The notes under the pieces: generated by a model | What the model was told of the DNA's origin: nothing | The model's database searches: none | The model's input: only the letters and a program-made list of their open reading frames with translations | Program-made: the position numbers and the translations under genes | In this document: positions 1-64,000 of the stretch, piece after piece | Layout of the letters: every line of letters starts with the position of its first letter | Numbering within the stretch: the stretch's first letter is position 1 | From: Nitrospinales bacterium | GTDB lineage: Bacteria; Nitrospinota_A; UBA7883; JACRGQ01 | Direction of reading: 5' to 3' | NCBI GenBank assembly: GCA_023248495.1 | Contig: JAHFEK010000005.1 | Location: forward strand, 6,560-70,559 | Length of the DNA: 64,000 bases

Positions 1-183
1 GGTCAAGCGCCCAAGGCGCGCGCGGCCATTTTTCCCAAGGGCCACTTACCCGGCTGGATAGCTTAGTCCTCCACCCCCACACTGCCAAAACCAACACGAA
101 ACACCGCGCCCCGTCCAGTGGGGATTGCCACGGCAGATTGAATTACCAATGCCGCCGTTCCGTGCGCGCTGACCGGTTTTTTT

Positions 184-273
184 TGGCGGAGAGGGGGAGA
201 TTTGAACTCCCGGTACAGTTTCCCGTACAACGGTTTTCGAGACCGTCGCCTTCAGCCGCTCGGCCACCTCTCC
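184..273 (-). tRNA. tRNA-Ser (anticodon CGA), 90 nt, long variable arm
   Basis: Hand fold of the reverse complement: GGAGAGG acceptor, D-arm, anticodon loop CU-CGA-AA, long variable arm, T-arm GGGAGTTCAAATCTCCC, 3' GCCA. Overlaps the spurious ORF 46..267. Confidence 0.8.
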
Positions 274-283
274 ACTAAAAAAA

Positions 284-361
284 TGGTGCGCCCGAGAGGA
301 TTTGAACCTCTGACTTTCAGAACCGCAATCTGACGTTCTATCCGGGCTGAACTACGGGCGC
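284..361 (-). tRNA. tRNA-Arg-like (hand-folded anticodon GCG), 78 nt
   Basis: Reverse complement GCGCCCGTAGTTCAGCCCGGATAGAACG-TCAGA-TTGCGGT-TCTGA-AAGTC-AGAGGTTCAAATCCTCT-CGGGCGCACCA. Acceptor and T-arm are canonical and Arg-like. The anticodon assignment needs tRNAscan confirmation. Confidence 0.7.
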
Positions 362-461
362 ATAATGACCGGCTGCATTTCCGGAAGCGGTAATGATACA
401 TAAAACCGCCCTAAAGGGCAAATAATTCCGCATATAAAAAGGTTCCCGTTCGTATTAACAT

Positions 462-2147
462 ATGAAAATGAAATGTTTACCGGCAAAACCCGTATTCAAA
501 ATCCACCCCGGCAGGTGCGCGAACACTGCGCGAAAGGCATTAATTACCGTTGCGGTTTCACTGTTGCTCCTTGCCTGCGGCCAATCAGGCGGTTCATCGG
601 GAAATGGTACCGGGACGGGGACGGGAACTAACGCGGGAACGGGAACAGGAGGGGGATCATGTTATGCCGCGCCCTCGCACCAAGCGTCCAGCGATGGAAC
701 CACCGTTCTTTCAGGAACCGTTTATTACGAAGATCGCACCTATGATGCCACCGGCTTCACGGGCGTCGCCTGCCTGCCCGTGCGCAACGCCACCGTCGAT
801 CTGATGCGCAACTCCGTTGTGGCGCTTACGACCACCACCGACGCGGCCGGCGCGTATAGTTTCGCCATTCCCGCGGCGGGAACCTATTACGTCCGGACGC
901 TCGCCCAAAGCGGCACGGTCTATAACGCCGTGGTGAAAGACAATCGGGACAACTCCACCTACGCCGTCAAATCGATCAGTCTCGATATTGCGGCCAAAGA
1001 CGCGTGGACTGTCACTCTCTCCGCCGGAATGACCGGAGCCGGTCCGGCCTTTAATATTTACGACAACATCCTCAAGGCTCAGTCGGTTCTTCAAAAATAT
1101 GCCCCCAGCGCAACTCTGCCGGCCTTGACCGCTTACTGGTACGACGGCAAGACGACGGGTACCTATTATTCCAATGGAGCCGCGGGGCATACGCTGGATA
1201 TTCTCGGATCCCCCACCGATTCGGATGCCTATGACGACAGCGTAATCCTGCATGAGACGGGGCATTACGCCGCCGCGGTTTTCTCAAAAGACTCGTCTGG
1301 CGGCGGCGCGCACAGCCTGACGGGACATTACGACCTTCGCCTTACATGGTCCGAGGGATGGGCCAATTTCTTTTCAAGCCTGGTGAAAGCGGAGAAAGCG
1401 GAACCGAAGCCGTACGTGTACGTGGACACCAACGGCGGCACCGGCACCGGCAGCGCCACCCTCAACTTCACCTTTGAAATCGATACCCCCTCCTATGCCT
1501 CCCGCGCCACCGGCGCGGATAACGAGGTGGCGGTGGCGAACGTGCTTTGGACCATCTACACCGCCGGGGCCACGCCAAGGTTGGGGCTTGGTTTTGCCGA
1601 TATCTGGACCAATGTTACGGTTGGGCTTAAGACCGATACCTACGTAACCTTTGAAGGGTTTTACGATCATTGGGTCGCCACCGCGGGCCATCCCGCCGGG
1701 CAGCTCGATCCGTTGCTGACGGCCCGAAGCATCAAATATGCGGCCGATGCCTATGAGACGGACAGCAGCGCCGCCACCGCGCGCGCCATCGTTGCGGGCA
1801 CATCGGAAACTCATACGTTTTTCGGCGCGGGCGATACCGACTGGTTTAAAATCGCGGTAACCGGCGGCACGGCATACACGTTCGCCACCGGCGCGTTGGG
1901 AGACGGCTGCGATACGCTGATGACGCTTTATAATGCCGACGGAACAACGCAACTTGCCCAAAATGATGACGAGATCAGCGGCAAAGGGTCATCGAAAATC
2001 TCATGGACCGCGGACGCCACGAAAACGGTCTATCTGAAATTGGAACCGTACCGGCCGCTTATCAGCACCGACCTTGCGTATAGCACCTCGACATCATGGC
2101 CGCCGCAAATAGTGAAATACGGTTCCTACACGCTCACCGTTCAATGA
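462..2147 (+). CDS. secreted zinc metalloprotease lipoprotein (HExxH) with Gly/Thr-rich linker, carboxypeptidase-regulatory-like domain and C-terminal pre-peptidase (PPC)-like domain
   Basis: Signal peptide plus lipobox (LLLACGQ) followed by a GTGTGT linker. HETGH zinc-binding motif (VILHETGHYAA). C-terminal GDTDWFKIAVTGGTAYTF resembles the PPC domain. Long ORF with good coding look. Confidence 0.7.
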   Translation: MKMKCLPAKPVFKIHPGRCANTARKALITVAVSLLLLACGQSGGSSGNGTGTGTGTNAGTGTGGGSCYAAPSHQASSDGTTVLSGTVYYEDRTYDATGFTGVACLPVRNATVDLMRNSVVALTTTTDAAGAYSFAIPAAGTYYVRTLAQSGTVYNAVVKDNRDNSTYAVKSISLDIAAKDAWTVTLSAGMTGAGPAFNIYDNILKAQSVLQKYAPSATLPALTAYWYDGKTTGTYYSNGAAGHTLDILGSPTDSDAYDDSVILHETGHYAAAVFSKDSSGGGAHSLTGHYDLRLTWSEGWANFFSSLVKAEKAEPKPYVYVDTNGGTGTGSATLNFTFEIDTPSYASRATGADNEVAVANVLWTIYTAGATPRLGLGFADIWTNVTVGLKTDTYVTFEGFYDHWVATAGHPAGQLDPLLTARSIKYAADAYETDSSAATARAIVAGTSETHTFFGAGDTDWFKIAVTGGTAYTFATGALGDGCDTLMTLYNADGTTQLAQNDDEISGKGSSKISWTADATKTVYLKLEPYRPLISTDLAYSTSTSWPPQIVKYGSYTLTVQ

Positions 2148-2450
2148 TCAGTTGAATCGGCCGCCGAAACCGCCCCCAGGATAGCTGAAGCCGCCGCCTG
2201 CCGCGCCGGCGCCCATCCGGCTGGCGATGAGCATCAACAACATCGGCACCGCCACCAAAACCAGCCGCATCAGAAAAATAAGGGCAAGACCGGCGGCGAG
2301 ACAGAGGGTGGAGGTTCCCAGCACCAGAACCTGAAACAGCAGGCCATATTGCGGCGCGGCCAGCAATGTGACGTGCATATAAAATCCCAATGCGGCCAGC
2401 ATGGCCAGCGCGATGCCCGCCATGCGCATAAATCCCAGAATGACGCCCAT
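2148..2450 (-). CDS. small hydrophobic membrane protein with Gly-rich C-terminus (hypothetical)
   Basis: 100-aa ORF convergent on the metalloprotease stop. Two to three predicted TM helices. No recognisable family. Confidence 0.4.
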   Translation of the reverse strand: MGVILGFMRMAGIALAMLAALGFYMHVTLLAAPQYGLLFQVLVLGTSTLCLAAGLALIFLMRLVLVAVPMLLMLIASRMGAGAAGGGFSYPGGGFGGRFN

Positions 2451-2655
2451 GATGTTCTCCTTGCCTTTCCGGTTATTTTGCCCTCCTTGGGCATCTTCAG
2501 GGCCGGTAGCGCTCCCTTGAACGAGACTATCCTCCGGTTCATTCTACACCGCGCCGTCATCAAGAAAGGGATACCGGGAAAACCGGAGGCAGACCGGGGT
2601 TGACCTTTCCCCCGCTTTACGTTACTTTTGCGTTTGGCTCAAAAAGGAGACATCA

Positions 2656-3468
2656 ATGACCTATCCGTTATCGTTGCAAGGAAAGAACGCCCTCATCTTC
2701 GGCGTGGCCAACGAACGCAGCATCGCCTGGGGCATCGCGGAGGAGCTGCACCGCGCGGGAGCCAACCTCGCCTTCACCTACGCCGGCGAGATACTGGAAA
2801 AACGGGTTCGGCCGTTGGCGGAATCCGTCGGCTCGAAATTCGTCGAGCCATGCGACGTCACCAGCGATGAACAGATCGAAAAGGTTATGGCCGACTACAA
2901 GGAAAAATTCGGCCGCCTCGATATCCTCATTCACGCCATCGCCTTCGCCGACCGCGAAGATTTAAAAGGTCACTTCTACACGACCAGCCGCAAGGGACTC
3001 GCCATGGCGATGGACATCTCGGTCTACTCGCTGGTGGCGCTCACACGGGCGGCCCTGCCGCTAATGGAGGGAAGCGAAGGAAGCATTCTGACGCTCACCT
3101 ACCACGGCGCGGATAAAGTGGTGAAAAAGTACAATGTCATGGGAGTGGCGAAGGCGGCGCTGGAATGCTCCGTCCGGTACCTCGCCGACGACCTCGGCCC
3201 CAAGGGAATACGGGTGAACGCCATCTCCGCCGGGCCGATCAAAACACTGGCGGCCAGCGGTATCGGCGATTTCCGCGCCATGCTGAAACATCACGCGCGA
3301 ACCGCCCCGTTGCGCCGCAACGTGACGCAGGAAGAGGTGGGGAAAGCCGCGCTATACCTCTGCTCGCCGCTGGCATCGGGTGTCACCGGTGAAATTATGT
3401 ACGTGGACTGCGGCTACAACATCATGAGTGTCACCCCCGTTGAAGAAGAAGCAAAAACGGAGCAATAA
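2656..3468 (+). CDS. fabI: enoyl-[acyl-carrier-protein] reductase (NADH), FabI
   Basis: N-terminus [25 protein letters not shown] and SDR-type Y/K catalytic region are typical of FabI. 270 aa. RBS AAAGGAG upstream. Confidence 0.93.
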
Positions 3469-4174
3469 CATCAAAACGCTTATAAGCATCATCGATGCCG
3501 GGGAAGTAAAAGAGCTGCCGCGTATGCCGGATTTTCTCGATCTGAAAGACCCCCATAACGGATCGCTGGGTATGCCCGCGCTGGTCACCATAGAAGCGGT
3601 GCGCGCGGCGGCGGGAGACGCCGTCACCCTTTCCACCGCTATCGGCGATGCGGAATATGAACCTGAATTTTACGCCAACCGCGCGGTGGACGCGGCGCTG
3701 GCCGGGGCCGATATCGTGAAGGTCGGCCTTAAAAATGTCTCGGCGGAACAGGCGCCGTGGTTCCTTGCGGCCATCCGCCGCTCGCTGGACGCGCGCGCGC
3801 CCTACACCCGCATCGTCGCTGGCTTCTACGCCGACTTGATGGACGAAGCCTCGCTCAAGAAATTTCCCGCCGCCGCGCAAAACGCCGGCGTGTGGGGTTG
3901 CCTTATCGATACCTACGATAAAAGCGGCAATCGGCTGGGACACTATTGCGGACCGGAAACGCTGGCCGGATTCACCGCCGACTGCCGCGCGCGGGGCCTG
4001 AAAAGCGCGTTGGCCGGCGGCCTGGTGGAAGGCGACCTGGTCTGGCTGGACGAAGCGGATCCGGACATCGTCGGCTTCCGCTCCGCCGTGGCCCGGGGGG
4101 CGCGGGGCGCATCCGGTATCGACCCGAAAAAAGTTACCGACATCTTTTTCGCCGTCGATCAGCTTAACCGCTGA
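3428..4174 (+). CDS. MfnB-like / DUF556 (COG1891) class I aldolase-fold protein (4-HFC-P synthase homologue)
   Basis: Conserved blocks match archaeal MfnB: [19 protein letters not shown] (Schiff-base Lys context), [21 protein letters not shown] start overlaps the fabI 3' end by about 40 nt. Confidence 0.6.
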
Positions 4175-4303
4175 TTACTGATACATCTAACCAAATATTC
4201 AACCCTACTGAGCAAGGTTTTTTTTTCCGACTAGGGAAGGTGCAGCGATTTCCTCGTTAAAATAAGAATCCCGTCAAACCGATTTGCAGAGATTTAGAGC
4301 CAG

Positions 4304-5050
4304 CTACTCAAGAAGATTTTTTTCGCGGGTTGATTCGTAGAGGGAGGGAATATTTTTAGAGTGGATACGGAACTGGCTCCGCTTTTTGGCCTTCGGTTTT
4401 GTGGAGATATTTTCCAACTTGATGCCCGGATCATAGTAAACGCTGCCATTTGCGATGGCCTTAAGTAGGCGAAGAAAGTCGGTGCCCTTGCATAGCCGGA
4501 CAACATTTCCATAGCTGTATTTCAGTTCCGGTTTGTTCTCTTTCATTGAGGGAATATAAACGGCTTGAGCATGCTTCTTATTCCAGTGGGTTATTAATCC
4601 GCTGAAATCCCATAATGCCGCTACCTTGTCTTTAGAGGTTAGCAGCGCAATTCCACCAGAGGCATCTTTGATTTTTCCTTTCTCCGCATCATATCCCGAC
4701 AGGGTAAGCATGAGGCCGGTACTTTTCTGCCGCTCTCCAAATTTATGGATACCGCCAAAGTTCAACCGGTCAGGTTTGCCGTTTTTATCCGGGTACCCAT
4801 ATTTCCTGATGAACTCGACAACCCCTATTTCTTTATAAACGCCACCTCTTGGTTCTGGCGTCATGAGGGTAATCACACCTGATTTGAATTTATCAAAGGC
4901 GAAAACAGCATGTTGCTTAACTTCCCATCCAAGGTAATCCGGATCAGAATAGCCATTTGCTGTAATACCCAGTTCGGCCTCAAGGGTATAACCCCCACAG
5001 TTGGTTGTGTTGCAGGAGCCAAGCTTTCCACTTTTAGGCAGTTTTTGGAT
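4304..5050 (-). pseudogene. N-terminally truncated MutH/Sau3AI/BcnI-like PD-(D/E)XK restriction endonuclease fragment
   Basis: My translation of the open frame upstream of the called ORF gives ...GYSDPDYLGWEVKQHAV..., a PD-x(n)-E-x-K motif. It ends at an in-frame TAA (5051-5053) just after the HNH gene stop. The only usable start (GTG 4876) lies downstream of the catalytic motif. AT-rich. Confidence 0.55.
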
Positions 5051-5066
5051 TTAATCCAACCTTCCA

Positions 5067-5843
5067 TTATGGTCGAAAAATTGTCTCACGATGGTACCTT
5101 ATCGCAACTTTATCCGGTGAAAACTTCTTCGGCAAATTTACCATTATTCCCTCTATTTCTATTAATCCAATTCGATGGAGGGGTTGCGGTAATGCGGTTT
5201 TTAATTGGCTTGAAACCAAAATTTTAAAGGAATTATCGATAGCAATGTAACCTCGATCAAATGCACGGTCATGTAGTGCACAAAGAGAAATTCCATTTGT
5301 TGGGTCTGCCCTTCGATCGACCTTTTGACTCCAAGGGATAATATGACTTGCTATCAATAGCTCTCTGATTGGAAGCTGACAGAGAGCGCACTGTGAGCCA
5401 TAAGAAGCGAGAACAGTTTCTCTAAAAAAACTTTGAACTAATCGAACCTTTACTGAACGAACTTCCTCCGTTCTTAATGACAAACTATCTAAATTTACGT
5501 CTGGTAGCGATTTCTGGTCTGATTCCTTTCCAGTTATTGCTAAAAAGGCTTTCTGGCTTTCAAATGCAAGCCTACTCCAATCGGAATTGAATTCATCCCA
5601 TATTTTAAGGTCTTCTTTGCTCGCGTTGGCAAGTCCTTTAATGTTTCGTGCTTTTTGGACAGGATCCAAACTGGCAAAATTTACCAACTTCATTGCAATT
5701 GAGCTGGGTGTTCGGCCAAGTTTTAAAGCCAAAAATTTAATATCCGGATTTGCTTTGTGAAGACGACCAAAAGGCGTTCGACAGTAAAGATTGAATGCCA
5801 CGATTAATTCATCGTGGCTCCATCTTATTCTTTCATTCGTCAT
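5067..5843 (-). CDS. HNH-family endonuclease with uncharacterised N-terminal domain (restriction-type nuclease)
   Basis: C-terminal CALCQL...ASHIIPWS...NGISLCALHDRAFDRGYI matches the HNH (Cys/His..N..H) motif. Intact 258-aa ORF in the AT-rich island. Confidence 0.65.
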   Translation of the reverse strand: MTNERIRWSHDELIVAFNLYCRTPFGRLHKANPDIKFLALKLGRTPSSIAMKLVNFASLDPVQKARNIKGLANASKEDLKIWDEFNSDWSRLAFESQKAFLAITGKESDQKSLPDVNLDSLSLRTEEVRSVKVRLVQSFFRETVLASYGSQCALCQLPIRELLIASHIIPWSQKVDRRADPTNGISLCALHDRAFDRGYIAIDNSFKILVSSQLKTALPQPLHRIGLIEIEGIMVNLPKKFSPDKVAIRYHRETIFRP

Positions 5844-5899
5844 TGGTTTTGAAAAACTCTCGAGATGATTTGATGACCAAAGTCCAACACTCCAAATAG

Positions 5900-6642
5900 C
5901 TATCGGAGAACTACTAATCCATCAGCTTCAACTTTTTTTGCCCATGAGTTATTCCTCATAAAAACGGTTCCATAAACCCTAAGTACCCCTGAAATATGGA
6001 CGTTAATTAATATGGCGGTACAAGAAATCCCAACATCCCCAGCAAGGTTTTCGTCCATTAGCAAAAAGGTTGTTTCCTCAGCACAGTCATAGTAAATATC
6101 ACTTGCATCTTCAATAGTTTTAAAATCTTTAATAAACCGTCTAAAAATCAATTTGCCCTTCCAAATATTTTTTATTGCGCTTTTTAGATTATCGAGAACG
6201 GCTGGCAGGGAAAACCGGCCAACAGCACATCATGGTCAGGAATAAGCTGAATAGGCACTTTTGTTATATCGCCCACAATGGGATGATCATCATTAAAGTT
6301 TGCCCGGTAAGTTTCATTTGCCCGCTCATCCCATTCGCTGGTAAAGAGGCAATCCCCGCCTTGGGACTCGAAACCCAACCGAAAACCACCTATCCCGGCA
6401 AAAAGGTCTATAAAGGTGAAATCTCCTTGCGGCTTAAAAGCGGATAAATTAAGCGGCAAAAGAAGCTGTTGAAGCAACCGCCGGGCATAAGGCGGGGGAA
6501 TACATTCCCCAATTTCCCACCGCTGGATGGTTCTTGCATCCACCCCAAAATAATTAGCGACCTCTTTCTGTGAATAGATGGCATTCACTTCCAAGAGAAG
6601 ATTACCAAAAGAAACTCTCTTATTCATCTTCATCGCCCCCAC
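5900..6642 (-). pseudogene. DNA (cytosine-5)-methyltransferase with N-terminal HTH (M.SsoII-like architecture), disrupted by stop and frameshift
   Basis: ORF 6184..6642 has an XRE-like HTH, then motif I FIDLFAGIGGFRLGFE and motif IV GFPCQPFS, and stops. The downstream frame (5900..6151, TTG start) continues with an ENV-like block (LLMDENLAG). My frame walking finds two stops and a +1 shift between the pieces. Confidence 0.65.
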
Positions 6643-6774
6643 AATCCAGGAATATATACGGACAATATGGCAGAAATAGCTCCCTTATTCAACGACCAAG
6701 ATGACTGACTTTCAATGGCCCTTTCAAAGATGGACTTATTCCTTTCAGCCATTTACATATTGCTTACCTACCGA

Positions 6775-8646
6775 TTACTTCGCCCAGCGGTTGGAGCGGA
6801 GGAGGCTGAAGGTGATCTGGTTCTCGGCCAATAATTCCTTTTCCAGTCCGTCGAAATAGCCTTGTGGGGCTGCCCCCTCAAAGTAGCCGGTTTCCAGCCG
6901 GTCGCTCAGTGAATGCGTCAAGTAGCCTTTGTCGGTGATAATGCCGACAACCTCCCCCTCGCTGCAGAAGGCGCGTTGCCGCGTTTTGCGGAAGAGCGAA
7001 TCTCCCATCGCCGAAAAAGAATCGTCGAAACCGAGCAGATCGATGATGGTCGGCAACATGTCGAGCTGGCTGCCGACGGTATCCACCGCCTTCGGCTCCT
7101 TGAAGATGCCCGGCGCGTAAATAACCAGCGGCGTGTGAAACTTTTCACGGTATCCCCCGCTCCCGTTGCCGTAGTGCACCTGCGCGTGATCGGCGGTAAA
7201 AATGAAAATGGTTTTGGCGAACCACGGCTCTTTCTCCGCCGCCTTCATAAATTCGCCGATACTCCAATCGGAGTAATACAGGGTGTTTAAAAAGCCGTCT
7301 TCGCTTGAGGTGTCGGCGGGTTTTATTTCCCACTGTTTGCCCAGCGGCGGATAAGGGGTGTGCGTGGTGCCGGTGAAGAGATACGCGATGAACGGCCTTT
7401 TCGCCTTGTCGATCCGCGCTTTTAAAAACAGCAGTGTTTCGTAATCCCAGCCGAATACGCTGGCGCTATAGTCGGGGTAGTTCAAGAGCCTGGGGTAATC
7501 CTCCATGCCGTAGTAATCGGCGAATCCGGTGGCGCCCGCTATGGCATTGACCATGAACGAACGGCGGCGGGATGCTTGCAGGAAAATGGTCTCATAACCG
7601 TGGCGGCCGGCGATGGCGCCGAGCTTGGAAATGTTGGAGACCTCCAGCCCAAAGCCGAGCGCCGGGATGCCGTTCACCGGGGCGACGCCGGTGATGGTTG
7701 CCTGTATGCCAGTGATGCTGCGTTGGCCGGCAGCGTAAAAATTGGCGAACTTCAACCCGCGCGCCGCAAGCCGATCGAAGTTGGGCGTGACCCCATAGCC
7801 GTTATGGCCGAAGGAATCGACATATTTCACCCCCCAGCTTTCCATCAGGATAAAGACGATGTTGTAACCGGTGGACGTGGCGGCGTAGTTTTTTTGCATC
7901 GGGTAATCGCCCTCGGGCATGTTGAGCGCCGCAGCCGCCACTTTCAGCGGCATGAGCCGCAGATTGGCGGAATCGGCGTGGAGGGCGGAATGGTAAGCGG
8001 TGAACGCGCCATTGAGCATGAGGTTTCCCATGGCCGTATTGCCGCGCGAAAAGGCATCGATGGTGCCAAACGGTTTATCGGTTACGCTGCCGCGGATGCC
8101 GAGGAACAGGAAAATGACCAACAACAAAAAATTGAGCGCCGCGCTTTTGGGTAGCGTTTCGGGCTGACGGATTATTTTTTTCCAGAGCGCCCCCAGCGCC
8201 GCCGCGAAAAAGATAAATAAAACCAACTGCGGCAGGTAGACGCCGAATGCCATGTCGAACAGGTAGTGGACGTCGTTGCCCAGCATCAGCAGTTCGGTGG
8301 CCGTGTGGCGATGCACCTCGCCGAAGAAAGCGGTATCCCCCGCCAGCAACAGCGCCCCGGCCAGCAGAATGGCATACGCCGTCCATCCCCACGCCGTTGT
8401 CCAACGTCCGCCACGAAAAAACGCGCCCGGCAGATTCATCATCACGAACGGAAGGGAAAGAAAAGTGAGGGAGATGGAAAGATCAAACCGGACGCCAGCG
8501 GCAAAGCCGAAAAGTGTTTGCGCCGCTGACAGCTCGGCAAAATAGGGGCGGTGGACCAGAAACAGCCCAAGCCGTGAAAGCGAAAATACCGCTAGCGCGG
8601 CTCCAATGAAAAGACCCGTTTTTTGCATCCGGCTCATGTCAGGCAC
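6775..8646 (-). CDS. LTA-synthase/phosphoglycerol-transferase family membrane sulfatase-like protein (LtaS/MdoB/OpgB-like)
   Basis: Five N-terminal TM helices plus a C-terminal alkaline-phosphatase/sulfatase fold (FILMESWG, TPNFDRL, GQRSITG). 623 aa. Confidence 0.75.
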   Translation of the reverse strand: MPDMSRMQKTGLFIGAALAVFSLSRLGLFLVHRPYFAELSAAQTLFGFAAGVRFDLSISLTFLSLPFVMMNLPGAFFRGGRWTTAWGWTAYAILLAGALLLAGDTAFFGEVHRHTATELLMLGNDVHYLFDMAFGVYLPQLVLFIFFAAALGALWKKIIRQPETLPKSAALNFLLLVIFLFLGIRGSVTDKPFGTIDAFSRGNTAMGNLMLNGAFTAYHSALHADSANLRLMPLKVAAAALNMPEGDYPMQKNYAATSTGYNIVFILMESWGVKYVDSFGHNGYGVTPNFDRLAARGLKFANFYAAGQRSITGIQATITGVAPVNGIPALGFGLEVSNISKLGAIAGRHGYETIFLQASRRRSFMVNAIAGATGFADYYGMEDYPRLLNYPDYSASVFGWDYETLLFLKARIDKAKRPFIAYLFTGTTHTPYPPLGKQWEIKPADTSSEDGFLNTLYYSDWSIGEFMKAAEKEPWFAKTIFIFTADHAQVHYGNGSGGYREKFHTPLVIYAPGIFKEPKAVDTVGSQLDMLPTIIDLLGFDDSFSAMGDSLFRKTRQRAFCSEGEVVGIITDKGYLTHSLSDRLETGYFEGAAPQGYFDGLEKELLAENQITFSLLRSNRWAK

Positions 8647-9544
8647 AGACCTTTATGCCGCCAGCGCGGGTGACGGTGAACGAGCGCACCGTGGCGAAGC
8701 GGGCCGAGTAGTCCTCGCCATCTACCTGCAACGGAACCGCATCGATAAAGGCAAGGGTGAGCGGCGGTTCATGTGTCGCCGCCAAAGGGGCGAGGGCGGG
8801 AATGAAGCGGCTGGCCGCCATTCGCAGGAATGCCCCGTTGCCGGGCAGCTTCATCAGCTCTATTGCGCCATCATCCGGCTTTCCCCCGGCGCCAAAGCGC
8901 GAGCCCCCTCCATACCACGCGAGGTTGCCGATAATCACCGAAAGCGGCGTACCGTCCGCCATCGGCGCGCGTTTGGCGTGGAATAATAAAGCCCACAGGC
9001 CGACCAGGCCGAACAGCATTTTCTTTGCGAAGGCAAAACCGAAAAATCCGGTTTGTTCCAAATATTTGAGGGCCGATTGATAGAGCGAGAGCACCCAGCC
9101 GTCAAAGCCGAAGCTGACGTAATTGGTAAACAACAGCTCGCCATTGAGCGCCCACACATCCACCATCCCGAATGATGGCGCGACGGCGATTTTTTGCAAG
9201 TGGGTAATCACGCTTTTCTGGCGCGGCCCCAATTGCCGCGCAAAATCGTTGCCGGTGCCAAGCGGGAAAACCGCCAGCGCCGTCTCCGGCGCGTGGCGCA
9301 CAATCAGGTCGGCCATCTGATGCACCGTGCCGTCGCCCCCGCAGACCAGCGCGATATCGCACCCCTTGAGCGCCTCTATAACGGCGGGGATGGCGGCGGG
9401 GGAAGCGGGTGTGGCGCATATCGCCGTTACGCGGTTTTTCAGCAACGGATCGCGCGCGCGCGCGTCCGTCAGCATCCGCTGTATACGCGACCCTTTGCCG
9501 TGGCCCGATTTGGGATTGATAAAAATGCCTATCCGATTTTCCAC
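8639..9544 (-). CDS. soluble diacylglycerol/lipid kinase, DAGK_cat family (DgkB/YegS-like)
   Basis: IFINPKSGHGKG...CGGDGT...GTGNDFAR motifs. 8-nt overlap with the downstream LtaS-like gene. Confidence 0.75.
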   Translation of the reverse strand: MENRIGIFINPKSGHGKGSRIQRMLTDARARDPLLKNRVTAICATPASPAAIPAVIEALKGCDIALVCGGDGTVHQMADLIVRHAPETALAVFPLGTGNDFARQLGPRQKSVITHLQKIAVAPSFGMVDVWALNGELLFTNYVSFGFDGWVLSLYQSALKYLEQTGFFGFAFAKKMLFGLVGLWALLFHAKRAPMADGTPLSVIIGNLAWYGGGSRFGAGGKPDDGAIELMKLPGNGAFLRMAASRFIPALAPLAATHEPPLTLAFIDAVPLQVDGEDYSARFATVRSFTVTRAGGIKVCA

Positions 9545-9630
9545 GCTTTAAACTTTAACGCGAATTTGAAAGTTTCGGCAGCAATTTGTTACCTGCGGTG
9601 CCGGGGGGAAAATGATGGATTTGGGCCCGG

Positions 9631-10329
9631 ATGGCGTGTAGAGTACCGGGGAATATGATGCCGAATCCCAGCGATATTTACACCAAACCGCGCCTTGAGA
9701 TGGTGGAACAACAGTTGGTGCGCCGCGGCATCCGCGATGAACGGGTGCTTGCCGCGATGCGGCGGATACCGCGCCATGCCTTCGTTGACGAAGCGCTCTG
9801 TTTTAAGGCGTACGAAGATTACCCCCTGCCCATAGGCGAGAAGCAAACGATCAGCCAGCCGTTCATGGTCGCGGTTATGACCGAAATGCTGGAACTCAAA
9901 GGGAACGAAAAAATATTGGAGATCGGTACCGGGTGCGGCTATCAGACCGCCGTTTTGAGTTTGGTGGCGGCGCAGGTATACTCGATTGAACGGATTGGGC
10001 CGCTGCTGTTCAAAGCGCGGAAAACGCTTGAAGCACTCGGTATCCACAACGTTGCACTCACCGTCGGCGACGGCACCTTGGGGTGGAAGGACTTTGCCCC
10101 GTACGATGCAATTTTGGTCGCGGCGGGGGGGCCGGAGGTTCCGAAACCGTTGTTGGAACAGCTTGCTATCGGGGGACGGATAATCATCCCCATCGGCGGC
10201 GAAACGGGGCAGGTGCTTAAAAGGGTTATGCGGACGCCGTACGGTTTCGAGGAAACGGCCAGCACCCCCTGCACCTTCGTGAAACTGGTTGGACAATACG
10301 GCTGGCAGGAAAATGGGAACATAGGATGA
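9631..10329 (+). CDS. pcm: protein-L-isoaspartate O-methyltransferase
   Basis: TISQPFMVAVMTE...ILEIGTGCGYQTAVL motifs. 232 aa. Confidence 0.92.
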   Translation: MACRVPGNMMPNPSDIYTKPRLEMVEQQLVRRGIRDERVLAAMRRIPRHAFVDEALCFKAYEDYPLPIGEKQTISQPFMVAVMTEMLELKGNEKILEIGTGCGYQTAVLSLVAAQVYSIERIGPLLFKARKTLEALGIHNVALTVGDGTLGWKDFAPYDAILVAAGGPEVPKPLLEQLAIGGRIIIPIGGETGQVLKRVMRTPYGFEETASTPCTFVKLVGQYGWQENGNIG

Positions 10330-11369
10330 GCAACGAAAAAATAACCTACAAGGATGCCGGGGTCGACATAGACGCGGGCACGGAATCGCTGCGGCTTATC
10401 AAACGGCATGTTGAATCGACGGTGAATAAAAATGTCCTCTGGGGGCTGGGCGCTTTCGGCGGAATGTTCGATCTCACCGACATTGTGAAAGAGTACAAAA
10501 GGCCGGTGCTGGTGCAAAGCATCGATGGCGTCGGCACCAAGCTGATGGTGGCAAGCATGGCGGCGGACCATAGCACCATCGGCATGGACATCGTGAACCA
10601 CGGCTGCAACGACGTGCTCTGCCAGGGGGCAAAGCCGCTGACGTTTCTCGACTACGTGGCGATGAACCGGTTGCTTCCCGCGCAGATGGAAGAGATATTG
10701 CGCGGCATGGCCGCCGCCTGCCGCGATGCGGGGGTGGTGATTTTAGGAGGCGAAACCGCCGAACTCCCCGGCATGTATCAGGCGAAAGAATACGACGTGG
10801 CCGGTATCGTCACCGGCGTGGTGGAGCGCGACGAGATAGTGAACGGCTCCACGCTGGCCGCCGGGCAGGTGCTGATCGGCCTCGCCAGCAACGGGTTACA
10901 CACCAACGGCTACACGCTGGCGCGAAAGGTCTTTTTCGACATGGCAAAACTGGGCATACACGACACGCCAAAAGGGTTTGACCGGAGCGTTAAAGAGCTG
11001 CTCCTCGCGCCACACGTGAACTACGCCAACGCTGTTTTGGCCTTTTTGAAAAAAACAAAAGTTCACGCCATCGCGCACATCACCGGCGGCGGTTTTATAG
11101 ACAACATCATCCGCGTGGTGCCGGAAGGCAATCGGCTGACCGTGAAACGCGGCACTTGGCCGGTGTTGCCGGTATTCGATTTCATTCAAAAAACCGCGGG
11201 CGTGGCGCAGGAAGAAATGGAGCGCGCCTTCAACATGGGTATCGGCCTGGTGCTGGCGGTGGACAAAGCCGACGAAAAGACGGCGCTGGATTTCTTCAAT
11301 GCCAACGGTCACGCGGCATATTGTATCGGCCATGTTTCCAACGGCCCGCGCGGCGTAAGCGTTCAGTAA
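10326..11369 (+). CDS. purM: phosphoribosylformylglycinamidine cyclo-ligase (AIR synthase)
   Basis: AIR-synthase N/C domains (DGVGTKL, DYVAMNRL, ITGGG). 4-nt overlap with pcm. Confidence 0.92.
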   Translation: MSNEKITYKDAGVDIDAGTESLRLIKRHVESTVNKNVLWGLGAFGGMFDLTDIVKEYKRPVLVQSIDGVGTKLMVASMAADHSTIGMDIVNHGCNDVLCQGAKPLTFLDYVAMNRLLPAQMEEILRGMAAACRDAGVVILGGETAELPGMYQAKEYDVAGIVTGVVERDEIVNGSTLAAGQVLIGLASNGLHTNGYTLARKVFFDMAKLGIHDTPKGFDRSVKELLLAPHVNYANAVLAFLKKTKVHAIAHITGGGFIDNIIRVVPEGNRLTVKRGTWPVLPVFDFIQKTAGVAQEEMERAFNMGIGLVLAVDKADEKTALDFFNANGHAAYCIGHVSNGPRGVSVQ

Positions 11370-11390
11370 GGCGCCGCTATCGGCAAAAAA

Positions 11391-11479
11391 TGGTGCCGGG
11401 AGCCGGAATCGAACCGGCACAGGCGTTTCCACCCGAGGGATTTTAAGTCCCTTGCGTCTACCAATTTCGCCATCCCGGC
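11391..11479 (-). tRNA. tRNA-Leu (anticodon TAA), 89 nt, long variable arm
   Basis: Reverse complement GCCGGGATGGCGAAATTGGTAGACGCA-AGGGA-CTTAAAA-TCCCT-long arm-GCCGGTTCGATTCCGGC-TCCCGGCACCA. Confidence 0.85.
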
Positions 11480-11524
11480 AATGGAGAACATCCAGAATTG
11501 TACACGGCGGGGAAGCTTTAGGTA

Positions 11525-11552
11525 AATAAAAAGGGGGCGCCATTTTTGGCGC
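11525..11552 (-). terminator. putative rho-independent terminator after the hemerythrin gene
   Basis: GCGCC-AUUUUU-GGCGC hairpin followed on the minus strand by CCCCUUUUUAUUU. Short stem, so only moderate support. Confidence 0.4.
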
Positions 11553-11592
11553 TTGCGGGCCAACAAGCAAGTTGAAACCTGTTGTACCCCGG

Positions 11593-12003
11593 CTATTTTG
11601 CCAAAATATGTTTTGCGATTTTCGAGTCCTGCAACTTAATGTGATTCAACAGCCAGTCCTTCAGGAACCACATAAGGCCCGCCTCGACCCCCGGCTCGCC
11701 ATCACGAAAGCGCTTCTGGAAATCGAGAGCTTCCGCCAACAAATCCTGGTGCAGCTTCCGGTGTGCTTCCAGTCCCGGATAGCCATGCCGTTCCTGTATG
11801 ATCTCCTCCTGGGCGAAGTGGGTACCGGTATATTCAAGAACCCCCCGCAATACTTTTTCGGTTTCCGCCGCGGTGCCAACTTCCATGGCGATATATAAAT
11901 CGTTAATCAGCGCCACCAGCCGCATATGCTGCTGGTCAACTTCCGGAATGCCTATTTCATAATCGTCTTTCCAGGTTATATAGGCCGTATCATCTATCGC
12001 CAT
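11593..12003 (-). CDS. hemerythrin-like O2/metal-binding protein (bacteriohemerythrin)
   Basis: WKDDYEIGIPEVDQQHMRL...H..E.H...H..L are hemerythrin His/Glu/Asp ligand blocks. The ATG directly abuts the upstream MCP stop (TAA|ATG). Confidence 0.85.
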   Translation of the reverse strand: MAIDDTAYITWKDDYEIGIPEVDQQHMRLVALINDLYIAMEVGTAAETEKVLRGVLEYTGTHFAQEEIIQERHGYPGLEAHRKLHQDLLAEALDFQKRFRDGEPGVEAGLMWFLKDWLLNHIKLQDSKIAKHILAK

Positions 12004-13839
12004 TTAACGCCCCTCGTTTTTAAGGTCTTCACCTGTGATGAGATGGGTGAGATCATTCACATGGTCATACAGGGTTTCCGCCTGCGCGTTAAGCTCTTCC
12101 GCGGCGGCAGCCGACTCCTCGGCGGTAGCGGCGTTTTGCTGCGTTACCCGGTCCATCTGGGAAACCGCCTGATTGACCTGTTGCACGCCATTCGCCTGCT
12201 CGGTACTTGCCGCGGCGATTTGGGTAACCCCGCTCCCCACTTTTTTCGTCGATGTGGATATTTTTTCGAAATTATCGGCGAGTTTTTTTACGATCCCTTC
12301 GCCATTGCCTGCCTGCCGCACGGCATTTTCGATAAGGGCGGCGGTATCCTTGGCGGCCGTGGCGGAACGCTGCGCCAGATTGCGCACCTCCTCGGCAACC
12401 ACGGCAAAGCCTTTGCCGTGTTCGCCGGCGCGGGCCGCTTCCACGGCGGCGTTGAGCGCCAGCAGATTGGTCTGGAACGCAATTTCCTCGATGACCTTGA
12501 TGATCTTGGATATTTCGCCCGATGACTGTTTGATGGATGCCATGGATGATTCCATCTCCTTCATGGCGGTCGCCCCTTCGCTGACGGTTTGTTCGGAATC
12601 CTTCATGGCGCTTGCCGCCTCCGACGCGCTCTTACTGTTGGAGGCGCTTGTTTCGGCGATATGCTGCAAGGAAGCGGCGGTCTCTTCCAGCGATGACGCC
12701 TGCTGGGTAGCGCCGCTGGCAAGCGCCTGGCTGGCGTTGGATATCTCGGCGGACGCGCTGGCAATCTGCCCCGATCCCTCAATCAGGCCATGAATGACCA
12801 CATTGATGGGCCCGATAACCCTGCGCCGCACAAAGAACAGCACGAACAGGAATACCGCCACCGCGAATATAAGGAGGCCGATGTTCAGGAGCATGGTGTT
12901 GCGGGCTTTTGTGCCAATCTCAATGGCCGCCTCGGCCGCCAATTCGCCGATGGTGTTGGAAATCGCAAGACCGGAGTCAATCGCCTTGGTGGCGCGCGTT
13001 ATCCATTCCGGACCGGTCACCGGATACGGCTTGGCCTCGGCGTTGGCGGCGTACACCTGATCGCGCAGTTGCTGGTAGGAGCCTAAAAATTCCTTTTCAA
13101 AAACGTCGATCGAGGCCGCAAGCTTGGGCGGCGTGGAGGAAAGCGTTTTAAGCGCGATTACTTGCGCCGCCGAGTTATCCACGATGGAACGCCACGCCTT
13201 CAGCGTTTCCATCTGCGCGGGAGGTATCTGCTCGCCGGCGGCGATGCGGGAGCCAAGGGCCGCCCGCTCGCGGCCCGCATATTCGCACAACGTGGCGGCG
13301 GTGGCCCGCACCACGGAGTTGTAATACAGCACCTGCTCGCGCTGATCGCGCGGCGCGAAAACGGTGTTGCGCAGCGCAAATTCGGCATCTATGTTTTTAG
13401 TGGCGGCCTTCACCCAGTCGGGTACCGCCATCCCCTTTGATTTTACGCGCTGGCGGGAATCCCGCACTTCCTTCATGGTTGTCTGCCAGGCGGAAAGCTT
13501 TGCCGACAAATCGGCATCCTTACCCAAACTTAAAAGGGCTTCGATCTCCCTATTGGCCTCCTCGGCATCGGCGTCCCCCTTGCTCCCCAAATCGGCGTAC
13601 TTGGCCAACAACGCGTCGGCGGGTTTATCGCTTCCCAGAATGGTCGCGCCCACGCCGCGCTCTATCGCCTGCCAGCCGGCGGCGGCGTTCAAGTGACCCG
13701 CGGCATCCTGCATTTTGTCATAGCGTTCCGCCATAGCGTGCTCACCGCGCGCTTGATCTATGAGGAATAGGGCAAGAATGAGCGAAACGAAAAGCATGAG
13801 CGCGAGCATCGCGGTCATCTTGGCCTGAAGGCTTTTCAT
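12004..13839 (-). CDS. methyl-accepting chemotaxis protein with periplasmic NIT-like (nitrate/nitrite-sensing type) domain
   Basis: TM1, then an all-alpha sensor with two ERG-type repeats ([32 protein letters not shown]), TM2, HAMP and the MCP signalling domain ([34 protein letters not shown]). Confidence 0.8.
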
Positions 13840-14034
13840 AAACCCGGTCTCCTAAGTCAAAGGGTATAGCTATCGACTGTAACCTGGCGTGTTGTTGTGG
13901 CTGACCGCCGCAAATGAAGTTTTCGGCCTGTCCCCACCCCTACTCTCACCCGCTAGCATAATAACGCTTTTTTGATATGGATGCCAATACCCGGGGAAGG
14001 CCAAATTTAATATACGGGGATGGATAAGGTATAA

Positions 14035-14466
14035 TTGGCCGATATGGATATAAAATGTGAACCATTGGCTTCCAATGGCGGCTTTTCGCTGGTCGAGCTG
14101 TTAATCGTGATGGTGATTCTTGGCCTTTTGGCCGGGCTGGTGGGTCCCCGTCTGTTCAAACACGCCGACACCGCCAAGCAGAAAGACGCCGCGGTGCAGA
14201 TTGGCATGTTTGAGGAGGCGCTTGATCTCTACCGTTTGGAACACCATAAATATCCCACAACCGAAGAGGGGCTGGCCGCCATAAAACCGTACCTGAAAAA
14301 AGATCTGCCCGCCGATCCGTGGGGAAATCCCTTTCATTATAAATCCCCCGGGGATAATGGCCGCGAGTATGACATTGTGAGCAACGGCGCCGACAACGCG
14401 CCGGGCGGCGAAGGGATCAACGAGGATATCGTCAGCTGGAAATCGCTGGGCAAATCCGGCGAATAA
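14035..14466 (+). CDS. gspG: type II secretion major pseudopilin GspG-like (orphan)
   Basis: Prepilin leader then G|FSLVELLIVMVILGLLAG. GspG core (KDAAVQIGMFEEALDLYRLEHHKYPTTEEGLAAI...DPWGNPFHY). The true start may be the ATG at 14044. Confidence 0.8.
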   Translation: MADMDIKCEPLASNGGFSLVELLIVMVILGLLAGLVGPRLFKHADTAKQKDAAVQIGMFEEALDLYRLEHHKYPTTEEGLAAIKPYLKKDLPADPWGNPFHYKSPGDNGREYDIVSNGADNAPGGEGINEDIVSWKSLGKSGE

Positions 14467-14618
14467 CCGCCCCCATGTCATCCCCGCTAAGACGGGATAC
14501 AGACATATTATCGAAGCTTCCCCCATCGGCTCGTTGGGCCGACCTGTTGGCGCTTCGCGCCAATGAACAGACTAAAGTCCGTACCTACCTAAAGAAACTC
14601 TTTTCCCGTCAGGCGGAC

Positions 14619-16148
14619 CTACAATCCCCGTTCAAGCGCGCGGTACTGGATGGCCTCGGCCACATGCTCGGTGCGGATGTCGTCGCAACCGGCAAGGTCG
14701 GCGATGGTGCGCGCCACCTTCAAAATCCGCGAGTGGGCGCGGGCCGATAGCCCCAGCCGCTCCATTGCCATCTTAAGCAGGTTTTCCGCTTCCGTTCCCA
14801 CTTTGCAATGCGTTTTAATCTGCTTGGATCCCATCTGCGCGTTGCGGTAGATGCGGCTCTTGGCGAAGCGCTTTTTCTGGCGGCTCTGCGCCATATCGAC
14901 CCGCGCGCGGATGACCGCGGAGGATTCGCCGTCAACGGCATCCCCCTTCAACTCCTGATATTTCACCGCCGGCACGTCCACCTGAATGTCGATGCGGTCC
15001 AGCAGCGGCCCGGATATTTTTTGGCGGTAGCGGCGCATCTCCATCGCGGTGCAGCGGCACTCTTTCACCGGATCGGTGGAGAAGCCGCAGGGGCATGGGT
15101 TCATGGCGCAGACCATCATAAAGTCCGCCGGAAACGCGACCGACGAAGACGCGCGTGAAATCACCACCCGCCCGTCTTCCAAGGGCTGGCGCAACACCTC
15201 CAACGCGCTGCGGCGGAATTCCGGCAGCTCATCGAGAAATAGCACGCCGTGATGCGCCAACGATACCTCGCCGGGCATTACCGGGTTGTTGCCGCCGCCG
15301 ACAAGGCCGGCATCCGACACGGTGTGGTGCGGCGCGCGGAACGGGCGGCGCGAGAGCACCGAAACATTTCGCCCCAACAAACCCGCCACGCTATGAATGC
15401 GTGAGCAGTCGATGGCCTCTTCCAGCGACCAGCCGGGCATCACGGTGGAAAGCCGCCGGGCGATCATCGATTTACCGGAACCGGGGGGGCCGATCATCAG
15501 CATGTTGTGGCCCCCCGCCGCGGCCACTTCCACGGCGCGGCGCACATGATGCTGCCCCTTCACCTCGGAAAAATCCACTTCATCTTCCAAAATGACTTCC
15601 GGCCCGAAAAGCATTGGCGTGGCCTTTTCGATAACGGTCTCGCCGAGCAGCCACCCCACCGCCTGCGCCAGCGTTTCCACCGGGTAGACATTCACCCCGT
15701 CCACCACCGCCGCCTCACCGGCATTTTTAGCGGGACAAAGCAATCCGGCCGCATGGCGGGCTTTCACCGTGACCGCGACGGAAAGCATCCCGCGCACCGG
15801 CTTCACCCGCCCGTCAAGGGCCAACTCGCCGATGATAAAAAGGTTTTCCAGCCGCTCGGCGGGAATGATCCCTTGCGCGGCAAGAATAGCCAGCGCTATC
15901 GGCAGGTCAAACGCGCTTCCTTCTTTGCGGACGTCGGCGGGAGCGAGATTCACGGTGATTCTTTTCACCGGCATATCGAAACCGGAGTTTTTGAGCGCGG
16001 CGAGAATGCGGTTTTGGCTCTCCTTCACCGCCGCGTCCGGCAATCCCACGGTGACGTAGAAAAACATGCCGGGAGTCAGATCGACTTCAACTTCCACGGG
16101 AAACGCCTCGATGCCGAGGTGCGCGGCGCTGAACAGCTTTGCGATCAT
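14619..16148 (-). CDS. comM: YifB/ComM family Mg-chelatase-like AAA+ ATPase
   Basis: N-terminal MIAKLFSAAHLGIEAFPVEVEVDL, Walker A GPPGSGKS, C-terminal ChlI-type domain. 509 aa. Confidence 0.88.
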   Translation of the reverse strand: MIAKLFSAAHLGIEAFPVEVEVDLTPGMFFYVTVGLPDAAVKESQNRILAALKNSGFDMPVKRITVNLAPADVRKEGSAFDLPIALAILAAQGIIPAERLENLFIIGELALDGRVKPVRGMLSVAVTVKARHAAGLLCPAKNAGEAAVVDGVNVYPVETLAQAVGWLLGETVIEKATPMLFGPEVILEDEVDFSEVKGQHHVRRAVEVAAAGGHNMLMIGPPGSGKSMIARRLSTVMPGWSLEEAIDCSRIHSVAGLLGRNVSVLSRRPFRAPHHTVSDAGLVGGGNNPVMPGEVSLAHHGVLFLDELPEFRRSALEVLRQPLEDGRVVISRASSSVAFPADFMMVCAMNPCPCGFSTDPVKECRCTAMEMRRYRQKISGPLLDRIDIQVDVPAVKYQELKGDAVDGESSAVIRARVDMAQSRQKKRFAKSRIYRNAQMGSKQIKTHCKVGTEAENLLKMAMERLGLSARAHSRILKVARTIADLAGCDDIRTEHVAEAIQYRALERGL

Positions 16149-16242
16149 TACCGGGAATTAGACAGCACGGGGAGCTGCGGGTCAATGCTTATCCGGGAGT
16201 GGGGCGTCCCTCCCCGCATGTGATACCATAGGGCAAATATGT

Positions 16243-17706
16243 GTGGGAAGGGCGCAAATGAAGTGGTTTGAGGAAAAAGGCCTGGGATTCAAGATCCTCG
16301 CCTCGCTTACTTTCATTTTGCTTGTTACATCCGTCGCCAATACCTTCTGGACCCACCGCCAGCTCAAGCATACCGTCCTCAAAGGGGCGGAACAGCGCGC
16401 GCTGAACCTAAGCGAATCCGTCCTCCTCACGCTCAACAACATGATGGCGCAGGGAACGATCGGCGAACGGCGGAAATACCTTGATTCCTTCGCCACGTTC
16501 AAAGGCGTGCGCGAAGTGCGGGTGATCCGCGGCGCCGGGGTGGATGAGCAATACGGCGAGGGACCGGCCGAAGAGAAGCCGCGTGACGAGGTGGATAAAC
16601 GGGTGCTCGCCACCGGCAAAATGGAATCGCTGTTTGTGACGGAAGGCGGCGCGAGCGGACTGCGGGTGGTGATACCGTTCCTCATGTCGAAAGAATGGAG
16701 CGAAAAGACCGGCATCAACTGTTTCGACTGCCATCAGGGTAGCGAAGGCACCGCCAACGGAGCATTGAGCCTGATCATTCCCATGGAGGACGCGGAAGCG
16801 GAAATCATCAGGAACGACGGAGTGATGGCCGGATTTTACGCGGTTGAATTCGCCGTCATATTCCTGTTCTTCCTCTGGATGATACGCTACCGCGTCAACG
16901 CCGTATTGATGCGCATATCAGGTAAATTGCGGGATACCACCGATACGGTAACCGGCGCTTCGCACCTGATGGCGGACGCCAGCAGCGGCCTTTCCAAAGG
17001 GGCGGCACGGCAGGCCAATTCCCTCGAGCAGACCGCCGCCTCGCTGGAAGAAATATCATCCATGGTGCGCCATACGGCGGAAAATGCGAAAGAGGCCAAT
17101 ACGGTCATGCACGGCGCCACTGAAGTGGTCGACGAGGGAAGCGCCTCCATGAAACGCCTTGTTGAAGCAATGCGTCATATCGAAGGGGCCTCCACGGAGA
17201 TAGCCAAAATCATGCAGGTGATCGAGGAGATCGCCATGCAAACGAACCTCATATCGCTCAACGCTTCGATCGAAGCGGCCCGCGCAGGCGAGCATGGCAA
17301 AGGATTCGGCGTAGTGGCCGAAGAGGTACGCGGCCTCGCGAGGCGCAGCGGCACGGCCGCGAAAGAAACCACCCGATTGATCCAGAACGCCGTCGTACGC
17401 GCCCGCGAAGGGGCCGAAATCACCGCCACCACCGTACAAACCTTTGAAAAAATAGCCGCGCTTACAGCCCGCGCCGCCCAATTGGTGGAACAGATAAGCA
17501 ACGCCGCCAGCGAACAGGCGGTCGGCATCGACCAGATCAACAAGGCGGTGACCGAGATGGATGCGGTGACGCAACAAAGCGCCAAAAAAGCGGAAGAAAC
17601 GGCCAATCTTGGTTTATCGCTCGACGGTCAAACAAGGGAACTGGCGGCAATCATTCACGAACTGAACGTCATCGTAAAAGGCGTTCACGCCGAAAGCGGG
17701 GAATGA
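16243..17706 (+). CDS. methyl-accepting chemotaxis protein with periplasmic c-type heme (CxxCH) sensor domain
   Basis: TM1, ~150-aa periplasmic domain ending in CFDCH (nt 16721-16735), TM2, then the MCP signalling domain ([34 protein letters not shown]). Confidence 0.8.
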
Positions 17707-17749
17707 CCGCCCCCCGGGGGTTGCCCGGGGAGCCGTGAATCGAAGAACG

Positions 17750-18943
17750 TTATTCGGCGGGAGAGAGGGCGGCAAGGCCGGGCAGGGTTTTCCCTTCCAG
17801 CAACTCGAGGAAAGCGCCGCCGCCGGTGCTGATAAAGCTGAATTTGTCGCTCTGGCCCGCCTTGTGGATCGCCACGTCCGTATCTCCGCCGCCGGCAATG
17901 GTCATCGCATAACAATCCGCCACGGCATGCACCATCGCCATCGTGCCACGCGAGAAAATGTCCATCTCAAACACCCCCATCGGCCCGTTCCAAATGATGG
18001 TCTTGGCGTCGTGCAACACCTCCTTGAACAGCATCACGCTGGCAGGGCCGATGTCCGGCGCATACCAATCGTCCGGTATCTCCTTGGCGGGAACGATCTT
18101 GGTGTTGGCCCTGGGATCAATGCGGTCGGCCACCACAAAATCGACAGGGAGGTAGAACTTCACCCCTTTTTCCCGCGCCTTCGCCTTTATCTTCACCACG
18201 GCGTCAATCATGTTTTCTTCCACCTTGCACTTGCCCACGTTGTAACCCAGCGCCTTGTAGAAGGTGAATGCCAGCCCGCCGCCGACGATGATCTTGTCGA
18301 CGTGGTCGATCAGGTTGATAAAGACCTTGATTTTGGTGCTGGCCTTCGCGCCGCCAACGATGGCGACCACCGGGCGGGCCGGGTCGGCCACCGAACGGTT
18401 GAAGTATTCGATCTCCTTTTTCATCAGGTAGCCCGCCGCCGATTTGGCCACCAGCTTGGTGATCCCCTCGGTGCTGGCGTGGGCGCGGTGGGCGGTGCCG
18501 AACGCATCGTTGATGTAGAGGTCGGCCAACGCCGCCAGCTTTTTGCAAAAACCGGGTTCGTTTTCCTCCTCTTCCTTGTGGAAGCGGAGATTTTCCAGCA
18601 GCAGCACATCGCCATTTTTCATGGCGGCCACCATCGCTTCCACTTCAGGCCCCACGCAGTCCGGGGCAAACAGCACATCGCGGTTCAAAAGGCGCGCCAG
18701 CCGCGCCTGCACCGGCTTGAGGCTGTATTTCGGGTTGCGCTCGCCGTCCGGCCGCCCCAGATGCGAGGCGAGGATCACCTTCGCCCCCCGGTCGATCAAA
18801 TCGTTGATGGTTTGAAGCGTTCCGCGAATGCGGGTGTCGTCGGTGATTTTCTGAAAGTCGTCCAGCGGCACGTTGAAATCGACCCGGACAAAGCAGCGCT
18901 TGCCGCCAACGTCCAGCTTGTCCATCGTCAATTTGTTCAACAT
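17750..18943 (-). CDS. pgk: phosphoglycerate kinase
   Basis: FVRVDFNVPLD, ILASHLGRPDG, GGGAS... motifs. I place the start at the internal Met MLNKLTMDKL because the longer ORF would overlap the gap gene. Confidence 0.92.
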   Translation of the reverse strand: MLNKLTMDKLDVGGKRCFVRVDFNVPLDDFQKITDDTRIRGTLQTINDLIDRGAKVILASHLGRPDGERNPKYSLKPVQARLARLLNRDVLFAPDCVGPEVEAMVAAMKNGDVLLLENLRFHKEEEENEPGFCKKLAALADLYINDAFGTAHRAHASTEGITKLVAKSAAGYLMKKEIEYFNRSVADPARPVVAIVGGAKASTKIKVFINLIDHVDKIIVGGGLAFTFYKALGYNVGKCKVEENMIDAVVKIKAKAREKGVKFYLPVDFVVADRIDPRANTKIVPAKEIPDDWYAPDIGPASVMLFKEVLHDAKTIIWNGPMGVFEMDIFSRGTMAMVHAVADCYAMTIAGGGDTDVAIHKAGQSDKFSFISTGGGAFLELLEGKTLPGLAALSPAE

Positions 18944-18947
18944 CGGA

Positions 18948-20051
<1,104 letters not shown>

Positions 20052-20109
20052 TCACAGTGGTCCGGCACGGTTAAAGAAATAAGAATTCGCCGGGCGAACT
20101 CGAAGTAAG

Positions 20110-22554
20110 ATGGACGCATTAATGGGTATAGCGATCCGTCTTTTTCCCACCGCTGAAATCCTCTTTGGGCTGATGGCCGGGATACTTGCCTATCGCTTTT
20201 GCGGACTTTCCGCCTTCGCGATGCTCGTGCTCACCGCGGCATCGCTTCTCCTCATCCGTGTATCAAGAATGCCGTTACGCGGCAGGATCCTTTTGCCGCT
20301 GTTCGCCGCCGCTGGATTTTGGGGGATGTGGCACGCCGCCGCGGCATTCGACGAGTCCGCGCATATAGCAAATAGTGTACCGGTAAACGGGGAATTAACC
20401 GGCCGGGTAACGGGAGGTTTCGAGTATTACCCCTCAGGATCTCATTTTATCCTTGATGCCGAAACGCTGGATGGCCTCCCCGTGCACGGAGGCGTGCAGG
20501 TGTCATTGCGAAACGTTGAGGGGAATGCGCCGCTGCCGGGGGATGTTATCCGCATAGCCGGGGCGCGGCTGAAGCCGGTTACCGGCATGCGCAATATTGG
20601 CGGATACGATTACGCGGCGCACATGAGGGACGCCGGCGTGGGCGCGCGGCTTTCAGCGAAGGGAGATGCGGTAACCGTCGTTGAACGGGGCGCCGGTTGG
20701 CGGCCCGGCAACATTGGCGAGCGCTTGCGGCGCGGGATGAATGTCTTCATCGCCCAATATTATTCGGCGGATCGCGCCCCGGCCGTGGCCGCCATGAGCA
20801 TCGGCATTACCGGCGCCCTTTCACGGCAGGAGAAGCGTAACTACGCCATGGCCGGCATCGCCCACCTGTTCGCCGTTTCGGGGCTGCATGTCGGCTTTAT
20901 CAGCGGCATTGCGTTCTTCATTTTCAACTTCCTGTTTTTCAATTTTTGCTGGCTGGTCAACCGGGCGTGGGCGGAAGAAGGGTTTCACCGGCGCGGGGCC
21001 GCGCTGGCAGCGCTTATCGCGGTGGGCCTGTTCGTCTTCACCGCCGGGGCAAAGGTATCCGCCGTGCGCGCCGGTATCATGGCAGCCGCCTATTTCACCG
21101 CTATCGCCGTCCGGCGGGACAACCAGATGCTCAACGCCCTCGCCATCGCCGCTCTTCTGACGCTGTTGTATGATCCGGCGGCGCTTTTCAGCATATCGTT
21201 TATCCTTTCATACGGGGCGGTGCTGACCATAATCATCGTGACAATGCGCAAAAAAGGGGAAGGGCCCGATCCACTGGAAAAACTCGCGCCGGAAAAAACC
21301 TGGCTGCGCAAACGGGCGGACGAACTTTGGTTGACGGTGCAAATCAGCGCGGCCATCACGGTGGCGCTGGCGCCGGTGATGATGGCGGTATTCAACGAGC
21401 TGTATGGGGCGGGGATGGTCGCGAACATCGCCGCCATTCCGCTGGGGGCCGTGGCGGTGCCGTCGGTGTTCGCCGCCGCGCTCACCGGTTATTTTTTTCC
21501 CGCGCTCGCGCCCGCCGCCGCGTGGATTTCATCGTTGCCGTATGCCACGCTGGATGGCATGGCCGCATTTTTCGCAGCGCATCCCCTGCTCTCGTTCTCC
21601 GGCCCCGCCCCCGCGCCATGGCTCATCGCCCTTTTTTACGTGGCGCTCGCCCTTTTGGCATTTTACCGGGGACGCCTGGCGTATTTGCTTTCGGCCGCCT
21701 GTATCGTGGCGGTCATCCTGTTTTATTGGCCCGTGGAAAGAACCCATGGCGAGTTCCGCTTTATCGACGTGGATCAGGGAGATGCAACCCTCATTTTATT
21801 TAGGGGCGGAGCGAACGTACTGGTGGACGGCGGCCCGGCCTTTGGGAATTTCGACGCGGGCGAGTTGGCGGTAATCCCCGAACTGCGGCGGCTCGGCATC
21901 CGAAAGCTGGATGCGGTGATTGCCACCCACGGCGATATGGATCATGTGGGGGGCCTTTTCGCCCTGCTGCGCCGCTTCCCGGTGACGGCCTATTACGACA
22001 ACGGCGGAGACGAGAAGATGCTGCCGGCATTGCGGGCCGTGGCGGTGGAACATGCAACGCGCGTGGTACGGCTCATGGCGGGGGATCGCATTGCCTTCGG
22101 CGACGAAATCATCGACGTGCTGTCGCCCACGCCGGAGTTTTTCGCGGCGGTGCCGGAAAGCAATAACAATAACCGCTCACTGGTGCTAATGGTGACGGCC
22201 GAAGGAACAAGGTTGCTGCTTCCCGGTGACGCCGAGAAACCGGTGGAAGAGGAACTTTTGGCGCGCCATTCGCCGGTGAACGCAAACCTTTTGCATGTGG
22301 CGCATCACGGCAGCCGCAGCTCCACCACGCCGGACTTTTTATTAGCGGTGGGGCCGAGGCTGGCGGTGATCAGCGCGGGGGCGATGAACCACTACCATTT
22401 TCCGGCCCGCGCCACGCTCGAAACGCTGGCGAGTGGAAATACCACGGTGCTCCGCACCGATCTCGTGGGGGAAATCGTGCTCCGTTCCGCTCGGGGAGGA
22501 TTTCTCCTGACAACATGGGCCGATCCGGTGGAACGCTTTTTCCCGGCCGAGTGA
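20110..22554 (+). CDS. comEC: DNA internalisation competence protein ComEC/Rec2 (competence domain plus metallo-beta-lactamase domain)
   Basis: Polytopic N-terminal region, central ComEC competence domain, C-terminal MBL fold (HGDMDHVGG, HHGS). 814 aa. Confidence 0.85.
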   Translation: MDALMGIAIRLFPTAEILFGLMAGILAYRFCGLSAFAMLVLTAASLLLIRVSRMPLRGRILLPLFAAAGFWGMWHAAAAFDESAHIANSVPVNGELTGRVTGGFEYYPSGSHFILDAETLDGLPVHGGVQVSLRNVEGNAPLPGDVIRIAGARLKPVTGMRNIGGYDYAAHMRDAGVGARLSAKGDAVTVVERGAGWRPGNIGERLRRGMNVFIAQYYSADRAPAVAAMSIGITGALSRQEKRNYAMAGIAHLFAVSGLHVGFISGIAFFIFNFLFFNFCWLVNRAWAEEGFHRRGAALAALIAVGLFVFTAGAKVSAVRAGIMAAAYFTAIAVRRDNQMLNALAIAALLTLLYDPAALFSISFILSYGAVLTIIIVTMRKKGEGPDPLEKLAPEKTWLRKRADELWLTVQISAAITVALAPVMMAVFNELYGAGMVANIAAIPLGAVAVPSVFAAALTGYFFPALAPAAAWISSLPYATLDGMAAFFAAHPLLSFSGPAPAPWLIALFYVALALLAFYRGRLAYLLSAACIVAVILFYWPVERTHGEFRFIDVDQGDATLILFRGGANVLVDGGPAFGNFDAGELAVIPELRRLGIRKLDAVIATHGDMDHVGGLFALLRRFPVTAYYDNGGDEKMLPALRAVAVEHATRVVRLMAGDRIAFGDEIIDVLSPTPEFFAAVPESNNNNRSLVLMVTAEGTRLLLPGDAEKPVEEELLARHSPVNANLLHVAHHGSRSSTTPDFLLAVGPRLAVISAGAMNHYHFPARATLETLASGNTTVLRTDLVGEIVLRSARGGFLLTTWADPVERFFPAE

Positions 22555-22645
22555 GCAGATGTTCCGCCATGACAGGGCGGTCACCTAGGATTTTCACCAT
22601 AGTTCTTCCCTTTGGGCAAACCGGTGCTATAATCCTTCACCGGTG

Positions 22646-22721
22646 GGGCGAATAGCTCAGTTGGTAGAGCGCCAGCTTTACACGCTGGATGCCACAGGTT
22701 CGAGCCCTGTTTCGCCCACCA
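22646..22721 (+). tRNA. tRNA-Val (anticodon TAC), 76 nt
   Basis: GGGCGAATAGCTCAGTTGGTAGAGCG-CCAGC-TTTACAC-GCTGG-ATGCC-ACAGGTTCGAGCCCTGT-TTCGCCCACCA. Confidence 0.88.
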
Positions 22722-22769
22722 TTTTTTGCGGTGATTTGAGATGAAGACGTAAGGGAGTAAACCGGGGAT

Positions 22770-23618
22770 ATGGTGAAACAGCCTAAACCTTCCCGACCTA
22801 CCCACCGCCAAAAAACGTATTCAAAAAAGTTTAATCTTTTGCGGCCCGGCACAGGCATCCGCTTCATTCCACCGGAACACTGGGGGCGATCCAGAAAGAG
22901 CATGGGCGGACCATTGCGGCTGGCGATGCTCATGCTGCTGTTGGGGATAACCGCCGAGCTTTATCTCAATCTCCCGGCGCCCCCTCCGGTGCGGCGCGCG
23001 GCTCCCGTTCGCATCACACCTCCGCCGCGCATCATGCAGGAAGAAACGGTAATGGCGAATGCCGTGCCGGCCATCGTCGGGGTGACGCCGGCGCAACCGG
23101 CGCCCACGCCGGCAAATCCGGTTGCTCCGCCGGAAACAGCGGGAACCTCCGCAATTAAACAGGCGGCCTCCACTCGAACGGGGCCACGCATCCGGTTCGG
23201 CATTTTTCTTTCGCGTGAAAACGCCGAACGTCATGTGCAATCATTGGCGAATAAAGGGGTGGTCGCCGCCGCCGAGACGGCATTGCGCCCTCTATCCTCT
23301 TTCACGCTTAAGGCTGGCCCGGCAAACAACGCCGCCAACTGGAAAGATATAAAATCCGCCGGGGCAAAATTAAAGGTTGCGCCGATGGTGGAAGTTGACG
23401 GAAAATATGTAGTTGTAGGGCCCATTTGGTTGAAAGACCGCGCCTTGGTGGCGGAGAATAGTTTTAGGGCCGCCGGTGTCCGTACGGAGATAGTGGAAGA
23501 GCACAAGGATCGCGAAGTATTTAAGGTTCTTTCCGCTCAGTTTGAAACGGTGGAGGCGGCCAAGCGGGCGATTGGGGAAATGCAAGCCAACGGCATTGAG
23601 GGTGTAATCGATGAGTGA
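22770..23618 (+). CDS. SPOR-domain (peptidoglycan-binding, cell-division associated) membrane protein
   Basis: N-terminal TM ([14 protein letters not shown]), Pro/Ala-rich linker, two SPOR-like repeats ([20 protein letters not shown]; [20 protein letters not shown]). The true start may be internal. Confidence 0.6.
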
Positions 23619-23982
23619 AACCGCCGAAGGGAAAAATCCGCAACTGGCGCTCAATCTGCCGGATAAGATGTTCTACAAGATAAGCGATGTCGCCTCCTTG
23701 GCCGGTATCGAAACCCATGTGCTCAGGTATTGGGAAACCGAGTTTCCCGAGTTGACCCCGCGCAAAAGCCAAAGCGGACGCCGCCTCTACAGCCGGCAGG
23801 ACATCGAACTGGTGCTGGAAATTAAATCGTTGCTGTACGACGAGGGATTTTCCATCGCCGGAGCGAAAAAGCGGCTGCAAAAAAGAAAGAAGACCGCCAG
23901 CGAGCAGGATGCCATCATCGAGGCGGTGCGCCAAACTAAAAAAGGGCTGGCGGACATTCTAAGCATCCTCAACGCCGGTTGA
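23611..23982 (+). CDS. MerR-family transcriptional regulator
   Basis: [26 protein letters not shown] is a MerR HTH signature. The likely start is the internal Met at ~23668. Confidence 0.7.
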
Positions 23983-24112
23983 CACCCAGTTCTTCCCGCC
24001 CTTGCCTATTTTTGTCATGCTGAGCGGAACGAAGAATCCCTTTCCGGAAAGAGATCCTTCGCCGGTGGCTCAGGATGACCATCTGCCCCGCTTAATTGGG
24101 TGGATAAAGCCG

Positions 24113-25009
24113 CTACTTCTTGAAGCCCACGGCGAAGAGATTGCCGGCGGGGAGAGGAATCGGGATATGGCCGATACCTGTTGCCTTCAACAACGCGATC
24201 AGTTGCGCCTTGGCGGGCAGCGGCAGCAGCTTTATCCAGTAGTGCGCCGGGTAGGTGTTGACCACCGCGCGCACGTCGATCTCTTTGAATCCCGCCCCTT
24301 CCAGCAAACGGGCGACGCCGCGCGGCGAAAAAAGCTGGAGGTGCTCGATATCGAAAATGGGGGATTTCATGCCCAGCAGTTTCGCGGAAAACGCGCGGTG
24401 GTTGTGGCTGGCGATGGCAAAGGCGCCGCCCGGCTTTAACAAGCGGAATGCCGCGTCGCAGACGGCGGCGGGATCCGTCAGGTGTTCCACCGTTTGAAAA
24501 CAGGTAACGAGCGAAAAACTTCCCGGTTGAAAGGCCGATTCATAAAAAATTCCTTTGTGGATGAGCGGGCGAATGTTCTCCTTCGCCGCTTGTATCGGCG
24601 CGTCCGATGGCTCCACCCCGGCCACCCCGGTAAAACCGTTTTCAAGGAGCCGTTCTAAAAACGCGCCATCGCCCGTGCCGATATCCAACGCGCCCGCCCG
24701 GTCCGGCAGCCGGCGCGCCGCGCGCAATACATGCGCGATGTACGTGTCCGCCGCATGCGCGGCCTCTTCGCCGCTGTCGAATGCGGCCGATTCGTAGGCG
24801 TCGGCAAGCGCGCCAGCCTCCGGGACGGGGGTGGCGTAGAGCAGGTCGCAGGCATCGCAGCGGACAAGCCGCAGATGCATCTGCTCGGGTGTTTTGCGCG
24901 AAGCGTAGGCGAAGGCATCAAGCTTGGCGGCGTCGTAATTCGCCTCGGCAAAAAGGTTTGCCGTGCAGTCGGCGCCGCATACGGGACAGTGCCTCTCGCG
25001 CATTTGCAC
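24113..25009 (-). CDS. class I SAM-dependent methyltransferase with N-terminal Cys4 zinc ribbon
   Basis: CPVCGADC...CDACDLLY, then the SAM motif LDIGTGDGAFLERL. Last gene of the minus-strand glycan cluster. Confidence 0.7.
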   Translation of the reverse strand: MQMRERHCPVCGADCTANLFAEANYDAAKLDAFAYASRKTPEQMHLRLVRCDACDLLYATPVPEAGALADAYESAAFDSGEEAAHAADTYIAHVLRAARRLPDRAGALDIGTGDGAFLERLLENGFTGVAGVEPSDAPIQAAKENIRPLIHKGIFYESAFQPGSFSLVTCFQTVEHLTDPAAVCDAAFRLLKPGGAFAIASHNHRAFSAKLLGMKSPIFDIEHLQLFSPRGVARLLEGAGFKEIDVRAVVNTYPAHYWIKLLPLPAKAQLIALLKATGIGHIPIPLPAGNLFAVGFKK

Positions 25010-25014
25010 AGATG

Positions 25015-26991
25015 CTACTCCCGGCCCCGGGCCTGCGTTTCAGAGGCTTGGCGCACCTCGCCGTTCATCACGATGTTCCGCCGGATGAAGCGGGGCCGCT
25101 GCTTTACCTCTTCGAATATTTTGGCGATGTATTCACCCAAAATACTGAGAGCGAGGAGGTTTATCGAACCAAAAAAAACCACCGTTAAAATCATGGTGGT
25201 GGCGCCCTTGGGGGCGATATCGGGAAAAATCAGTTTAAGCGCCACTTCCACAATAGCGAGCAGAACGGATACGCCGAAAAGCGCCCAGCCGAAAAAGCTT
25301 AGCATGTTCAACGGCGTGTTGCTGAAGGAGAGTATCCCTTTTTTGGCCCAATCGATATTCTTAAGCAGGCTGTTGGTGGAAATGCCGAACATCCTCTCCG
25401 GGCGGACGTATGGGATGCCGGTCTGGCGGAACCCGGCGTAGGCCCGTATGCCGCGCATGAAGGCGTCGCGTTCGGGAAAACGGACAAGCGCCTTGACCAC
25501 CTTTTTATCCAGCAGCGAAAAATCCCCCGCGTCGTGCGGGATGTTCAGGTACGAGAACCAATCGAACACACGATAGAAGAGCTTGTAGGCGAACTGCATG
25601 TAAAGCGGCGCTTCGCGCTTCACCCGCACGCCGTACACCACCTCATACCCCTCTTTCCACTTTCCCATGAACTGCTCGATGATTTCGGGCGGATCCTGCA
25701 GATCGCCGTCCATCAGCACACAGCCGTTTTTCGTGGCGATTTCCATGCCGCTGCGGAAGGCCGCCTGCGAACCGAAATTGCGGGAATGGGTGATGCCGAT
25801 GACGTGCCGGTCACGCGCGCTGATGGCGCGGATGACCTCTTCGCTGTTATCGGGGCTGTTATCGTTGACGAAGATAATTTCATAATCGACATTGAGGGAT
25901 GTGAACACCTTCACCAGCCGTTCGTACATAATGGGGATCGCCTGGCCGTCCTTGTAACAGGCGACGATGGCGGAAATACTGTAAACGGTATCCACTCCCT
26001 GCTGCTTGGACGAGCGGCGGTACTTTTCAGGATCTTTAAGCCCCTTGTACCATGCCACGGTTTTCAGCAGGCCGTCGCGCAGGTTGGTGCTGGCGGCCCA
26101 CCCGATCAGCCGTTTGGCCTTGGCCGGATCGGCGTACCATTCCTGAACGTCCCACGCGCGGTTTTGCATTTCAAATTTCGGCTTTTCGGCGATGCCAAAA
26201 AGGTCGTGCGCCTCCGCGGCCAAATCGGAGATTTTTGTCCTCACGCCGCCGCCGATGTTAAACGACTCGCCCCAATTTTCCTCCCGCAAATTAAGCGCCG
26301 CGCTGATGAACGCTTCGCAGGCATCGTCAACATATACAAAATCGCGCGATATCTCGGGGTTGACCAGCGGCGGATATTTTCCCGCCAGCCCTTGGGCGAT
26401 CAATGACGGGATGAGCCGCGCGGCGTCTTCGTAAGGGCCGTAGATGGAATAGAGCCGCAAATTGGCGCAGGGGAAACGGAGTTTTTTGCCGTAGTAGTGC
26501 AACATTCCCGCCACCGCCATCTTGCTTACGGCATAGTGGCTGTTCGGCGCCAACTGCGCGTCTTCGGCCGGGCCGGAGGCGTTATCACCGTATTCTGACG
26601 AACTTCCCGCGTGTATGTAGCGCACCGCGCCGTGTTTCCGCAGCTCTTCCAGCAGCTTTACGGTGTAATTGACGTTGGTGCGGTAAATGAGGTCGAAATC
26701 GGTTTCGAATGAATAGGCGCCGTACGCCACGCAATCGAATACGGTGCGGGGGCGCACGGTCTCGACGAGTGTTTTTATATTGGTATCGACCAGCAGATCA
26801 GTGACGAGCACATTCTGCTCCGGCACCCCCTCCAACCGCCACGCCCACTGTTGTGTTTTGGTGCCGTGCACGTCGGCGCGAACCTCCAGCAGTATTCGAA
26901 AAAGATTCGCCCCCACGAAACCGCTGGCCCCCAGAACGAGTACCGGTCCCTGCAACCGTTCAATTTTGGCCTTCAGCTCCGGATTCATCAT
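25015..26991 (-). CDS. fusion protein: N-terminal NAD-dependent SDR epimerase/dehydratase plus C-terminal GT2 polyprenyl-phosphate glycosyltransferase (DPM synthase/ArnC/GtrB-like) with C-terminal TM hairpins
   Basis: N-terminal GASGFVGANL Rossmann and YAVSK catalytic dyad. C-terminal GT2 IIFVNDNSPDNS...LMDGDLQDPPE with DxD, then two C-terminal TM helices. 658 aa. Confidence 0.75.
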   Translation of the reverse strand: MMNPELKAKIERLQGPVLVLGASGFVGANLFRILLEVRADVHGTKTQQWAWRLEGVPEQNVLVTDLLVDTNIKTLVETVRPRTVFDCVAYGAYSFETDFDLIYRTNVNYTVKLLEELRKHGAVRYIHAGSSSEYGDNASGPAEDAQLAPNSHYAVSKMAVAGMLHYYGKKLRFPCANLRLYSIYGPYEDAARLIPSLIAQGLAGKYPPLVNPEISRDFVYVDDACEAFISAALNLREENWGESFNIGGGVRTKISDLAAEAHDLFGIAEKPKFEMQNRAWDVQEWYADPAKAKRLIGWAASTNLRDGLLKTVAWYKGLKDPEKYRRSSKQQGVDTVYSISAIVACYKDGQAIPIMYERLVKVFTSLNVDYEIIFVNDNSPDNSEEVIRAISARDRHVIGITHSRNFGSQAAFRSGMEIATKNGCVLMDGDLQDPPEIIEQFMGKWKEGYEVVYGVRVKREAPLYMQFAYKLFYRVFDWFSYLNIPHDAGDFSLLDKKVVKALVRFPERDAFMRGIRAYAGFRQTGIPYVRPERMFGISTNSLLKNIDWAKKGILSFSNTPLNMLSFFGWALFGVSVLLAIVEVALKLIFPDIAPKGATTMILTVVFFGSINLLALSILGEYIAKIFEEVKQRPRFIRRNIVMNGEVRQASETQARGRE

Positions 26992-27898
26992 GCTTGCATT
27001 ATGACGCCGAGAACGGCATCCGCGTCAATCCCGCATTCCTTGCGGTGGAATTGTTGCGAGCCGAGCCGGCCTGAAAGATACCCTTTCGCGTGGAAGTGGC
27101 CGAACCGGGGGGGAATGCCCCCCGCCAACGCCAATACGCGGCTCAATGCTTCTCCCAGCCCGCCGTGGGCAACATGTTCTTCCACCACGTGGAGCGCGCC
27201 GCTTTTTTTCACATCGGCCAGAAATGCGGCAGGCGGGGAATTGTGCTCAAGCGGCAGTTCCGTGACCGCCCAGAGCGCGGGGCGCATTTTTCCATCCATG
27301 GCGGCCAGCTTCCCGATAAAACCGCCGGCGATGGGACCGATAGCGGCGATCACCGGGCCGCTGCCCGAAACTATTTTCCTCCATCCGGCGTAGGGGGGCA
27401 AATCGAATCCCGCCGGTTTTTCGCAACGGCCAAGCCGGAGGTAGCCGGGCAACGGCGAATCGGCCATTTTGTCCACTATCGGGGCGACGTCCGGCCCGAA
27501 CGCCGGGACGTAAGCCCGCATGTGCGGCAGGCAAAGCATCGCGCCGTAATCCTCCAGCGCGTGGTGTGTCGCCCCCATCGAGCCGTAGGCGTAGCCCCCG
27601 CCGTTACCGACGATTTTCACGTTGAGCCGGTGGGAGCAGACATCGTTCCGAATCTGTTCAAACGGGCGGGCATAGGCGAATGGCGCGATGCTGTAGATCC
27701 ATGCGGGCAGCCCTTCGCTGGCCATCCCCGCCGCGACCGATACCATGTTCTGTTCCGCCACACCCGCGTTGATGAAAAGTTCCCCCATCGCATCGCGCAG
27801 CGGTTCCAGGGCCATGAAGCCGAGATCGCCGGTGAGAAAGGCGAACCGGCGGCGATGCGAGAGGGCAACCAGCGCCTGACAAACGGCGTTTCTCATGC
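26988..27898 (-). CDS. transketolase C-terminal (pyrimidine-binding) subunit of a split transketolase
   Basis: FLTGDLGFMALEPLRDAMGELFINAGVAEQNMVSVAAGMA. Start assigned to the internal Met overlapping the upstream stop (ATGA). Confidence 0.8.
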
Positions 27899-28681
27899 GC
27901 GCTCCACCTCGTCCACCGCCAAACGGTACTGCTCTTTCGTCAGCGGAAGGTAGTGCCATTCCATTTTGTCCTCCATAAAGGAGACGCCGTGCCCCTTCAC
28001 GGTCCGCATGATGATCACTTTCGGCAGGCCGCTTTGTTGCGTCACCGCACGGTGCAACTCACGCGGATCGTGCCCGTCAATGCTCAACACCTCGAAGCCG
28101 AAAGCGCGGAACTTATCGCCGAACGGCTCCATGTTCGCCACTTCGCCCGTACGGCCGAACCCCTGCAAATCGTTGCGGTCTATCAAGAGGGTGACGCGGT
28201 GCAGGTTGTGATGCGCGATGAAAAGAGCCGCCTCCCAGTTGGATCCTTCGTTCCACTCGCCGTCGGACATGAGGCAGTAAACCGGCGCGTTATTCTTTTG
28301 CAGATGGCGCGCCATGCCCACCCCCGCCGCGAGGCCGAGGCCATGCCCCAAGCTGCCGGTGGAAAAGCGGATGCCGGGGTGCCAGCCCCCGACGGGATGG
28401 CCGGGGAGATTCGTGTTGTCCTTATGGAATTGAACGAGGTCGTCATCGGAAAGCTGACCGTCCGCCCAGAGCGTGACATAAAGCGCGCCGGCCGAGTGCC
28501 CCTTGGAAAGAATGAAGAGGTCTTCCTTTTCCATCACCTGCATGTGGAGGAAAAGTATCGCGTCAAGCGACGAAAGGTTCCCGCCGATGTGGCCAATGCC
28601 GCTTTCAAGATGCATTTTTAAAAGGCGCAGCTTAGCTTTCTTCAACACTTCATTGAATGCGGAAAAATCAGGGGTCTTCAC
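27893..28681 (-). CDS. transketolase N-terminal (TPP-binding) subunit of a split transketolase
   Basis: GHIGGNLSSLDAILFLH...LSKGHSAGALY...GSLGHGLGLAAGVGMA are TPP-binding motifs. Confidence 0.8.
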   Translation of the reverse strand: MKTPDFSAFNEVLKKAKLRLLKMHLESGIGHIGGNLSSLDAILFLHMQVMEKEDLFILSKGHSAGALYVTLWADGQLSDDDLVQFHKDNTNLPGHPVGGWHPGIRFSTGSLGHGLGLAAGVGMARHLQKNNAPVYCLMSDGEWNEGSNWEAALFIAHHNLHRVTLLIDRNDLQGFGRTGEVANMEPFGDKFRAFGFEVLSIDGHDPRELHRAVTQQSGLPKVIIMRTVKGHGVSFMEDKMEWHYLPLTKEQYRLAVDEVERA

Positions 28682-28800
28682 AGTGCCGTATTATACCCTC
28701 CGGGGCTGGCCGTGGCTACTTGTTGGAGCGATGCATGGCGGGCTTGGCCAGCCGGAAACCGCCGTGAAACGGGGCGGGAAAAGGCCAAAAGGGATCCTGC

Positions 28801-30285
28801 TTAAAATACCATCGTCACTAAAATCCCAAGCGTGTAAAAATCCTTGTCTTCCGCAATGATGGTGTATTGGTTGGGTAAATCGTTAGTATCATAATTCGTG
28901 GTTTTGTCGTATCGCATATAGAGCGAAACGTCATAAAGGCCAAAACGGCTTTGCGGCTCCACCACGATAAAATCGCGCACCATTTGCAAAGGCGACTCGT
29001 CAAGGTGCGGTGACTTGGGATCTTCGTAACGGCCGATTTGGTATTTGAGCCGCGTCTGGCCGCTGAAGCGATGCATGTGGCTGTAGACCAACGTGCGGCT
29101 GTTGGTTCCCGTGATCCCCCCCATGGAAACACCTTGGTACGCATACCCTTCGTAGGGATATTGACTATGCAGATAAAATCCGTAGCATATCCGCTGATAT
29201 TCCAAGCGGAAAAAGTCATCCTCGAACGCCAACGTCATCCCCGACATGTTTGAAGGCTGGCCGAAGTAGAAAAAAGATTCCCTTTGCACCCCGCTGGGGG
29301 TATCTGTGAAAAACGTGGCCACGTCCCCCGCCGCCTCTTCATCATAAAGGGTAAACGACTTAACCGACGGGAAAAGCATATCGAGCGGAAGCCGGAGCGT
29401 CGCGTCAAATGAAAGAATTCCATCGTTGTTATATTTGCCCGACACATGTTCGCCGAATCCGCTTATCAATTGAAGATACTCGTTCGTTTGGTACTGGGGC
29501 CGGCCAGCGCCCCCATAATGGGTGATCTTTGTGCCGCCCAATTCCAGCCAGCTGGCCGGGGAATAGGTCATGCGCATGGCAAACACATTCGAATTCGACG
29601 GATCCTGCTGCTTGTTCCATAGCAGCCAGCCGTTCATTAATGTGATATCCCATTTCCCCAGAAAATCGAGCGGCTCTTCAGTGGCAAGCTTTATCAGCGG
29701 GTAGGGCTCGGCATTGGTGGAAAGAAGCAAACCGCCGTATTCACCGGATCCCAGGGCAACATTATCTTTTCCGGCCTCGATGGCCCATTTGCCCAAACGA
29801 TATTTTGCGTAGGCGCGGAATATTTGGCTCTGCTTGAGTTGCTCCGTCTCAATTTGTTTGAACTGGTAGTAAAAGGCGAAGCTGTCGCTGTAGGCGGCGT
29901 AGCCGTCCTCAAAAAGAAAAAGATTCGCCCCTTTGTAGTAGACAAGCCCGGACGAACCCGGAATGACCGCTTTTTCCTCATTGCCGGCAAAAAATTTGCC
30001 CGTGATGCTGGAAAGCGGCTTGAGGTTCCACACCCCATCATTACTGACAACGCAACCGGAATCGGCGCTATCAAGCCCGGACTTTTCCAGGCGGTAGCAA
30101 CTGGTGGGGGATACGCCCCAGCCAGAAGTCATCTTATCCGAGACAATGCCAAGAGAGTCGTAAAAGGCCGAATTTTCTGGGTTGATGTTCAAAATATCCG
30201 CCGCTCCGGCGGCGGCAGGGAACAAAAGCGTTGCCAGCGCCACATACAATGCACCCAACCGAGATATCATAGCTGTGAATTCCAT
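28801..30285 (-). CDS. secreted protein, probable outer-membrane beta-barrel (hypothetical)
   Basis: Signal peptide ending AAGAA|D. Alternating-hydrophobic strands. C-terminal ...LGILVTMVF with terminal Phe (OMP signature). No family recognised. Confidence 0.5.
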   Translation of the reverse strand: MEFTAMISRLGALYVALATLLFPAAAGAADILNINPENSAFYDSLGIVSDKMTSGWGVSPTSCYRLEKSGLDSADSGCVVSNDGVWNLKPLSSITGKFFAGNEEKAVIPGSSGLVYYKGANLFLFEDGYAAYSDSFAFYYQFKQIETEQLKQSQIFRAYAKYRLGKWAIEAGKDNVALGSGEYGGLLLSTNAEPYPLIKLATEEPLDFLGKWDITLMNGWLLWNKQQDPSNSNVFAMRMTYSPASWLELGGTKITHYGGAGRPQYQTNEYLQLISGFGEHVSGKYNNDGILSFDATLRLPLDMLFPSVKSFTLYDEEAAGDVATFFTDTPSGVQRESFFYFGQPSNMSGMTLAFEDDFFRLEYQRICYGFYLHSQYPYEGYAYQGVSMGGITGTNSRTLVYSHMHRFSGQTRLKYQIGRYEDPKSPHLDESPLQMVRDFIVVEPQSRFGLYDVSLYMRYDKTTNYDTNDLPNQYTIIAEDKDFYTLGILVTMVF

Positions 30286-30425
30286 GCGCCAAAAAGGCCG
30301 TCGTTTAACATTACTTTTCCGTTTGTTTCAAGATGAAACCGGGATATTCATCTTTCCTATTAACGGAGAACTTTACTCCCTTCACAATAGAGCAATCAAT
30401 ACCATATTGTTCTCGGCATAAACGG

Positions 30426-31655
30426 TTACCCTTCCTGGGAAAGTGAACCGATGGCGACGCCCCGGCGGCCTTCCCAAAAGAACCTGACCGCCTCTTTCCA
30501 CGCCCAGATGCAGAGCCAGACCGCGCCTATGGTTTTTACATGCCATTGGTTGGCGAACTGCCTCCCCGGCCGCGGCGTTAAATCCGAAAAAATTATGGAA
30601 ACAAGGAACCATCCTATCAACAGGAATGCCATCTGGGTTTTAAACCCCGCCTCGTCCCCTTCGCTCCGGGCGGAAAGGGCGGCATGGAGCATAAACGTGA
30701 ATATGGGAACCAGCATAACGTAGGTGGGGCTTTCCGCCCGCTTATTGAAAAGAATCATAAACGTTAAAGCCAGCGGCACAATCAGCCGGACGAATTGCCC
30801 CCTATCCTGGCGGAAAACCATGAACGCCGCGGCCGCGATGAGCGCCGCGTTCAAAAGCAGGAAACCGAAAAACGCTTGATTGCTTAAAATGATTCCGTAG
30901 TGTTGCAGCGTGGGATGCAGGCCCAAATACATGGTATGCACCCGTTCCATGGAATGCAGTTCTATAAGCGTTTGGAAGCATTCAATCAGCAGGGATGACG
31001 ACATGACCAATAGCGGCAACAGGGAAAGGCCCGCGAGGAAAAGAACGAATGACGCGATGAAAACCGCGTTGAACTCCAACATCAGCAGCAGCGCCATCGG
31101 AAGCGGTATGATTTTCAGCCCCACCCCCAAAGCCAAAATAAAACCGGAAACCGCATACCGGCCCCGGAAGTACATGGCCGTTCCCAACAGGATAAGGCCG
31201 GTGATAAGGCTGTTAATCTGCAAGTTGGTAAGACTGCCCATCATCTCGTTAGTCATCAGAAGCAGGGCGAAAAAATACCACCACCCGCGGAAAAGTTTCC
31301 GTTTCCCGTCTATTTCACGCCATACGGCATGAATGCCGGCCATAAGCACGAGCATGTTCAGCACGCACCATACATAGGATCCTGCCTGTGGCCCCAAGGC
31401 GAGCGTGGAAAACGGATAAAAAAACAGCGCGAAGAGCGGCGGCCACAAAAACCAAGTGCCGAAAGGAGGCTCCGCCGTCTTCCAGTTTTCCGGATAGGGG
31501 TTGCTATGGTTTTGAATGATGGAGATAACGCCGCCGTTGTATCCCAGATAGTTGTTGTGTATCCCCATCGCCGGCGAGATGGCCAATAACATGAAAAAAA
31601 GAACGAAGAGAACCGCCACTTTCCCTTCGAATTCTAGTTTTCGCCAGTAGTTCAT
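30426..31655 (-). CDS. DUF2029/GT87-like polytopic membrane glycosyltransferase (GT-C fold), paralogue A
   Basis: ~10 TM helices. First extracytoplasmic loop has ..NPYP...PP...F. Paralogous to the adjacent gene (shared blocks FVLFF, FFxPFSTxxLGP, YxWxxLN, KLxPLxMALLL). Confidence 0.6.
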   Translation of the reverse strand: MNYWRKLEFEGKVAVLFVLFFMLLAISPAMGIHNNYLGYNGGVISIIQNHSNPYPENWKTAEPPFGTWFLWPPLFALFFYPFSTLALGPQAGSYVWCVLNMLVLMAGIHAVWREIDGKRKLFRGWWYFFALLLMTNEMMGSLTNLQINSLITGLILLGTAMYFRGRYAVSGFILALGVGLKIIPLPMALLLMLEFNAVFIASFVLFLAGLSLLPLLVMSSSLLIECFQTLIELHSMERVHTMYLGLHPTLQHYGIILSNQAFFGFLLLNAALIAAAAFMVFRQDRGQFVRLIVPLALTFMILFNKRAESPTYVMLVPIFTFMLHAALSARSEGDEAGFKTQMAFLLIGWFLVSIIFSDLTPRPGRQFANQWHVKTIGAVWLCIWAWKEAVRFFWEGRRGVAIGSLSQEG

Positions 31656-31788
31656 TTAAGTGTGGGTGACGATGATTTAATATGAGTTGAAATGGAAGTG
31701 GAAGTTGGCGATCCTTGCCGCTCCAAACGCTGGTTATTTAATGACATGGGGGAATCATACCTTAATAATCCCCGTGGTGCGCGGCAAA

Positions 31789-33027
31789 TTATCGAGCGGG
31801 GCCGGCCACTGGAATTACCGTTCCTTCCGCCTGCATTTTGTCGCTGAAATGCATCACGATCCGCGCCCATGCCCACAGATACAGGAGAATTGCCCCCAGC
31901 GTTTTAAAATGCCAGACCTCCGCCGTCACGCGAAAGATAGGGGACGAAAAAGCGCTGTAACCCCACCAGATGAACATCCATCCGGCGACGATGAATAGGG
32001 CGTTGGCGCGGAATCCGTTCTCATCCCCATCTTCGCGGGAACGCAACGCGGCGTGCAACATGAAAACAAACACCGGCGCGAGGGTTATGAAACTCTGACT
32101 CTCCGCCCGCCGGTTGAACAGGACGGCGAAACCCAACAGTGTCGGCACAATGAGCCGCAGGTACTCGCCGCGATCCTTCTTTAGAAGATGGAACGATGCC
32201 AGCGCCAACGCCCCGGCATTGGCCAAGGCGAAAAAAACAAATTCGGCGGGATGAACATGGAAACCATAATGCAGCAGGGTCGGCTCCAAACCGAGAAAGG
32301 CGGCGCGCAACGGCTCGTTTGCTAAAATATCAAACCAGCTTGCCAACATCGAGCTGTAGGCGGCGCTTCCCATGATGGGTATAGGAAGGAGGAAAAGAAG
32401 GGCGGCAATAACGGCGAAGCCAAAGACAAAAACCAAACCAAGATCAAGGCCGAGGAGCAACGCCATCGCCAATGGAAATAACTTGAAATTTGCCCCCATC
32501 GCCAGCAGCAGGGCGGCCCCTGCCTTGCGCCCCCGCATGTAAAGACCCGCTCCCAACATCATCATGCCGGTAATAAGCCCATTATTATGCGCATTCATCA
32601 CCGCGCCCGGCATTTCACTGGCCAGCAGAAATAGCGCGAAAAGGAACCACTTTCCCCGCAACAGCTTCTGTTCCCTGTCGACAAGACTGAATATAGACCA
32701 AACCCCCGCCATAAACATCGCGAAATTCAGCATCACCCAGGCATAAGCGCCGATATCCGGCCCTAGCCCGTGGTGGGTGGAAAAAGGGGAAAAAAAGTAC
32801 GCAAAGGTTGGACTGCACAGGAATTGCGCCAAAGGGGGAGGTTCGGAATCTTGCCCATTAATTGAAGTGTAGGGATTCATCCCTATTATGACGGCGCGCG
32901 TGCCAACGTCATATACCTGATACACCTTGCGCCGATCGCCCACCAGAAAAAACGCGGCCACGGCGAAGAAAAGGACAAAGATCGCCGCCGCCTTCCGCTC
33001 AAAAGAAAGCCTTCGTATGTAGTTCAT
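31789..33027 (-). CDS. DUF2029/GT87-like polytopic membrane glycosyltransferase (GT-C fold), paralogue B
   Basis: YDVGTRAVIIGMNPYT...EPPPLAQFL loop motif. Same architecture as paralogue A. Confidence 0.6.
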   Translation of the reverse strand: MNYIRRLSFERKAAAIFVLFFAVAAFFLVGDRRKVYQVYDVGTRAVIIGMNPYTSINGQDSEPPPLAQFLCSPTFAYFFSPFSTHHGLGPDIGAYAWVMLNFAMFMAGVWSIFSLVDREQKLLRGKWFLFALFLLASEMPGAVMNAHNNGLITGMMMLGAGLYMRGRKAGAALLLAMGANFKLFPLAMALLLGLDLGLVFVFGFAVIAALLFLLPIPIMGSAAYSSMLASWFDILANEPLRAAFLGLEPTLLHYGFHVHPAEFVFFALANAGALALASFHLLKKDRGEYLRLIVPTLLGFAVLFNRRAESQSFITLAPVFVFMLHAALRSREDGDENGFRANALFIVAGWMFIWWGYSAFSSPIFRVTAEVWHFKTLGAILLYLWAWARIVMHFSDKMQAEGTVIPVAGPAR

Positions 33028-33240
33028 ATGGTAACGACAATTATATATGACACTGTGGGGAGCTTTGACGGTTTGGGGAAAATAATGCCTTCTCTGACGC
33101 TGTCATTGTTATGGCCTGAGGTTGCGAGACGCTTATAGATCACCCGATACCCGCTTCTCACCAGAACCTTACAACCAAATAAAACAATGTTCTTGGCCGG
33201 GCGGCCAAGTGTGGACGGCCCTAATGACGGCTGTTATGGC

Positions 33241-33258
33241 ACAGCTCTTGAATTAACT
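33241..33258 (+). promoter_or_regulatory. candidate sigma-54 (-24/-12) promoter upstream of flgF
   Basis: TGGCAC-agctc-TTGAA compared with consensus TGGCAC-N5-TTGCW, about 35 nt upstream of the flgF start. The -12 GC is degenerate (GA). Confidence 0.3.
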
Positions 33259-33293
33259 GATGGTGGAGTTAGAAATTTTGACAGGAGGACACA

Positions 33294-34064
33294 TTGAATA
33301 AGGGAATCTACATCGCCACCAGCGGCAGCCTTGCCCAAGAGCGGGCAATGGACATTATCGCCAACAACATGGCGAACATGAACACGTCCGGCTACAAGGC
33401 TGATCGTATGCTTTTCCAAACCTACCTCTCGAAAGCCCATGCGCCTGACTCGGCCGCGCCGACTTCGAATGAAATCAAGACGGGCGCCACACAAAATAAA
33501 ACGGAAGATACCGCGTATATGTTCAGCTCGCAAAGCTACACCAATTATGAACAGGGCGCGCTGCAAAAAACCGGAAACACATTCGATATCGCGCTTGACG
33601 GCGATGGATTTTTGGCCGTTCAGACGCCGCTGGGGGAGCGTTATACCCGGGGCGGCGCTTTTAAAATCGACGCGGGAGGCGACCTTGTCACGGCGGACGG
33701 CTTTAAAGTATCAAACCAAAACGGCAACGCCATCCATGTGGGAAACGACGAATTTTCCGTACGGGAAGACGGCCTTATCACCGTCTCCGGCGGCGGCACC
33801 GAGCAATTTAAAATTGTGAATTTCGCCGACCGCACCCAGCTCAAGAAATCGGGACAAGGGCTTTTCGTGGCGGAGGCGGGAATGGAAACGGCGGCGCCCA
33901 CGGCTGCCGTGAGGCAAGGGTATCTGGAAGCTTCCAACATTAATCCGGTGGCGGAGATGACCCGGATGATCACCGCGCTGCGAACCTATGAAGCGTTTCA
34001 AAAAGCGGTTCACTCTAATGACGACATGACAACGCGGCTTATCGCCGACGTGGCCAGACCATAA
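33294..34064 (+). CDS. flgF: flagellar basal-body rod protein FlgF
   Basis: IYIATSGSLAQERAMDIIANNMANMNTSGYKA N-terminal rod motif. ~256 aa. RBS AGGAGGA. Confidence 0.85.
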   Translation: MNKGIYIATSGSLAQERAMDIIANNMANMNTSGYKADRMLFQTYLSKAHAPDSAAPTSNEIKTGATQNKTEDTAYMFSSQSYTNYEQGALQKTGNTFDIALDGDGFLAVQTPLGERYTRGGAFKIDAGGDLVTADGFKVSNQNGNAIHVGNDEFSVREDGLITVSGGGTEQFKIVNFADRTQLKKSGQGLFVAEAGMETAAPTAAVRQGYLEASNINPVAEMTRMITALRTYEAFQKAVHSNDDMTTRLIADVARP

Positions 34065-34088
34065 CGGAATTTATAAAGGAGAGATGTT

Positions 34089-34877
34089 ATGATTCGTTCG
34101 CTTTACACCGCCGCGACCGGCATGGGCGCGATGCAGGAAAACATCAACGTAATCTCGAACAATCTGGCCAACGTGGGCACGATGGGCTTCAAACGGAGCC
34201 GCGCCGAATTCCAGGATCTTTTGTACCAGACAATGCGAATGCCCGGCACGGAAACCCCCACCGGCAGCCAAGTGCCGACGGGCATCCAGGTCGGCATGGG
34301 ATCAAAGCTTTCCGCCGTATCGAAGCTATTCTCGCAAGGGGATTTTCAGCAGACTGGCAACGAACTGGACATGGCCATTCAGGGAAAAGGCTTTTTTCAG
34401 GTTCTTCAACCGGACGGCACCACAGCCTTCAGCCGCATGGGGGCTTTCCGGCTTGATAGCACCGGCCAGATGGTCACCGCCGATGGCGAGCCGCTGGAAC
34501 CCCCGATCACCATCCCGCAGGACGCGCTGAATGTGAACATCTCGGCTACCGGCCAAGTTTCGGTAATGCAACCCGGCCAAACCGTGGCGAGCGTGGTGGG
34601 GCAAATAGAAGTGGCCAGCTTTATCAACCCGGCGGGTCTCATCTCCGTGGGCCGCGGGCTTTATAAAGAAACCGCCGCCTCCGGCACGCCGACGATAGCC
34701 AACCCCGGATCAAATGAACTGGGACAGGTGCAACAGGGTTTTATCGAATCATCCAACGTCAACGTGGTGGAGGAATTAACCAATATGATTCTTGCCCAAC
34801 GCGCCTACGAGCTCAACTCGAAAGCGATTACCACCTCTGACGAAATGCTCCAAACCGCGAACAACACGAAACGGTAA
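34089..34877 (+). CDS. flgG: flagellar distal rod protein FlgG
   Basis: MIRSLYTAATGMGAMQENINVISNNLANVGTMGFKRSRAEFQDL. C-terminal LAQRAYELNSKAITTSDEML. Confidence 0.92.
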   Translation: MIRSLYTAATGMGAMQENINVISNNLANVGTMGFKRSRAEFQDLLYQTMRMPGTETPTGSQVPTGIQVGMGSKLSAVSKLFSQGDFQQTGNELDMAIQGKGFFQVLQPDGTTAFSRMGAFRLDSTGQMVTADGEPLEPPITIPQDALNVNISATGQVSVMQPGQTVASVVGQIEVASFINPAGLISVGRGLYKETAASGTPTIANPGSNELGQVQQGFIESSNVNVVEELTNMILAQRAYELNSKAITTSDEMLQTANNTKR

Positions 34878-34882
34878 TAACC

Positions 34883-35629
34883 ATGATTAAGAACTCGATA
34901 CGGCGCCTGGCGTGCCTGACCCTGCTGACGGTGACGTTGGCGGCGGCATCCGCGGGAGCGGCTGAACAGCGGGCAATTTCTGCCGCTTCCGACGCAAAAA
35001 CTGCCGCTTTTTTCCAAAAAGCTTTGAGCGATCACCTCGCTAAAACGCTTTCAGATACCGTATCGGAGTACCGCGTTTTAAACATTAGCGCTTCCGGCAA
35101 TGAAAAAATACCCACCCAATTCGACGATTACCGGTTGACTGTATTACGCACTTCCAAAGGCGGGGAAACGATAATCGGCGAGGTTACCTTCTACAACAAA
35201 GGCACTGAAATCAAACAGATAGGCGTGTCGGCCCGAATTGAGATGCAGGCCGAAGTGGTGGTTGCCAACGAGCGTATTTCCAAGGGAACGGTCATCACCG
35301 AAGGCATGCTTCGGATGGAAAAAATAGTTATTCATGGCCCGGCAACCGATTTTTGCACGGACTTTGCAGAAGTAACAGGGCAAGTGGCAGAACGGAGCAT
35401 CCAGCCGAACCGCCCGGTGCCGAAGGCAAACTTGGCGAAAGCGGTGGATGTAAAGGCTGGCGACCTCGTTTTGATGGTGGCGGAAAACGACGAGGTAAAG
35501 CTGACCACCCGCGGGGTCGCGAAAAAGGACGGCAGCATAGGCGAACTGATACCAGTGCTTAACCTCCGGTCGAACAAAAGGCTGTTTGGCAGGGTGGTGG
35601 ACGCGGGCACGGTACAGGTAAATTTTTAA
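34883..35629 (+). CDS. flgA: flagellar P-ring assembly chaperone FlgA (SAF domain)
   Basis: Signal peptide plus C-terminal SAF-like region. Position between flgG and flgH. Confidence 0.6.
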   Translation: MIKNSIRRLACLTLLTVTLAAASAGAAEQRAISAASDAKTAAFFQKALSDHLAKTLSDTVSEYRVLNISASGNEKIPTQFDDYRLTVLRTSKGGETIIGEVTFYNKGTEIKQIGVSARIEMQAEVVVANERISKGTVITEGMLRMEKIVIHGPATDFCTDFAEVTGQVAERSIQPNRPVPKANLAKAVDVKAGDLVLMVAENDEVKLTTRGVAKKDGSIGELIPVLNLRSNKRLFGRVVDAGTVQVNF

Positions 35630-35641
35630 CGGAACAAGGAG

Positions 35642-36298
35642 ATGACAATGAAGAGGAATCTGAACACGGCGCTGCTGGCGGCCATTCTTCTCTTAGGGCT
35701 CGCCGCCTGCGCGGGAAAGCAGATACCCGCCATGGTCGTACCCGAGGCGGAACCGGTGAAGACGACTTCCACCGAAGGCTCGCTCTGGCCTGGCCAAAAC
35801 GGCCCCAACATGCTCTTCGCCGATAACAAAGCGCTGCGCGTGGGCGACATTGTCACCGTATATCTCGTGGAAAGCGTAAAAGCGCTCAACTCCACCACCA
35901 ACCACAACAGCAGCCAAACAAAGAATTCCCTCACCATGTCCCCCATCGACGTAAACCCGGCCCTGAACGTCAACGTGAGCGGCGGTGAAGACTTCCGCGG
36001 ATCGGGAAGCAGCAGCCGCAATGACGCGCTGACCGCGACCCTTTCGGCGATGGTGACGGAAGTGCTCACCAACGGGAACATGAAAATCGAAGGGCGCCGC
36101 AAGATGAAGATCAACAACGAGGATCAATACATCCACATTACCGGCATCGTGCGGCAGGAAGACATCAATTTCGACAACTCGATCATGTCCACCAAAATCG
36201 CCAACTCGGAAATCCAGTATGACGGCGTGGGGGATCTCAACGATACCAACAACGGCGGCTGGGGCACGTGGCTGTTTCAGAAAATCTGGCCCTTTTAA
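35642..36298 (+). CDS. flgH: flagellar L-ring lipoprotein FlgH
   Basis: Lipobox LLGLAAC. SLWPGQNGPNMLFADNKALRVGDIVTV is the FlgH signature. Confidence 0.9.
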   Translation: MTMKRNLNTALLAAILLLGLAACAGKQIPAMVVPEAEPVKTTSTEGSLWPGQNGPNMLFADNKALRVGDIVTVYLVESVKALNSTTNHNSSQTKNSLTMSPIDVNPALNVNVSGGEDFRGSGSSSRNDALTATLSAMVTEVLTNGNMKIEGRRKMKINNEDQYIHITGIVRQEDINFDNSIMSTKIANSEIQYDGVGDLNDTNNGGWGTWLFQKIWPF

Positions 36299-36310
36299 AG
36301 GAAGGCTGAC

Positions 36311-37441
36311 ATGAACATCATAAAGCTTATCGGCACGGCGGCGGTGGCCGCCCTGTTGGCCTTTCCCGCGCCGGCCAGCGCCTCGCGGATTAAAGACATT
36401 TCCAACGTACAGGGGATGCGCCAGAACCAGCTCATCGGCTATGGCTTGATGGTCGGTTTGAAAAATAGCGGCGACCGCACCTCGAAAACCCCCTTTACCG
36501 CCCAAACACTGGTCGCCATGCTCAAGCGGCTGGGAACCACTATCGACATACGCCAACTGACCGGCCCGCAAATCGGTGTTTCACAGACCCGTTTTCTGCG
36601 CGACGTAAAGGTGGAAAACGTGGCCGCCGTCATGGTGACCGCCACGTTGGCCCCCTTCTCGAAACCGGGCACCAAACTGGATGTTTCCGTTTCCTCGCTG
36701 GGAGACGCGAAAAGTCTTGAAGGCGGCACACTGCTGATGACCCCGCTGAAAGCCCCCAACGGCGAAGTATATGCCGTGGCGCAAGGCGTGCTCGCCGTCA
36801 CCCGTAAAATAGGCAAAAAAGGGCAAGCGGAAGCAGTGCCGACCACCGGCACCATCGCGGACGGAGGCATAGTCGAAAAAGAAGTGCCGAACGACTTCGC
36901 CCAAAAATCACAGTTTAATATCCTGCTGAGCAAACCGGATTTCACCACCGCTTCATCCGTGGTCGCGGCGGTCAATGCAAAGTATGGCAAAGATACCGCC
37001 CGCGGTCTTGATGCCGGCACCGTGGAAGTAATTGTTCCCGTGAAATTCGCGGCCAACCCCTTCGGCTTCATTAGCGAAATTGAGGTTTTAAACGTAACCA
37101 GCGACATGCCCGCCCGCGTCGTGCTGGATGAAAAAAGCGGCACGGTGGTAATCGGCAGCAACGTGGAAATACATGATGTGGCGATTTCGTTCGCGGATAT
37201 CACCCTGCAGGTTCAGCGCGCAACCGACACTGCGGCGCAAACGGCGATGGCGCAGGGATTGCCGGCGCCCGCGCAGAAGGAAACGGCAAAATCAAAAATA
37301 AACATGCTGAAGAAAAACGCCAACATCAACGATCTTGTGGCGGCGCTGAACGCGTTAGGCGTATCGCCCCAAGACCTTGTGGCAATCTTCCGGTCGTTGC
37401 ATGCATCGGGCTCCTTGAATGCCGAGTTGGAGGTTTTATGA
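36311..37441 (+). CDS. flgI: flagellar P-ring protein FlgI
   Basis: Signal peptide. RIKDISNVQGMRQNQLIGYGLMVGLKNSGD is the FlgI signature. Confidence 0.92.
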   Translation: MNIIKLIGTAAVAALLAFPAPASASRIKDISNVQGMRQNQLIGYGLMVGLKNSGDRTSKTPFTAQTLVAMLKRLGTTIDIRQLTGPQIGVSQTRFLRDVKVENVAAVMVTATLAPFSKPGTKLDVSVSSLGDAKSLEGGTLLMTPLKAPNGEVYAVAQGVLAVTRKIGKKGQAEAVPTTGTIADGGIVEKEVPNDFAQKSQFNILLSKPDFTTASSVVAAVNAKYGKDTARGLDAGTVEVIVPVKFAANPFGFISEIEVLNVTSDMPARVVLDEKSGTVVIGSNVEIHDVAISFADITLQVQRATDTAAQTAMAQGLPAPAQKETAKSKINMLKKNANINDLVAALNALGVSPQDLVAIFRSLHASGSLNAELEVL

Positions 37442-37794
37442 GCGGGATTTCAACCACCTCCCGAACCGCCCAACGGCCCCAATTCGCGCCGGTGCCCGAC
37501 GGACTGACGGCGGCGCAACAAAAGGACATGGACAAGCTGAAAGGCCTCTCGCAGGAATATGAAGGCTTTTTCATGAAACAGGTTGTGGACGCAATGAGAA
37601 AAACAGTGCCGAAAGGCGGTTATCTTAACGGCGGTAACGCCGAAGAGATATACAAGGGAATGATGGACGACAAGCTTTCCGGGCAAATGGCGAAAAACGG
37701 CGGCAGCGGCATCGCCGAAAATCTGTATAACACCTTCTCAAAGGCCTACCTTGCCTCGCTCAAAGCCGATAAGAAAGCGGGGGAAGTAAAATGA
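37438..37794 (+). CDS. flgJ: FlgJ-type rod-binding protein (rod-binding domain only)
   Basis: FEGFFMKQVVDAMRKT...EIYKGMMDDKLSGQMAKNGGSGIAENLY. 4-nt overlap with flgI. Confidence 0.65.
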   Translation: MSGISTTSRTAQRPQFAPVPDGLTAAQQKDMDKLKGLSQEYEGFFMKQVVDAMRKTVPKGGYLNGGNAEEIYKGMMDDKLSGQMAKNGGSGIAENLYNTFSKAYLASLKADKKAGEVK

Positions 37795-38297
37795 ACGCCG
37801 CGGCCCGCCTCGTGGAACTGCTGGAACGGAACGCGCGAATCTACGAAGACCTGGCGCGCATCTGTGATAAAGAGCAACTGGCGGTTCAGGCGTGCGATCT
37901 GTCACGCTTGGACGAACTGATGAAGGAAAAGGAAAAGCTGGCGCTCAAACTAATCACCGCGGAAAAAACCCGAAGCGGGCTGATGGAAGAAATCGCGGTC
38001 TCCATGAAACGGGATGCCGCAACCATCACCTTGGCGGAAATAGCCGCTTCCCCGGAAGGCCGCGCGCTGAAGGCAAAATTGCTGGCCGCGGGCGGTCACC
38101 TGAACAGCGTTTTGAACGCCGCGCGGGAAAGAAGCGATTTCAGCCGACGGTTGATCGGCCGCGCGCTGGACACGATCGTCGAAACCATCCGCTGCGCCAA
38201 CGCGCTGACGGGAGGCGAAACATCCACCTATTCGTCAAATGTAAAAACGATGGGAAACAAAATGCGATCGGGCGTGATGGTGACGAGGTCCTGCTGA
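37791..38297 (+). CDS. flgN: FlgN-like flagellar export chaperone
   Basis: Helical 168-aa protein immediately upstream of flgK with an FlgN-like N-terminus (LVELLERNARIYEDLARICDKEQLAVQACDLSRLDELMKEKEKLALKL). Confidence 0.45.
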   Translation: MNAAARLVELLERNARIYEDLARICDKEQLAVQACDLSRLDELMKEKEKLALKLITAEKTRSGLMEEIAVSMKRDAATITLAEIAASPEGRALKAKLLAAGGHLNSVLNAARERSDFSRRLIGRALDTIVETIRCANALTGGETSTYSSNVKTMGNKMRSGVMVTRSC

Positions 38298-38298
38298 C

Positions 38299-39990
38299 AT
38301 GAACATATATGGGGCGATGAATACGGCAAAATGGGCGCTGTTGTCGGCACAGACCGCCATCGAAGTGACCGGGCAAAATGTCGCCAACGTGAACAATCCC
38401 GACTTCAACAAACAGAATGCCATTCTGCAAGCCCAGTTTCCGGTCAATCAGGGGAATCACTTTATCGGCACCGGCGTGACCGTAGCCTCCGTGACGCGAA
38501 ACTTCGATCAGTTTCTCTACAACCAGCAACTGACCTCGAACTTCAACCTGAATAACTACCAGGCCCGCGAGACCATCATGAACCGGATAGATACCGTCAT
38601 GAACGAGACCTCCGGCAGCGGCATTAACAACGCCATGAGCAGCTTCTTCCAAAGCTATTACAACCTCGCCACCAACCCGTCTGGCGCCACCGAACGCAAT
38701 GACGTGGTGGAAAAGGCGAAGTCGCTCTCGGCAAAAGTCTCATTCGTCGCCGGTCAGGTACAGCAAACGCGGCGTGACACGGATCTTAAAATCACCGGCG
38801 CGGTGCCAATCATCAACAACCTTACCTCGCAGATTGCCTCCCTCAACAAGACGATACATGAGACCGAATCGAACGGCGCGGTGGCCAACGACTACCGCGA
38901 CCGGCGCGAAGGCCTTATAAAGCAGGTTGCCTCATTCATGGATATTGGCTATGCGGAAGCCAACAACGGCGAAGTGTCCGTCTACATGAAAACGGGCCGC
39001 CCCCTGGTAACGGGCGAAAACAACTTTACGCTCAGCACGAAACAAAATCCATCGGATCCCTCAACCAGTTCCGTTTTCTGGGCGGACTCGGCCGGGAATA
39101 AAGTGAACATCACCCGCGATATTTCCGCCGGGCAGATGGGAGCATGGACCACCCTGCGCGATCAAGACCTGATTAAAGTTCAAAACCAGCTTGATACCCT
39201 CACCGCGTCGATAATACGCGACGTGAACCGCATCCATTCCGGTTCGTTTGGCCTGGACGGAAGCACTGGCAACAATTTTTTCAACGGCCTTGTCCCCGGT
39301 GGGCGCGCCAGCGACCTTAACTCGGGGACCGGCACCCTGCAACCCGGCTCCGTGTTAAACCCGGACAACGTGAATCTCGATCACTACCGGATTACTTTCG
39401 GCGCGGGCGGCACCTACAGCGTAAGCAACACTGACAAGGGAACCGCCTCCGGCACATACAGTTTCACCGCCGGCGCGCCGCTTACTTTTTTTCAGGATCG
39501 GGGTATTTCCATCGCGATAACAGGCGCGCCCAACGTGGGTGACAATTTTGACATTAGCGCCGCTTTTAACTCCGCGTTTACGCTGGCGATCAATCCAACC
39601 GTTCAAAACGACCTGAACAAAGTCGCCGCCGGCAGCACCACCCGCTGGGGCGACGGTATTGCGGGCGAGGCAATCGGCTCGCTGCAATATGGCAAAACCA
39701 TAGGCGGCGCATGGAATGCCGCGGGGGCCGCCTCCGGCACCTATACCTACACCGATTTTTTCGGCGCCACCGTGGGAGGCGTAGGCTCGACCACGCAGGC
39801 CGCGACCTCAGGAAGAAAGATGGCCGAAGCGGTGTCAAACCAATTGGATAATCTCCGTCAACAGTCCTCCGGTGTGGCACTGGACGAAGAAATGATAAAC
39901 CTGGTGAAATATCAACAGGCGTACGGCGCGGCGGCCAAGACTATCACCACCATCGACGAAATGATTCAAACATTGTTGAATATCAAGTAA
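38299..39990 (+). CDS. flgK: flagellar hook-associated protein 1 FlgK
   Basis: N-terminal ALLSAQTAIEVTGQNVANVNNPDF, C-terminal INLVKYQQAYGAAAKTITTIDEM. Confidence 0.9.
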   Translation: MNIYGAMNTAKWALLSAQTAIEVTGQNVANVNNPDFNKQNAILQAQFPVNQGNHFIGTGVTVASVTRNFDQFLYNQQLTSNFNLNNYQARETIMNRIDTVMNETSGSGINNAMSSFFQSYYNLATNPSGATERNDVVEKAKSLSAKVSFVAGQVQQTRRDTDLKITGAVPIINNLTSQIASLNKTIHETESNGAVANDYRDRREGLIKQVASFMDIGYAEANNGEVSVYMKTGRPLVTGENNFTLSTKQNPSDPSTSSVFWADSAGNKVNITRDISAGQMGAWTTLRDQDLIKVQNQLDTLTASIIRDVNRIHSGSFGLDGSTGNNFFNGLVPGGRASDLNSGTGTLQPGSVLNPDNVNLDHYRITFGAGGTYSVSNTDKGTASGTYSFTAGAPLTFFQDRGISIAITGAPNVGDNFDISAAFNSAFTLAINPTVQNDLNKVAAGSTTRWGDGIAGEAIGSLQYGKTIGGAWNAAGAASGTYTYTDFFGATVGGVGSTTQAATSGRKMAEAVSNQLDNLRQQSSGVALDEEMINLVKYQQAYGAAAKTITTIDEMIQTLLNIK

Positions 39991-40032
39991 TGAAAGGGCC
40001 GCTTTGCGGCGCGGAAGAATAAGAGGTGACAT

Positions 40033-41547
40033 ATGTTTAGAATTACGAACCAGATGATGTACAACAACTCCCTCGTCAATATGTATACTCAAAACGAAGG
40101 ACTGTATAAATCGTCGGAACAGATGTCCTCCGGCAAGCGGGTAAACCGCCCCTCGGATGATCCGTTGGCCATAGGCGAAATAATGAATTTCCAGACCAGA
40201 TTGGACCGCAACGACCGGTATGCCACTTTTACCCAAAAAGCCAAGGGCGTGTTGAGCACCAGCGAGTCGCTTATCGCTTCCACCACCGATGTGGCCAGCC
40301 GCGCCCGTGAACTGGCGATGGGAGCGGCCAGCGGCACGTCAACCCCCCAAACCCGCCTCACCACATCATTGGAAATCGATAACCTTATTCAGCACACCAT
40401 ACAGACCGGAAACGGCAAATTTGGATCGGACTTCCTTTTCAGCGGGCGTTCGACCAACGTCCCCCCGGTGACGCAAAACGGCAGCTATCAAGGAGACACC
40501 GTGGCGCTGGACGCCGCTCTCAGCGAAAGCGCCTCCATAGCCATGACGGTCAAGGCGTCGGATTTCCTCATGGCCGATTTGTCGCCGCGATTGACGGTCA
40601 ACACGCCCCTTTCATCGGTAAAACTTGGACAGGGTATTGGCACGGGAACCTTTACCATTACCGACCGCGCCGGCGGCACGGGCACGGTAAACGTTACCCC
40701 CGGCATGACGGTTGGCAACCTGATCAGCGCTATCAACGGATCGGGGGCAAACGTCACGGCATCACTTCCGGCTTCGGGCACGTACTCCTTCCAGATAGTG
40801 GATAACAATACGACAACCGTCACCGGCCCGCTGCGTATCAACGATACCGCTGGCACGACCGCAGCCTCGCTGGGTATCGCGGGAAACCGCCCCGTGCGGG
40901 TCATGAAAAGCGACAGCCTCCGCCCCTCCGCAACGGCCGGCACCGCGCTGGCCGACCTGTATGGCGGCATCGGGCTTCCCCTTTCCGACATTTCCGTGAT
41001 TAACGGATCCACCTCCGCGACGGTTTCATTCGCCGGCGCCTCGACGGTGGGGGACATCATCAATGCCATCAATGCTTCGGGCGCAAACGTCACATCGGCG
41101 TTGAACGCGAACGGCACCTCCCTGACACTGACCTCCAATAACCCGTCCACCGTCGCATACGCAAAAGACATCAACGCGGGAAAAACCGCGGATCAACTGG
41201 GCATTGGCGGCGGGCGCAACCTGATTTTGAACCTTCAACGCCTTTCAGCCGCGCTCAAAAACAACGATGTCAAGGCGATTTCGGGCCTTTTGGACAACCT
41301 TTCCACCTCTATCGACACGACCTCCTCCATGCGGGGTGAAATTGGGGCGCGCATCAACCGTCTGGATACCAACACCACACAGCTTGAATCTTCAAAAGCC
41401 GACGTTACCACGATGCTCTCCAACGCACAGGACGCCGACATGGCGAAGGCCATATCGGATTTCTCGCTGTTGCAGGCCGCATACCAGGCAACGGCACGGA
41501 CGACGGCTCAAATCATTCAGCCCTCGCTGCTGAATTTCTTAAAATAA
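40033..41547 (+). CDS. flgL: flagellar hook-associated protein 3 FlgL (with internally repeated central region)
   Basis: MFRITNQMMYNNSLVNM...SSGKRVNRPSDDP N-terminus and flagellin-like C-terminus. Confidence 0.85.
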   Translation: MFRITNQMMYNNSLVNMYTQNEGLYKSSEQMSSGKRVNRPSDDPLAIGEIMNFQTRLDRNDRYATFTQKAKGVLSTSESLIASTTDVASRARELAMGAASGTSTPQTRLTTSLEIDNLIQHTIQTGNGKFGSDFLFSGRSTNVPPVTQNGSYQGDTVALDAALSESASIAMTVKASDFLMADLSPRLTVNTPLSSVKLGQGIGTGTFTITDRAGGTGTVNVTPGMTVGNLISAINGSGANVTASLPASGTYSFQIVDNNTTTVTGPLRINDTAGTTAASLGIAGNRPVRVMKSDSLRPSATAGTALADLYGGIGLPLSDISVINGSTSATVSFAGASTVGDIINAINASGANVTSALNANGTSLTLTSNNPSTVAYAKDINAGKTADQLGIGGGRNLILNLQRLSAALKNNDVKAISGLLDNLSTSIDTTSSMRGEIGARINRLDTNTTQLESSKADVTTMLSNAQDADMAKAISDFSLLQAAYQATARTTAQIIQPSLLNFLK

Positions 41548-41640
41548 AAGGGGGATAAGTGGGACAACAGCGGACACTGGAGGACCGGTTTGCGGTAGAA
41601 TACCGTAAACAAAGGCCAAGGACGGCAGAGGAGACGGAAC

Positions 41641-41886
41641 ATGCTGGTATTGACACGCAAAATCGGCGAATCGATCAACATAGGCGACAACATCAAGATT
41701 CAGATCATGGATGTGAAGGGCCGCTCGGTGCGGATCGGCATCGAAGCGCCGAAGAACATGGCCATCCACCGCGAAGAGGTGTACGCAAAAATACAGGAGG
41801 AAAATCACCTCGCCTCATCGTGGCAGGGAGTGAACATGGACGCCCTCAAAACCCTCATGGGGAACATGGGAGGGAAAAAATCATGA
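41641..41886 (+). CDS. csrA: carbon storage regulator CsrA
   Basis: [48 protein letters not shown]. 81 aa. Confidence 0.93.
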
Positions 41887-42323
41887 AGATCAACACCGCG
41901 CGCTACGGCGAGATCGACATCGACCCGGCGCGGATCATTTCCGTCAACGAGGGAATAATCGGCTTTCCCAACTATCGGCGGTATATCTTCCTGCCCTTCC
42001 TCGAAGGATCGCCGTTTGAACTTTTTCAGGCGCTGGATCAACCTGACCTGGCCTTTGTGGTGGTGAATCCGTTCGTGTTCAAATCGGATTATCAATTCGA
42101 CCTCGGCGATCAGGATATTGCCGACTTGCAAGTGGTCAACAAAGAGGAAATTCAAATACGGGTGATCGTAACGATCCCCGCGGATCCGCGCGAAATGACC
42201 GCGAACCTCCAGGCGCCGCTTATTATCAATGAATCGCGCCTGCTGGCAAAGCAGATCATCCTGCACGACGATGAATACACCACGAAACACAAAGTCTTCA
42301 TGGGCGGCCAACCGGTGATTTGA
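41883..42323 (+). CDS. fliW: flagellar assembly factor FliW (CsrA antagonist)
   Basis: [38 protein letters not shown] is the FliW N-terminus. 4-nt overlap with csrA. The ORF-track start at 41559 is a frame artefact. Confidence 0.85.
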
Positions 42324-42333
42324 CCGCCAGACG

Positions 42334-43251
42334 TCAGTCTGTTCTGAGCGTGCTGATGATATCGGTGACGCGCGCGATGTTCTCCCTATCGCAATAGGCG
42401 TTCAGTTCTTCCGCCAGCCGCTGGCAAATGGCCGGCTCCACGAAGTTCATCGTTCCCACCTGAACGGCGGACGCGCCGGCAATAAGAAATTCCAGCGCGT
42501 CGTCCAGCGAGCCGATGCCGCCGATACCGATAACCGGTATCTCCACCGTCTTCACGCACTCGTAGACCATCTTCAATGCCACCGGCTTGATGGCCGGACC
42601 GGAAAGCCCCCCAAACACCCGTTTGATTTTCGGGCGGCGCGTTTTCACGTCTATGCTCATCCCCTTGAGCGTGTTGATGGCGCTGATGGCATCGCCGCCG
42701 CCGTTTTCCACCGCCGCGGCGAAGGGGCGGATATCCGCCACATTTGGCGAGAGCTTTACAATAAGCGGTTTGCCGGGGCAAACTTTTTTCACGGCGGCGG
42801 TAAGCTTTTCCAGAAACACCGGGTCGCCGCCGAATTCGATGCCCCCTTTGTCCACGTTGGGACAGGAGACGTTCATTTCCAGCGCGTGTACTCCGTCCAT
42901 CGCCGCCAGCCGCCGTGCCGCCTCCACATAGTCCGCCTCAGTGTCGCCGAAAAAATTGGCGATGACCGTTGCGCCAGCCTGGCGTATCTTCGGCAGTTTT
43001 TCCGCTTCAAACGCATCGATCCCCACATTTTCAAGGCCGATGGAATTGATCATGCCGCATGGCGTTTCACAGATACGCGGCATCTGGTTCCCCGCGCGCG
43101 ATTTCAGCGACAGCCCTTTTGTGCAAAAGGCCCCGATCTTTTTAATATCCATCATGTCGGCGAATTCCAGTCCATAGCCGAACGTGCCGCTGGCGGAGAT
43201 GATCGGGTTTTTCAGCTCTAGCGCGCCGATGCGCACTTTCAGGTCCGCCAT
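42334..43251 (-). CDS. pyrD: dihydroorotate dehydrogenase (class 1B) catalytic subunit
   Basis: LELKNPIISASGTFGYGLEF, FMN-binding TIM-barrel motifs. Confidence 0.92.
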   Translation of the reverse strand: MADLKVRIGALELKNPIISASGTFGYGLEFADMMDIKKIGAFCTKGLSLKSRAGNQMPRICETPCGMINSIGLENVGIDAFEAEKLPKIRQAGATVIANFFGDTEADYVEAARRLAAMDGVHALEMNVSCPNVDKGGIEFGGDPVFLEKLTAAVKKVCPGKPLIVKLSPNVADIRPFAAAVENGGGDAISAINTLKGMSIDVKTRRPKIKRVFGGLSGPAIKPVALKMVYECVKTVEIPVIGIGGIGSLDDALEFLIAGASAVQVGTMNFVEPAICQRLAEELNAYCDRENIARVTDIISTLRTD

Positions 43252-43973
43252 AGCACCTCCCCGGTTTTGAAAACAGGCCCTTCAACGCACATCCGCTTCC
43301 GCCCGCCGGTGGTATCGCACACGCAGCCGAGGCAAACCCCGAAGCCGCAGCCCATCCGCTCCTCCAGCGAAAGCTCTCCACGCAATCCATCCTTAACGGC
43401 AAGCTGGTCGATGGCCTTCAGCATTCCCGTGGGGCCGCAGGCGAGGATGTAGCCGGTTTTATTTTTGTACGCTGCATGCTCTATAAGCGGCGCGGTGACA
43501 AGCCCTTTCCGGCCAACCGATCCGTTTTCCGTGGCGACATGCGCTTCTGAAAACTCATCCGAGCAGAGAATATCATTTTCGGTGGCGCCGCCGATAAAGG
43601 CCGCGGCCCTGCGCGAAGGGTTGCGTTTCGCCCAGAACAGAAGCGGCGCGACGCCGATGCCGCCGGCCACCAAAAGCACGGCATCCGTTTTGGGCGGGGT
43701 GAAGGCCGAGCCGAACGGCCCGAGGACATCGATATGGTCACCTGCTTTTTTTTCAGCTAGCAACGCGGTCCCGCGCCCCACCACTTTAAAAATCACGCTC
43801 ATGACACCGCCATCAAGACCCGCGATGCTCATGGGCCGGCGCAATAACGGATCGTTGTGTTCCGCCACTTTCAGCATGATGAACTGCCCCGGCAAAGCCT
43901 CGCCGGCGAATTCAAATTCCATGCGGAAGTATCCGCGCTTCACCTCTCTGCTTGTTATGATATTTGACTTCAT
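43239..43973 (-). CDS. pyrK: dihydroorotate dehydrogenase electron-transfer subunit (FAD/[2Fe-2S])
   Basis: FAD/NAD-binding blocks and C-terminal CGFGVCLGCV Fe-S cluster motif. Overlaps the pyrD start. Confidence 0.88.
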   Translation of the reverse strand: MKSNIITSREVKRGYFRMEFEFAGEALPGQFIMLKVAEHNDPLLRRPMSIAGLDGGVMSVIFKVVGRGTALLAEKKAGDHIDVLGPFGSAFTPPKTDAVLLVAGGIGVAPLLFWAKRNPSRRAAAFIGGATENDILCSDEFSEAHVATENGSVGRKGLVTAPLIEHAAYKNKTGYILACGPTGMLKAIDQLAVKDGLRGELSLEERMGCGFGVCLGCVCDTTGGRKRMCVEGPVFKTGEVLWRT

Positions 43974-44043
43974 TGTTATATTTGATCCATGCGTATTTTA
44001 GCGTACCTCGCAATGCAAAATCAGAATTTGTAATTTCATAAAT

Positions 44044-45492
44044 TCAGCGCGCGGTCTCCAAAGGCTCCAGGCCGATTTTGCCGATAAATTCGAAAAGCTG
44101 AAGCTGCACGCTCAAATCACCGTCCGTCAGCTTGATATGGGTGGCGTCGGCGATGTCCTGCCCAAAGGTCGGATCCATCGCCACCCACTCACCGGCCCAC
44201 ACTTCGGGCCACGCATGGTAGAGGAAACCTTTATAGTCCTCGGCATACACGATGCCGGAGACGGTTCTTACCGGAATGCCCGCCGCTTTCGCCAGCGCCG
44301 CGAAAAGATTGGTGTGCGACTGGCATTCCCCCTCAAGCGATTTCAGCGTTGCCACGCCCGAGAACGTGTCTATATATTTTTTCTTCACGTTGGTAAAAAC
44401 CCACCGGTTGATTTTCACGGCGGCGCGGAACAGGTCGGTTTCCGTGCCGGTGATTTCCGCCGCTTTGGCGATGACGGCGGGGTCATCCGATTGCGCCTCG
44501 ATCGTGGGCTTCAGGAATTCGCCGAACCGGGGCGCGGGCGCGGGACGGCTTATCCGGACGATATTTTTCTCGCGGTTTTTCCGCACCTCCAGCGTCACGG
44601 TCCACGGCGGCCCGCCGTTACCCGCCGATTTTTCGGCTGAAAGAATTTTCTGCCGGTCGTCGCCTGGTATCAGATCGGGCGCATCGAGGCCGGTGATCCG
44701 CGCGCGCAGCAGTGTAACTGCGCCGGCTTTCTCCACGGGCCGCGCCACGGGAATGAGGCTGTACGCCAGCAGGCCGGTGAAGCTGACTCGCTCCAGCGGA
44801 AAATCGAGCGCCTGTTTTTCGCTCACCGGCCGCGAAACAAAACCCATCGGGGATATTTCGCGCAGAACGCGCCCCTCCGGCGTGATATAGGAAACGGTGG
44901 CGAAGCTCTTAAGCTTCATTGTGACCGGAAACACCTTCGCCTTTTTTCCTTCAAAATCGAAATCCATCAGGGGGCCGACTTCGACATTCATCGTTTCGGA
45001 GGCGAGCAGCGGCTCCAGAAACACGCGGAACGAAAACTTTTCACCGCCCCGCAGCTTTTTTTTCCCCAGCAACAGGGCCATTGTGTCGGCCACATAAACC
45101 TGATCTTCCAGCGGCACCGTTTTGTGGCTGACCGCCCCGGCCGATTCCACGGTCACCGCCATTTCATTTCCCCGCACCACGCCTTCGAAATACTGGCGGT
45201 GATTGAGCATCTTCTGCATGTAAGTGAACCTTAGGGGACGAAAGTCCGCGTCGAGGAAATAGGCGCTGCTGGTGCTCAAGTCCTGTTCCGCGCCCCCCAT
45301 TTCCATCTTCATCACCGCTTTGCTTTCGATGCGGTACCCGGAGCTGTCTTTGGTGACTTTTTGGTGGGAGAAACCGATTTTTTTGCCGTTCATCTGAAGT
45401 TCCATCCACTCGTCGGCGATGGTTTCAGCGGAAGCGGGAAGGCAACAATACAGAAGAAAAAGGGCCGCCAGAACCGCCGTTTTACGGCGCAT
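44044..45492 (-). CDS. secreted transglutaminase-like (Cys-His-Asp) domain protein
   Basis: Signal peptide from the internal Met ([17 protein letters not shown]). C-terminal [11 protein letters not shown]...YHAWPEVW...MDPTFG transglutaminase-like core. The upstream extension would overlap carB. Confidence 0.7.
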
Positions 45493-48400
45493 GATACTCC
45501 TGCAACGAGCGAACTTCGATTTCCCCCTCGCCCATCGCCTTGATGGCGGCAATGTACGAATGTGCCCCGGCGATGGTGGTGGTGTAGGGAATATTGAGGT
45601 TCAACGCCGTGCGGCGGATCGATTGGCTATCGAGAATAGCCTGTTTGCCAAAGGTGGTATTCACCACCAGCGCGATCTGAGCCGCCTCCATCATTTCCAC
45701 GATGTGCGGCGAGCCGTCTTTCACCTTGTTCACGATTTCAGCCGAAAGGCCACCTTCCCTAAGCGCCGCGCCGGTTCCCGCGGTGGCCACCAGCGTGAAA
45801 CCAAGCCCGGTCAGGCCTCGGGCGACCTCCACGGCCGCCTTCCGGTCATACTCGGCGACAGAGAGGAAAGCCTTTCCGCCGCGCGGAATTTTGGCGCCCG
45901 ATCCCAGTGTGGCGCGGGCGAACGCCGATCCAAAGGACCAGTCTATCCCCATCACTTCGCCGGTCGATTTCATTTCAGGCCCCAGGAGCACATCGACCCC
46001 CGGAAATTTTATGAAGGGAAATACCGCTTCTTTTACGCTGACATGCCGGGGCATTTTCTGGCTGACGAAGCCGAGATCGGTCAGCGTTTCACCGGCCATC
46101 ACGCGCGCGGCAATCTTGGCCAGCGGCACCCCGGTCGCCTTGGCGACGAACGGCACGGTGCGCGAGGCGCGCGGATTTACTTCGAGGACGTAGACGGCGT
46201 CCCCTTTTACGGCGAACTGGATGTTCAGCAGGCCGATGACGTTCAGTTCGTCGGCCAGTTTTTTGGTTTGGATGCAGATTTCATCGATAATCTTTTGCGG
46301 CAGGTCGCGCGGCGGCAACGAGCAGGCGCTATCGCCGCTGTGGACACCCGCCTCTTCAATGTGCTGCATCACGCCCCCCACCACGGTCAGCGTGCCGTCG
46401 CGCACGGCATCCACATCCACTTCGGTACTGTCGTTTAAAAACTTGTCGATAAGCACCGGCCGGTCATGCGACACCTTCACGGCGTTCTCCATGTACCGCG
46501 TGAGCGACGCCTCGTCGTATACGATCTCCATCGCGCGGCCGCCCAGCACATAGGAGGGACGCACCACCACCGGATAGCCGATGCGGTTACATATGGCGAC
46601 GGCCTCCGGCTTATTGGTGGCCGTGCCGTTTTCCGGCTGCCTGAGTCCGAGCTTTACAACCACTTCCTGAAACCGTTTGCGATCCTCGGCACGGTCGATG
46701 GCATCCGGCGACGTGCCGATAATCGGCACGCCGGCCTTCTCCAAGGATACCGCGAGCTTCAAAGGCGTTTGCCCGCCAAATTGCACAATAACGCCCACCG
46801 GCTTTTCCTTGTCCACTATTTCCAGCACGTCCTCAAGGGTGAGCGGCTCAAAATAAAGCCGGTCGGCGGTGTCGAAATCGGTGGAAACGGTTTCGGGATT
46901 GCAGTTCACCATGATGGTTTCGTACCCGGCTTCCTTGAGCGCGAAAACACCATGCACGCAACAGTAATCGAATTCAATCCCCTGCCCGATGCGGTTGGGA
47001 CCGCCGCCGAGGATCATGATTTTCTTTCTGGATGTCGGCTCGGATTCGCACTCTTCCTCGTAAGTGGAATACATGTACGGAGTGAGCGCCTCAAACTCTG
47101 CGGCGCAGGTATCGATCCGCTTAAAAACGGGGCGGACGCCAAGCGCATGCCTTTTTTCGCGCACGGCGGACTCCTTCACGCCGCAAATCCGGGCGATCCG
47201 CCGGTCGCCGAATCCCATCCGTTTGTATGTCCGCATCGCATCGGCGGTGGCGGGAAGGCCTGCGGCCTTCAGTGCCGCCTCAGCCTCGACAATTTCCTTG
47301 ATGTTATCCAAGAACCAGGGATCGATGTGGGTGAGGCCATGCACCTCTTCAATACTCCAGCCAAAACGGAATGCCTGCGCCGCTCCCAGGATGCGGAACG
47401 GATAGGAGGTCTTGAGCTTTTCCTTCAAATCCTCCGGGGTGATGGACACTTCGTCCAGCCCGTCGATGCCGGTCTCCATGGATCGGAGCGCTTTTTGCAA
47501 CGACTCCTTGAAGGTGCGTCCAATCGCCATCGCCTCGCCCACCGATTTCATCTGCGAGCTGAGCAACGCCTCCGCCTGTGGAAATTTTTCGAAATCGAAA
47601 CGCGGTATTTTGGTGACGCAGTAGTCGATGGACGGCTCGAACGCGGCCCAGGTCTTTTTGGTGATGTCATTCGGTATCTCGTCCAGCGTGTAGCCGATGG
47701 AGAGCTTCGCCGCGATGCGCGCGATCGGAAAGCCGGTGGCCTTGCTGGCGAGCGCGGAACTGCGCGACACGCGCGGATTCATTTCAATGATCTGCAGTTC
47801 GCCGTCGGCGGGATTCACGGCGTACTGGATGTTGCTGCCGCCGGTGTCCACGCCGATCTTGCGGATGATCTTCAACGCCGCGTCGCGCATCATCTGGTAT
47901 TCGCGGTCGGTGAGCGTCTGCGCGGGGGCGACGGTAATGCTATCGCCGGTGTGCACCCCCATCGGATCGAGATTCTCGATGGAGCATACGATGACGACGT
48001 TGTCCTTGCGGTCACGCATCACTTCCAGCTCGAATTCCTTCCAGCCGAGGAGCGACTGCTCAATCATGATTTCGGTGATGGGGCTTTGGGCCAGCCCCCA
48101 TTTGGCCTTTTCGATAAAGTCTTTGCGGGTATTCGCCACGCCGCCGCCCTGCCCGCCCAGGGTGAACGAAGGGCGGATGATGCATGGCAGGCCGACGCGG
48201 TCAACCACTTCCATCGCCTTTTCAAAGGTGTTGGCGAAGCCGGAGCGCGGCACGTTGAGGCCGATTTCGATCATAGCCTGCTTGAAAAGCGAGCGGTCTT
48301 CGGCGCGCTTAATCGCATCAAGATTCGCACCGATCATCTCCACGTTGTACTGCTTCAGCACGCCGCTTTCGGCCAGACCGACCGCGAGGTTAAGCGCCGT

Positions 48401-48679
48401 CTGCCCGCCGACGGTGGGAAGCACCGCATCGGGCCGTTCGCGCTTGATGATCTTCGCCAACACGTCGACCGTCAGCGGCTCCACATAGGTGCGGTCGGCG
48501 AACTGCGGATCGGTCATGATGGTGGCTGGATTGCTGTTGGCAAGAATCACGCGGATTCCCTCCTCCATCAACGCCTTGGCCGCCTGGGTTCCCGAGTAAT
48601 CGAATTCGCACGCTTGGCCGATCACGATGGGGCCGGCCCCGATAATCAGCACGCTCCTAATATCTTTTCGTTTTGGCAC
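45482..48679 (-). CDS. carB: carbamoyl-phosphate synthase large subunit
   Basis: Duplicated ATP-grasp halves and MGS-like C-terminus. 1065 aa. Confidence 0.95.
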
Positions 48680-48682
48680 GGG

Positions 48683-49351
48683 TCACATCCTGTAAATATC
48701 TTCAATGCTGATCTGCCGGAAGCGGCGCCACTTCAGCTGCATTCCCTGCAGTTTAAAAAATAACTCTTGGCCCAGCGGCTTATTCTTGTATTTTCGCAAT
48801 TCAGCGCGGATCGGACGCAACGCGGTCTTTGGATGCAACACGTGGGTATAGGTGAAAAAACAACCTTTACCCACGCAAATAACGCGGCTTTCAAGGATGT
48901 CTCCCGCTTCCAGATGGTCGTCGCCGGTAACCACATAGTTACGCCGCCCCGCCAAATCGCGCGCGACGGTTACGCCGCCAACGCATGATTTAACCAAAAA
49001 GACCGAGTGCACCTGGCGCGAAAGCGCGATCCAGTTAATCATATCGGCGGAACTTGTTTCCTTCCGTTTTTCGTCGAGAAACCGGTCGTACACCGAGCGC
49101 GTTCCCGCCCCCCCGGGCCGATAATCGAAAATGAACCACTCGAGGAACGTATTCATCCGCTGTATGAAATCGGGGTCATCTTCGTTGGTCTTGCCCGCTT
49201 TTATATAAAACATTTCACGGGCGGTATTGAGGCTTTCGGCAAAACGCGGCTCGGAGGCGTATTCGATCAACCGGTCCAGCAGGCCGCGGATCACATGGTA
49301 ACCCTCCGGGGCCGGTTGGCCGATGGTCTTTTTGAAGATGAAGTCGAGCAT
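48683..49351 (-). CDS. uncharacterised 222-aa protein embedded between carA and carB
   Basis: Its start shares the ATGA with the carA stop (49351). Its stop lies 3 nt before the carB start. Good codon-usage look. No family recognised. Confidence 0.55.
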   Translation of the reverse strand: MLDFIFKKTIGQPAPEGYHVIRGLLDRLIEYASEPRFAESLNTAREMFYIKAGKTNEDDPDFIQRMNTFLEWFIFDYRPGGAGTRSVYDRFLDEKRKETSSADMINWIALSRQVHSVFLVKSCVGGVTVARDLAGRRNYVVTGDDHLEAGDILESRVICVGKGCFFTYTHVLHPKTALRPIRAELRKYKNKPLGQELFFKLQGMQLKWRRFRQISIEDIYRM

Positions 49352-50478
49352 CAGGCAACGCTCCCGTGTTGTGCCATTATTTCAACGAATTGGTCGAAAT
49401 GCACGGTCGTATCGTGCGGACCGGGTGACGCTTCAGGATGGTACTGTACCGAAAATGCGGGAAATGTCTTGTGACGCACCCCTTCCACCGTGTTGTCGTT
49501 GAGGCTAAGGTGGGTTATTTCCAGCGCGGCGGGGAGCGTTTCGCCGTCGACGGCGAAGCCGTGATTTTGCGAAGTAATCCGCACCACCCGCCCGGCGGCA
49601 ATATCCATCACCGGGTGGTTGCAGCCGCGGTGGCCGAATTTCAGCTTGAATGTTTTTGCCCCCAGCGCGAGGCTCATGATCTGATGCCCCAGGCAAATGC
49701 CAAAAATGGGGTACTTGCCCAACATGGCTTTCACGGCGTCGATGGCGTAAATGACCGCTTCCGGGTCGCCGGGGCCGTTGGAAAGGAAAACGCCGTCCGG
49801 CTTGAACGCGGCGATTTTATCCGCCGGAGTATCGGCCGGAAATACGGTGACGGCGCAGCCCCGCTCAACCAGATGACGCAGGATATTGCGCTTGATGCCA
49901 AAATCGTACGCCGCCACTTTGAAGCGGGGCTTGATGTTTTTGCCAAAGCCTTTGCCGAGTTCCCACAATCCGCCGGTGAATTCATAGGGTGTCTTGCAGG
50001 TAACGCGCTTTGCCAAATCGGCCCCCGCCATGCTCTCGTGGGCGCGCGCTTTGGCGGTGAGGACGTCCACATCGGCGGCAACCGTGCTAATAATGCCCCG
50101 CATCGCGCCGCGGCTGCGAAGGTGGCGGGTAAGGGCGCGCGTATCGATATCGCGTATGCCGACGATACGCTGTTCTTGCAGGTATTGCTCCAGCGGCTTC
50201 GCGGCGCGGAAGTTGCTCATGATGCGGCTTGGCTCTTTCACGATAAAGCCGGCGGCCTGGATTTTTCCCGATTCTTCGTCTTCGGGCGTAATGCCGTAGT
50301 TGCCGATAAGCGGATAGGTCATGGTAATGAGCTGTCCGGTATAGGAGGGATCGGTCAAAATTTCCTGGTACCCGCTTAAGCCGGTGTTGAACACCACCTC
50401 GCCCACGGTCTCCCCGGCGGCCCCAAAAGAGTGGCCGGCAAACGCCCTGCCATCTTCGAGAACGAGTACTGCCTTCAT
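49351..50478 (-). CDS. carA: carbamoyl-phosphate synthase small (glutaminase) subunit
   Basis: CPSase small N-domain plus class-I GATase triad (GICLGHQ, H..P). Confidence 0.95.
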
Positions 50479-51761
50479 AAATTCGACGGATTATACACGA
50501 TTCGCCCCCCGACGATGGTAAGGCAATTTTTCCCCACAAGCTCCTTGCCCGCGAAGGGGGTGTTTTTGCCCAGGCTCACAAATTCGGCGGGATCCACTAT
50601 CCATTTTTTTTCCGAATCAAAAATACAAATATTGGCCGGCGCGCCCTCTTTGAGCGTCCCCCCCGGCAGGTTGAATATCTTCGCCGGGTTGGTGGAAAGC
50701 AAAGCCACAAGGCGCGGCAGCGTGACGACGCCTTCCCGCACCAGCAACATCGAAAGGCCCAACGAAGTTTCCAGCCCCACGATGCCATACGGGGCCTGAT
50801 CTATCTCCAGCTCTTTTTCCCATTTGGCGTGCGGGGCGTGATCGGTGGCGATGCAGTCGATGGTGCCATCGCGCAGCCCCTCTTTCATGGCGGCCAGATC
50901 GTCAGCGGTCCGCAACGGCGGGTTCATTTTGTAATTGGCGTCAAATGCCTCAAGGCTTTTTTCAGTGAGGGTGAAATGGTGCGGCGCCACCTCGCAGGTG
51001 ACGGCGGTTCCCAACGCTTTGGCGGCGCGCACGCTTTCCACCGCCCCGCGCGTACTGATGTGCGCTATATGAACGGGACGCTTCAGGTACGCGGCGATAT
51101 CAATGTCGCGCCGGGCGATGACGTCCTCCGCGACGGCGGGCATCCCCTTGATGCCGAGGCGGGCGCTGGTCTCCCCCTCGTTCATGATGCCGCCCTTGAC
51201 GAGGTGCTCATCCTCGCAGTGCTCCACGATGGTGAGGCCGAACATCGCGGCATAGTCCATCGCGTGCCGCAGCACGCGCGCATCCATCACGCACCTGCCA
51301 TCATCGGAAAGCGCCACCACGCCGGCTTTCTTCATCTCGCCGATCTCGGCCAGCTCTTCCCCTTTAAGCCCCTTGGTAATGGCGCCGATGGGATAAACGC
51401 GCGCGCCGTCGACGGCGGCGGCTTTTTCCAAAATGAAGCGGGTGACCGAGGCGTTATCGTTCACCGGTTTGGTGTTCGCCATGCAGCAGATGGCGGTGAA
51501 CCCGCCGGCCGCCGCGGCCATGCTGCCCGTGGCAATGGTCTCTTTGTATTCAAAACCCGGCTCGCGCAGATGGACATGCAGGTCGATAAACCCGGGGGAA
51601 ACCACCAGCCCTTCCGCGTCAACGGTTTTCGCGCCGCTGGCGGACAGGCTCTTTCCCACCTCGGCGATGACGCCGTCCTTCACGAGGACATCCAGAATGC
51701 CGTCGATGCCGCGCGACGGGTCTATCACGCGGCCGTTTTGTATCAATATCCCGTTGCTCAC
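50475..51761 (-). CDS. pyrC: dihydroorotase (multimeric/allantoinase-type)
   Basis: [13 protein letters not shown], metal-binding His/Asp pattern. Start placed at the GTG overlapping the pyrB stop (GTGA). The longer ORF would run through pyrB. Confidence 0.88.
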
Positions 51762-52699
51762 GATTCGGCTCCCCCGCACAAAAGGTACAACACCGCCATC
51801 CGCATCGCCACGCCGTGGGTCACTTGCGAGAGAATGAGGCTGTAGGGGCCATCCGCCACGTCGGAGGCTATCTCCACCCCGCGGTTTATCGGGCCGGGAT
51901 GCATTATTAACACGTCGGGCCGCGCGCTCTTCAGCACCTTCGCCGAAAGGCAAAAGTGCTCGCTGTATTCCCGCAGACTGGGGAACAGGCCCTGCTGCAT
52001 CCGCTCGGTCTGGATGCGGAGCATCATCACCACATCTTTATCCGCCACCGCTTCGCGGATGTTGTGCGTCACCTTCACGCCCAGCGCGTTCACGCCGTGC
52101 GGAAGCAATGTGGGGGGGGCGCACACGGTTACGTCGGCCCCAAACATCTTCAGCGCGTTGATGTTGCTGCGCGCCACGCGGCTGTGAAGGATGTCGCCGA
52201 CGATGGCAACCTTGAGGTTTTCCACCGAGCCTTTTTTTTCGTGAATGGTCATGAGATCCAGCAGCGCCTGCGTGGGATGGGCGTTGGCGCCGTCGCCGCC
52301 GTTGATGACGGAGCAACCGGCGATTGTCGCGGCATAGGCCGGCGCGCCGGGGCTGCCGTGGCGGATCACGATGGCGTCCGGCCTCATGGCGGCGATGTTC
52401 AGCACGGTGTCCTTGAACGTCTCGCCCTTGGTTACGCTGCTGGAACTGGTGGAAATGTTGATCACGTCCGCCGAGAGCCGTTTCCCGGCGATCTCGAATG
52501 AAGTGCGGGTGCGGGTGCTCGGTTCGTAGAAGAGATTAACTATCGTTTTTCCCCGCAGCGTGGGAACCTTTTTTATTTCGCGTTCTGAAACATCCTTGAA
52601 TTTGTACGCGGTGTTGAGCAGCCCCATGATCTCGTCCGCCGTGAGGTCGGCTATCTGGAGCAGGTGCCGCCCCCTGAATTTTTTTTCCACGGTCTCCAT
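51758..52699 (-). CDS. pyrB: aspartate carbamoyltransferase catalytic subunit
   Basis: STRTR, HPTQ, carbamoyl-P/aspartate-binding motifs. 313 aa. Confidence 0.93.
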
Positions 52700-53241
52700 C
52701 AGGCGCCCTCCACCACCGTGGCGAGATCTTCGCCATCGGTCTCGGAAAGTTTCACCCGCACCCGTTCGCCGCGCGCGGTGGGGATGTTCTTGCCGATGTA
52801 GTCGGGGCGTATCGGCAGCTCGCGATGGCCGCGATCCAGCAGGACGGCTAGCTGGATGCGCCCCGGACGGCCGATATCCATTACCGCGTCGATGGCGGCG
52901 CGGATGGAGCGGCCGGTGAAAAGAACGTCATCCACAAGGATGAGCGTCTTGCCGTTAATATCGTGGCTGATGTCGGTGCGGCCGGCGTTGAGGTCGGGGC
53001 CTTTGCTTTGGATATCGTCGCGGTAGAAGGTGATGTCCAGGCTGCCGCACGGCACATCGACGCCGGTGATGGTTTTTATTTTATCCGCCAGACGGCGGGC
53101 AAGCGGCACGCCGCGCGTAATGATGCCCGCGAGGATAATTTGGGAACAGTCGGGATTTTTTTCAGTGATTTCGTGGGCCATGCGGGCCATGGTGCGCCCC
53201 ATCTCCAATGCGGAAAGAACGGTCTTGGCGGCGGCGGTCAT
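52699..53241 (-). CDS. pyrR: bifunctional pyr mRNA-binding attenuation protein / uracil phosphoribosyltransferase PyrR
   Basis: [22 protein letters not shown]...[21 protein letters not shown] motif [13 protein letters not shown]. Confidence 0.93.
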
Positions 53242-53284
53242 GGCCGCGCTCCGGCGGCCCTTGGGGCGGTATGCATCGCATTCT

Positions 53285-53330
53285 CCTTTTGTGGGTCTCT
53301 CGGAACCCGTTTAAAAAGGTTTAATTGTTC
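53285..53330 (-). promoter_or_regulatory. candidate PyrR-binding loop in the pyrR leader
   Basis: Minus-strand RNA reads ...ACGGGUUCCGAGAGACCCAC..., resembling the PyrR binding loop core UCCxGAGAGG on a short stem. Confidence 0.35.
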
Positions 53331-53512
53331 GAAACGGGATTTTATCAGCTTTGACCGGGGCCGGCAACGAAAAGCATGGAGAAATTTTTCAGTATCCACA
53401 ACCCGCTGAAAATCCTGATGGTGGCAGCACTCTGGCCGGCTTCGCCCGGGTAGCGGCGGCACTCTTGCCGCCGATTGATTTAGGCGGCAGAGTGGCGGCC
53501 TCTACCGGGAGG

Positions 53513-53550
53513 GGAAATAAAAAGGGCGTCCCGTTTCCGGGACGCCCTTT
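53513..53550 (-). terminator. rho-independent terminator downstream of the 907-aa lipoprotein gene
   Basis: Perfect 10-bp GC-rich stem GGGCGTCCCG/CGGGACGCCC with a 4-nt loop, followed on the minus strand by UUUUUAUUU. Confidence 0.8.
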
Positions 53551-53582
53551 AAGAAGCGTTCTGTAACGCGGCTTGCGCCGGG

Positions 53583-56306
53583 TTATTTTTTCACGACAAC
53601 GCCGCCAATAACCGCGGGCGGATCGGTGACAACCGGTTCGGTGCCGATATCCGGCTTCGTGTAATCGGCATTAACCGGAAGCGTGTATTTGACCAACGTC
53701 GCCGTGCAACTTGCCAACGCCAGTTCAGGCATCCGCTGTTCCTGATCAAGCGCCTTCACGTAGTAGACGTTGGTGCCGTCGCTAACCGTTTCGCCGCTGG
53801 GGATGCTGAATTCGGGCACCCATCGCACATTCATGCCGCAGGTTGTGTCAACTCCCTTGTCGGGGTCGACACAGTGACCGGGGATCCCCCAAAGTTGGCC
53901 GAAACCGTTGTATTCAAGCTGGAACGGCACCGACGCGAACTTCGTATCGGTAGCGGCTGAATTTATGACGGTTGCGGTGGCCGGATAGGTGTATGAAACC
54001 CGCAGCGGTTGGTCGAATTTCACCGGCGTCGTCCCGTTGTACAGCGCCGTCAGGTAATTCCAGTTATTCCAACCGGTTTCCCATGTGTAGTAGGTCGGGA
54101 GCACTTCCCGGGCCTGCCACGTGCATATCTGGGTGGAATCCCAAGGGCAGGCAAGGAGTTTCAGGTAGGTCTTTCCCGAGGTTGGATCGACTGCGGCAGG
54201 ATCAAAAAGCGCCCCGGTATGGACGCCAAAATCCAGCGAGCCGCCCCACTGATTCGTCAGGTTGGTATTTTGGGTGGGCAGAGTTACCGCCCTGCTGTTG
54301 GCAGAGTCCGTCAGGGTGTAGGATCCGAAAGTATAGGTATGAGCCGTGACAGTGGCGGTGTTGTAGTTCTCCGTATAGAAGATTTTTGTGTTGGCTGTCG
54401 TGGATGCCAACGTACTGGCATCTGGGCAATCGTTGTAGCAGGAAAAGGAAGCGGGGGCCGTATCGCCAGGAAAGATCAGCGTATCCTGGTAATAGACAAT
54501 CGGTACGGTGGTCGGGCTGGTTAGGGCATTAGTGCAATTAAATGATTCTGCCGACCATGCAGTTCCATTAAATCCGCCGGTTTTAGAGCAACCATTTGCG
54601 GACGTTATCGTTGTAGTACCCACCACATCACCTATCAGCGGCAACTTGATCATCACTTGCCCACCAAGAGCCTGTGACCACATATTGAGTGTGCTGCTGT
54701 ATTGAAGAGCAGTCACATTGATGGAGGTGGGGTCGGTCGAGGTGAGGGCCGTATACCCGTTATTCCCCATCTTTTGGGTAATGGCGAACTTCGTGCCATC
54801 CCAATGCGCTTCGTAGTTGCCGCACGTCCACGTGGTACCGCTTTGCGTGCACTGTGAATAGTTCAGCGATACGTTCTTGATCTTGTCCAGCGTGGTGGTG
54901 TTGCGGGTATGCTTGGTGAGCTTGCCACCCGACTTCTTCACGGTGAGCGTGGTTTTTTGGGCCGTGCCGCTGGTCCAGTCAAGCTTGCTCACCGTGCTCC
55001 CACTCGCCACCGTTACCACGTCGGGGAACCACATGCCCCAGAAGCCAACGTAACCGTAGTAATCCACATTCGGCGTGACCGTCGTGTCGGTGTACAAAAC
55101 CGGGAATCCGGAGCTCAGGGTCTTGCGGGCGCCGAGACTGTCATAGAGGCCATAGCTCCAAACGCTGGTGAGGAACTTGGTCGGATCTTTGTCCAGGCAG
55201 ACGGGCGTACCCGTTTCAATGCCGGCGCTATCCAGCGCGGTGCGCTTGAACGACGCGGAGTCGTACGCGAAGCGCATCTGCTTATACGTCACGGAGGTGG
55301 GCATGGTGCTGCCGGTATACATGGAGTCGTAGTCGGGGAATTTCGCTTCGCCGGAGCCGGAGGTGCCATCGGCCGCCTTATAGAGGGTGGTCGCCTCCTC
55401 CATCGCCAGCGTGCCTTCAGTCCGGGTGTCATAAAACTGCAAGACAACCTTGCCGGTGGACAGGGTAACCGTCCGCAGATAGCCGTGCATTGTCTCCGTT
55501 GTGCCGAGAGTGCCGTCCTTATTCTCCGGATACGCCACAAAGTTCATGGTGAAAAGACCGTACGGGTTAGTGGTGGATATCGATGCTCCGATGAGAATCT
55601 TGGCCAGAATGACCACCTTGGTGTCGGCCTGGCCCGGCCCGCCGTTCATGGTTTCATGTATCCAGGCGGAAACCACTTGCGGGGAGTTGGCGTCGGCCCG
55701 GTTGGAAATAACAGTCCAATCCATATAATCCGGCGCGCCGTTTCCCGATGAATTGGTAGATCCATCCTTCGCCTTTGAAGCGCTATCCTTGGATGAGCTG
55801 CAAAGGTTCTTGTCGATTTGCGCCCGGTATTTCCCCTTATTGAGCATGTCGTCGTATTGCGTCTGGGAGATCATGCAAAGAATTTCGTTGGGGGTCTTGA
55901 GCGATTCGGCGGAGCGTTCATGCACATAGGTAAACGTCGGATCCGTTTTGTAGTCAACCAAGGATCCCCACGTGGTGGGAATCGTCCTGCTTCCAAGAAG
56001 GCCGTCCAGGGATTTAATGATATGCATCGCTTTGGGGGAGGCCGCCGATTTGGTGGAACTGACAACGCTGATTTTATCCGCAACCCCAAGCGAAGAAGTT
56101 GTGGTTCCCTGCGTGCCGGTGCCCGCGACCGGCGTGACGGCGGTTTCGCCATTCACCGTGGTAGTGGAGCCAGTGCCGGTGCCGCCGCCGCTGCTACCGC
56201 TGCTGCCACCGCCACTGTCACAGGCAACCAGGCCGAAACCGAGCACTGCGGCGAGCGCCAAATATCTAGTTTTTACCCAATACGATGACATGTCGTTTTC
56301 CTCCAA
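53583..56306 (-). CDS. large (907 aa) Thr/Ser/Gly-rich surface lipoprotein, function unknown
   Basis: Signal peptide plus lipobox (LVACDSGGGSSGSSGGGTGTG). Thr-rich beta-like sequence throughout. No catalytic motif seen. Strong terminator downstream. Confidence 0.6.
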   Translation of the reverse strand: MEENDMSSYWVKTRYLALAAVLGFGLVACDSGGGSSGSSGGGTGTGSTTTVNGETAVTPVAGTGTQGTTTSSLGVADKISVVSSTKSAASPKAMHIIKSLDGLLGSRTIPTTWGSLVDYKTDPTFTYVHERSAESLKTPNEILCMISQTQYDDMLNKGKYRAQIDKNLCSSSKDSASKAKDGSTNSSGNGAPDYMDWTVISNRADANSPQVVSAWIHETMNGGPGQADTKVVILAKILIGASISTTNPYGLFTMNFVAYPENKDGTLGTTETMHGYLRTVTLSTGKVVLQFYDTRTEGTLAMEEATTLYKAADGTSGSGEAKFPDYDSMYTGSTMPTSVTYKQMRFAYDSASFKRTALDSAGIETGTPVCLDKDPTKFLTSVWSYGLYDSLGARKTLSSGFPVLYTDTTVTPNVDYYGYVGFWGMWFPDVVTVASGSTVSKLDWTSGTAQKTTLTVKKSGGKLTKHTRNTTTLDKIKNVSLNYSQCTQSGTTWTCGNYEAHWDGTKFAITQKMGNNGYTALTSTDPTSINVTALQYSSTLNMWSQALGGQVMIKLPLIGDVVGTTTITSANGCSKTGGFNGTAWSAESFNCTNALTSPTTVPIVYYQDTLIFPGDTAPASFSCYNDCPDASTLASTTANTKIFYTENYNTATVTAHTYTFGSYTLTDSANSRAVTLPTQNTNLTNQWGGSLDFGVHTGALFDPAAVDPTSGKTYLKLLACPWDSTQICTWQAREVLPTYYTWETGWNNWNYLTALYNGTTPVKFDQPLRVSYTYPATATVINSAATDTKFASVPFQLEYNGFGQLWGIPGHCVDPDKGVDTTCGMNVRWVPEFSIPSGETVSDGTNVYYVKALDQEQRMPELALASCTATLVKYTLPVNADYTKPDIGTEPVVTDPPAVIGGVVVKK

Positions 56307-56534
56307 AGCTGAAAATAAATTGGTGGTCTTTGGTTCTTATTAAAATTAAAGTTTTTTTGTAAAATCACCCTCCTGCCTCATGGAACGTTAAACAACGCCC
56401 ACGGTGATACGATCACCCCTTTAGACATTGACAAATTCACTTCTCCAGCCTACGCCTTGATTGTACACCTAATCGGGAAATAGAGGAGGGACGGGTGGGA
56501 ATAAAACAGGTGGAGAGACTTTATCCGATTGTAT

Positions 56535-57350
56535 TTACAGGCGATAAAAGGCTATAAAGGCCGCCGTAAAAAGGATGGAAAGATAGAGCTCGGCGAAGCC
56601 AAGGGCGCGAAGCGCCGCCGGGGGTTTCAAATAAAAGTATAGCGTTGTGAAAAATCCGGGCAGAAATGCCGCCACCGGCAGTAATGGCGCGTTAAGTTTT
56701 TTCGCGATGACCAGCGCCACGAACGGCGAAAGGAAGGCCAACCCAAGGTTTTGCATAAAAACGGTCTTGAGGGTAACGGCGTGCTTTGCCGATTGTTGCG
56801 CAAGGGCGGGAATGAACCCCCCCAACCGAACGACACGGCGTGCCGCGGTCGATCGCTCCAACATAAAAAGGAGCGATAGCGCCCAAGGCGCGACATGCGC
56901 CGGATCAAGCGCCCCCGACACGGCAAACGCGCCGAGAAACGAAAGGGCGACCGAAAGGAATATCAAGCCGCCGAACTCGAACGCGGCGCTGCGCCCAAAT
57001 CCTTCCGCCGAAGCGGCCAACGCGATGGCGAACGCCAAAGCCAGCGCGCCATAAAAAGCGAGCGTCCAGGGGTTGGCCGAAACCGTGAAAAACGTGAAGG
57101 CAAGCGATACCGCCACGTAGGCGGCGGACCAGAAAACAATGTTGCCGTCCTGGGGCGCCCCCTTTTTCCAGCCTTTGAAAATGATGCGTGCCGGGGTATA
57201 GGCCATGAAACCGGCGAAAACCGACATTAACAGCGGAGCCATCGCCGCGTGATCCCCCTTCGCGCACCCGGCGCCGACGATCAACGGCAGGAAAACCCAC
57301 GCCCAAAGGCCATGCTCTTTCGGGAAAACCGGCTTGCGTATGTCAATCAT
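56535..57350 (-). CDS. polytopic inner-membrane protein (hypothetical, ~8 TM)
   Basis: Uniformly hydrophobic 271-aa ORF. No motif recognised. Confidence 0.5.
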   Translation of the reverse strand: MIDIRKPVFPKEHGLWAWVFLPLIVGAGCAKGDHAAMAPLLMSVFAGFMAYTPARIIFKGWKKGAPQDGNIVFWSAAYVAVSLAFTFFTVSANPWTLAFYGALALAFAIALAASAEGFGRSAAFEFGGLIFLSVALSFLGAFAVSGALDPAHVAPWALSLLFMLERSTAARRVVRLGGFIPALAQQSAKHAVTLKTVFMQNLGLAFLSPFVALVIAKKLNAPLLPVAAFLPGFFTTLYFYLKPPAALRALGFAELYLSILFTAAFIAFYRL

Positions 57351-57449
57351 GGGTCACTTTTATACCTATTGGGCGAGCCAAATGCAAAGACCAAACGAAA
57401 AATGCGATGTGATTTTTATCATTCCGAAATGCGGGTTCCCCTCCGGGTT

Positions 57450-58361
57450 TTATTTGAGCAGCGGGAGGGCGGCGGCGCCGATAGTGCCAACCTCCGCCGC
57501 AAGCGGCGAAACCGCAAGCACGACATCCTTCCCCGCCGTGCCGAAAGAATGATCCCGCACCCGCTGGAACGCCGAAGAAAAATAGATGTCCGGGGCGTTG
57601 GACAACGAACCGGTGAAAAAAATCGCCTGCGGCCCAAAAAGGTTGACGAGATTTACAAGGCCGTTCCCCAAATATTCCCCGGCGGCGCCCACGGTGGCGC
57701 GGGCCGCCCCGTCTCCCGCGCCGGCAAGTCCGCAGACCTCCTTGGCGCTTTTCTGAATGCCGGTTTTTTCCTTGTATACGCGGGCAATCGCCGTGCCGGA
57801 GGCAAGCGCTTCCAAACATCCCCGGTTGCCGCAGCCGCACAGCGGCCCCTCCGGCACGATTACCATGTGTCCCGCTTCGCCGCCGGAACCGATGTGACCG
57901 CGCAACAGTTTACCGTTGGCGAAAATGCCGCTCCCAATACCGGTGCCGAGCGTGATGACGATGAAATCGTCCATCCCCTTCGCCATGCCGAACACCCGCT
58001 CGCCGATGGCCGCCGCGTTGGCGTCGTTTTCCACGAACACCGGCATGCCAAATTCCTTCTCCAGTTCTTCCCCCAGCGGGTATTCCGTTTTGAACGGCAG
58101 GTTCGGGCTGAACACCACGCTTTTGCCCGAACGGCCCACCTGTCCCGCAACGGCGACGCCGATGCCAACCGGGGCGGGATGCCCCGCGTTGCCCAAAAAC
58201 CGGCGCAGCGTCTTTTTCAGCGCCGCGATGATTTCGTCCCGGGCGCGGGGAGTCTCCATCCGCTCGCGCCGGATGATGTTGTCCGGGCCATACATATCGA
58301 TGAACGAAGTGCCGGTTCCCCCAAGATCGATCCCAATCGCGCGGCCGGCAGCAGCTTTCAT
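57450..58361 (-). CDS. ROK-family sugar kinase (glucokinase-like)
   Basis: IGIDLGGTGTSF, ENDANAAAIGE, ROK zinc motif GHIGSGGEAGH...CGCGNRGCLE. Confidence 0.85.
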   Translation of the reverse strand: MKAAAGRAIGIDLGGTGTSFIDMYGPDNIIRRERMETPRARDEIIAALKKTLRRFLGNAGHPAPVGIGVAVAGQVGRSGKSVVFSPNLPFKTEYPLGEELEKEFGMPVFVENDANAAAIGERVFGMAKGMDDFIVITLGTGIGSGIFANGKLLRGHIGSGGEAGHMVIVPEGPLCGCGNRGCLEALASGTAIARVYKEKTGIQKSAKEVCGLAGAGDGAARATVGAAGEYLGNGLVNLVNLFGPQAIFFTGSLSNAPDIYFSSAFQRVRDHSFGTAGKDVVLAVSPLAAEVGTIGAAALPLLK

Positions 58362-58469
58362 AATGCGGTTATTCTACCTTAGGGGGCGCGGGCCGCGGAA
58401 ATATGGTTTATACGGGGGCCAATCCCTGCTAGAATTCCCCCTCAACGCCACATCAAAATAGGACAAAAC

Positions 58470-59534
58470 ATGAAAGTCGCGCTCATCACCGGCTCGGCCG
58501 GCCTTATCGGATCGGAAGCGGTCCGTTTTTTCGCCCAAAAGGGTTTTACCGTCGCCGGCATCGACAATGACATGCGAAAATATTTCTTCGGCGAGGACGG
58601 CTCCACCCGCTGGAACCTGCGGCGGCTGAAGGAGCAGGTGCCGAACTACGTTCACGTGGAAGCGGACATCCGCGACCAGCAGGCGGTGGAGCGCGTTTTT
58701 GCCGAATACGGCGGCGACATCGCCATCGTCATTCACGCCGCCGCGCAACCCTCGCATGACTGGGCCGCGCGCGAGCCGCTCACCGATTTTTCCATTAACG
58801 CCACCGGCACGATGATCCTGCTGGAAGCGGCGCGCCGCCACGCGCCAAAGGCTTCCTTCATTTTTACCTCCACCAACAAGGTCTACGGCGACACGCCGAA
58901 TTCCCTGCCGCTGGTGGAACGCGAAACCCGTTGGGAAGCGGATCCCGCGCATCCGTTCCACGCCCACGGCATCGACGAAAGCATGACTATCGACCACTCC
59001 AAGCACAGCGTTTTCGGCGCTTCCAAGGTGGCCGCCGACGTGATGGTGCAGGAGTATGGCCGCTACTTCGGCATGAACACGGCCTGCTTCCGCGGCGGGT
59101 GCCTCACCGGCCCCGGCCACTCCGGCGCGGAATTGCACGGCTTTTTGGCCTACCTCATGAAGTGCTGCCTCACCGGAAGGCAGTACAACATTTTCGGGTA
59201 CAAGGGAAAGCAGGTGCGGGACAATATTTACAGCCACGACCTGGTGAGCATGTTCTGGCATTATCACCAAAACCCCCGCCCCGGCGAAGTCTACAACGCG
59301 GGGGGAGGCCGGCATTCCAACTGCTCGCTTCTGGAGGCGGTCGCCATCGCCGAGGAAATCAGCGGCAACAAAATGAAACTCAGTTATGTGGACGAAAACC
59401 GCAGCGGCGACCACATCTGGTGGATCAGCGACGTGCGGAAATTCCGCGCGCACTATCCGCAATGGGAGTACACGCGCGGCATACGCGACATCATGGCGGA
59501 AATACATCAAGGACTGCGGGAGCGGCAAAGCTGA
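58470..59534 (+). CDS. NAD-dependent epimerase/dehydratase (extended SDR, nucleotide-sugar modifying)
   Basis: [11 protein letters not shown] Rossmann, catalytic Y/K region. 354 aa. Confidence 0.8.
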
Positions 59535-59560
59535 CCCGCGCGCGCCGCGCCCGCATACGA

Positions 59561-60684
59561 TGAACATCCTCCTTCTCACCAACTACAAGCGGGGGGGCCA
59601 CCTCGGATTTATCACCCACCGCACGCTCACCCGGATGGGACACGCCGTCACGCTTGCCACGCCGCTGGCGTGCGACCTGCCGGAGGCGCTCATCGTGCCG
59701 GAGGACGTCGATGCCGTGGCGTTGGTGAACTCCCTCCCCGTGAAACCGGATCTTCTGCTATGGGTGGAAAGTTCTGTGGGAAACCGCTTTCTCCCCCGCC
59801 GCGTCCTCGAGGTGGATATTCCGACCGCCTGCTGGTTGGGCGACAACTACCTTAACCACCGCTGGCACAAGGAATACTGCGCGCTGTACGATTATGCCTT
59901 CTATGCCCAATTAGGCCGGATGGAATTGGCGCGGCGGATACACGGTTACAGCCACCTGCACTGGCTGCCGTGGGGGGCCGACGAGGAGTTCCACCGCGAC
60001 TTTCACCGGGAGCGCGATATCGACGTCGGTTACGTCGGTTCCATCATCAAGGACAAAATCCGCTTTTTCCAGAAGATGGAAGAAGGGGGCATTCCGGTCG
60101 CCTTTAACAAAACATTCCTAAGCGGGGAACAGGTGGGGGAATATTACTCCCGCTGCAAAATCGTCTATAACATCTGCGCGCGGTTCGACATGAACCCCCG
60201 CACGTTCGAAGCCTGCTGCGCCGGGGCGCTGCTGGTGCATCAGCGGGTGATCGACGAGGGATTTTACCGGATATTCACCCCCGGCGAAAATTGCGGCGTG
60301 CATGACTTCGACGACGCGCCGGACGTCATCCGCAAATGGCTTGCCGACCCGGAGGCGCGCGGCCGCGCCGCCGCGGCCGGGCAAAAACTGGTGCTGGAAA
60401 AACATCTCTACCGGCACCGGATGGAGGAACTGCTCGACACGGTGAAAGGGGGCGTGACCGGACGGCGGCGCGCCGAGGCCAGCGGCTACCACGGCCATCT
60501 GCGGGCGGCGCTTACTTTTCAACATCCCCACTTCCGGTTGCGGAAAGAGGCCGCGCGCGAGTTCAAAGCGGCCTTTGCCGTCAATTTTTCCGGAAGCGCT
60601 CTCTATCTTCTGAAGTATGCGTTCTGGCGCATTGTGGAAAAATTGGAAAAACTTAAATGGGAAATGGAAAAACGCCCCGTTTGA
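59561..60684 (+). CDS. CgeB-like / GT1-type glycosyltransferase
   Basis: Start taken at MNILLLTNYK (the upstream ORF-track extension overlaps the SDR gene). The C-terminal half resembles the CgeB/Glyco_trans_1_2 family. Confidence 0.5.
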
Positions 60685-60746
60685 TTCCCGGGGCGCGGCT
60701 AAATACATTGCGCAATATCCGGCGGGAATGATAATTTAATCCGCAT

Positions 60747-61697
60747 ATGCAACCGCGCCCGAAGGAAAATCCGCTCGTCAGCGTGGTTATCACCACCTAC
60801 AACCACGCAATCCTCCTTCGCCACGCGATCAAAACCGTGGCGGAACAGGATTACCGGCCGCTTGAAATTATCGTGGCGGACGACGAATCCACCGATGGAA
60901 CCCAGGCGTTGGTGGAGGGACTCGACAACCCGGCAGTGCGCTACTTAAAACTTAAACATAGCGGCTACCCGTCGGTTACGCTTGCGGAGGGGATAAAGGC
61001 CGCGCGCGGCGACATCATCATGTGCCTGGAGGGGGACGACCAGTACCTGCCCGGCAAAATCGCAACGCAAGTGGAATATTTGGCGGCACACCCCCTGTGC
61101 GACTTCGTGTTCGCCGACATTTACCATGTGGAGGGAGTTGAACGGGATTTCATTGTGCCCGATCCCGCGCGGCACGAAACCTACTTTTCAAACGTCCGGC
61201 CGCCAACCGGCCCGCTTGCCATCCGCAACTTTTTCCCCGTCCCCCCCGTCCACATCAATACGGTGGCCATGAGGCGGCGCGTAGTGGAAAAGGTGCTGCC
61301 CACCAACGGGTTCCGGTATATCTGGGATTGGGATTTTGAACTGCGCGTCCTGAAAAACGGATTTATCATGCAAGCCATGTTTGGCGTGGTGGCCGTATAC
61401 CGGCGGAACCGCAAGGGATTGAGCAGTTCCGTCCAGAGCATCTTGAAGGCCGCCGAGGAGCAGATGCGCCTGATAGGCCATTACCGGGACGACCTGCCCC
61501 CCGGCGTCCACGATGCCATGGTCGAGCGCTGGCGCTACGATTGGGTTAAACAGGCCATGAAATTCGATCAACTGCAATCGTTGGAAGGATTGCGGAAATC
61601 GCCGCATTTTCCGGCTTCCCCCATCTACCGGCTCAAGGCGGTTTTCTATCTGGCGCAAACGCGCGCCAAATACCGCTTTACGTCATGGAAACCGTAA
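60747..61697 (+). CDS. family 2 glycosyltransferase
   Basis: VSVVITTYNHAILLRHAIKTVAEQDYRPLEIIVADDESTDGT (GT2 N-terminal signature with DxD). Confidence 0.85.
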   Translation: MQPRPKENPLVSVVITTYNHAILLRHAIKTVAEQDYRPLEIIVADDESTDGTQALVEGLDNPAVRYLKLKHSGYPSVTLAEGIKAARGDIIMCLEGDDQYLPGKIATQVEYLAAHPLCDFVFADIYHVEGVERDFIVPDPARHETYFSNVRPPTGPLAIRNFFPVPPVHINTVAMRRRVVEKVLPTNGFRYIWDWDFELRVLKNGFIMQAMFGVVAVYRRNRKGLSSSVQSILKAAEEQMRLIGHYRDDLPPGVHDAMVERWRYDWVKQAMKFDQLQSLEGLRKSPHFPASPIYRLKAVFYLAQTRAKYRFTSWKP

Positions 61698-61815
61698 GAT
61701 GACCCCCACTCCCGCTCCCTGACCCAATTGCCAAAACGCCGCCCATAATCGTTTTGTGTCTCGGCGAAGCGGGATTAAGAACAGCGACGCCGTGAATAAT
61801 CCGGGATACTATAGA

Positions 61816-63144
61816 CCGATGAAATTTGATGTAGTGGTGCTTGGGGCAGGCCCCGCCGGCTTGGGCGCCGGATACCGGTTGGCGGAACAGACCCGCGCCT
61901 CGTGGATGATCTTCGAGGCGGCGGGACGGGTGGGCGGTCTATCGTCCAGCCGCGTGGACGCCAAGGGATTTACCTGGGATATTGGCGGGCATGTGATTTT
62001 CAGCAAAAGCCCGCTTTTCAACGGCGTGGTGGAGCGCGCGCTGGGCCCGGACGCGCTGACCCATACCCGCGAAAGTTACATCCGCACGGCGGGCCGATTT
62101 ATCCCCTTCCCGCTCCAAAATAACATCCACCGCCTTCCCCTCCGCGCCATGCGCGAGTGCCTGGACGGCCTCATCGCCGTTGAACAACGCGGCAATGCCC
62201 AACAGCCCGCGCATTTCGGGGAGTGGATTCCGTGGCGGCTCGGCGACGGCATTGCCCGGCATTTCATGATGCCGTACAACACAAAACTTTGGGCCTGCCC
62301 GTTGAATGAGATGGGATATTATTGGATTGACGGCCGCATTTCGGTTCCCGCTTCAGCCGAAATCGAACAAGCGGCAAAGGACAAAACCGGCAACCACACA
62401 TGGGGGCCGAACGCCACGTTCCGCTTCCCCCGGCGCGGCGGAACCGGCGCCCTCTTCAACAACATCGCGGCCGGCTTTGCGCCGCACATCAGGCTGCGCC
62501 ACGAAGCGGCGCGGGTGGACGCCAAAAGAAAAACCGTCACCTTTAAAAACGGCAACAAAGTCTCGTATGGCTCGCTCATCACCACCGCGCCCCTGGATCA
62601 CTTTGCGCAAAAGATGCTTGCCGCGCCGGGGCCGGATCTCCTGCGCGCCGCATCCGGCTTACAGCACAACAGCGGCCTCGTGGTCGGTATCGGCATCAAC
62701 CGATTAATAAAAAACAGCCGCTGCTGGGCCTACTTCCCCGATCCATCGGTTCCCTTTTACCGCGTCACCTATTTCTCCAACTACTCGCGGCTGAACGTGC
62801 CGCGCCCCGGCGCGCAGACCTCGTTCATGTGCGAAATATCGGCGGGCACCGCGCAAAAACGTAACGCATCCACCATCGTGAAGGAAACGGTGGACGGACT
62901 GGTGAAAAGCGGCCTCATGCGCCCCGACGACCGCCGCCGGATCGACAGCGGCTGGATGATGAAAGTGCCTTACCTTTACCCCATCCCGTCGCTGACGCGC
63001 GATGCGGCGCTCGCCCCTTTGGAAAAACATTTGCACGGACACGATATCCGCTCGGTGGGACGGTTCGGCGGCTGGCGGTACGAAACGGGAAATATGGATC
63101 ATAGCTTCCTGGCCGGCCACGAAGCGGCCAGCGCCTTTCTATAA
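61816..63144 (+). CDS. FAD-dependent nucleotide-sugar pyranose/furanose mutase-like flavoenzyme (UDP-galactopyranose mutase family)
   Basis: N-terminal VVVLGAGPAGLGAGYRL (FAD Rossmann). C-terminal VGRFGGWRYETGNMDHSFLAGHEAASA resembles the Glf C-terminus (GRLAEYKYYDMHQVISAAL). Start at the internal Met. Confidence 0.55.
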   Translation, partial: PMKFDVVVLGAGPAGLGAGYRLAEQTRASWMIFEAAGRVGGLSSSRVDAKGFTWDIGGHVIFSKSPLFNGVVERALGPDALTHTRESYIRTAGRFIPFPLQNNIHRLPLRAMRECLDGLIAVEQRGNAQQPAHFGEWIPWRLGDGIARHFMMPYNTKLWACPLNEMGYYWIDGRISVPASAEIEQAAKDKTGNHTWGPNATFRFPRRGGTGALFNNIAAGFAPHIRLRHEAARVDAKRKTVTFKNGNKVSYGSLITTAPLDHFAQKMLAAPGPDLLRAASGLQHNSGLVVGIGINRLIKNSRCWAYFPDPSVPFYRVTYFSNYSRLNVPRPGAQTSFMCEISAGTAQKRNASTIVKETVDGLVKSGLMRPDDRRRIDSGWMMKVPYLYPIPSLTRDAALAPLEKHLHGHDIRSVGRFGGWRYETGNMDHSFLAGHEAASAFL

Positions 63145-63379
63145 ACTTCATCTTCAGATTCATTAAATTCTTCCGATAATGATGTATAGATTTTATTTAT
63201 GGCATTGACACTTTTAAATACGGTTCGGAGGTGACGCCGATAGTCAGCTCTTTGATAAAAGATGGGTTTTTCTTCGGCATGCTAATTGCTTTTTGAGCTG
63301 GGCAGGTATAAATGTGTACCGTTTTTTCCTCCATGGCTAGTGGCGGACACTTGAAACAAAGATTGTAAGCGAGGTAATT

Positions 63380-63598
63380 ATGCGCTTTTTATTCCTCACA
63401 TCTCCCGTCACCTGCCCGTTTCCCGAACTGTTGAAGCAAGTGCAACGGCTTGCGACCGTGAAGATTCTGAACTTTAACGTTCAACCGGGCGTGGAAGGGG
63501 TTGGAATGTTGGAGGCCACTTCGGAGTTCGACGCGGAAAATTTCGCCCGGACATTCGGGCAAAAATCCGGCGCCGCCATCCGGCTGTTGCCGCTGTAA
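63380..63598 (+). CDS. small hypothetical protein (72 aa)
   Basis: ORF with a plausible RBS (AGGTAATTATG) between glycosylation genes. No homology recognisable. Confidence 0.25.
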   Translation: MRFLFLTSPVTCPFPELLKQVQRLATVKILNFNVQPGVEGVGMLEATSEFDAENFARTFGQKSGAAIRLLPL

Positions 63599-63633
63599 CC
63601 GCGCGGGCGGGCGCTGGAGTACAATAGGCGCCA

Positions 63634-64000
63634 ATGAAGAACCCGGGCATTTCTTTCTGCGTCATCACCGGCGGGCACAGGCCCGACATGATGGAAGCGC
63701 TGATACAAAGCATCGAGGCGCAGCAAATTCCCGCTTACGAAATCCTGGTCTGCGGCAAATACAGGAACGATCCGCGCGTGAACTACATGGAAACGATAAA
63801 TCTGGCCGAAACCGCCGCCGTGTGCAAAATGCGCAACCTCAACGCGGCCCGCGCCCGGTACGATACGATCATTATCCTTGATGACGATGTAACCTTCTCC
63901 CCCGATTGGTGGGAACATATGCGGCGCCACGACAGCTTCGACTTGGCGGGCTGCCGCGGCCTTGACCCGCTGGGCAACCGCTGGTGGGACTATCAAAAGA
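63634..64000 (+). CDS. family 2 glycosyltransferase, 5' partial (runs off window end)
   Basis: MKNPGISFCVITGGHRPDMMEALIQSIEAQ...ILDDDV (GT2 with DxD). Open to the window end, so it is absent from the closed-ORF track. Confidence 0.7.
   Translation, partial: MKNPGISFCVITGGHRPDMMEALIQSIEAQQIPAYEILVCGKYRNDPRVNYMETINLAETAAVCKMRNLNAARARYDTIIILDDDVTFSPDWWEHMRRHDSFDLAGCRGLDPLGNRWWDYQK

Follow-up and report, generated by a model that had tools for sequence, protein, structure and literature searches.

Alignment with an intact homologous operon shows that the low-GC island at positions 4175-6775 of the window (the whole 64-kb stretch of DNA analysed here) consists of the 5' and 3' ends of a cytosine-methylase/restriction operon, the middle of which was swapped for an intact foreign HNH gene pair. 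In the best reading of this anatomy, which is itself seen directly in the alignments, a restriction-modification locus was flipped to encode a predicted methyl-directed antagonist, and we consider this reading reasonably probable. The features of the locus are collected in Table 1.

Table 1. Features of the island and its right-hand neighbour (window coordinates)
Feature	Position	Strand	Description
Low-GC spacer, left island edge	4175-4303	.	GC 0.40; between the stop of the mfnB-like gene (4174) and the stop codon of R'
R', endonuclease remnant	4304-5050	-	Open frame of 248 codons plus stop, no in-frame start; C-terminal MvaI/BcnI catalytic domain, corresponding to residues ~183-429 of the 429-aa relative P0001
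A5 run with 1-nt deletion	5042-5046	-	Puts R' out of frame with the ATG at 5067-5065; lone 1-nt gap, after TCCAA, relative to L003
Right junction, cassette/R'	5056-5067	-	HNH stop TAA (5069-5067) overlaps the ATG (5067-5065)
HNH_2 nuclease gene	5067-5843	-	Intact, 258 aa; PF13391, E 1.4e-13; GC3 0.31
orf83	5900-6151	-	Conserved 83-aa ORF; GC3 0.29; travels with the HNH clade
M', methylase remnant	6184-6642	-	HTH and C5-cytosine methylase motifs I-IV only, residues 1-161 of a 419-aa relative; Pfam DNA_methylase and HTH_3
Left junction	6189-6190	-	Similarity to the intact methylase gene stops abruptly after ...CCGTTCTCGATA (encoding PCQPFSI), just beyond motif IV
Conserved leader, probable methylase promoter	6627-6682	-	Four-way alignment with L003, L004 and L005; blastn; promoter role putative
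LtaS-like sulfatase gene	6775-8646	-	Host-like composition, GC3 0.73; missing from L001 and L002; within the variable segment 4172-8637

The island is the lowest-GC 2.6-kb stretch of the window, with 42.1% GC against 58.9% (1-4174) and 57.3% (6776-12000) in the flanks; windows of this size across the 64 kb average 57.0% GC (sd 3.2%), with a minimum of 42.5% at 4201. The initial annotation, which contrasted about 40% with flanks of about 63%, was right about the island but set the flanks too high. It also correctly placed the island between two genes, the edges coinciding exactly with two stop codons, at 4174 for the 4-HFC-P synthase (MfnB-like) gene and at 6775 for the sulfatase/LtaS-like gene, but the latter gene is not the right border of the insertion. 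Homology to L001 stops at window 4171, and the entire stretch 4172-8637, LtaS-like gene included, is an addition compared with L001 and L002, the closest two relatives identified, both of which lack the island. The gap between mfnB and dgk is a variable hotspot that holds hicAB-like genes in L001 and nothing in L002. Every island gene lies on the minus strand, as annotated, but an 83-aa ORF (6151-5900) had been overlooked, so that there are four genes rather than three. Horizontal acquisition of restriction-modification remnants without a mobility gene is borne out by the foreign composition of the island genes (GC3 of 0.29-0.49 versus 0.73-0.76 in host genes) and by their absence from both relatives; neither an integrase or transposase nor a tRNA, flanking repeat or Rfam RNA was detected. 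The GC3 values form three layers: the host genes, the operon remnants M' (0.49) and R' (0.48), which match the intact L003 operon (0.49-0.52), and orf83 together with the HNH gene. The HNH gene is thus an intruder of different composition, foreign to the original module.

The intact counterpart, in a Nitrospinae MAG (L003), encodes an HTH-fused Dcm-type C5-cytosine methylase (M, 419 aa), a Vsr mismatch endonuclease (156 aa) and an MvaI/BcnI-family endonuclease (R, 429 aa). Both ends of this operon are recognizable in the window, at 81% nucleotide identity between window 6588-6190 and L003 8258-8656 and at 77% between window 5029-4303 and L003 10567-11291, and nothing between 6190 and 5029 matches L003. 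Window 5030-6189, with orf83 and the HNH gene, substitutes for L003 8657-10566, which holds methylase motifs V-X, vsr and the N-domain of R, so that a 1.16-kb cassette, even poorer in GC, took the place of 1.9 kb of the operon centre. Of the two junctions, the left one is sharp, with 64 of 71 flanking nucleotides (~90%) identical to the intact methylase gene and unrelated sequence beyond, and the right one is placed within about 12 nt, residues 177-204 of the L003 endonuclease aligning by tblastn at window 5064-4981. No remnant of the missing operon parts was found anywhere in the window at E<=10, nor were motifs V-X or any other methylase similarity beyond M'.

M' matches positions 1-76 of the 324 of Pfam DNA_methylase and positions 20-184 of the PRK10458 (Dcm) profile, and lacks the catalytic half, the TRD and motifs V-X. 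The HTH-fused methylase N-terminus proposed earlier is thus upheld by the HTH_3 and DNA_methylase matches; the stops and frameshift said to break the gene after motif IV are instead a sharp end of similarity at 6190/6189, with motifs V-X gone. The methylase leader is kept upstream of the orf83-HNH cassette in L004 and L005 as well, where nearly all of M is lost. Because the cassette genes sit behind this leader, they are probably transcribed from it.

R' retains residues of about 176-429 of the endonuclease, having lost the whole ~175-aa N-terminal domain. It matches PF15515 (E 1.3e-28; positions 59-227 in the called ORF, the remainder in the upstream open frame), is 81% identical to P0001 at the amino acid level and keeps the DPDYLGWEVKQ motif (D...E-x-K). 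The ATG at 5067-5065 opens the first nine R' codons (MEGWIKSKN), and truncation and one frameshift are the only lesions. The MutH/Sau3AI/BcnI-like endonuclease of the initial annotation does lack a usable start and its N-terminus and does belong with MvaI/BcnI, but the Pfam scan gave no MutH or Sau3AI family; "Sau3AI-type" names the wrong family and probably also the wrong specificity, considering the Dcm-like methylase, the Vsr in the relative and the avoidance of CCWGG by the host. The dN/dS of R' is 0.05 against L003 and 0.08 against L004, the latter at a dS of ~1, compared with ~2.3 for the adjacent HNH gene, which indicates that the locus has a more mosaic history than a single simple event would leave.

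The lesion lies in a homopolymer and R' is otherwise clean, which would fit either assembly errors behind the frameshift and truncations or ribosomal frameshifting in the A-run that yields a short MvaI/BcnI-like enzyme; BcnI and MvaI themselves are single-domain enzymes of about 240 aa. Either is highly improbable: over 3601 nt, the A5 deletion included, a second, independent assembly of run SRR14366756 shows 100% identity, a third assembly gives the same gene calls, activity of R' in a cell with no methylase would be lethal, and the short forms in databases are also decayed genes. No better founded is the initial proposal of a single module of M, HNH and a MutH/Sau3AI-like R, acquired together and decaying gene by gene through point lesions: the three genes do share one strand and one low-GC block without a mobility gene, but in the intact relative M and R are separated by Vsr rather than HNH, M is cut off rather than riddled with stops, the GC3 of HNH and orf83 differs from that of M' and R', R is of the MvaI/BcnI family, and comparison with L003 reveals one block replacement plus one frameshift.

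Since the central 1.9 kb was replaced as a block, the catalytic half of the methylase, vsr and the N-domain of the endonuclease would have been lost in one event. Methylase and endonuclease would have been disabled at once, sparing the cell the killing caused by methylase loss alone. The leftover catalytic domain, which might otherwise be an unregulated nuclease, would have been silenced by the 1-nt deletion in the A-run, either then or earlier.

Both cassette genes are intact and under purifying selection. The dN/dS is 0.07-0.11 for orf83, which shows 58-61% amino acid identity to the ORFs upstream of the HNH gene in L004 and L005; only two further relatives were detected among 1.84 billion representatives, and no Pfam, PADLOC or PHROG family scored above threshold. 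The HNH gene (dN/dS 0.07-0.14), recognized as intact from the start and confirmed as a member of HNH_2, keeps every family-invariant residue and matches PADLOC PDLC04132 (E 2e-85). Its product combines a helical HTH-like N-domain (residues ~4-105) with a C-terminal HNH domain, for which the best solved relative is PDB 6yex (E 5e-16), which we take to be the EVE-HNH enzyme VcaM4I; the match to TagI is weak (6ghs, E 0.17). The N-domain is predicted to be all-helical (model pLDDT 89) and shows weak matches of the HTH/Myb/SANT type; no known modified-base reader (EVE, SRA or PUA) was recognized in it, a point against a methyl-directed function.

The replacement pattern recurs around HNH relatives in many lineages. 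Among 68 non-redundant loci, 44 contain pieces of Vsr, methylase or EcoRII/MvaI-type endonuclease genes within 2.5 kb: Vsr in 29, methylase in 21 (18 of these fragments) and the endonuclease in 11 (9 fragments). The methylase fragments mostly end at or just after motif IV, the Vsr copies adjoining the cassette are mostly N-terminally truncated relics, and Vsr is found without any methylase at 19 of the 68 loci. Sister HNH clades lie inside EcoRII-N/EcoRII-C operons.

These recurrent endpoints could also betray a homing-like selfish nuclease that cuts the motif IV DNA (GFPCQPFS) of Dcm-type methylase genes and whose gene is copied or captured into the break, the cassette then spreading through the destruction of methylase genes, whatever their methylation state. 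Homing nucleases classically target conserved active-site codons. In several HNH clades, and whichever way the cassette is oriented, methylase remnants break off no more than a few codons from motif IV (CGF| in gonococcus, GFP| in L039 and L063, GFPC| in L052 and L061, GFPCQ| in L015, PFS| in L008, PFSI| in the window and L059), the L043 breakpoint falls 17 aa later, at a look-alike GFKC, and the N-domain, as modelled, resembles a sequence-reading HTH rather than a base-flipping reader. Homing is nevertheless unlikely. The family is nearly absent from phages (one full-length match in 50,697 records), neither an intron or intein setting nor any conserved ends or repeats of the cassette could be found, the far junction varies (in R, in Vsr or elsewhere), and gonococci and similar hosts retain other C5-methylase genes with an intact motif IV. 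Some of the breakpoint variety can be put down to secondary deletions between short repeats (GGTTTTCCTTGT and GGTTTTAAGTGT, for example), so that the independent events may number only about five or six.

Equally doubtful is coincidence, that is, an ordinary nuclease, either a Type II enzyme whose methylase is encoded elsewhere or a nuclease unrelated to defence, amid the debris of variable defence hotspots such as the mfnB-dgk gap. HNH_2 includes the ordinary Type II enzymes AlwI, BbrI and HphI, which also counts against a methyl-directed function, and the second-best PADLOC models for the C-terminal half of the HNH protein are labelled "Type II restriction enzyme". In L053, L058 and perhaps L055, the HNH relative adjoins a long, apparently intact C5-methylase of another subfamily, which is consistent with a Type II role at those loci at least. 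Hotspot clustering, however, fails to explain why the neighbours at the 44 loci are specifically Dcm-type M, Vsr and CCWGG-type R, the cassette lies inside the operon, between both its ends, and the methylase pieces end at motif IV. Among the relatives with 5-kb flanks, most lack an intact methylase in the vicinity.

For the preferred methyl-directed reading, we tentatively propose, at slightly less than even chances, that the HNH protein acts alone, without a methylase partner, as an R.PcaRCII-type nuclease that cuts C5-methylated DNA, probably in CCWGG. The HTH-like N-domain would bind DNA and the HNH domain, of the modification-dependent kind, would cut it; the mark would be the one once written by the lost methylase, and the locus would have flipped from methylating self and cutting unmethylated DNA to cutting methylated DNA. 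The operon's methylase matches the Dcm model over its full length, N-terminal region included, but scores 457 bits, below the equivalog cut-off of 710. In the host DNA, CCWGG is jointly the most under-represented palindromic word (O/E 0.53, z -5.4), compared with an O/E of 0.98 for CCSGG. Gonococci possess many active C5-methylases yet carry an intact HNH homologue, so that a broad 5mC-dependent activity is unlikely. The arrival of such a nuclease in a still-methylated chromosome is a difficulty for the methyl-directed reading. The HNH promoters are not enriched in CCWGG (13 of 64 loci versus a background of 0.31 per 156 nt), which implies that the methylation-sensitive switch known for pcaIIR is not general.

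Among known systems, R' shares the family profile and the D...E-x-K motif with the monomeric MvaI/BcnI endonucleases (PF15515, MutH-like fold). Its full-length relatives differ from these in being ~430 aa long, in carrying an additional N-domain (175 aa) that belongs to no known family and in pairing with a C5-methylase and Vsr, and the gene in the window is truncated and frameshifted. The EcoRII-Dcm-Vsr systems, which act on CCWGG, are similar in the Dcm-model methylase, the Vsr of the intact relative and the CCWGG avoidance of the host; they differ in that the endonuclease in the window is of another fold family and its specificity is a predicted one. VcaM4I (EVE-HNH) and TagI (SRA-HNH) have the closest solved catalytic domains but read the modified base through a beta-barrel EVE or SRA domain, unlike the predicted all-helical, HTH-like N-domain of the HNH protein in the window.

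At the pheS-pheT locus of Neisseria gonorrhoeae, the gene order is vsr, a 133-aa methylase stub that stops inside motif IV, orf113 and a 249-aa HNH protein with 41% identity to that in the window. The meningococcal allele is Vsr-M.NmeDI-R.NmeDI, and the gonococcal allele has Vsr and a methylase stub of 112-133 aa, a suspected remnant in earlier work (Sanchez-Buso et al., bioRxiv 10.1101/630434; PMC7973814; PMC2095814); these papers say nothing of the HNH gene or of a connection between it and the truncation. This NgoAXIII/NmeDI locus resembles the window in a methylase stub cut in or just past motif IV, followed by a small ORF and an HNH homologue, and differs in gene order (Vsr first), in methylase subfamily (RCCGGY/B) and in the small ORF. 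A proposed functional parallel is R.PcaRCII of Pectobacterium carotovorum, a solitary HNH enzyme without an adjacent methylase that restricts DNA which a Dcm homologue has methylated at CCNGG/CCWGG and combines a helical DNA-binding N-domain with a C-terminal HNH domain resembling VcaM4I and TagI; PcaRCI and PcaRCII coexist because methylation of a promoter settles the conflict between them (Birkholz et al. 2022, PMC8989522). The domain description is the same as that of the HNH protein in the window, a likeness based on the verbal description in that paper and not on sequence. R.PcaRCII antagonizes a Dcm-type methylase and the HNH gene in the window occupies the former place of one, but PcaRCI and PcaRCII are encoded at separate loci, whereas here the cassette physically replaces the catalytic half of the methylase, vsr and part of R.

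The AT-rich island at window positions 4175-6775 holds the remains of a Dcm-type restriction-modification operon, the core of which has been exchanged in a single step for a cassette consisting of a small gene, orf83, and an HNH nuclease gene (see the table of features); one frameshift accompanies this block replacement, either after or before it. The initial annotation of a decaying defence island stands insofar as restriction-modification remnants are present; as such, it would be an ordinary finding, and it was partly misdescribed. We hold the anatomy described below with high confidence.

Features of the island (window coordinates)
Feature	Coordinates	Strand	Length	Evidence
C5-methylase remnant (M')	6642-6184	minus	152 aa	weak HTH_3 match and C5-methylase motifs I-IV; ends PCQPFSII-stop
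orf83	6151-5900	minus	83 aa	ORF
HNH_2 protein	5843-5067	minus	258 aa	PF13391, 50.9 bits (cut-off 21)
Endonuclease remnant (R'), open frame	5050-4307	minus	248 codons	MvaI_BcnI, PF15515, 101 bits (cut-off 25), E 1.3e-28

Among full-length relatives of the endonuclease frame, P0001 (429 aa) is the closest, with 81% identity; it is encoded on a 2.2-Mb contig of a Nitrospinae genome (locus L003), in a three-gene operon with the order C5-methylase (419 aa), Vsr (156 aa) and endonuclease (429 aa). The methylase of this intact operon covers the Dcm model PRK10458 from end to end (positions 19-467), though at 457 bits it stays below the 710-bit cut-off, and the vsr product passes its curated cut-off (143 against 98 bits). 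Two segments of the window correspond to L003, namely 6588-6190 (L003 8258-8656; 81% nucleotide identity) and 5029-4303 (L003 10567-11291; 77%), and there is no likeness between the two loci in the interval separating them. In L003, this interval (8657-10566; 1.9 kb) carries methylase motifs V-X, vsr and the endonuclease N-domain; its counterpart in the window (5030-6189; 1.16 kb) carries orf83 and the HNH gene. The left junction is abrupt, immediately 3' of ...CCGTTCTCGATA, which codes for PCQPFSI; the right junction falls within 5056-5067, and the TAA stop of the HNH gene (5069-5067) overlaps the ATG that opens MEGWIKSKN, equivalent to RKGWIKSKR of P0001. No other pieces of the methylase, Vsr (including any vsr gene) or the endonuclease N-domain were detected in a relaxed tblastn search of the whole window (E<=10). 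Over the approach to motif IV (window 6190-6239, L003 8607-8656), there are only 2 differences in 50 nt, with synonymous sites conserved too, against an average of 81% identity for the methylase remnant. Over 3601 nt, the sequence is matched exactly by an independent assembly of run SRR14366756, and its gene calls agree with those of a third assembly.

The island occupies the space between two convergent genes, for an MfnB-like protein (4-HFC-P synthase; stop at 4174) and a sulfatase/LtaS-like protein (stop at 6775), with all its own genes on the minus strand. Its GC content is 42.1%, compared with 58.9% in the left and 57.3% in the right flank, for which the initial figure of ~63% was too high. 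GC is not uniform along the 64 kb: 2.6-kb windows average 57.0% (sd 3.2%), and the lowest, at 4201, has 42.5%. The compositional island proposed between these genes is thus real and precisely located. As noted previously, it contains no integrase or transposase (Pfam scan); nor does it contain a tRNA target or an Rfam family or structured RNA, or have flanking direct repeats or terminal inverted or direct repeats. The tRNAs closest to it lie at 184-361 and 11391-11479, and promoter and terminator scans gave output at chance level. Comparison with the two closest relatives found, L001 (a Nitrospinales MAG, ~87% nucleotide identity to the window in the flanks) and L002, confirms the left border, at 4171, but shifts the right one beyond the LtaS-like gene: homology resumes only at 8638, so that the entire stretch 4172-8637, LtaS-like gene included, is extra in the window. 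The LtaS-like gene has native composition (GC3 0.73) and yet is missing from both relatives, where no remnants of it were found. In L001 and L002, the mfnB-like gene directly adjoins a convergent diacylglycerol-kinase-like (dgk) gene, with a hicAB-like toxin-antitoxin pair filling the gap in L001 (10742-11292) and an empty gap in L002 (685-691). The gap between these convergent genes is a variable hotspot.

M' retains motifs I-IV alone of the full set of motifs I-X and the target-recognition domain. It covers positions 1-76 of 324 in Pfam DNA_methylase and positions 20-184 of PRK10458, and the lost enzyme was probably Dcm-like. Similarity to the intact homolog stops at 6190; given the sharp junction and the absence of further pieces, the methylase gene was cut off rather than broken by stops and a frameshift after motif IV, as initially described. 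L003 shares with the window a leader of ~55 nt (6682-6627) that precedes the methylase start, and so do L004 and L005, the loci with the closest HNH relatives. In the latter two, nearly all of the methylase is gone and orf83-HNH directly follows the conserved leader, which suggests that the cassette uses the old methylase promoter. The sole CCWGG site of the island is a minus-strand CCTGG in this leader (6646-6650), just after a TATATT box. The respective position in L003, L004 and L005 reads CCTAG, the change expected upon deamination of methylated bottom-strand CCAGG. A methylation-sensitive promoter like that of pcaIIR was considered and rejected, these three loci having CCTAG at the site; no enrichment of CCWGG upstream of HNH genes is seen in the surveyed loci either, which speaks against a methylation-sensitive promoter as a general feature.

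R' is a member of the MvaI/BcnI family, its catalytic DPDYLGWEVKQ (D...E-x-K) aligning with EPDFLGWEVKQ of P0001. The MvaI/BcnI family shares its fold with MutH; the Sau3AI-type assignment made initially is nonetheless to the wrong family, MvaI_BcnI being the sole match in the Pfam scan (E<=0.01), with no MutH/Sau3AI profile match. The loss of the start and N-terminus was correctly recognized: the first in-frame start lies 58 codons into the frame and, because nearly all relatives have a near-uniform length of ~430 aa, an N-terminal domain of ~175 aa, for which there is no Pfam family, is missing. The second of exactly two lesions is a 1-nt deletion relative to L003 in the AAAAA run at 5046-5042, twenty-odd bases past the right junction, which shifts the remaining domain out of frame with the sole upstream ATG; R' therefore lacks both a start codon and an uninterrupted frame. 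The 253-aa database protein P0073 might suggest that the endonuclease also exists naturally in a short form; this was rejected, since its locus (L089 4258-5762) is another decayed operon, with an N-terminal piece of the endonuclease and a motif-X remnant of the methylase upstream of the P0073 tail. Short members of the MvaI/BcnI family in protein databases may often be such wrecks.

The HNH gene is intact, as initially stated: the invariant C152, C155, H167, N183, C188 and H191 are all present, and none of the residues conserved without exception among 27 or among 120 relatives is missing. Against the closest relatives, in L004 and L005 (74-76% identity), dN/dS is 0.07-0.14 for the HNH gene and 0.07-0.11 for orf83, so both are genuine, constrained genes. 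In composition, the cassette (GC3 0.29 for orf83 and 0.31 for HNH) is distinct from the operon remnants (0.49 for M' and 0.48 for R'), which resemble the intact L003 operon (0.49-0.52 for methylase, Vsr and endonuclease), and from the host genes fabI, mfnB, LtaS-like and dgk (0.73-0.76). Furthermore, R' and its L004 counterpart differ by dS ~1 (dN/dS 0.08) and the adjacent HNH genes by dS ~2.3, suggesting that the cassette and the remnants do not share all of their history; the cassette may, for instance, have entered related intact operons through homologous recombination. orf83 is rare: a word-indexed search returned only the query itself, and two further relatives turned up when 1.84 billion representatives were scanned in full with HMMER. 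One of the two, and the sole distant relative in this database, is the giant protein P0243 (4430 aa), which contains ten repeats similar to orf83 residues 27-66 (36% identity).

The HNH family is large (>6000 matches, ~255 aa each). Neighborhoods were surveyed in 80 metagenomic loci (48-61% identity), three contexts of closer relatives and two annotated records; dereplication at 95% left 68 loci, in which neighbors within 2.5 kb of the HNH gene were scored. A piece of a C5-methylase, Vsr or endonuclease is present in 44 of the 68. Methylase genes are found in 21 loci, as fragments in 18 and as long forms in three, so that with 47 loci lacking a nearby methylase and the window methylase truncated, the HNH gene qualifies as solitary. 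Vsr occurs in 29 loci (19 without any methylase), and endonucleases are of the EcoRII family in nine and of the MvaI/BcnI family in two, with fragments in 9 of these 11. The vsr copies are mostly truncated on the cassette-facing (N-terminal) end or mutated at conserved residues; Vsr was accordingly rejected as a functional partner of the cassette, these copies being relics. A conserved acidic ORF of ~78 aa, denoted c1, lies directly downstream of the HNH gene in 40 of the 68 loci and belongs to no Pfam, PADLOC or PHROG family; a role as partner of the nuclease, in immunity or regulation, is conceivable. Examples are L008 2803-3033 and L024 5791-6033, and c1 is occasionally duplicated or inverted (L007-L086). 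The clade of the window has orf83 upstream of HNH in place of the downstream c1, and no link between the two ORFs was found. IS200/Y1-transposase-like ORFs adjoin the HNH cassette in several loci (L006 5144-5575, L009 6083-6571, L042, L057, L063, L064 and L069). Pairwise blastn of the 80 loci for cassette ends was confounded by redundancy and contig ends.

The arrangement of an HNH gene in a wrecked operon recurs across lineages: architectures follow the HNH clades, and at least five or six clades adjoin truncated methylases, in either orientation to the remnant. Among methylase remnants that keep motif I, the breakpoints bunch strikingly just past motif IV, at positions that are not identical: the remnant ends after CGF in gonococcus, GFP in L039 and L063, GFPC in L052 and L061, GFPCQ in L015, PFS in L008 and PFSI in the window and L059. 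The remnant in L043 ends 17 residues later, past a look-alike GFKC, those in L034 and L036 after motif V, that in L006 at residue 369, and five others earlier. Later deletions between short repeats may underlie some of this variety, and events were counted conservatively. The clade of L043, L052, L059 and L061 shows a five-gene array of methylase stub, HNH, c1, EcoRII-type endonuclease (with both N and C domains) and Vsr, followed by a TdeIII-family endonuclease; the EcoRII-type gene of L043 and L061 looks close to full length despite the truncated methylase. The pheS-pheT gap of Neisseria gonorrhoeae (NZ_CP119142.1; L087 3953-5744) contains vsr, a 133-aa C5-methylase stub with its end within motif IV, a 113-aa ORF and a 249-aa HNH protein with 41% identity to that of the window. 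Meningococci carry Vsr-M.NmeDI-R.NmeDI at this site, and the gonococcal stub, NgoAXIII, has already been suspected to be a remnant (bioRxiv 10.1101/630434; PMC7973814; PMC2095814). These accounts record the truncated methylase alone and say nothing of the HNH gene. R.NmeDI, with 351 aa, is a different protein.

With regard to function, the closest solved structure to the catalytic half of the HNH protein (residues 109-216) is 6yex (E 5e-16), which we take to be VcaM4I, and TagI matches weakly; the domain is thus of the VcaM4I/TagI kind, and both of these nearest solved relatives are modification-dependent enzymes. A full-length PADLOC model covers the family under the mere name 'HNH'. The N-domain (residues 4-105) is predicted to form six helices (pLDDT 89) and has only weak matches of the HTH/Myb/SANT type (E>0.4), with no beta-barrel reader of the EVE, SRA or PUA type. 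R.PcaRCII, a solitary HNH nuclease of Pectobacterium carotovorum, has a TRF1-like helical N-terminus, a VcaM4I/TagI-like HNH domain and no nearby methylase, and restricts DNA methylated by a Dcm homolog at CCNGG/CCWGG (PMC8989522). The window protein fits the published description of R.PcaRCII in its HNH domain and solitude, and its helical N-domain may be of a similar kind. In host DNA (1-4174 and 6776-64000), CCWGG is scarce (72 observed, 135 expected; O/E 0.53, z -5.4) whereas CCSGG is at expectation (O/E 0.98), in keeping with a long history of CCWGG restriction. CCWGG and GGWCC (O/E 0.43, z about -5.4) are the two most under-represented palindromic words; GATC, GGCC and CTAG are also low.

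We infer that the HNH protein is a solitary nuclease antagonistic to the displaced methylation or to the methylase gene. By analogy with these enzymes, a methyl-directed function is plausible, if just short of probable; that 5mC-rich gonococci tolerate a homolog is a problem for it. Simultaneous loss of methylase and endonuclease would make the exchange survivable, and the frameshift would disarm the leftover catalytic domain of R'. The clustering of breakpoints at motif IV, seen in five HNH clades or more, would also suit a homing-like nuclease that targets the methylase gene itself, which we consider improbable considering the chromosomal settings of the family and a single full-length match in 50,697 phage records; the breakpoints, moreover, do not coincide exactly. 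An unrelated or Type II role, to which the few relatives next to long methylases of another subfamily might point, appears similarly unlikely.

Altogether, replacement by the HNH cassette is apparently a specific and recurrent route of loss of Dcm-type operons. Decayed restriction-modification genes are commonplace; here, the manner of death is visible, and it recurs, with a specific nuclease family occupying the excised core of such operons in distant phyla, gonococcal NgoAXIII included. On a more tentative and, taken as a whole, rather doubtful generalization, a widespread solitary ~255-aa HNH family, usually with a ~78-aa partner ORF, would recurrently replace the catalytic half of Dcm-type methylase genes, with breakpoints clustered at motif IV, in methylase-Vsr-endonuclease operons of unrelated bacteria (Nitrospinota, Neisseria and many uncultured lineages), flipping the locus from a methylating system to a nuclease that attacks that methylation or the methylase gene; the leftover ends could act as homology arms, so that antagonistic alleles swap in populations. 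For annotation, the lesson is that database proteins of the MvaI/BcnI and C5-methylase families that appear 'short' are frequently wrecks of this type. If the methylase gene is the target, the cassette would represent a novel type of homing element directed against restriction-modification systems. Should the nuclease be methyl-directed, the loci would represent a natural epigenetic conflict settled by gene replacement, not silencing, and would account for many of the methylase stubs and orphan vsr genes that genomes contain; the replacement would then add a variant to the epigenetic conflicts already described for methylases and methyl-directed nucleases.

Follow-up and report, generated by a model that had tools for sequence, protein, structure and literature searches.

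A putative periplasmic glycosylation cluster built around a widespread four-gene cassette in a Nitrospinales bacterium

Layout of the locus

A total of seven co-oriented open reading frames were found on the minus strand between positions 24113 and 33027 of the window, the whole stretch of 64,000 nucleotides that was analysed. Both the gene set and its coordinates agree with the original prediction, and the same gene order was found again in one other contig (L087). Starting from the flgF side, the genes and associated elements are:

33237..33252, plus strand: sigma-54-like element TGGCAC-N5-TTGA upstream of flgF; invariant in four of five genomes, one substitution in L083
33028..33100, minus strand: candidate GT87a promoter/operator, a TATAAT-containing stretch of about 70 nt directly next to the GT87a start codon; near-invariant in five genomes
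31789..33027, minus strand: GT87a, GT-C membrane glycosyltransferase (PF09594, E 5.5e-11; 412 aa; 8-9 TM segments)
30426..31655, minus strand: GT87b, GT-C paralogue (PF09594, E 4.2e-19; 409 aa)
28801..30285, minus strand: Wzi-like outer-membrane protein (PF14052, Caps_assemb_Wzi, E 5.4e-29, above the curated cut-off; 494 aa)
28690..28718, minus strand: candidate internal promoter of the four-gene core, sigma-70-like TAGCCA-17-TATAAT just upstream of TktN
27893..28681, minus strand: TktN, ThDP-binding half of a split transketolase-like enzyme (Transketolase_N, PF00456, E 3.4e-26)
26988..27896, minus strand: TktC, Pyr/C-terminal half (Transket_pyr, PF02779, E 1.2e-18); probable start M22, mechanical ORF to 27959
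26002..26991, minus strand: extended, NAD-dependent SDR domain of the fusion, residues about 1-330 (PF01370, E 8.6e-44)
25015..25989, minus strand: GT2 domain of the fusion, GtrB/ArnC type, with a C-terminal pair of TM helices (GtrB 5ekp, 2e-60)
24113..25009, minus strand: SAM methyltransferase (MT) with an N-terminal four-Cys zinc ribbon (PF13489, E 1.5e-23)

The SDR and GT2 domains are encoded by a single open reading frame (25015-26991, minus strand; Epimerase and Glycos_transf_2). The junctions had been described as short or overlapping throughout, which holds for the last four genes: TktN and TktC share an ATGA overlap, provided that TktC starts at M22 as its homologues do, TktC overlaps the fusion by 4 nt and a gap of 5 nt separates the fusion from the methyltransferase. 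It does not hold for the three upstream junctions from GT87a to TktN, which measure 133, 140 and 119 bp in order. Only TktN-TktC-SDR::GT2-MT are tightly joined, and they form a translationally coupled four-gene core. The sigma-70-like site upstream of TktN, which fits at 10 of 12 positions in a consensus scan, may be an internal promoter for this core; more than one transcript is therefore possible, given this site and the gaps of 119-140 bp.

The spacer between GT87a and the divergent flgF (start at 33294) is 266 bp long, the size originally reported, and contains two separate conserved promoter-proximal blocks with no obviously shared element. The block abutting GT87a is probably a promoter or operator of that gene and gave no Rfam match and no covarying structure. 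The sigma-54-like element belongs to the flagellar operon and not to the glycan cluster.

Properties of the encoded proteins

Both GT87 proteins, which are 42% identical to each other, score above the Pfam GT87 threshold and belong with the PimE-type GT-C enzymes. The top PDB match of the AF2 model of GT87b (pLDDT 78.6) is PimE (9dm7; E 1.9e-4, TM 0.57/0.63), followed by other GT-C folds; ArnT is among the fold matches. As modelled, GT87b thus adopts a GT-C fold, not that of a transporter. The PF09594 matches and this PimE-like model sustain the original assignment to GT-C glycosyltransferases, and the possibility raised with it, that the candidates were non-glycosyltransferase transporters, does not fit a model closest to PimE. 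The cluster proteins share with PimE and the mycobacterial GT87 polyprenyl-phosphate-mannose transferases the Pfam family and, as in PimE, a small GT-C architecture without a soluble domain, which fits a lipid-anchored acceptor. They differ from PimE in that identity is only 19%, mannose is probably not the donor and the host is a Nitrospinales-like Gram-negative. A further difference lies in the first periplasmic loop, where the position of the catalytic Asp of many GT-C enzymes is mostly Asn in this GT87 group; this counts against the pathway favoured below.

The outer-membrane beta-barrel of the original prediction can now be specified as Wzi-like from its Pfam match, a signal peptide and a C-terminal Phe. 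It shares these features and a beta-rich prediction with Wzi, the outer-membrane lectin that anchors the group 1 capsule of E. coli K30, whereas the direct match to Wzi 2ynk is marginal (E 0.0038) and there is no wza-wzb-wzc near the cluster. The structure model was of too low quality to bear on the 18-strand barrel. The GT87-Wzi pairing recurs in two other contigs, L087 (GT87b-Wzi with a 4-nt overlap) and L089, but is lineage-specific; the Wzi-like gene is absent from L001 and L002.

TktN and TktC match the split transketolase structures 6yak (5e-52) and 6yaj (4e-31) respectively. Residues H31, H62, H95, D140, E142 and H243 of TktN are invariant in 61 cassette homologues, and the ThDP and donor-site residues of the enzyme, including the donor-site histidines, are kept. 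Among 58 TktC homologues, the canonical acceptor-site His is replaced by Gly in all, the canonical Asp is lost in all (Met in 53), and the phosphate-binding Arg is retained in just 32. On this residue evidence the acceptor site is systematically remodelled across the family, which argues against a housekeeping role in sugar-phosphate metabolism. The transketolase had originally been listed without a role; its two halves are the most conserved partner of the fusion.

For miharamycin and amipurimycin, a transketolase has been proposed to add a hydroxyacetyl group to a keto sugar (PMC12247030). The cluster enzyme belongs to the same transketolase superfamily with the donor-site histidines retained, and as in other ThDP-dependent sugar branching, such as the YerE type in LPS sugars, a ThDP enzyme stands beside a keto-sugar-capable enzyme. 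The known cases concern nucleoside antibiotics or the CDP-sugars of O antigens and none is known to be tied to a polyprenyl-phosphate synthase and GT-C transfer. The reaction of the cluster enzyme is a predicted one.

The nearest solved structures to the SDR domain are UDP-GlcA and UDP-hexose 4-epimerases (6zl6, 1e-24). Its YxxxK motif is invariant, and an invariant GSSSEYG motif aligns with the T-D-E of RmlB, so that the dehydratase acid/base pair is missing. Together with the 4-epimerase neighbours, this lack of dehydratase or decarboxylase acid-base residues points to redox chemistry at C4. The active site resembles that of a plain 4-epimerase, for which the release of a keto intermediate is not a given; this speaks against the pathway favoured below.

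The C-terminal half of the fusion is, by sequence, a GtrB/ArnC-type polyprenyl-phosphate sugar synthase. This part of the original prediction is borne out by the match to 5ekp, by the motif DGDLQDPPE (invariant in 69 homologues) and by the C-terminal TM hairpin. The domain also matches ArnC (4e-38 alongside the 5ekp match, 2e-43 in NCBIfam), and its best NCBIfam match is PgfS (3e-65; 220 bits, below the 500-bit equivalog cut-off). Enzymes of the GtrB/ArnC type use a nucleotide-activated sugar and attach it to undecaprenyl phosphate on the cytoplasmic side of the membrane.

In the methyltransferase, the zinc-ribbon cysteines C8, C11, C51 and C54 (CxxC...CxxC) are present and conserved in 43-44 of 51 homologues. 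Its PDB matches are weak. The one to TcaB9, a sugar C-methyltransferase (4e-6), is no better than the one to UbiG (8e-9), which also counts against the pathway favoured below.

Conservation of the cassette across bacteria

Some 80 genomes from at least 10 phyla carry the fusion at 60-65% identity (78 loci lie in other phyla), and the fusion family comprises more than 5000 clusters at 90% identity that carry generic names only. TktN and TktC both lie near the fusion in 67 of 71 loci, with TktC directly before it in 50, while the methyltransferase occurs in 54 of 71, about a quarter of the loci being without it; all four core genes were found in 43 of 62 loci. The four-gene order is conserved over at least 10 phyla at 50-65% identity. 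The core is a widespread, uncharacterised cassette, almost unchanged in many phyla, and our literature search found no paper on it.

Large multi-TM proteins make up 45% of the genes immediately adjacent to the cassette, compared to 3-13% five to nine genes away, and one is adjacent in 46 of 77 loci. Those that could be typed are PMT_2, YfhO, GT87 and GtrA, others being unclassified, and the type varies by locus. A GT87a orthologue stands directly upstream of TktN in L001 and L002, and a GT87b orthologue directly before TktN-TktC-fusion in L081 and L086. Since the seven-gene order recurs in L087 and the core recurs across phyla, the arrangement is not due to chance. The single coherent seven-gene pathway proposed originally stands as far as linkage is concerned, the genes being linked rather than dispersed in relatives, but not as one ancestral unit: the cluster consists of a universal four-gene core with lineage-specific GT87 and Wzi additions.

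Proposed pathway and alternative explanations

We consider it fairly probable that the cluster encodes Gtr/Arn-like periplasmic glycosylation around an uncharacterised donor-synthesis cassette, in which an unusual, modified sugar is moved from a lipid carrier to an envelope molecule. The SDR domain would oxidise C4 of a UDP-sugar, and the keto intermediate would be modified before or during its handover to the GT2 domain, the transketolase-like enzyme adding a two-carbon ketol branch and the methyltransferase a methyl group. The GT2 domain would load the modified sugar on undecaprenyl phosphate at the cytoplasmic side, a flippase encoded elsewhere would flip it, and GT87a and GT87b would pass it on to membrane-anchored acceptors in the periplasm. 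Given the small size of the GT87 proteins and their lack of a soluble periplasmic domain, LPS or some other glycolipid or glycan is the likeliest candidate; the Wzi-like barrel, where present, would hold or anchor the resulting surface glycan. The load-flip-transfer scheme suggested earlier keeps its loading enzyme and GT-C transferases. For the flipping step, no flippase gene was found in the window, inside the cluster or outside it, and GtrA occurs in just a few related loci, which speaks against this pathway. It also counts against the pathway that sequence does not yield the sugar substrate, the order of steps, the regiochemistry, the transketolase donor or the acceptor.

In the Arn pathway (ArnA/B/C/D/E/F/T), which places L-Ara4N on lipid A, an SDR enzyme makes a C4-keto sugar nucleotide. 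After its modification an ArnC-type GT2 puts the sugar on Und-P, and a GT-C enzyme carries out the transfer; a like scheme is proposed for the cluster. The Pgf system of Streptococcus mutans (PgfS GT2, PgfE epimerase, PgfM1/PgfM2 GT-C) and the comparable mycobacterial GalE1/PpgS/Rv3779 likewise combine an epimerase-type SDR, a polyprenyl-phosphate GT2 and two GT-C paralogues. Unlike in Pgf, the SDR and GT2 form one polypeptide here, a transketolase and a methyltransferase are added and the host is Gram-negative. The cluster also resembles the three-component periplasmic glycosylation concept (PMC11127046), represented by the Gtr system (GtrA flippase, GtrB Und-P-glucose synthase, serotype-specific GT-C) and by pentofuranose systems (Kelly et al. 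2024, PMC11127046), in that the lipid-linked monosaccharide comes from a GtrB-type GT2 whose C-terminus forms a TM hairpin, and an interchangeable GT-C enzyme for periplasmic transfer is encoded adjacently. It differs in that no flippase is encoded in the cluster, its GT-C is GT87, and its synthase carries a fused SDR domain and is coupled to both a ThDP enzyme and a methyltransferase, which makes a common sugar an improbable donor.

Two other explanations concern the gene neighbourhood. The cluster might glycosylate a periplasmic flagellar component, or a glycan for rod-ring assembly, under co-regulation with flgFGAHI via the 266-bp region. GT87a is the paralogue retained beside flgF in this lineage, divergent from it in the window and, as orthologues, in L001, L002, L083 and L085 (FlgF identity 69-82%), with L083 keeping this arrangement on a 10.3-kb contig without transketolase or fusion. 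However, the ComEC-SPOR-MerR ... flgFGAHI block is syntenic throughout while the islet inside it differs among the available contig fragments (GT87 in one to three copies, Wzi and the cassette each present or absent), flg genes adjoin just 2 of 80 cassette loci, GT87b and the cassette lie as a unit beside rpsT (ribosomal protein S20) in L081, the spacer ends hold distinct blocks, and known flagellar glycosylation genes are absent. The flagellar-associated glycan guessed at originally is not borne out, and we regard this explanation as very unlikely; the position beside flgF reflects conserved synteny that encloses a variable islet, with the flagellar operon as a positional neighbour only. Still less credible, to the point of being nearly negligible, is an ordinary pentose-phosphate transketolase in seven accidentally juxtaposed genes. 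Its halves do score best against genuine split transketolases and the first four genes are separated by wide gaps, but the synteny over phyla and in L087, the start/stop codon overlaps within the core and the lost His, Asp and Arg substrate contacts contradict it.

The other two alternatives concern the chemistry. In a plain epimerase-coupled system such as PgfE/PgfS or GalE1/PpgS, the SDR domain would 4-epimerise a common UDP-sugar for loading on Und-P, and the transketolase and methyltransferase would act elsewhere, e.g. to supply precursors or to methylate the glycan once it is complete. This agrees with the 4-epimerase neighbours and the S-S-S / YxxxK site without dehydratase residues, with PgfS as the top NCBIfam match and with the loci lacking the methyltransferase; yet we consider it unlikely in view of the translational coupling of both transketolase halves to the fusion and their constant company, the remodelled acceptor site and the lack of a kinase or nucleotidyltransferase in the cassette to activate a free sugar made by the transketolase. 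An Arn-type lipid A modification conferring cationic peptide resistance is more doubtful again. The ArnC matches, the ArnT fold match and a small GT-C size that fits a lipid acceptor speak for it, whereas the ArnA-type T-S-E decarboxylase site, the ArnB aminotransferase, the formyltransferase, the ArnD deformylase and ArnE/F are all missing, the transketolase-like enzyme and methyltransferase stand where Arn has a transaminase, and the GT-C enzymes are GT87 and not GT83. Lipid A or the LPS core may still be the acceptor, though not by way of Ara4N chemistry.

Content and junctions of the seven-gene cluster

A total of seven co-oriented minus-strand open reading frames were found between positions 24113 and 33027, where the original prediction had placed a periplasmic glycosylation cluster, and each of its gene assignments was borne out by Pfam and NCBIfam.

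GT87a, 31789-33027, minus strand: flgF-proximal paralogue of the GT87 family (former DUF2029), E 5.5e-11
GT87b, 30426-31655, minus strand: second GT87 paralogue, E 4.2e-19
Wzi-like, 28801-30285, minus strand: outer-membrane protein, Caps_assemb_Wzi, E 5.4e-29
TktN, 27893-28681, minus strand: N-terminal half of a split transketolase-like enzyme, Transketolase_N
TktC, 26988-27959, minus strand: C-terminal half of the same enzyme, Transket_pyr
Fusion, 25015-26991, minus strand: 658 aa, an extended-SDR domain joined to a GT2 domain
MT, 24113-25009, minus strand: zinc-ribbon class I SAM methyltransferase

Short or overlapping junctions had been described for the whole cluster. This holds for the last four genes only, as the upstream junctions among the first four genes measure 133, 140 and 119 bp. 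TktC and the fusion overlap by 4 nt, and the fusion and MT are separated by 5 nt. The mechanical reading frame of TktC (26988-27959) begins 21 codons upstream of M22 (27896), which is the start in 54 of 58 homologues and likely the true one here; with this start, TktC overlaps the TktN stop in an ATGA. A sigma-70-like site was found immediately upstream of TktN. Past a 266-bp spacer, the divergent side of the cluster carries flgF, flgG, flgA, flgH and flgI, and the opposite side carries MerR, a SPOR protein and ComEC, with a tRNA-Val(TAC) gene (22646-22721, plus strand) between ComEC and the SPOR-domain gene. A search for defence systems with PADLOC returned a single generic methyltransferase match and nothing else.

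Distribution of the four-gene cassette and its neighbours

Relatives of the fusion were collected in a scan at one genome per species, which gave 264 confirmed matches, and the best 80 of these were examined. Two of the best 80 belong to Nitrospinales-like MAGs (86-89% identity), which places the window in that lineage. The other 78 share 60-65% identity and occur in Acidobacteriota, Planctomycetota, Cyanobacteria (Nostoc, Pseudanabaena), Desulfobacterota (Geobacter, Pelobacter), Armatimonadota, Myxococcota, FCPU426, Firestonebacteria, several Proteobacteria and another Nitrospinae. TktN and TktC were both found at 67 of the 71 loci with sufficient flank, the end of TktC lies immediately 5' of the fusion in 50, and the zinc-ribbon MT was found at 54 of 71; the complete set of four genes is present in 43 of 62 loci. 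Many loci contain an additional second methyltransferase of about 275 aa. The cassette TktN-TktC-fusion-MT is the real unit, and the seven-gene cluster of the window is a lineage-specific elaboration of this widespread, conserved and uncharacterised cassette.

The fusion family comprises more than 5000 clusters in a large protein collection (90% identity, E<=1e-50), all of them with generic names. As the cassette is both abundant and highly conserved, its product is probably a common, unnoticed part of environmental bacterial envelopes. A full-text literature search turned up no description of the cassette; one match from Anabaena was rejected as an ordinary full-length transketolase. The Actinoplanes wps-2 cluster has a split transketolase and a methyltransferase like the cassette, but does not contain the GtrB fusion. 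Long reading frames in several loci (L004, L026, L030 and others), considered as candidates for a TktC::SDR::GT2 triple fusion of the Rosetta-stone type, proved to be spurious upstream extensions with no in-frame TktC match. The cassette is experimentally tractable, and its culturable carriers include, for example, relatives of Nostoc or Geobacter.

The genes flanking the cassette vary by phylum yet belong to one kind. Large multi-TM proteins (350 aa or longer, with 7 or more TM segments) adjoin the cassette in 46 of 77 loci and make up 45% of the directly adjoining genes, compared to 3-13% of the genes five to nine positions away. The representatives that were typed include PMT_2 (ArnT/PMT-like GT-C, one with a PA14 domain), YfhO and GT87 proteins, and some have no Pfam match. 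Some loci also carry GtrA flippases, small GT2 enzymes, an acyltransferase or WecB/WecC. Such surroundings are what one would expect if the cassette is a module supplying a lipid-linked donor to GT-C transferases that can be exchanged for one another. A minority of loci have WecB/WecC (UDP-ManNAcA synthesis) or GDP-mannose dehydratase next to the cassette; these genes seem to belong to larger polysaccharide loci and do not reveal the substrate. In six loci outside the Nitrospinales (L044, L027, L077, L015, L008 and L031), repeated pairs of a PMT_2-type GT-C of about 850 aa and an NHL-repeat beta-propeller of about 330 aa were observed downstream of the cassette, and these pairs may represent a recurring transferase/partner module.

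Cassette enzymes and the proposed donor pathway

The GT2 half of the fusion has PgfS (3e-65) and ArnC (2e-43) as its top named relatives and matches the GtrB structure 5ekp at 2e-60 and ArnC at 4e-38. It contains the GtrB/ArnC/DPMS signature DGDLQDPPE, which is invariant in 69 homologues, and a C-terminal TM hairpin of two hydrophobic helices. The GtrB-type enzyme makes a polyprenyl-phosphate sugar, and the GT-C enzymes are its genetically linked users. Both the GT2 with its DxD motif and C-terminal TM hairpin and the encoding of a GT-C transferase together with the synthase are shared with three-component (Gtr/Arn-type) systems. In its working, the window system resembles the Gtr, Arn and Pgf systems, the mycobacterial PPM/PimE systems and the three-component scheme described by Kelly et al. 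2024 (PMC11127046). No flippase (GtrA, ArnE/F, MATE or Wzx) was found among the seven genes or the window ORFs scanned; GtrA was found in cluster c31, represented in three related loci.

The SDR half keeps the GxxGxxG and YxxxK motifs. Its invariant GSSSEYG places S-S-S at the position of T-D-E in dTDP-glucose dehydratase, and the domain therefore has neither the dehydratase acid/base pair nor the T-S-E of UXS/ArnA; its chemistry is C4 redox, in the course of which a keto intermediate may be released. Membership of the Arn (L-Ara4N) pathway was rejected, as the window SDR has S-S-S, aligned to T-D-E / T-S-S, and not the ArnA-type T-S-E decarboxylase site, the GT-C is GT87 and not the GT83 of ArnT, and no aminotransferase or deformylase domain, as in ArnB or ArnD, was found in the seven-gene cluster.

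In the transketolase-like enzyme, TktN residues H31, H62, H95, D140, E142 and H243 (ThDP-binding and donor-site residues) and the cofactor-activating Glu of TktC (E69) are invariant. The canonical acceptor and phosphate contacts are H461, D469 and R520 in E. coli transketolase and H416, D424 and R474 in the human enzyme. Among 58 cassette TktCs, the acceptor-binding His is replaced by Gly in all 58 and the stereo-determining Asp by Met in 53, and the phosphate-binding Arg is retained in just 32. Cassette-type TktC has the motif G-x-G-G-G-x-x-Y-G-x-M-G-x-x-H-H. The ThDP enzyme of the cassette is a transketolase by its cofactor and donor site and not by its acceptor site. An exhaustive search (50% identity, E<=1e-30) delimited a transketolase-like subfamily of 430 clusters; a strict variant motif is present in 72 of the best 150, and a simple pattern test found the canonical acceptor pattern in none of these 150 representatives. 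This large subfamily, in which the acceptor site is altered, is defined by the cassette and may be of use to biocatalysis. The MT has an N-terminal CxxC...CxxC zinc ribbon that is conserved among homologues and is weakly similar to both UbiG and the zinc-domain sugar C-methyltransferase TcaB9.

In the proposed pathway, the SDR domain would oxidise C4 of a UDP-sugar, the transketolase-like enzyme would attach a two-carbon ketol at the resulting keto group, and a methyl would come from the MT. The fused GT2 domain would capture the product on undecaprenyl phosphate, an unlinked flippase would take it across the membrane, GT87a and GT87b would transfer it onto lipid-anchored acceptors, and the Wzi-like barrel would hold the glycan at the surface. 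We consider the general architecture probable. The branching chemistry assigned to the transketolase-like enzyme is a tentative proposal, with the balance somewhat against it. There is precedent in a review of ThDP enzymes, where transketolases are proposed to put hydroxyacetyl on a keto sugar in miharamycin and amipurimycin biosynthesis and where YerE-type branching of LPS sugars is described (PMC12247030). As the main alternative, the system would be a plain epimerase-coupled one, with the transketolase and MT serving something else. The closest solved structures of the SDR half are UDP-GlcA and UDP-hexose 4-epimerases; the split transketolase is the most faithful partner of the fusion and is therefore no stray central-metabolism gene.

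Returning to the branched-donor proposal, the cassette product is possibly, though with considerable doubt, an undescribed sugar that is C-branched by the transketolase-derived enzyme, methylated and carried on undecaprenyl phosphate, serving as a common periplasmic donor for many GT-C families in at least 10 phyla. The polyprenyl-phosphate monosaccharide donors known in periplasmic glycosylation carry glucose, Ara4N, GalA, mannose, arabinose, ribose or GalNAc. If true, transketolase-type tailoring would be new chemistry among these donors and the first ThDP-dependent carbon-carbon chemistry to supply a lipid-linked glycosyl donor.

GT87, Wzi and the flgF-proximal interval

The two GT87 proteins share 42% identity and score 43.1 and 69.7 bits against PF09594 (curated cut-off 25). 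A direct PDB sequence search with GT87b gave zero matches and a fold search was used instead. The AlphaFold model of GT87b (pLDDT 78.6) matches PimE best (9dm7_A; E 1.9e-4, TM 0.57/0.63, 19% identity), followed by PIG-U, GPI mannosyltransferase I, ArnT, ALG9/12 and Emb. These matches establish a GT-C fold and exclude a transporter, in agreement with the glycosyltransferase role first proposed. The GT87 proteins are small and PimE-like with no soluble domain, which favours LPS or a glycolipid over a protein acceptor, and the linked synthase suggests a donor other than polyprenyl-phosphate-mannose. The GT87 family of this lineage is narrow (8 proteins from a word-indexed search). Homologous loci in other genomes have the following arrangements.

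L001 and L002: flgF divergent from GT87a-TktN-TktC-fusion(-MT)
L081 and L086: GT87b-TktN-TktC-fusion; the L081 copy adjoins the ribosomal protein S20 gene and has no flg genes
L083: flgF divergent from a GT87a-like gene, a different methyltransferase, then MerR; transketolase and fusion absent from its 10.3-kb contig
L085: three GT87 paralogues next to flgF
L087: GT87a-GT87b-Wzi-TktN-TktC-fusion-MT-MerR-SPOR-ComEC, the full window order, 72-89% identity; GT87b and Wzi overlap by 4 nt
L088: Wzi-like gene of the L081 genome, located elsewhere in that genome
L089: GT87-Wzi pair

Linkage of the cluster genes in relatives is confirmed by L087, which repeats the seven-gene order, and by the four loci where GT87 is joined to the cassette. 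Each paralogue is independently joined directly to it, GT87a in L001 and L002 and GT87b in L081 and L086. The interval between flgF and MerR is thus a glycan islet of variable content, set in a conserved syntenic block. A third GT87 paralogue (about 414-417 aa) was observed in relatives (L085, 185-3984; L089, 1-2518), and the number of GT87 genes in the flgF-proximal islet thus ranges from one to three among genomes. In L084 (871-2863), a GT87 homologue with 43-45% identity lies beside apolipoprotein N-acyltransferase (Lnt) and overlaps a prepilin peptidase (PilD) gene at its 3' end, a possible clue to an acceptor related to pilins or lipoproteins in another organism.

The Wzi-like protein scores 101.8 bits against PF14052 (cut-off 30.1) and its sequence shows a signal peptide and a terminal Phe; its AF2 model has a pLDDT of 43.8. 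An exact-sequence look-up of the product with that start codon gave no record, and the scan of window ORFs revealed no Wza, Wzb or Wzc domain of a group 1 capsule locus. GT87-Wzi pairs are recurrent, but Wzi itself is optional.

The guess that the system makes a flagellum-associated glycan has its position as the only point in its favour and found no further support. Of the best 80 of 264 cassette loci, only 2 have adjoining flg genes and the other 78 are without them. The adjacency in this lineage is due to block synteny. The spacer also speaks against this reading, as it contains two separately conserved blocks, one at flgF and one at GT87a. Maf/Pse/Leg flagellar glycosylation is linked to flagellin, whereas the neighbours here are the rod/ring genes flgFGAHI, and no nonulosonic-acid synthesis genes or Maf-type transferases were found in the seven-gene cluster. 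The flgF block includes a sigma-54-like element, TGGCACAGCTCTTGAA (TGGCAC-N5-TTGA; 33237-33252, plus strand), about 40 nt 5' of flgF, which is unchanged in four relatives and differs by one substitution in a fifth genome; this conserved motif suggests that transcription of the rod/ring operon is RpoN-dependent. The other block, nearly invariant and about 70 nt long (33028-33100, minus strand), abuts the GT87a start codon and contains a TATAAT only about 14 nt from the ATG. It has no Rfam match and no covarying structure, and may be a promoter, an operator or a near-leaderless transcript.

Two other regions of the window were noted. Positions 4000-6650 have a low GC content (0.44 vs about 0.58) and contain restriction-modification remnants, namely an MvaI/BcnI-family endonuclease fragment, an HNH endonuclease and a truncated C5 DNA methylase with HTH; this is probably an R-M island that has decayed or was acquired horizontally. 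At 6775-9544 (minus strand), a membrane-anchored sulfatase-family protein of 623 aa with LtaS/EptA/OpgB-like architecture is followed by a diacylglycerol-kinase-family protein, and the two may form a separate envelope lipid or glycan modification pair.

Follow-up and report, generated by a model that had tools for sequence, protein, structure and literature searches.

An SDR-GT2 fusion enzyme at the hub of a transketolase/methyltransferase cassette, with a probable role in loading a modified sugar onto a lipid carrier for GT-C enzymes

Analysis of a 64,000-nucleotide stretch of DNA from a Nitrospinales bacterium (contig JAHFEK010000005.1; hereafter, the window) revealed a gene for a genuine, selected, bifunctional inner-membrane enzyme in which an extended-SDR domain is fused to a GtrB-type GT2 glycosyltransferase. 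The fusion forms the core of a conserved and translationally coupled cassette, which also comprises a split transketolase-like (TK) enzyme and SAM methyltransferases. We consider it probable that this bifunctional enzyme acts as the hub of a pathway in which a modified sugar is placed on a lipid and passed to GT-C enzymes. The genes and domains concerned, with the evidence for each, are as follows.

24113..25003 (-): Zn-ribbon SAM methyltransferase, 296 aa (Pfam Methyltransf_23; in 54/80 loci)
25015..26991 (-): SDR-GT2 fusion gene (ORF, Pfam and NCBIfam domains, homologues, AlphaFold2 model)
26044..26991 (-): extended-SDR domain, aa 1-316 (Pfam; alignment without gaps to BcUGAepi 6ZL6 and to Rmd 2PK3; high-pLDDT Rossmann fold)
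25993..26043 (-): interdomain linker, aa 317-333 (conserved residues; short helix 321-326 in the AlphaFold2 model)
25402..25992 (-): GT-A catalytic domain, predicted GtrB-type, aa 334-530 (alignment to GtrB 5EKP, residue invariance)
25018..25401 (-): juxtamembrane helix, TM1, TM2, R533, K624 and C-terminal beta-hairpin (AlphaFold2, hydropathy, GtrB alignment)
26988..27896 (-): TK-C, comprising the Pyr and C domains; 302 aa when started at M22 of the mechanical ORF (Pfam Transket_pyr; start from family alignment and public gene call)
27893..28615 (-): TK-N (ThDP-binding), 240 aa (Pfam Transketolase_N; 6YAK alignment; public gene call)
28801..30285 (-): Wzi-like outer-membrane capsule-assembly protein (Pfam Caps_assemb_Wzi, E=5e-29)
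30426..31655 (-): GT87-like GT-C glycosyltransferase (a) (Pfam GT87, E=4e-19; 9 TM-like segments)
31789..33027 (-): GT87-like GT-C glycosyltransferase (b) (Pfam GT87, E=5.5e-11)

Architecture and authenticity of the fusion

The fusion gene is a 658-aa ORF with an ATG start and no interruption. The extended SDR (aa 1-316) is joined by a linker of about 17 aa (317-333) to the GtrB-type GT (aa 334-658). Pfam analysis of the protein detected Epimerase PF01370 (aa 17-247, E=8.6e-44), GDP_Man_Dehyd (aa 18-308), and Glycos_transf_2 PF00535 (aa 340-501, E=6.4e-22), and the E-values of its Pfam and NCBIfam matches are far outside chance. An AlphaFold2 model was obtained with a pLDDT of 80.5 and a pTM of 0.64, the inter-domain geometry being uncertain. 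A Foldseek search of the PDB with this model returned single-domain matches only and did not discriminate the SDR subfamily.

Both Pfam domains were present in 120 of the 120 best database homologues (649 to 699 aa), and the same uninterrupted fusion protein was encoded in all 80 genomic loci, which come from different species. The public gene call on this contig, accessed via the identical database entry P0001, is the same uninterrupted fusion. The linker is conserved in both length and sequence across the family, with Y324, S328, K329, and the adjoining D334 near-invariant. These results rule out a frameshift or lost stop joining two genes, which the earlier note had named as the outcome that would refute it. 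A sequencing or assembly artefact retains next to no probability, as the 120 matches derive from independent assemblies and are accompanied by the 80 species genomes, the public call, and the conserved linker.

The fusion is encoded in at least 264 species-representative genomes, which span about 10 phyla; neighbouring genes were examined in 80 species loci. More than 25 further full-length representatives were found, down to 29% identity. The fusion is therefore common in environmental bacteria; its earlier description as unusual holds in the sense that it is unstudied, a literature search having found no publication that describes the fusion or its cassette, but not in the sense that it is rare.

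The SDR and GT2 halves

The SDR half has the Rossmann fold with GxxGxxG (G21-A-S-G24-F-V-G27) and the catalytic Ser/Thr-Tyr-Lys triad (S130, Y153, K157) that characterize the PF01370 superfamily. S130, Y153, and K157 align with T126, Y149, and K153 of BcUGAepi. In some 75 sequences drawn from many phyla, GxSGFxG, GSSSEYG, S130, Y153, and K157 are invariant, and the catalytic residues are likewise kept in stand-alone orthologues. The C-terminal substrate domain is also present, the GDP_Man_Dehyd model reaching aa 308. Within the family alignment, D217, R278, and D281 do not vary and R216 hardly does; we take R216, R278, and D281 to be equivalent to R231, R292, and D295 of GalE, the Arg/Asp residues through which enzymes of the GalE type bind the nucleotide diphosphate.

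Searches with the SDR half yielded 4-epimerases, dehydratases, and one reductase as the best sequence and structure matches, with similar scores that single out no one reaction; the top sequence matches were the 4-epimerases BcUGAepi (6ZL6), M. tuberculosis GalE1 (7YS8), and MoeE5. The active-site strand reads G-S130-S-S-E-Y-G, with S130-S131-S132-E133 in register. A 4,6-dehydratase identity (RmlB, GMD) would call for an Asp/Glu general acid-base pair just after the catalytic Thr (T-D-E or T-S-E) and was rejected because ungapped alignment with RmlB 6BI4 and with Rmd places a Ser at the Glu position; the TIGR01181 score was 97 against a cutoff of 365. The identity of a UDP-GlcA decarboxylase (ArnA C-terminal domain, UXS) was rejected on the missing T-S-E in register, and UXS structures gave only weak matches.

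In NAD+-retaining 4-epimerases, beta2 ends in an acidic residue that binds the adenine ribose. The alignment revealed no such acidic residue in the SDR half, which differs in this from the NAD+-retaining GalE-type enzymes. Its beta2 loop, D-V-H-G-T-K-T (consensus DVYGTxS), has the Asp-containing segment of BcUGAepi deleted and matches E-V-F-G-T-S-R of Rmd, an NADPH-dependent ketoreductase. The cofactor loop is thus predicted to be NADP-type and Rmd-like. The atypical loop could also be read as a sign that the SDR half is degenerate and serves as a non-catalytic nucleotide-sugar-binding or regulatory domain on an ordinary GtrB, which is very improbable given that the Gly-rich loop, S130/Y153/K157, and GSSSEYG are invariant and persist in stand-alone orthologues. 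Judged by these alignments, the SDR half is a putative nucleotide-sugar oxidoreductase of the epimerase/4-ketoreductase type.

The GT2 half aligned end to end with GtrB 5EKP (E=3.7e-61, about 33% identity). In GtrB, Asp157 is catalytic, Arg122, Arg200, and Arg290 are acceptor-phosphate residues, and the active site lies about 15 A off the membrane (PMC4728340). D428-G-D430 aligns with the DxD metal and diphosphate site of GtrB (D94-A-D96); R122, D157, and R200 are kept as R456, D490, and R533, and R290 is conservatively replaced by K624. All of these positions (D428xD430, R456, D490, R533, K624) are invariant in the fusion family. AlphaFold2 placed a juxtamembrane helix at 542-554, TM1 at 559-588, TM2 at 597-630, and a beta-hairpin at 637-648, and hydropathy analysis revealed two C-terminal hydrophobic segments (560-578 and 596-614). 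The predicted structure reproduces the GtrB layout, including a GtrB-like C-terminal hairpin. The NCBIfam PgfS and ArnC models cover aa 335-642, i.e., the entire GT including its membrane part. PgfS (NF047588) is the best NCBIfam match of the GT2 half (E=3e-65), with a score of 220.4 against an equivalog cutoff of 500, and ArnC (NF007986) scored 148.7 against 529. The GT2 half thus appears to be a relative, not an orthologue, of ArnC and PgfS, and it is predicted to be a GtrB-type transferase that uses a nucleotide sugar to glycosylate undecaprenyl phosphate on the cytoplasmic side of the membrane. The earlier reading of this gene, a single ORF encoding an extended SDR with GxxGxxG and YxxxK (Y153-A-V-S-K157) followed by a DxD-containing GT2 domain with two C-terminal TM helices, was borne out in each of these features, and its assignment to the GtrB/ArnC-like polyprenyl-phosphate glycosyltransferases agrees with the retention of all GtrB residues whose importance mutagenesis or structure has established.

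Cassette members and genomic neighbours

The genes follow a conserved order: TK-N, TK-C, the fusion, and one or two SAM methyltransferases, in most cases with GT-C enzymes close by. In the window, TK-N and TK-C meet in an ATGA overlap, the TGA of TK-C overlaps the ATG of the fusion in the same way (ATGA), and the ATG of the Zn-ribbon methyltransferase lies 11 nt past the fusion stop. TK-C was found in 71 of the 80 loci, TK-N in 68, and the Zn-ribbon methyltransferase in 54. Linkage to the TK spans 100% to 34% identity and extends to unfused versions. TK-N and TK-C precede the fusion in one case of 38% and one of 34% identity; they come after a stand-alone SDR (55%), and a stand-alone GT2 (54%) has the arrangement GtrA-TKN-TKC-GT2...SDR. 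The SDR and GT2 modules therefore co-occur with the TK and methyltransferases whether fused or not.

TK-N matched the split TK 6YAK (E=5e-52) and keeps the ThDP-binding and catalytic motifs GH, SKGH, GHP, SDGEWNEG...N, and EWH, while TK-C keeps the AEQN Glu and the THH His. Both phosphate-clamping arginines are retained. In the acceptor pocket of TK-C, Ser345 is replaced by Met, His416 by Gly, and Asp424 by Met (human numbering), and these substitutions are conserved in 66 cassette TK-C proteins. With NCBIfam transketolase models the scores were 77 and 211, short of the 488 cutoff. The cassette TK is, as far as these residues indicate, a specialised enzyme with a remodelled acceptor pocket. 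A housekeeping transketolase present by chance is ruled out by the conserved pocket substitutions and by linkage across 34-100% identity.

The Zn-ribbon methyltransferase resembles TcaB9, an NDP-keto-sugar C-methyltransferase of the TcaB9/KijD1 type, in a putative N-terminal four-Cys Zn ribbon and in an FD(x)EH..LFS strand that may be catalytic. The match is weak (E=4e-6), and the alignment ends at aa 255, corresponding to residue 262 of 416 in TcaB9. CxxC...CxxC is present with its second pair aligned, and IFDIEHLQLFS resembles I(Y)DEHFFLFS of TcaB9. The C-methyltransferase Zn domain PF08421 was not detected by Pfam in this protein, even in a relaxed scan, and the nucleotide-sugar-binding C-terminal domain of TcaB9 (about 150 aa) is missing from the 296-aa protein. 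The likeness to TcaB9 hints at a keto-sugar substrate. A membrane-anchored methyltransferase with a C-terminal TM lies directly downstream in 47 of the 80 loci.

Both GT87-like genes belong to the same minus-strand gene string as the fusion. An orthologue of GT87-like (b), 73-77% identical, lies upstream of TK-N in the closest relatives (L001 and L002), and GT87-like (a) is a candidate user of the lipid-linked sugar. PMT_2-like multi-TM genes occur near the cassette in other loci, as a raw neighbour count with no background control. The Wzi-like gene is absent from the other 80 loci and is lineage-specific context outside the conserved core. No dedicated flippase of the GtrA, SMR, or MATE type lies in the operon of the window, near which a search for small 3-4-TM ORFs found nothing, and one may be encoded elsewhere; GtrA-like ORFs were found in 2 of the 80 loci and in the cassette of one unfused relative. 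As a source of a keto-sugar, neither a second SDR nor a nucleotidyltransferase motif was found in the window; among the 80 loci, a second SDR (RmlB/Gmd-like) occurs in only 4 and the nucleotidyltransferase motif in 1. The fused SDR is the sole recurrent redox enzyme of the cassette. A promoter and terminator scan gave results near background and was uninformative.

Proposed pathway, known systems, and rival explanations

Architecture, catalytic residues, conservation, and linkage were observed directly; the substrates, step order, branching chemistry, and final acceptor of the following scheme are what we infer. The cassette probably encodes a GtrA/GtrB/GT-C type of periplasmic glycosylation system; its lipid-linked donor would be derived from a keto-sugar, would probably be C2-branched or C2-extended, and would be methylated. 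The SDR half would create and/or finally reduce a keto group on a nucleotide sugar, the transketolase-like enzyme would attach a hydroxyacetyl (two-carbon) group at this carbonyl, the methyltransferase or methyltransferases would methylate the sugar, and the GT2 half would transfer the finished sugar to the lipid carrier. After a flip, a GT-C enzyme (two GT87-like proteins here, PMT_2-like proteins elsewhere) would deliver it to an envelope glycan or a protein. More tentatively, and at low confidence, the product may be a new lipid-linked donor with a TK-made C2 branch or extension on a keto-sugar that the fused SDR generates or resolves, C- or O-methylated (sulfated in some lineages), and carried on undecaprenyl phosphate to GT-C enzymes. 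In this version, some of the modifying steps might act on the intermediate once it is bound to the lipid.

The Arn pathway resembles this proposal in its 4-keto remodelling, in the loading of undecaprenyl phosphate by the GtrB-like ArnC, whose structures match the GT2 half, and in periplasmic use by a GT-C enzyme. ArnA is a two-domain fusion too, but in the cassette the domain joined to the SDR is the glycosyltransferase. The cassette has no aminotransferase, formyltransferase, or deformylase, and ArnD acts on the lipid-linked sugar. The analogy to ArnA drawn in the earlier note fails at the residue level, as the SDR half has neither the dehydratase D/E nor the decarboxylase T-S-E in register. 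Of the direct channelling suggested there, the loading of a modified sugar onto polyprenyl phosphate stands, but a two-step scheme of epimerisation and transfer ignores the TK and methyltransferase partners. The fused domains of ArnA need not catalyse consecutive steps, and the fusion is therefore no proof of direct channelling.

In yersiniose formation, an NDP-4-keto sugar receives a C2 branch from the ThDP enzyme YerE before the reductase YerF acts; YerE belongs to the decarboxylase superfamily, unlike the transketolase-type enzyme of the cassette. For miharamycin and amipurimycin, an oxidoreductase and a split-gene transketolase have been proposed to achieve hydroxyacetyl branching of a keto-sugar; such branching is unproven in vitro, and the 13 TKs of this kind that are listed are all from Streptomycetes (PMC12247030). 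Compared by description, these pathways share with the cassette a two-gene TK and, on the present proposal, a redox enzyme making a keto-sugar, but they belong to Streptomyces secondary metabolism and their sugar is not lipid-linked. The nearest literature item is an uncharacterised split TK with a methyltransferase in an Actinoplanes Wzx/Wzy cluster. The cassette methyltransferase may have counterparts of the Zn ribbon and E-H strand of TcaB9, the similarity being weak and the C-terminal domain missing here.

Among the glycosylation systems, the Pgf operon of Streptococcus mutans encodes the GT-A enzyme PgfS, the 4-epimerase PgfE, and the GT-C enzymes PgfM1 and PgfM2 for extracytoplasmic glycosylation (PMC12041528). 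It likewise combines a GtrB-type GT, an SDR epimerase, and GT-C enzymes in one operon, but its genes are unfused and accompanied by neither a transketolase-like enzyme nor methyltransferases, and it serves protein targets in a Gram-positive organism. GtrA/GtrB/GtrV O-antigen glucosylation is also close, and Synechocystis GtrB (sll0501; 5EKP, 9NYC) resembles the GT2 half over its full length. GtrB is a stand-alone enzyme using unmodified UDP-glucose, whereas its counterpart here carries an SDR at the N-terminus and is coupled to a ThDP enzyme and methyltransferases. Citrobacter youngae ORF12-15 encode a PRPP-dependent UbiA-type synthase, an SDR epimerase acting on undecaprenyl-phosphate ribofuranose, and a GT-C enzyme (PMC11127046). 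Such pentofuranose systems and the mycobacterial DprE1/E2 system share with the cassette a lipid-P-sugar synthase, an auxiliary SDR epimerase, which in those systems diversifies the donor, and a GT-C enzyme, but the pentofuranose synthase is not a GT2, the epimerase is unfused and acts on the lipid-linked sugar, and no ThDP enzyme is involved.

A simple channelled pair, with the SDR as an ordinary 4-epimerase (e.g., UDP-Glc/UDP-Gal, UDP-GlcNAc/UDP-GalNAc, or UDP-GlcA/UDP-GalA) handing its product to the GT2 half and with the TK and methyltransferases acting elsewhere or later, is an unlikely explanation. It would fit the top SDR sequence matches, the ungapped alignment of the S-S-S strand to epimerase T-S-S, the conserved nucleotide-binding residues R216, R278, and D281, and the known operon of an epimerase and a GtrB-type GT (Pgf; PMC12041528). 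However, the TK is coupled by overlapping stop and start codons, with linkage in about 70 of the 80 loci and in distant and unfused versions, and it is not a bystander housekeeping enzyme because its acceptor pocket is remodelled. Moreover, the beta2 loop is Rmd-like, without an acidic residue, and a plain epimerase offers the TK no carbonyl.

We regard as rather improbable that the GT2 half makes an ordinary undecaprenyl-phosphate sugar on which the SDR, TK, and methyltransferases then act at the membrane, the SDR oxidising or epimerising it in the manner of DprE1/E2 or of ORF13 from the pentofuranose systems. The full substrate domain of the SDR, with R216, R278, and D281, the soluble, stand-alone SDR of unfused cassettes, and the distance of the GtrB active site from the membrane (about 15 A; PMC4728340) speak against modification on the lipid. 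On the other hand, the fusion keeps the SDR at the membrane, the TM-anchored methyltransferase is directly downstream in 47 loci, the Zn-ribbon methyltransferase has no TcaB9-like nucleotide-sugar-binding domain, and the TK keeps the phosphate-clamping arginines while losing the sugar-phosphate-specific Ser, His, and Asp. ArnD is a precedent for such a modification, as is the SDR epimerase known to act on undecaprenyl-phosphate ribofuranose (PMC11127046).

The conserved, horizontally widespread cassette ties a donor synthase to an SDR and a ThDP carboligase-type enzyme whose acceptor pocket is remodelled. Periplasmic glycosylation that uses polyprenyl-phosphate sugars, as in the Gtr, Arn, Pgf, and mycobacterial arabinan systems, influences antigenicity, resistance to antibiotics, and the integrity of the envelope; the donors known for it are, to our knowledge, simple sugars. 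On a conservative reading, the analysis would still improve the annotation of thousands of genes that currently carry the label "NAD-dependent epimerase/dehydratase family protein" or "dolichol-phosphate mannosyltransferase." If the proposal is true, the cassette would be the first tractable system for the sugar branching proposed for split transketolases and may yield new biocatalysts for tertiary alcohols or higher-carbon sugars. It would provide the first demonstrated transketolase-dependent sugar branching, and the first in primary envelope-glycan biosynthesis, spread over Acidobacteriota, Planctomycetota, Cyanobacteria, Geobacteraceae, Nitrospinota, and others, and its product would be an envelope sugar of a new class, made in several phyla that are dominant in the environment.

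Architecture of the fusion and its gene cassette

Analysis of the fusion locus revealed a single ATG-started ORF at 25015-26991 on the minus strand encoding 658 aa, as the earlier note had proposed. The motifs named there were all found (G21xxG24xxG27, Y153xxxK157 and D428xD430), and the two predicted C-terminal TM helices were recovered in an AlphaFold2 model, with hydropathy concurring on both segments. Pfam assigned an NAD-dependent epimerase/dehydratase domain to aa 17-247 (E=8.6e-44; the longer GDP_Man_Dehyd model spans 18-308) and a family-2 glycosyltransferase domain to aa 340-501 (E=6.4e-22). The NCBIfam PgfS and ArnC models cover aa 335-642, corresponding to a complete lipid-phosphate glycosyltransferase including the membrane part. 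The AlphaFold2 model of the fusion (mean pLDDT 80.5, pTM 0.64) showed the organization listed below; no solved structure covering both halves was found among the structural matches.

Domain organization of the fusion (AlphaFold2 model; TM helices also from hydropathy)
aa 1-316, SDR domain
about aa 317-333, linker
aa 334-530, GT-A domain
aa 542-554, juxtamembrane helix
aa 559-588 and 597-630, TM helices
aa 637-648, C-terminal beta-hairpin

The best 120 matches in a collection of 5.8 billion proteins (from NCBI, ENA, JGI and Logan assemblies) were 649 to 699 aa long, with at least 98% query coverage. A frameshift or assembly artefact, the refutation suggested earlier, was ruled out because all 120, from independent sources, carry both Pfam domains. 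The public gene call for an identical database protein (P0001) is likewise 658 aa.

The earlier reading was correct in the architecture of the fusion and missed the conserved cassette around it, which is part of the following gene string in the window.

Gene string containing the cassette
31789-33027, minus strand, GT87-like GT-C
30426-31655, minus strand, GT87-like GT-C
28801-30285, minus strand, Wzi-like outer-membrane capsule-assembly gene
27893-28615, minus strand, transketolase N-half (TK-N), 240 aa
26988-27896, minus strand, transketolase Pyr/C-half (TK-C), 302 aa
25015-26991, minus strand, SDR-GT2 fusion
24113-25003, minus strand, Zn-ribbon SAM methyltransferase

The transketolase (TK) starts were reset on the basis of family alignment and public gene calls, TK-C from 26988-27959 to M22 and TK-N from 27893-28681 to 27893-28615; an apparent 67-bp overlap therefore becomes a 4-bp ATGA overlap. 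ATGA stop-start overlaps join TK-N to TK-C and TK-C to the fusion, and the methyltransferase ATG lies 11 nt after the TAG of the fusion. A convergent MerR-family gene (23611-23982) borders the end of the cassette. In this window only, the interval from the syntenic GT87-like gene to TK-N contains the Wzi-like gene and the second GT87-like gene (30426-31655); in an 89% identical relative (L001), the GT87-like gene is directly upstream of TK-N. The Wzi-like gene beside the cassette is lineage-specific.

Elsewhere in the window, a low-GC patch at 4300-6700 (GC 0.44 versus about 0.58 elsewhere) looks like a decayed, horizontally acquired restriction-modification islet. It contains three minus-strand ORFs: a 190-aa ORF (4304-4876), a 258-aa HNH-type endonuclease-like ORF (5067-5843) and a 152-aa ORF (6184-6642) with HTH and N-terminal C5 DNA methyltransferase motifs (FAGIGG...PCQ) and an early stop, the latter two assigned from reading their translations. 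A tRNA-Val (22646-22721) separates ComEC from a SPOR-domain gene, and further tRNAs, Ser(cga), Arg(gcg) and Leu(taa), lie at 184-361 and 11391-11479.

Conserved residues of the cassette enzymes

The top sequence matches of the SDR half were UDP-GlcA 4-epimerase (6ZL6), Mycobacterium tuberculosis GalE1 (7YS8), dTDP-glucose 4,6-dehydratase (6BI4) and MoeE5. Their significance was similar, and the structural matches were equally mixed. The invariant strand G129-S-S-S-E-Y-G135 aligns ungapped with S-T-S-S-V-Y-G of epimerases and S-T-D-E-V-Y-G of RmlB, and S130 is therefore identified as the catalytic Ser. Dehydratase/decarboxylase acid/base positions are occupied by Ser in this alignment; for this reason UXS-, RmlB- and GMD-type identities were rejected, and the analogy with ArnA drawn in the earlier note does not hold for the SDR half. 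NAD+-retaining epimerases use an acidic residue of the beta2 loop. The corresponding loop of the fusion, D-V-H-G-T-K-T (consensus DVYGTxS), has no acidic residue and aligns ungapped with E-V-F-G-T-S-R of Rmd, an NADPH-dependent GDP-6-deoxy-D-lyxo-4-hexulose reductase (sequence from 2PK3) whose active-site strand reads G-S-S-E-E-Y-G versus G-S-S-S-E-Y-G in the fusion. Of the putative nucleotide-diphosphate ligands, R278 and D281 do not vary and R216 hardly varies; we take R216, R278 and D281 to be equivalent to GalE R231, R292 and D295. From these residues, we conclude that the SDR half would be an NDP-sugar C4-type oxidoreductase, either an epimerase or a ketoreductase, that probably uses NADP(H).

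Over its entire length, the GT2 half aligned with GtrB of Synechocystis (5EKP; E=3.7e-61), with one gap of one residue. The functional residues of GtrB (PMC4728340) were mapped after correction of the 5EKP chain offset (+23), and all their counterparts are invariant across the fusion family.

Functional residues of GtrB and their counterparts in the fusion
D94/D96, metal and diphosphate site, D428/D430
R122, acceptor site, R456
D157, putative catalytic acid, D490
R200, acceptor site, R533
R290, possible initial phosphate site, K624

By sequence, the GT2 half is a predicted GtrB-type polyprenyl-phosphate glycosyltransferase. Its scores fall far short of the ArnC and PgfS equivalog cutoffs, so it is not an orthologue of either.

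Comparison of the TK-N sequence with transketolases revealed retained GH, SKGH, GHP and EWH motifs and the ThDP motif SDGEWNEG...N. In TK-C, the Glu that activates the cofactor (AEQN) is retained, as are the His of THH and the equivalents of the two phosphate-clamp Arg residues. TK-C carries Met, Gly and Met in place of Ser345, His416 and Asp424 (human numbering), giving GNGGGYAYGSMGATHH, a pattern kept in 66 cassette TK-C proteins; the pocket of a more distant cassette version (L081) is similarly remodelled. Both halves score far below curated transketolase cutoffs. The enzyme is, as judged from these features, a predicted specialised transketolase-like enzyme.

The Zn-ribbon methyltransferase showed a weak, motif-level match to TcaB9 (E=4e-6), in which the second CxxC is aligned and the family-invariant IFDIEHLQLFS corresponds to I(Y222)DE224H225FFLFS. 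The cassette enzyme lacks the C-terminal domain of TcaB9, an NDP-4-keto-sugar C-methyltransferase. The Pfam Zn-domain model did not detect it.

Distribution of the fusion and conservation of the cassette

The fusion, previously described as unusual, is not rare: a peptide-pattern scan in which each species was represented by a single genome revealed at least 264 encoding genomes, a lower bound, and 80 loci were kept. Loci from Nitrospinota, the lineage to which the window belongs, are 86 to 89% identical to the window fusion, and full-length identity outside this lineage is mostly 60 to 65%. Groups named from MAG record titles include Geobacteraceae/Desulfuromonadales, Acidobacteriota, Planctomycetota, Armatimonadota, Cyanobacteria (including Nostoc punctiforme NIES-2108), Myxococcota, FCPU426, Firestonebacteria and some Proteobacteria. 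Little or no variation was seen in the catalytic motifs of both halves and at several positions of the linker. In an exhaustive 50%-clustered library, the core family forms one representative, accompanied by more than 25 additional full-length SDR-GT2 representatives down to about 29% identity and by stand-alone relatives (SDR, 55%; GT2, 54%).

TK-C was present in 71 of the 80 loci and TK-N in 68, normally immediately upstream. The Zn-ribbon methyltransferase was found in 54/80. A second SAM methyltransferase (about 276 aa, Methyltransf_23/11), anchored by a C-terminal TM segment, is encoded directly downstream in 47/80 (L003-L080); the window and its nearest relatives lack it. Among redox enzymes, only the fused SDR recurs in the cassette (second SDR, 4/80), and a nucleotidyltransferase-like ORF occurred in 1/80. 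Genes for PMT_2-type GT-C proteins recur in the neighbourhood; of the 54 loci that span 15 kb or more, 50 contained one or more large multi-TM ORFs, a raw count without background control.

Linkage to the transketolase-like genes persists in divergent and in unfused versions. A fusion with 38% identity lies in the order TKN-TKC-sulfotransferase-fusion...DUF4915 together with a pair of proteins, each about 525 aa long, of which one is weakly similar to PMT_2, and a 34% identical fusion in the order TKN-TKC-fusion-MT-MT with a 502-aa protein containing seven TM-like segments. A stand-alone SDR was found as SDR-TKN-TKC-Gfo/Idh/MocA. A stand-alone GT2 belongs to an unfused cassette on the contig of P0155 (JGI 3300067032), in the order GtrA-family flippase, TK-N, TK-C, GT2, two unknown proteins (747 and 786 aa) and stand-alone SDR; three methyltransferase genes precede it. 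All TK-linked SDRs examined share GSSSEYG and a beta2 loop without an acidic residue.

Sulfotransfer_3-like and DUF4915 genes replace the methyltransferases in two distant loci (L081:3098-4033 and 1923-3101; L082:5016-5960 and 8711-9892), which suggests that distant cassettes may produce the same sugar in sulfated instead of methylated form. A type IV pilin-like gene with an N-terminal methylation motif (L084:9559-10104) adjoins the putative GT-C of the 34% identical cassette; this single case hints at pilin as a candidate glycosylation target in that organism.

A small-ORF search found no flippase in the window operon. Close to the cassette in two other loci, reading of sequences identified a GtrA-like 4-TM ORF in N. 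punctiforme NIES-2108 (L022:13105-13479) and an SMR/ArnE-like small membrane ORF (L055:14015-14380). Each family occurred in only 2/80 loci, so any flippase would be encoded elsewhere in most lineages.

Proposed keto-sugar pathway and alternatives

A full-text literature search returned no description of the fusion or cassette; one paper lists an uncharacterised split transketolase and a methyltransferase in an Actinoplanes polysaccharide cluster. In miharamycin/amipurimycin biosynthesis, an oxidoreductase is proposed to make a keto-sugar to which a split-gene transketolase adds a hydroxyacetyl unit, with in vitro proof pending; a recent review that records this proposal names only 13 predicted transketolases of this kind, all from Streptomycetes (PMC12247030). 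The same pairing of oxidoreductase and split transketolase is present in the cassette and, together with the weak TcaB9 similarity, points to a keto-sugar hub. Architecture, residues and linkage are observed; substrates, step order and chemistry are inferred. The SDR half would make and/or resolve a carbonyl, to which the transketolase-like enzyme would add a C2 unit. Methyltransferases, or sulfotransferases in some lineages, would decorate the sugar, the GT2 half would load the product onto undecaprenyl phosphate, and GT-C enzymes would use the lipid-linked sugar outside the cytoplasm.

A plain channel from an epimerase to the GT2 half would agree with the epimerase-like active-site strand but fits neither the cofactor loop nor the near-obligatory transketolase, and we regard it as rather unlikely. 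The fusion by itself does not prove consecutive steps; the two domains of ArnA catalyze non-adjacent ones. Tailoring might instead occur on the lipid-linked sugar, given that the fusion is tethered at the membrane, one methyltransferase is TM-anchored and ORF13/DprE provides a precedent (PMC11127046). However, the SDR half retains nucleotide-binding residues and the stand-alone SDRs are soluble, which makes this order of events still less probable.

Such use of a lipid-linked sugar by GT-C enzymes would parallel the Gtr, Arn and Pgf systems. We classify the cassette as a predicted periplasmic glycosylation system of the three-component kind in which the SDR is fused and a ThDP carboligase module is present.
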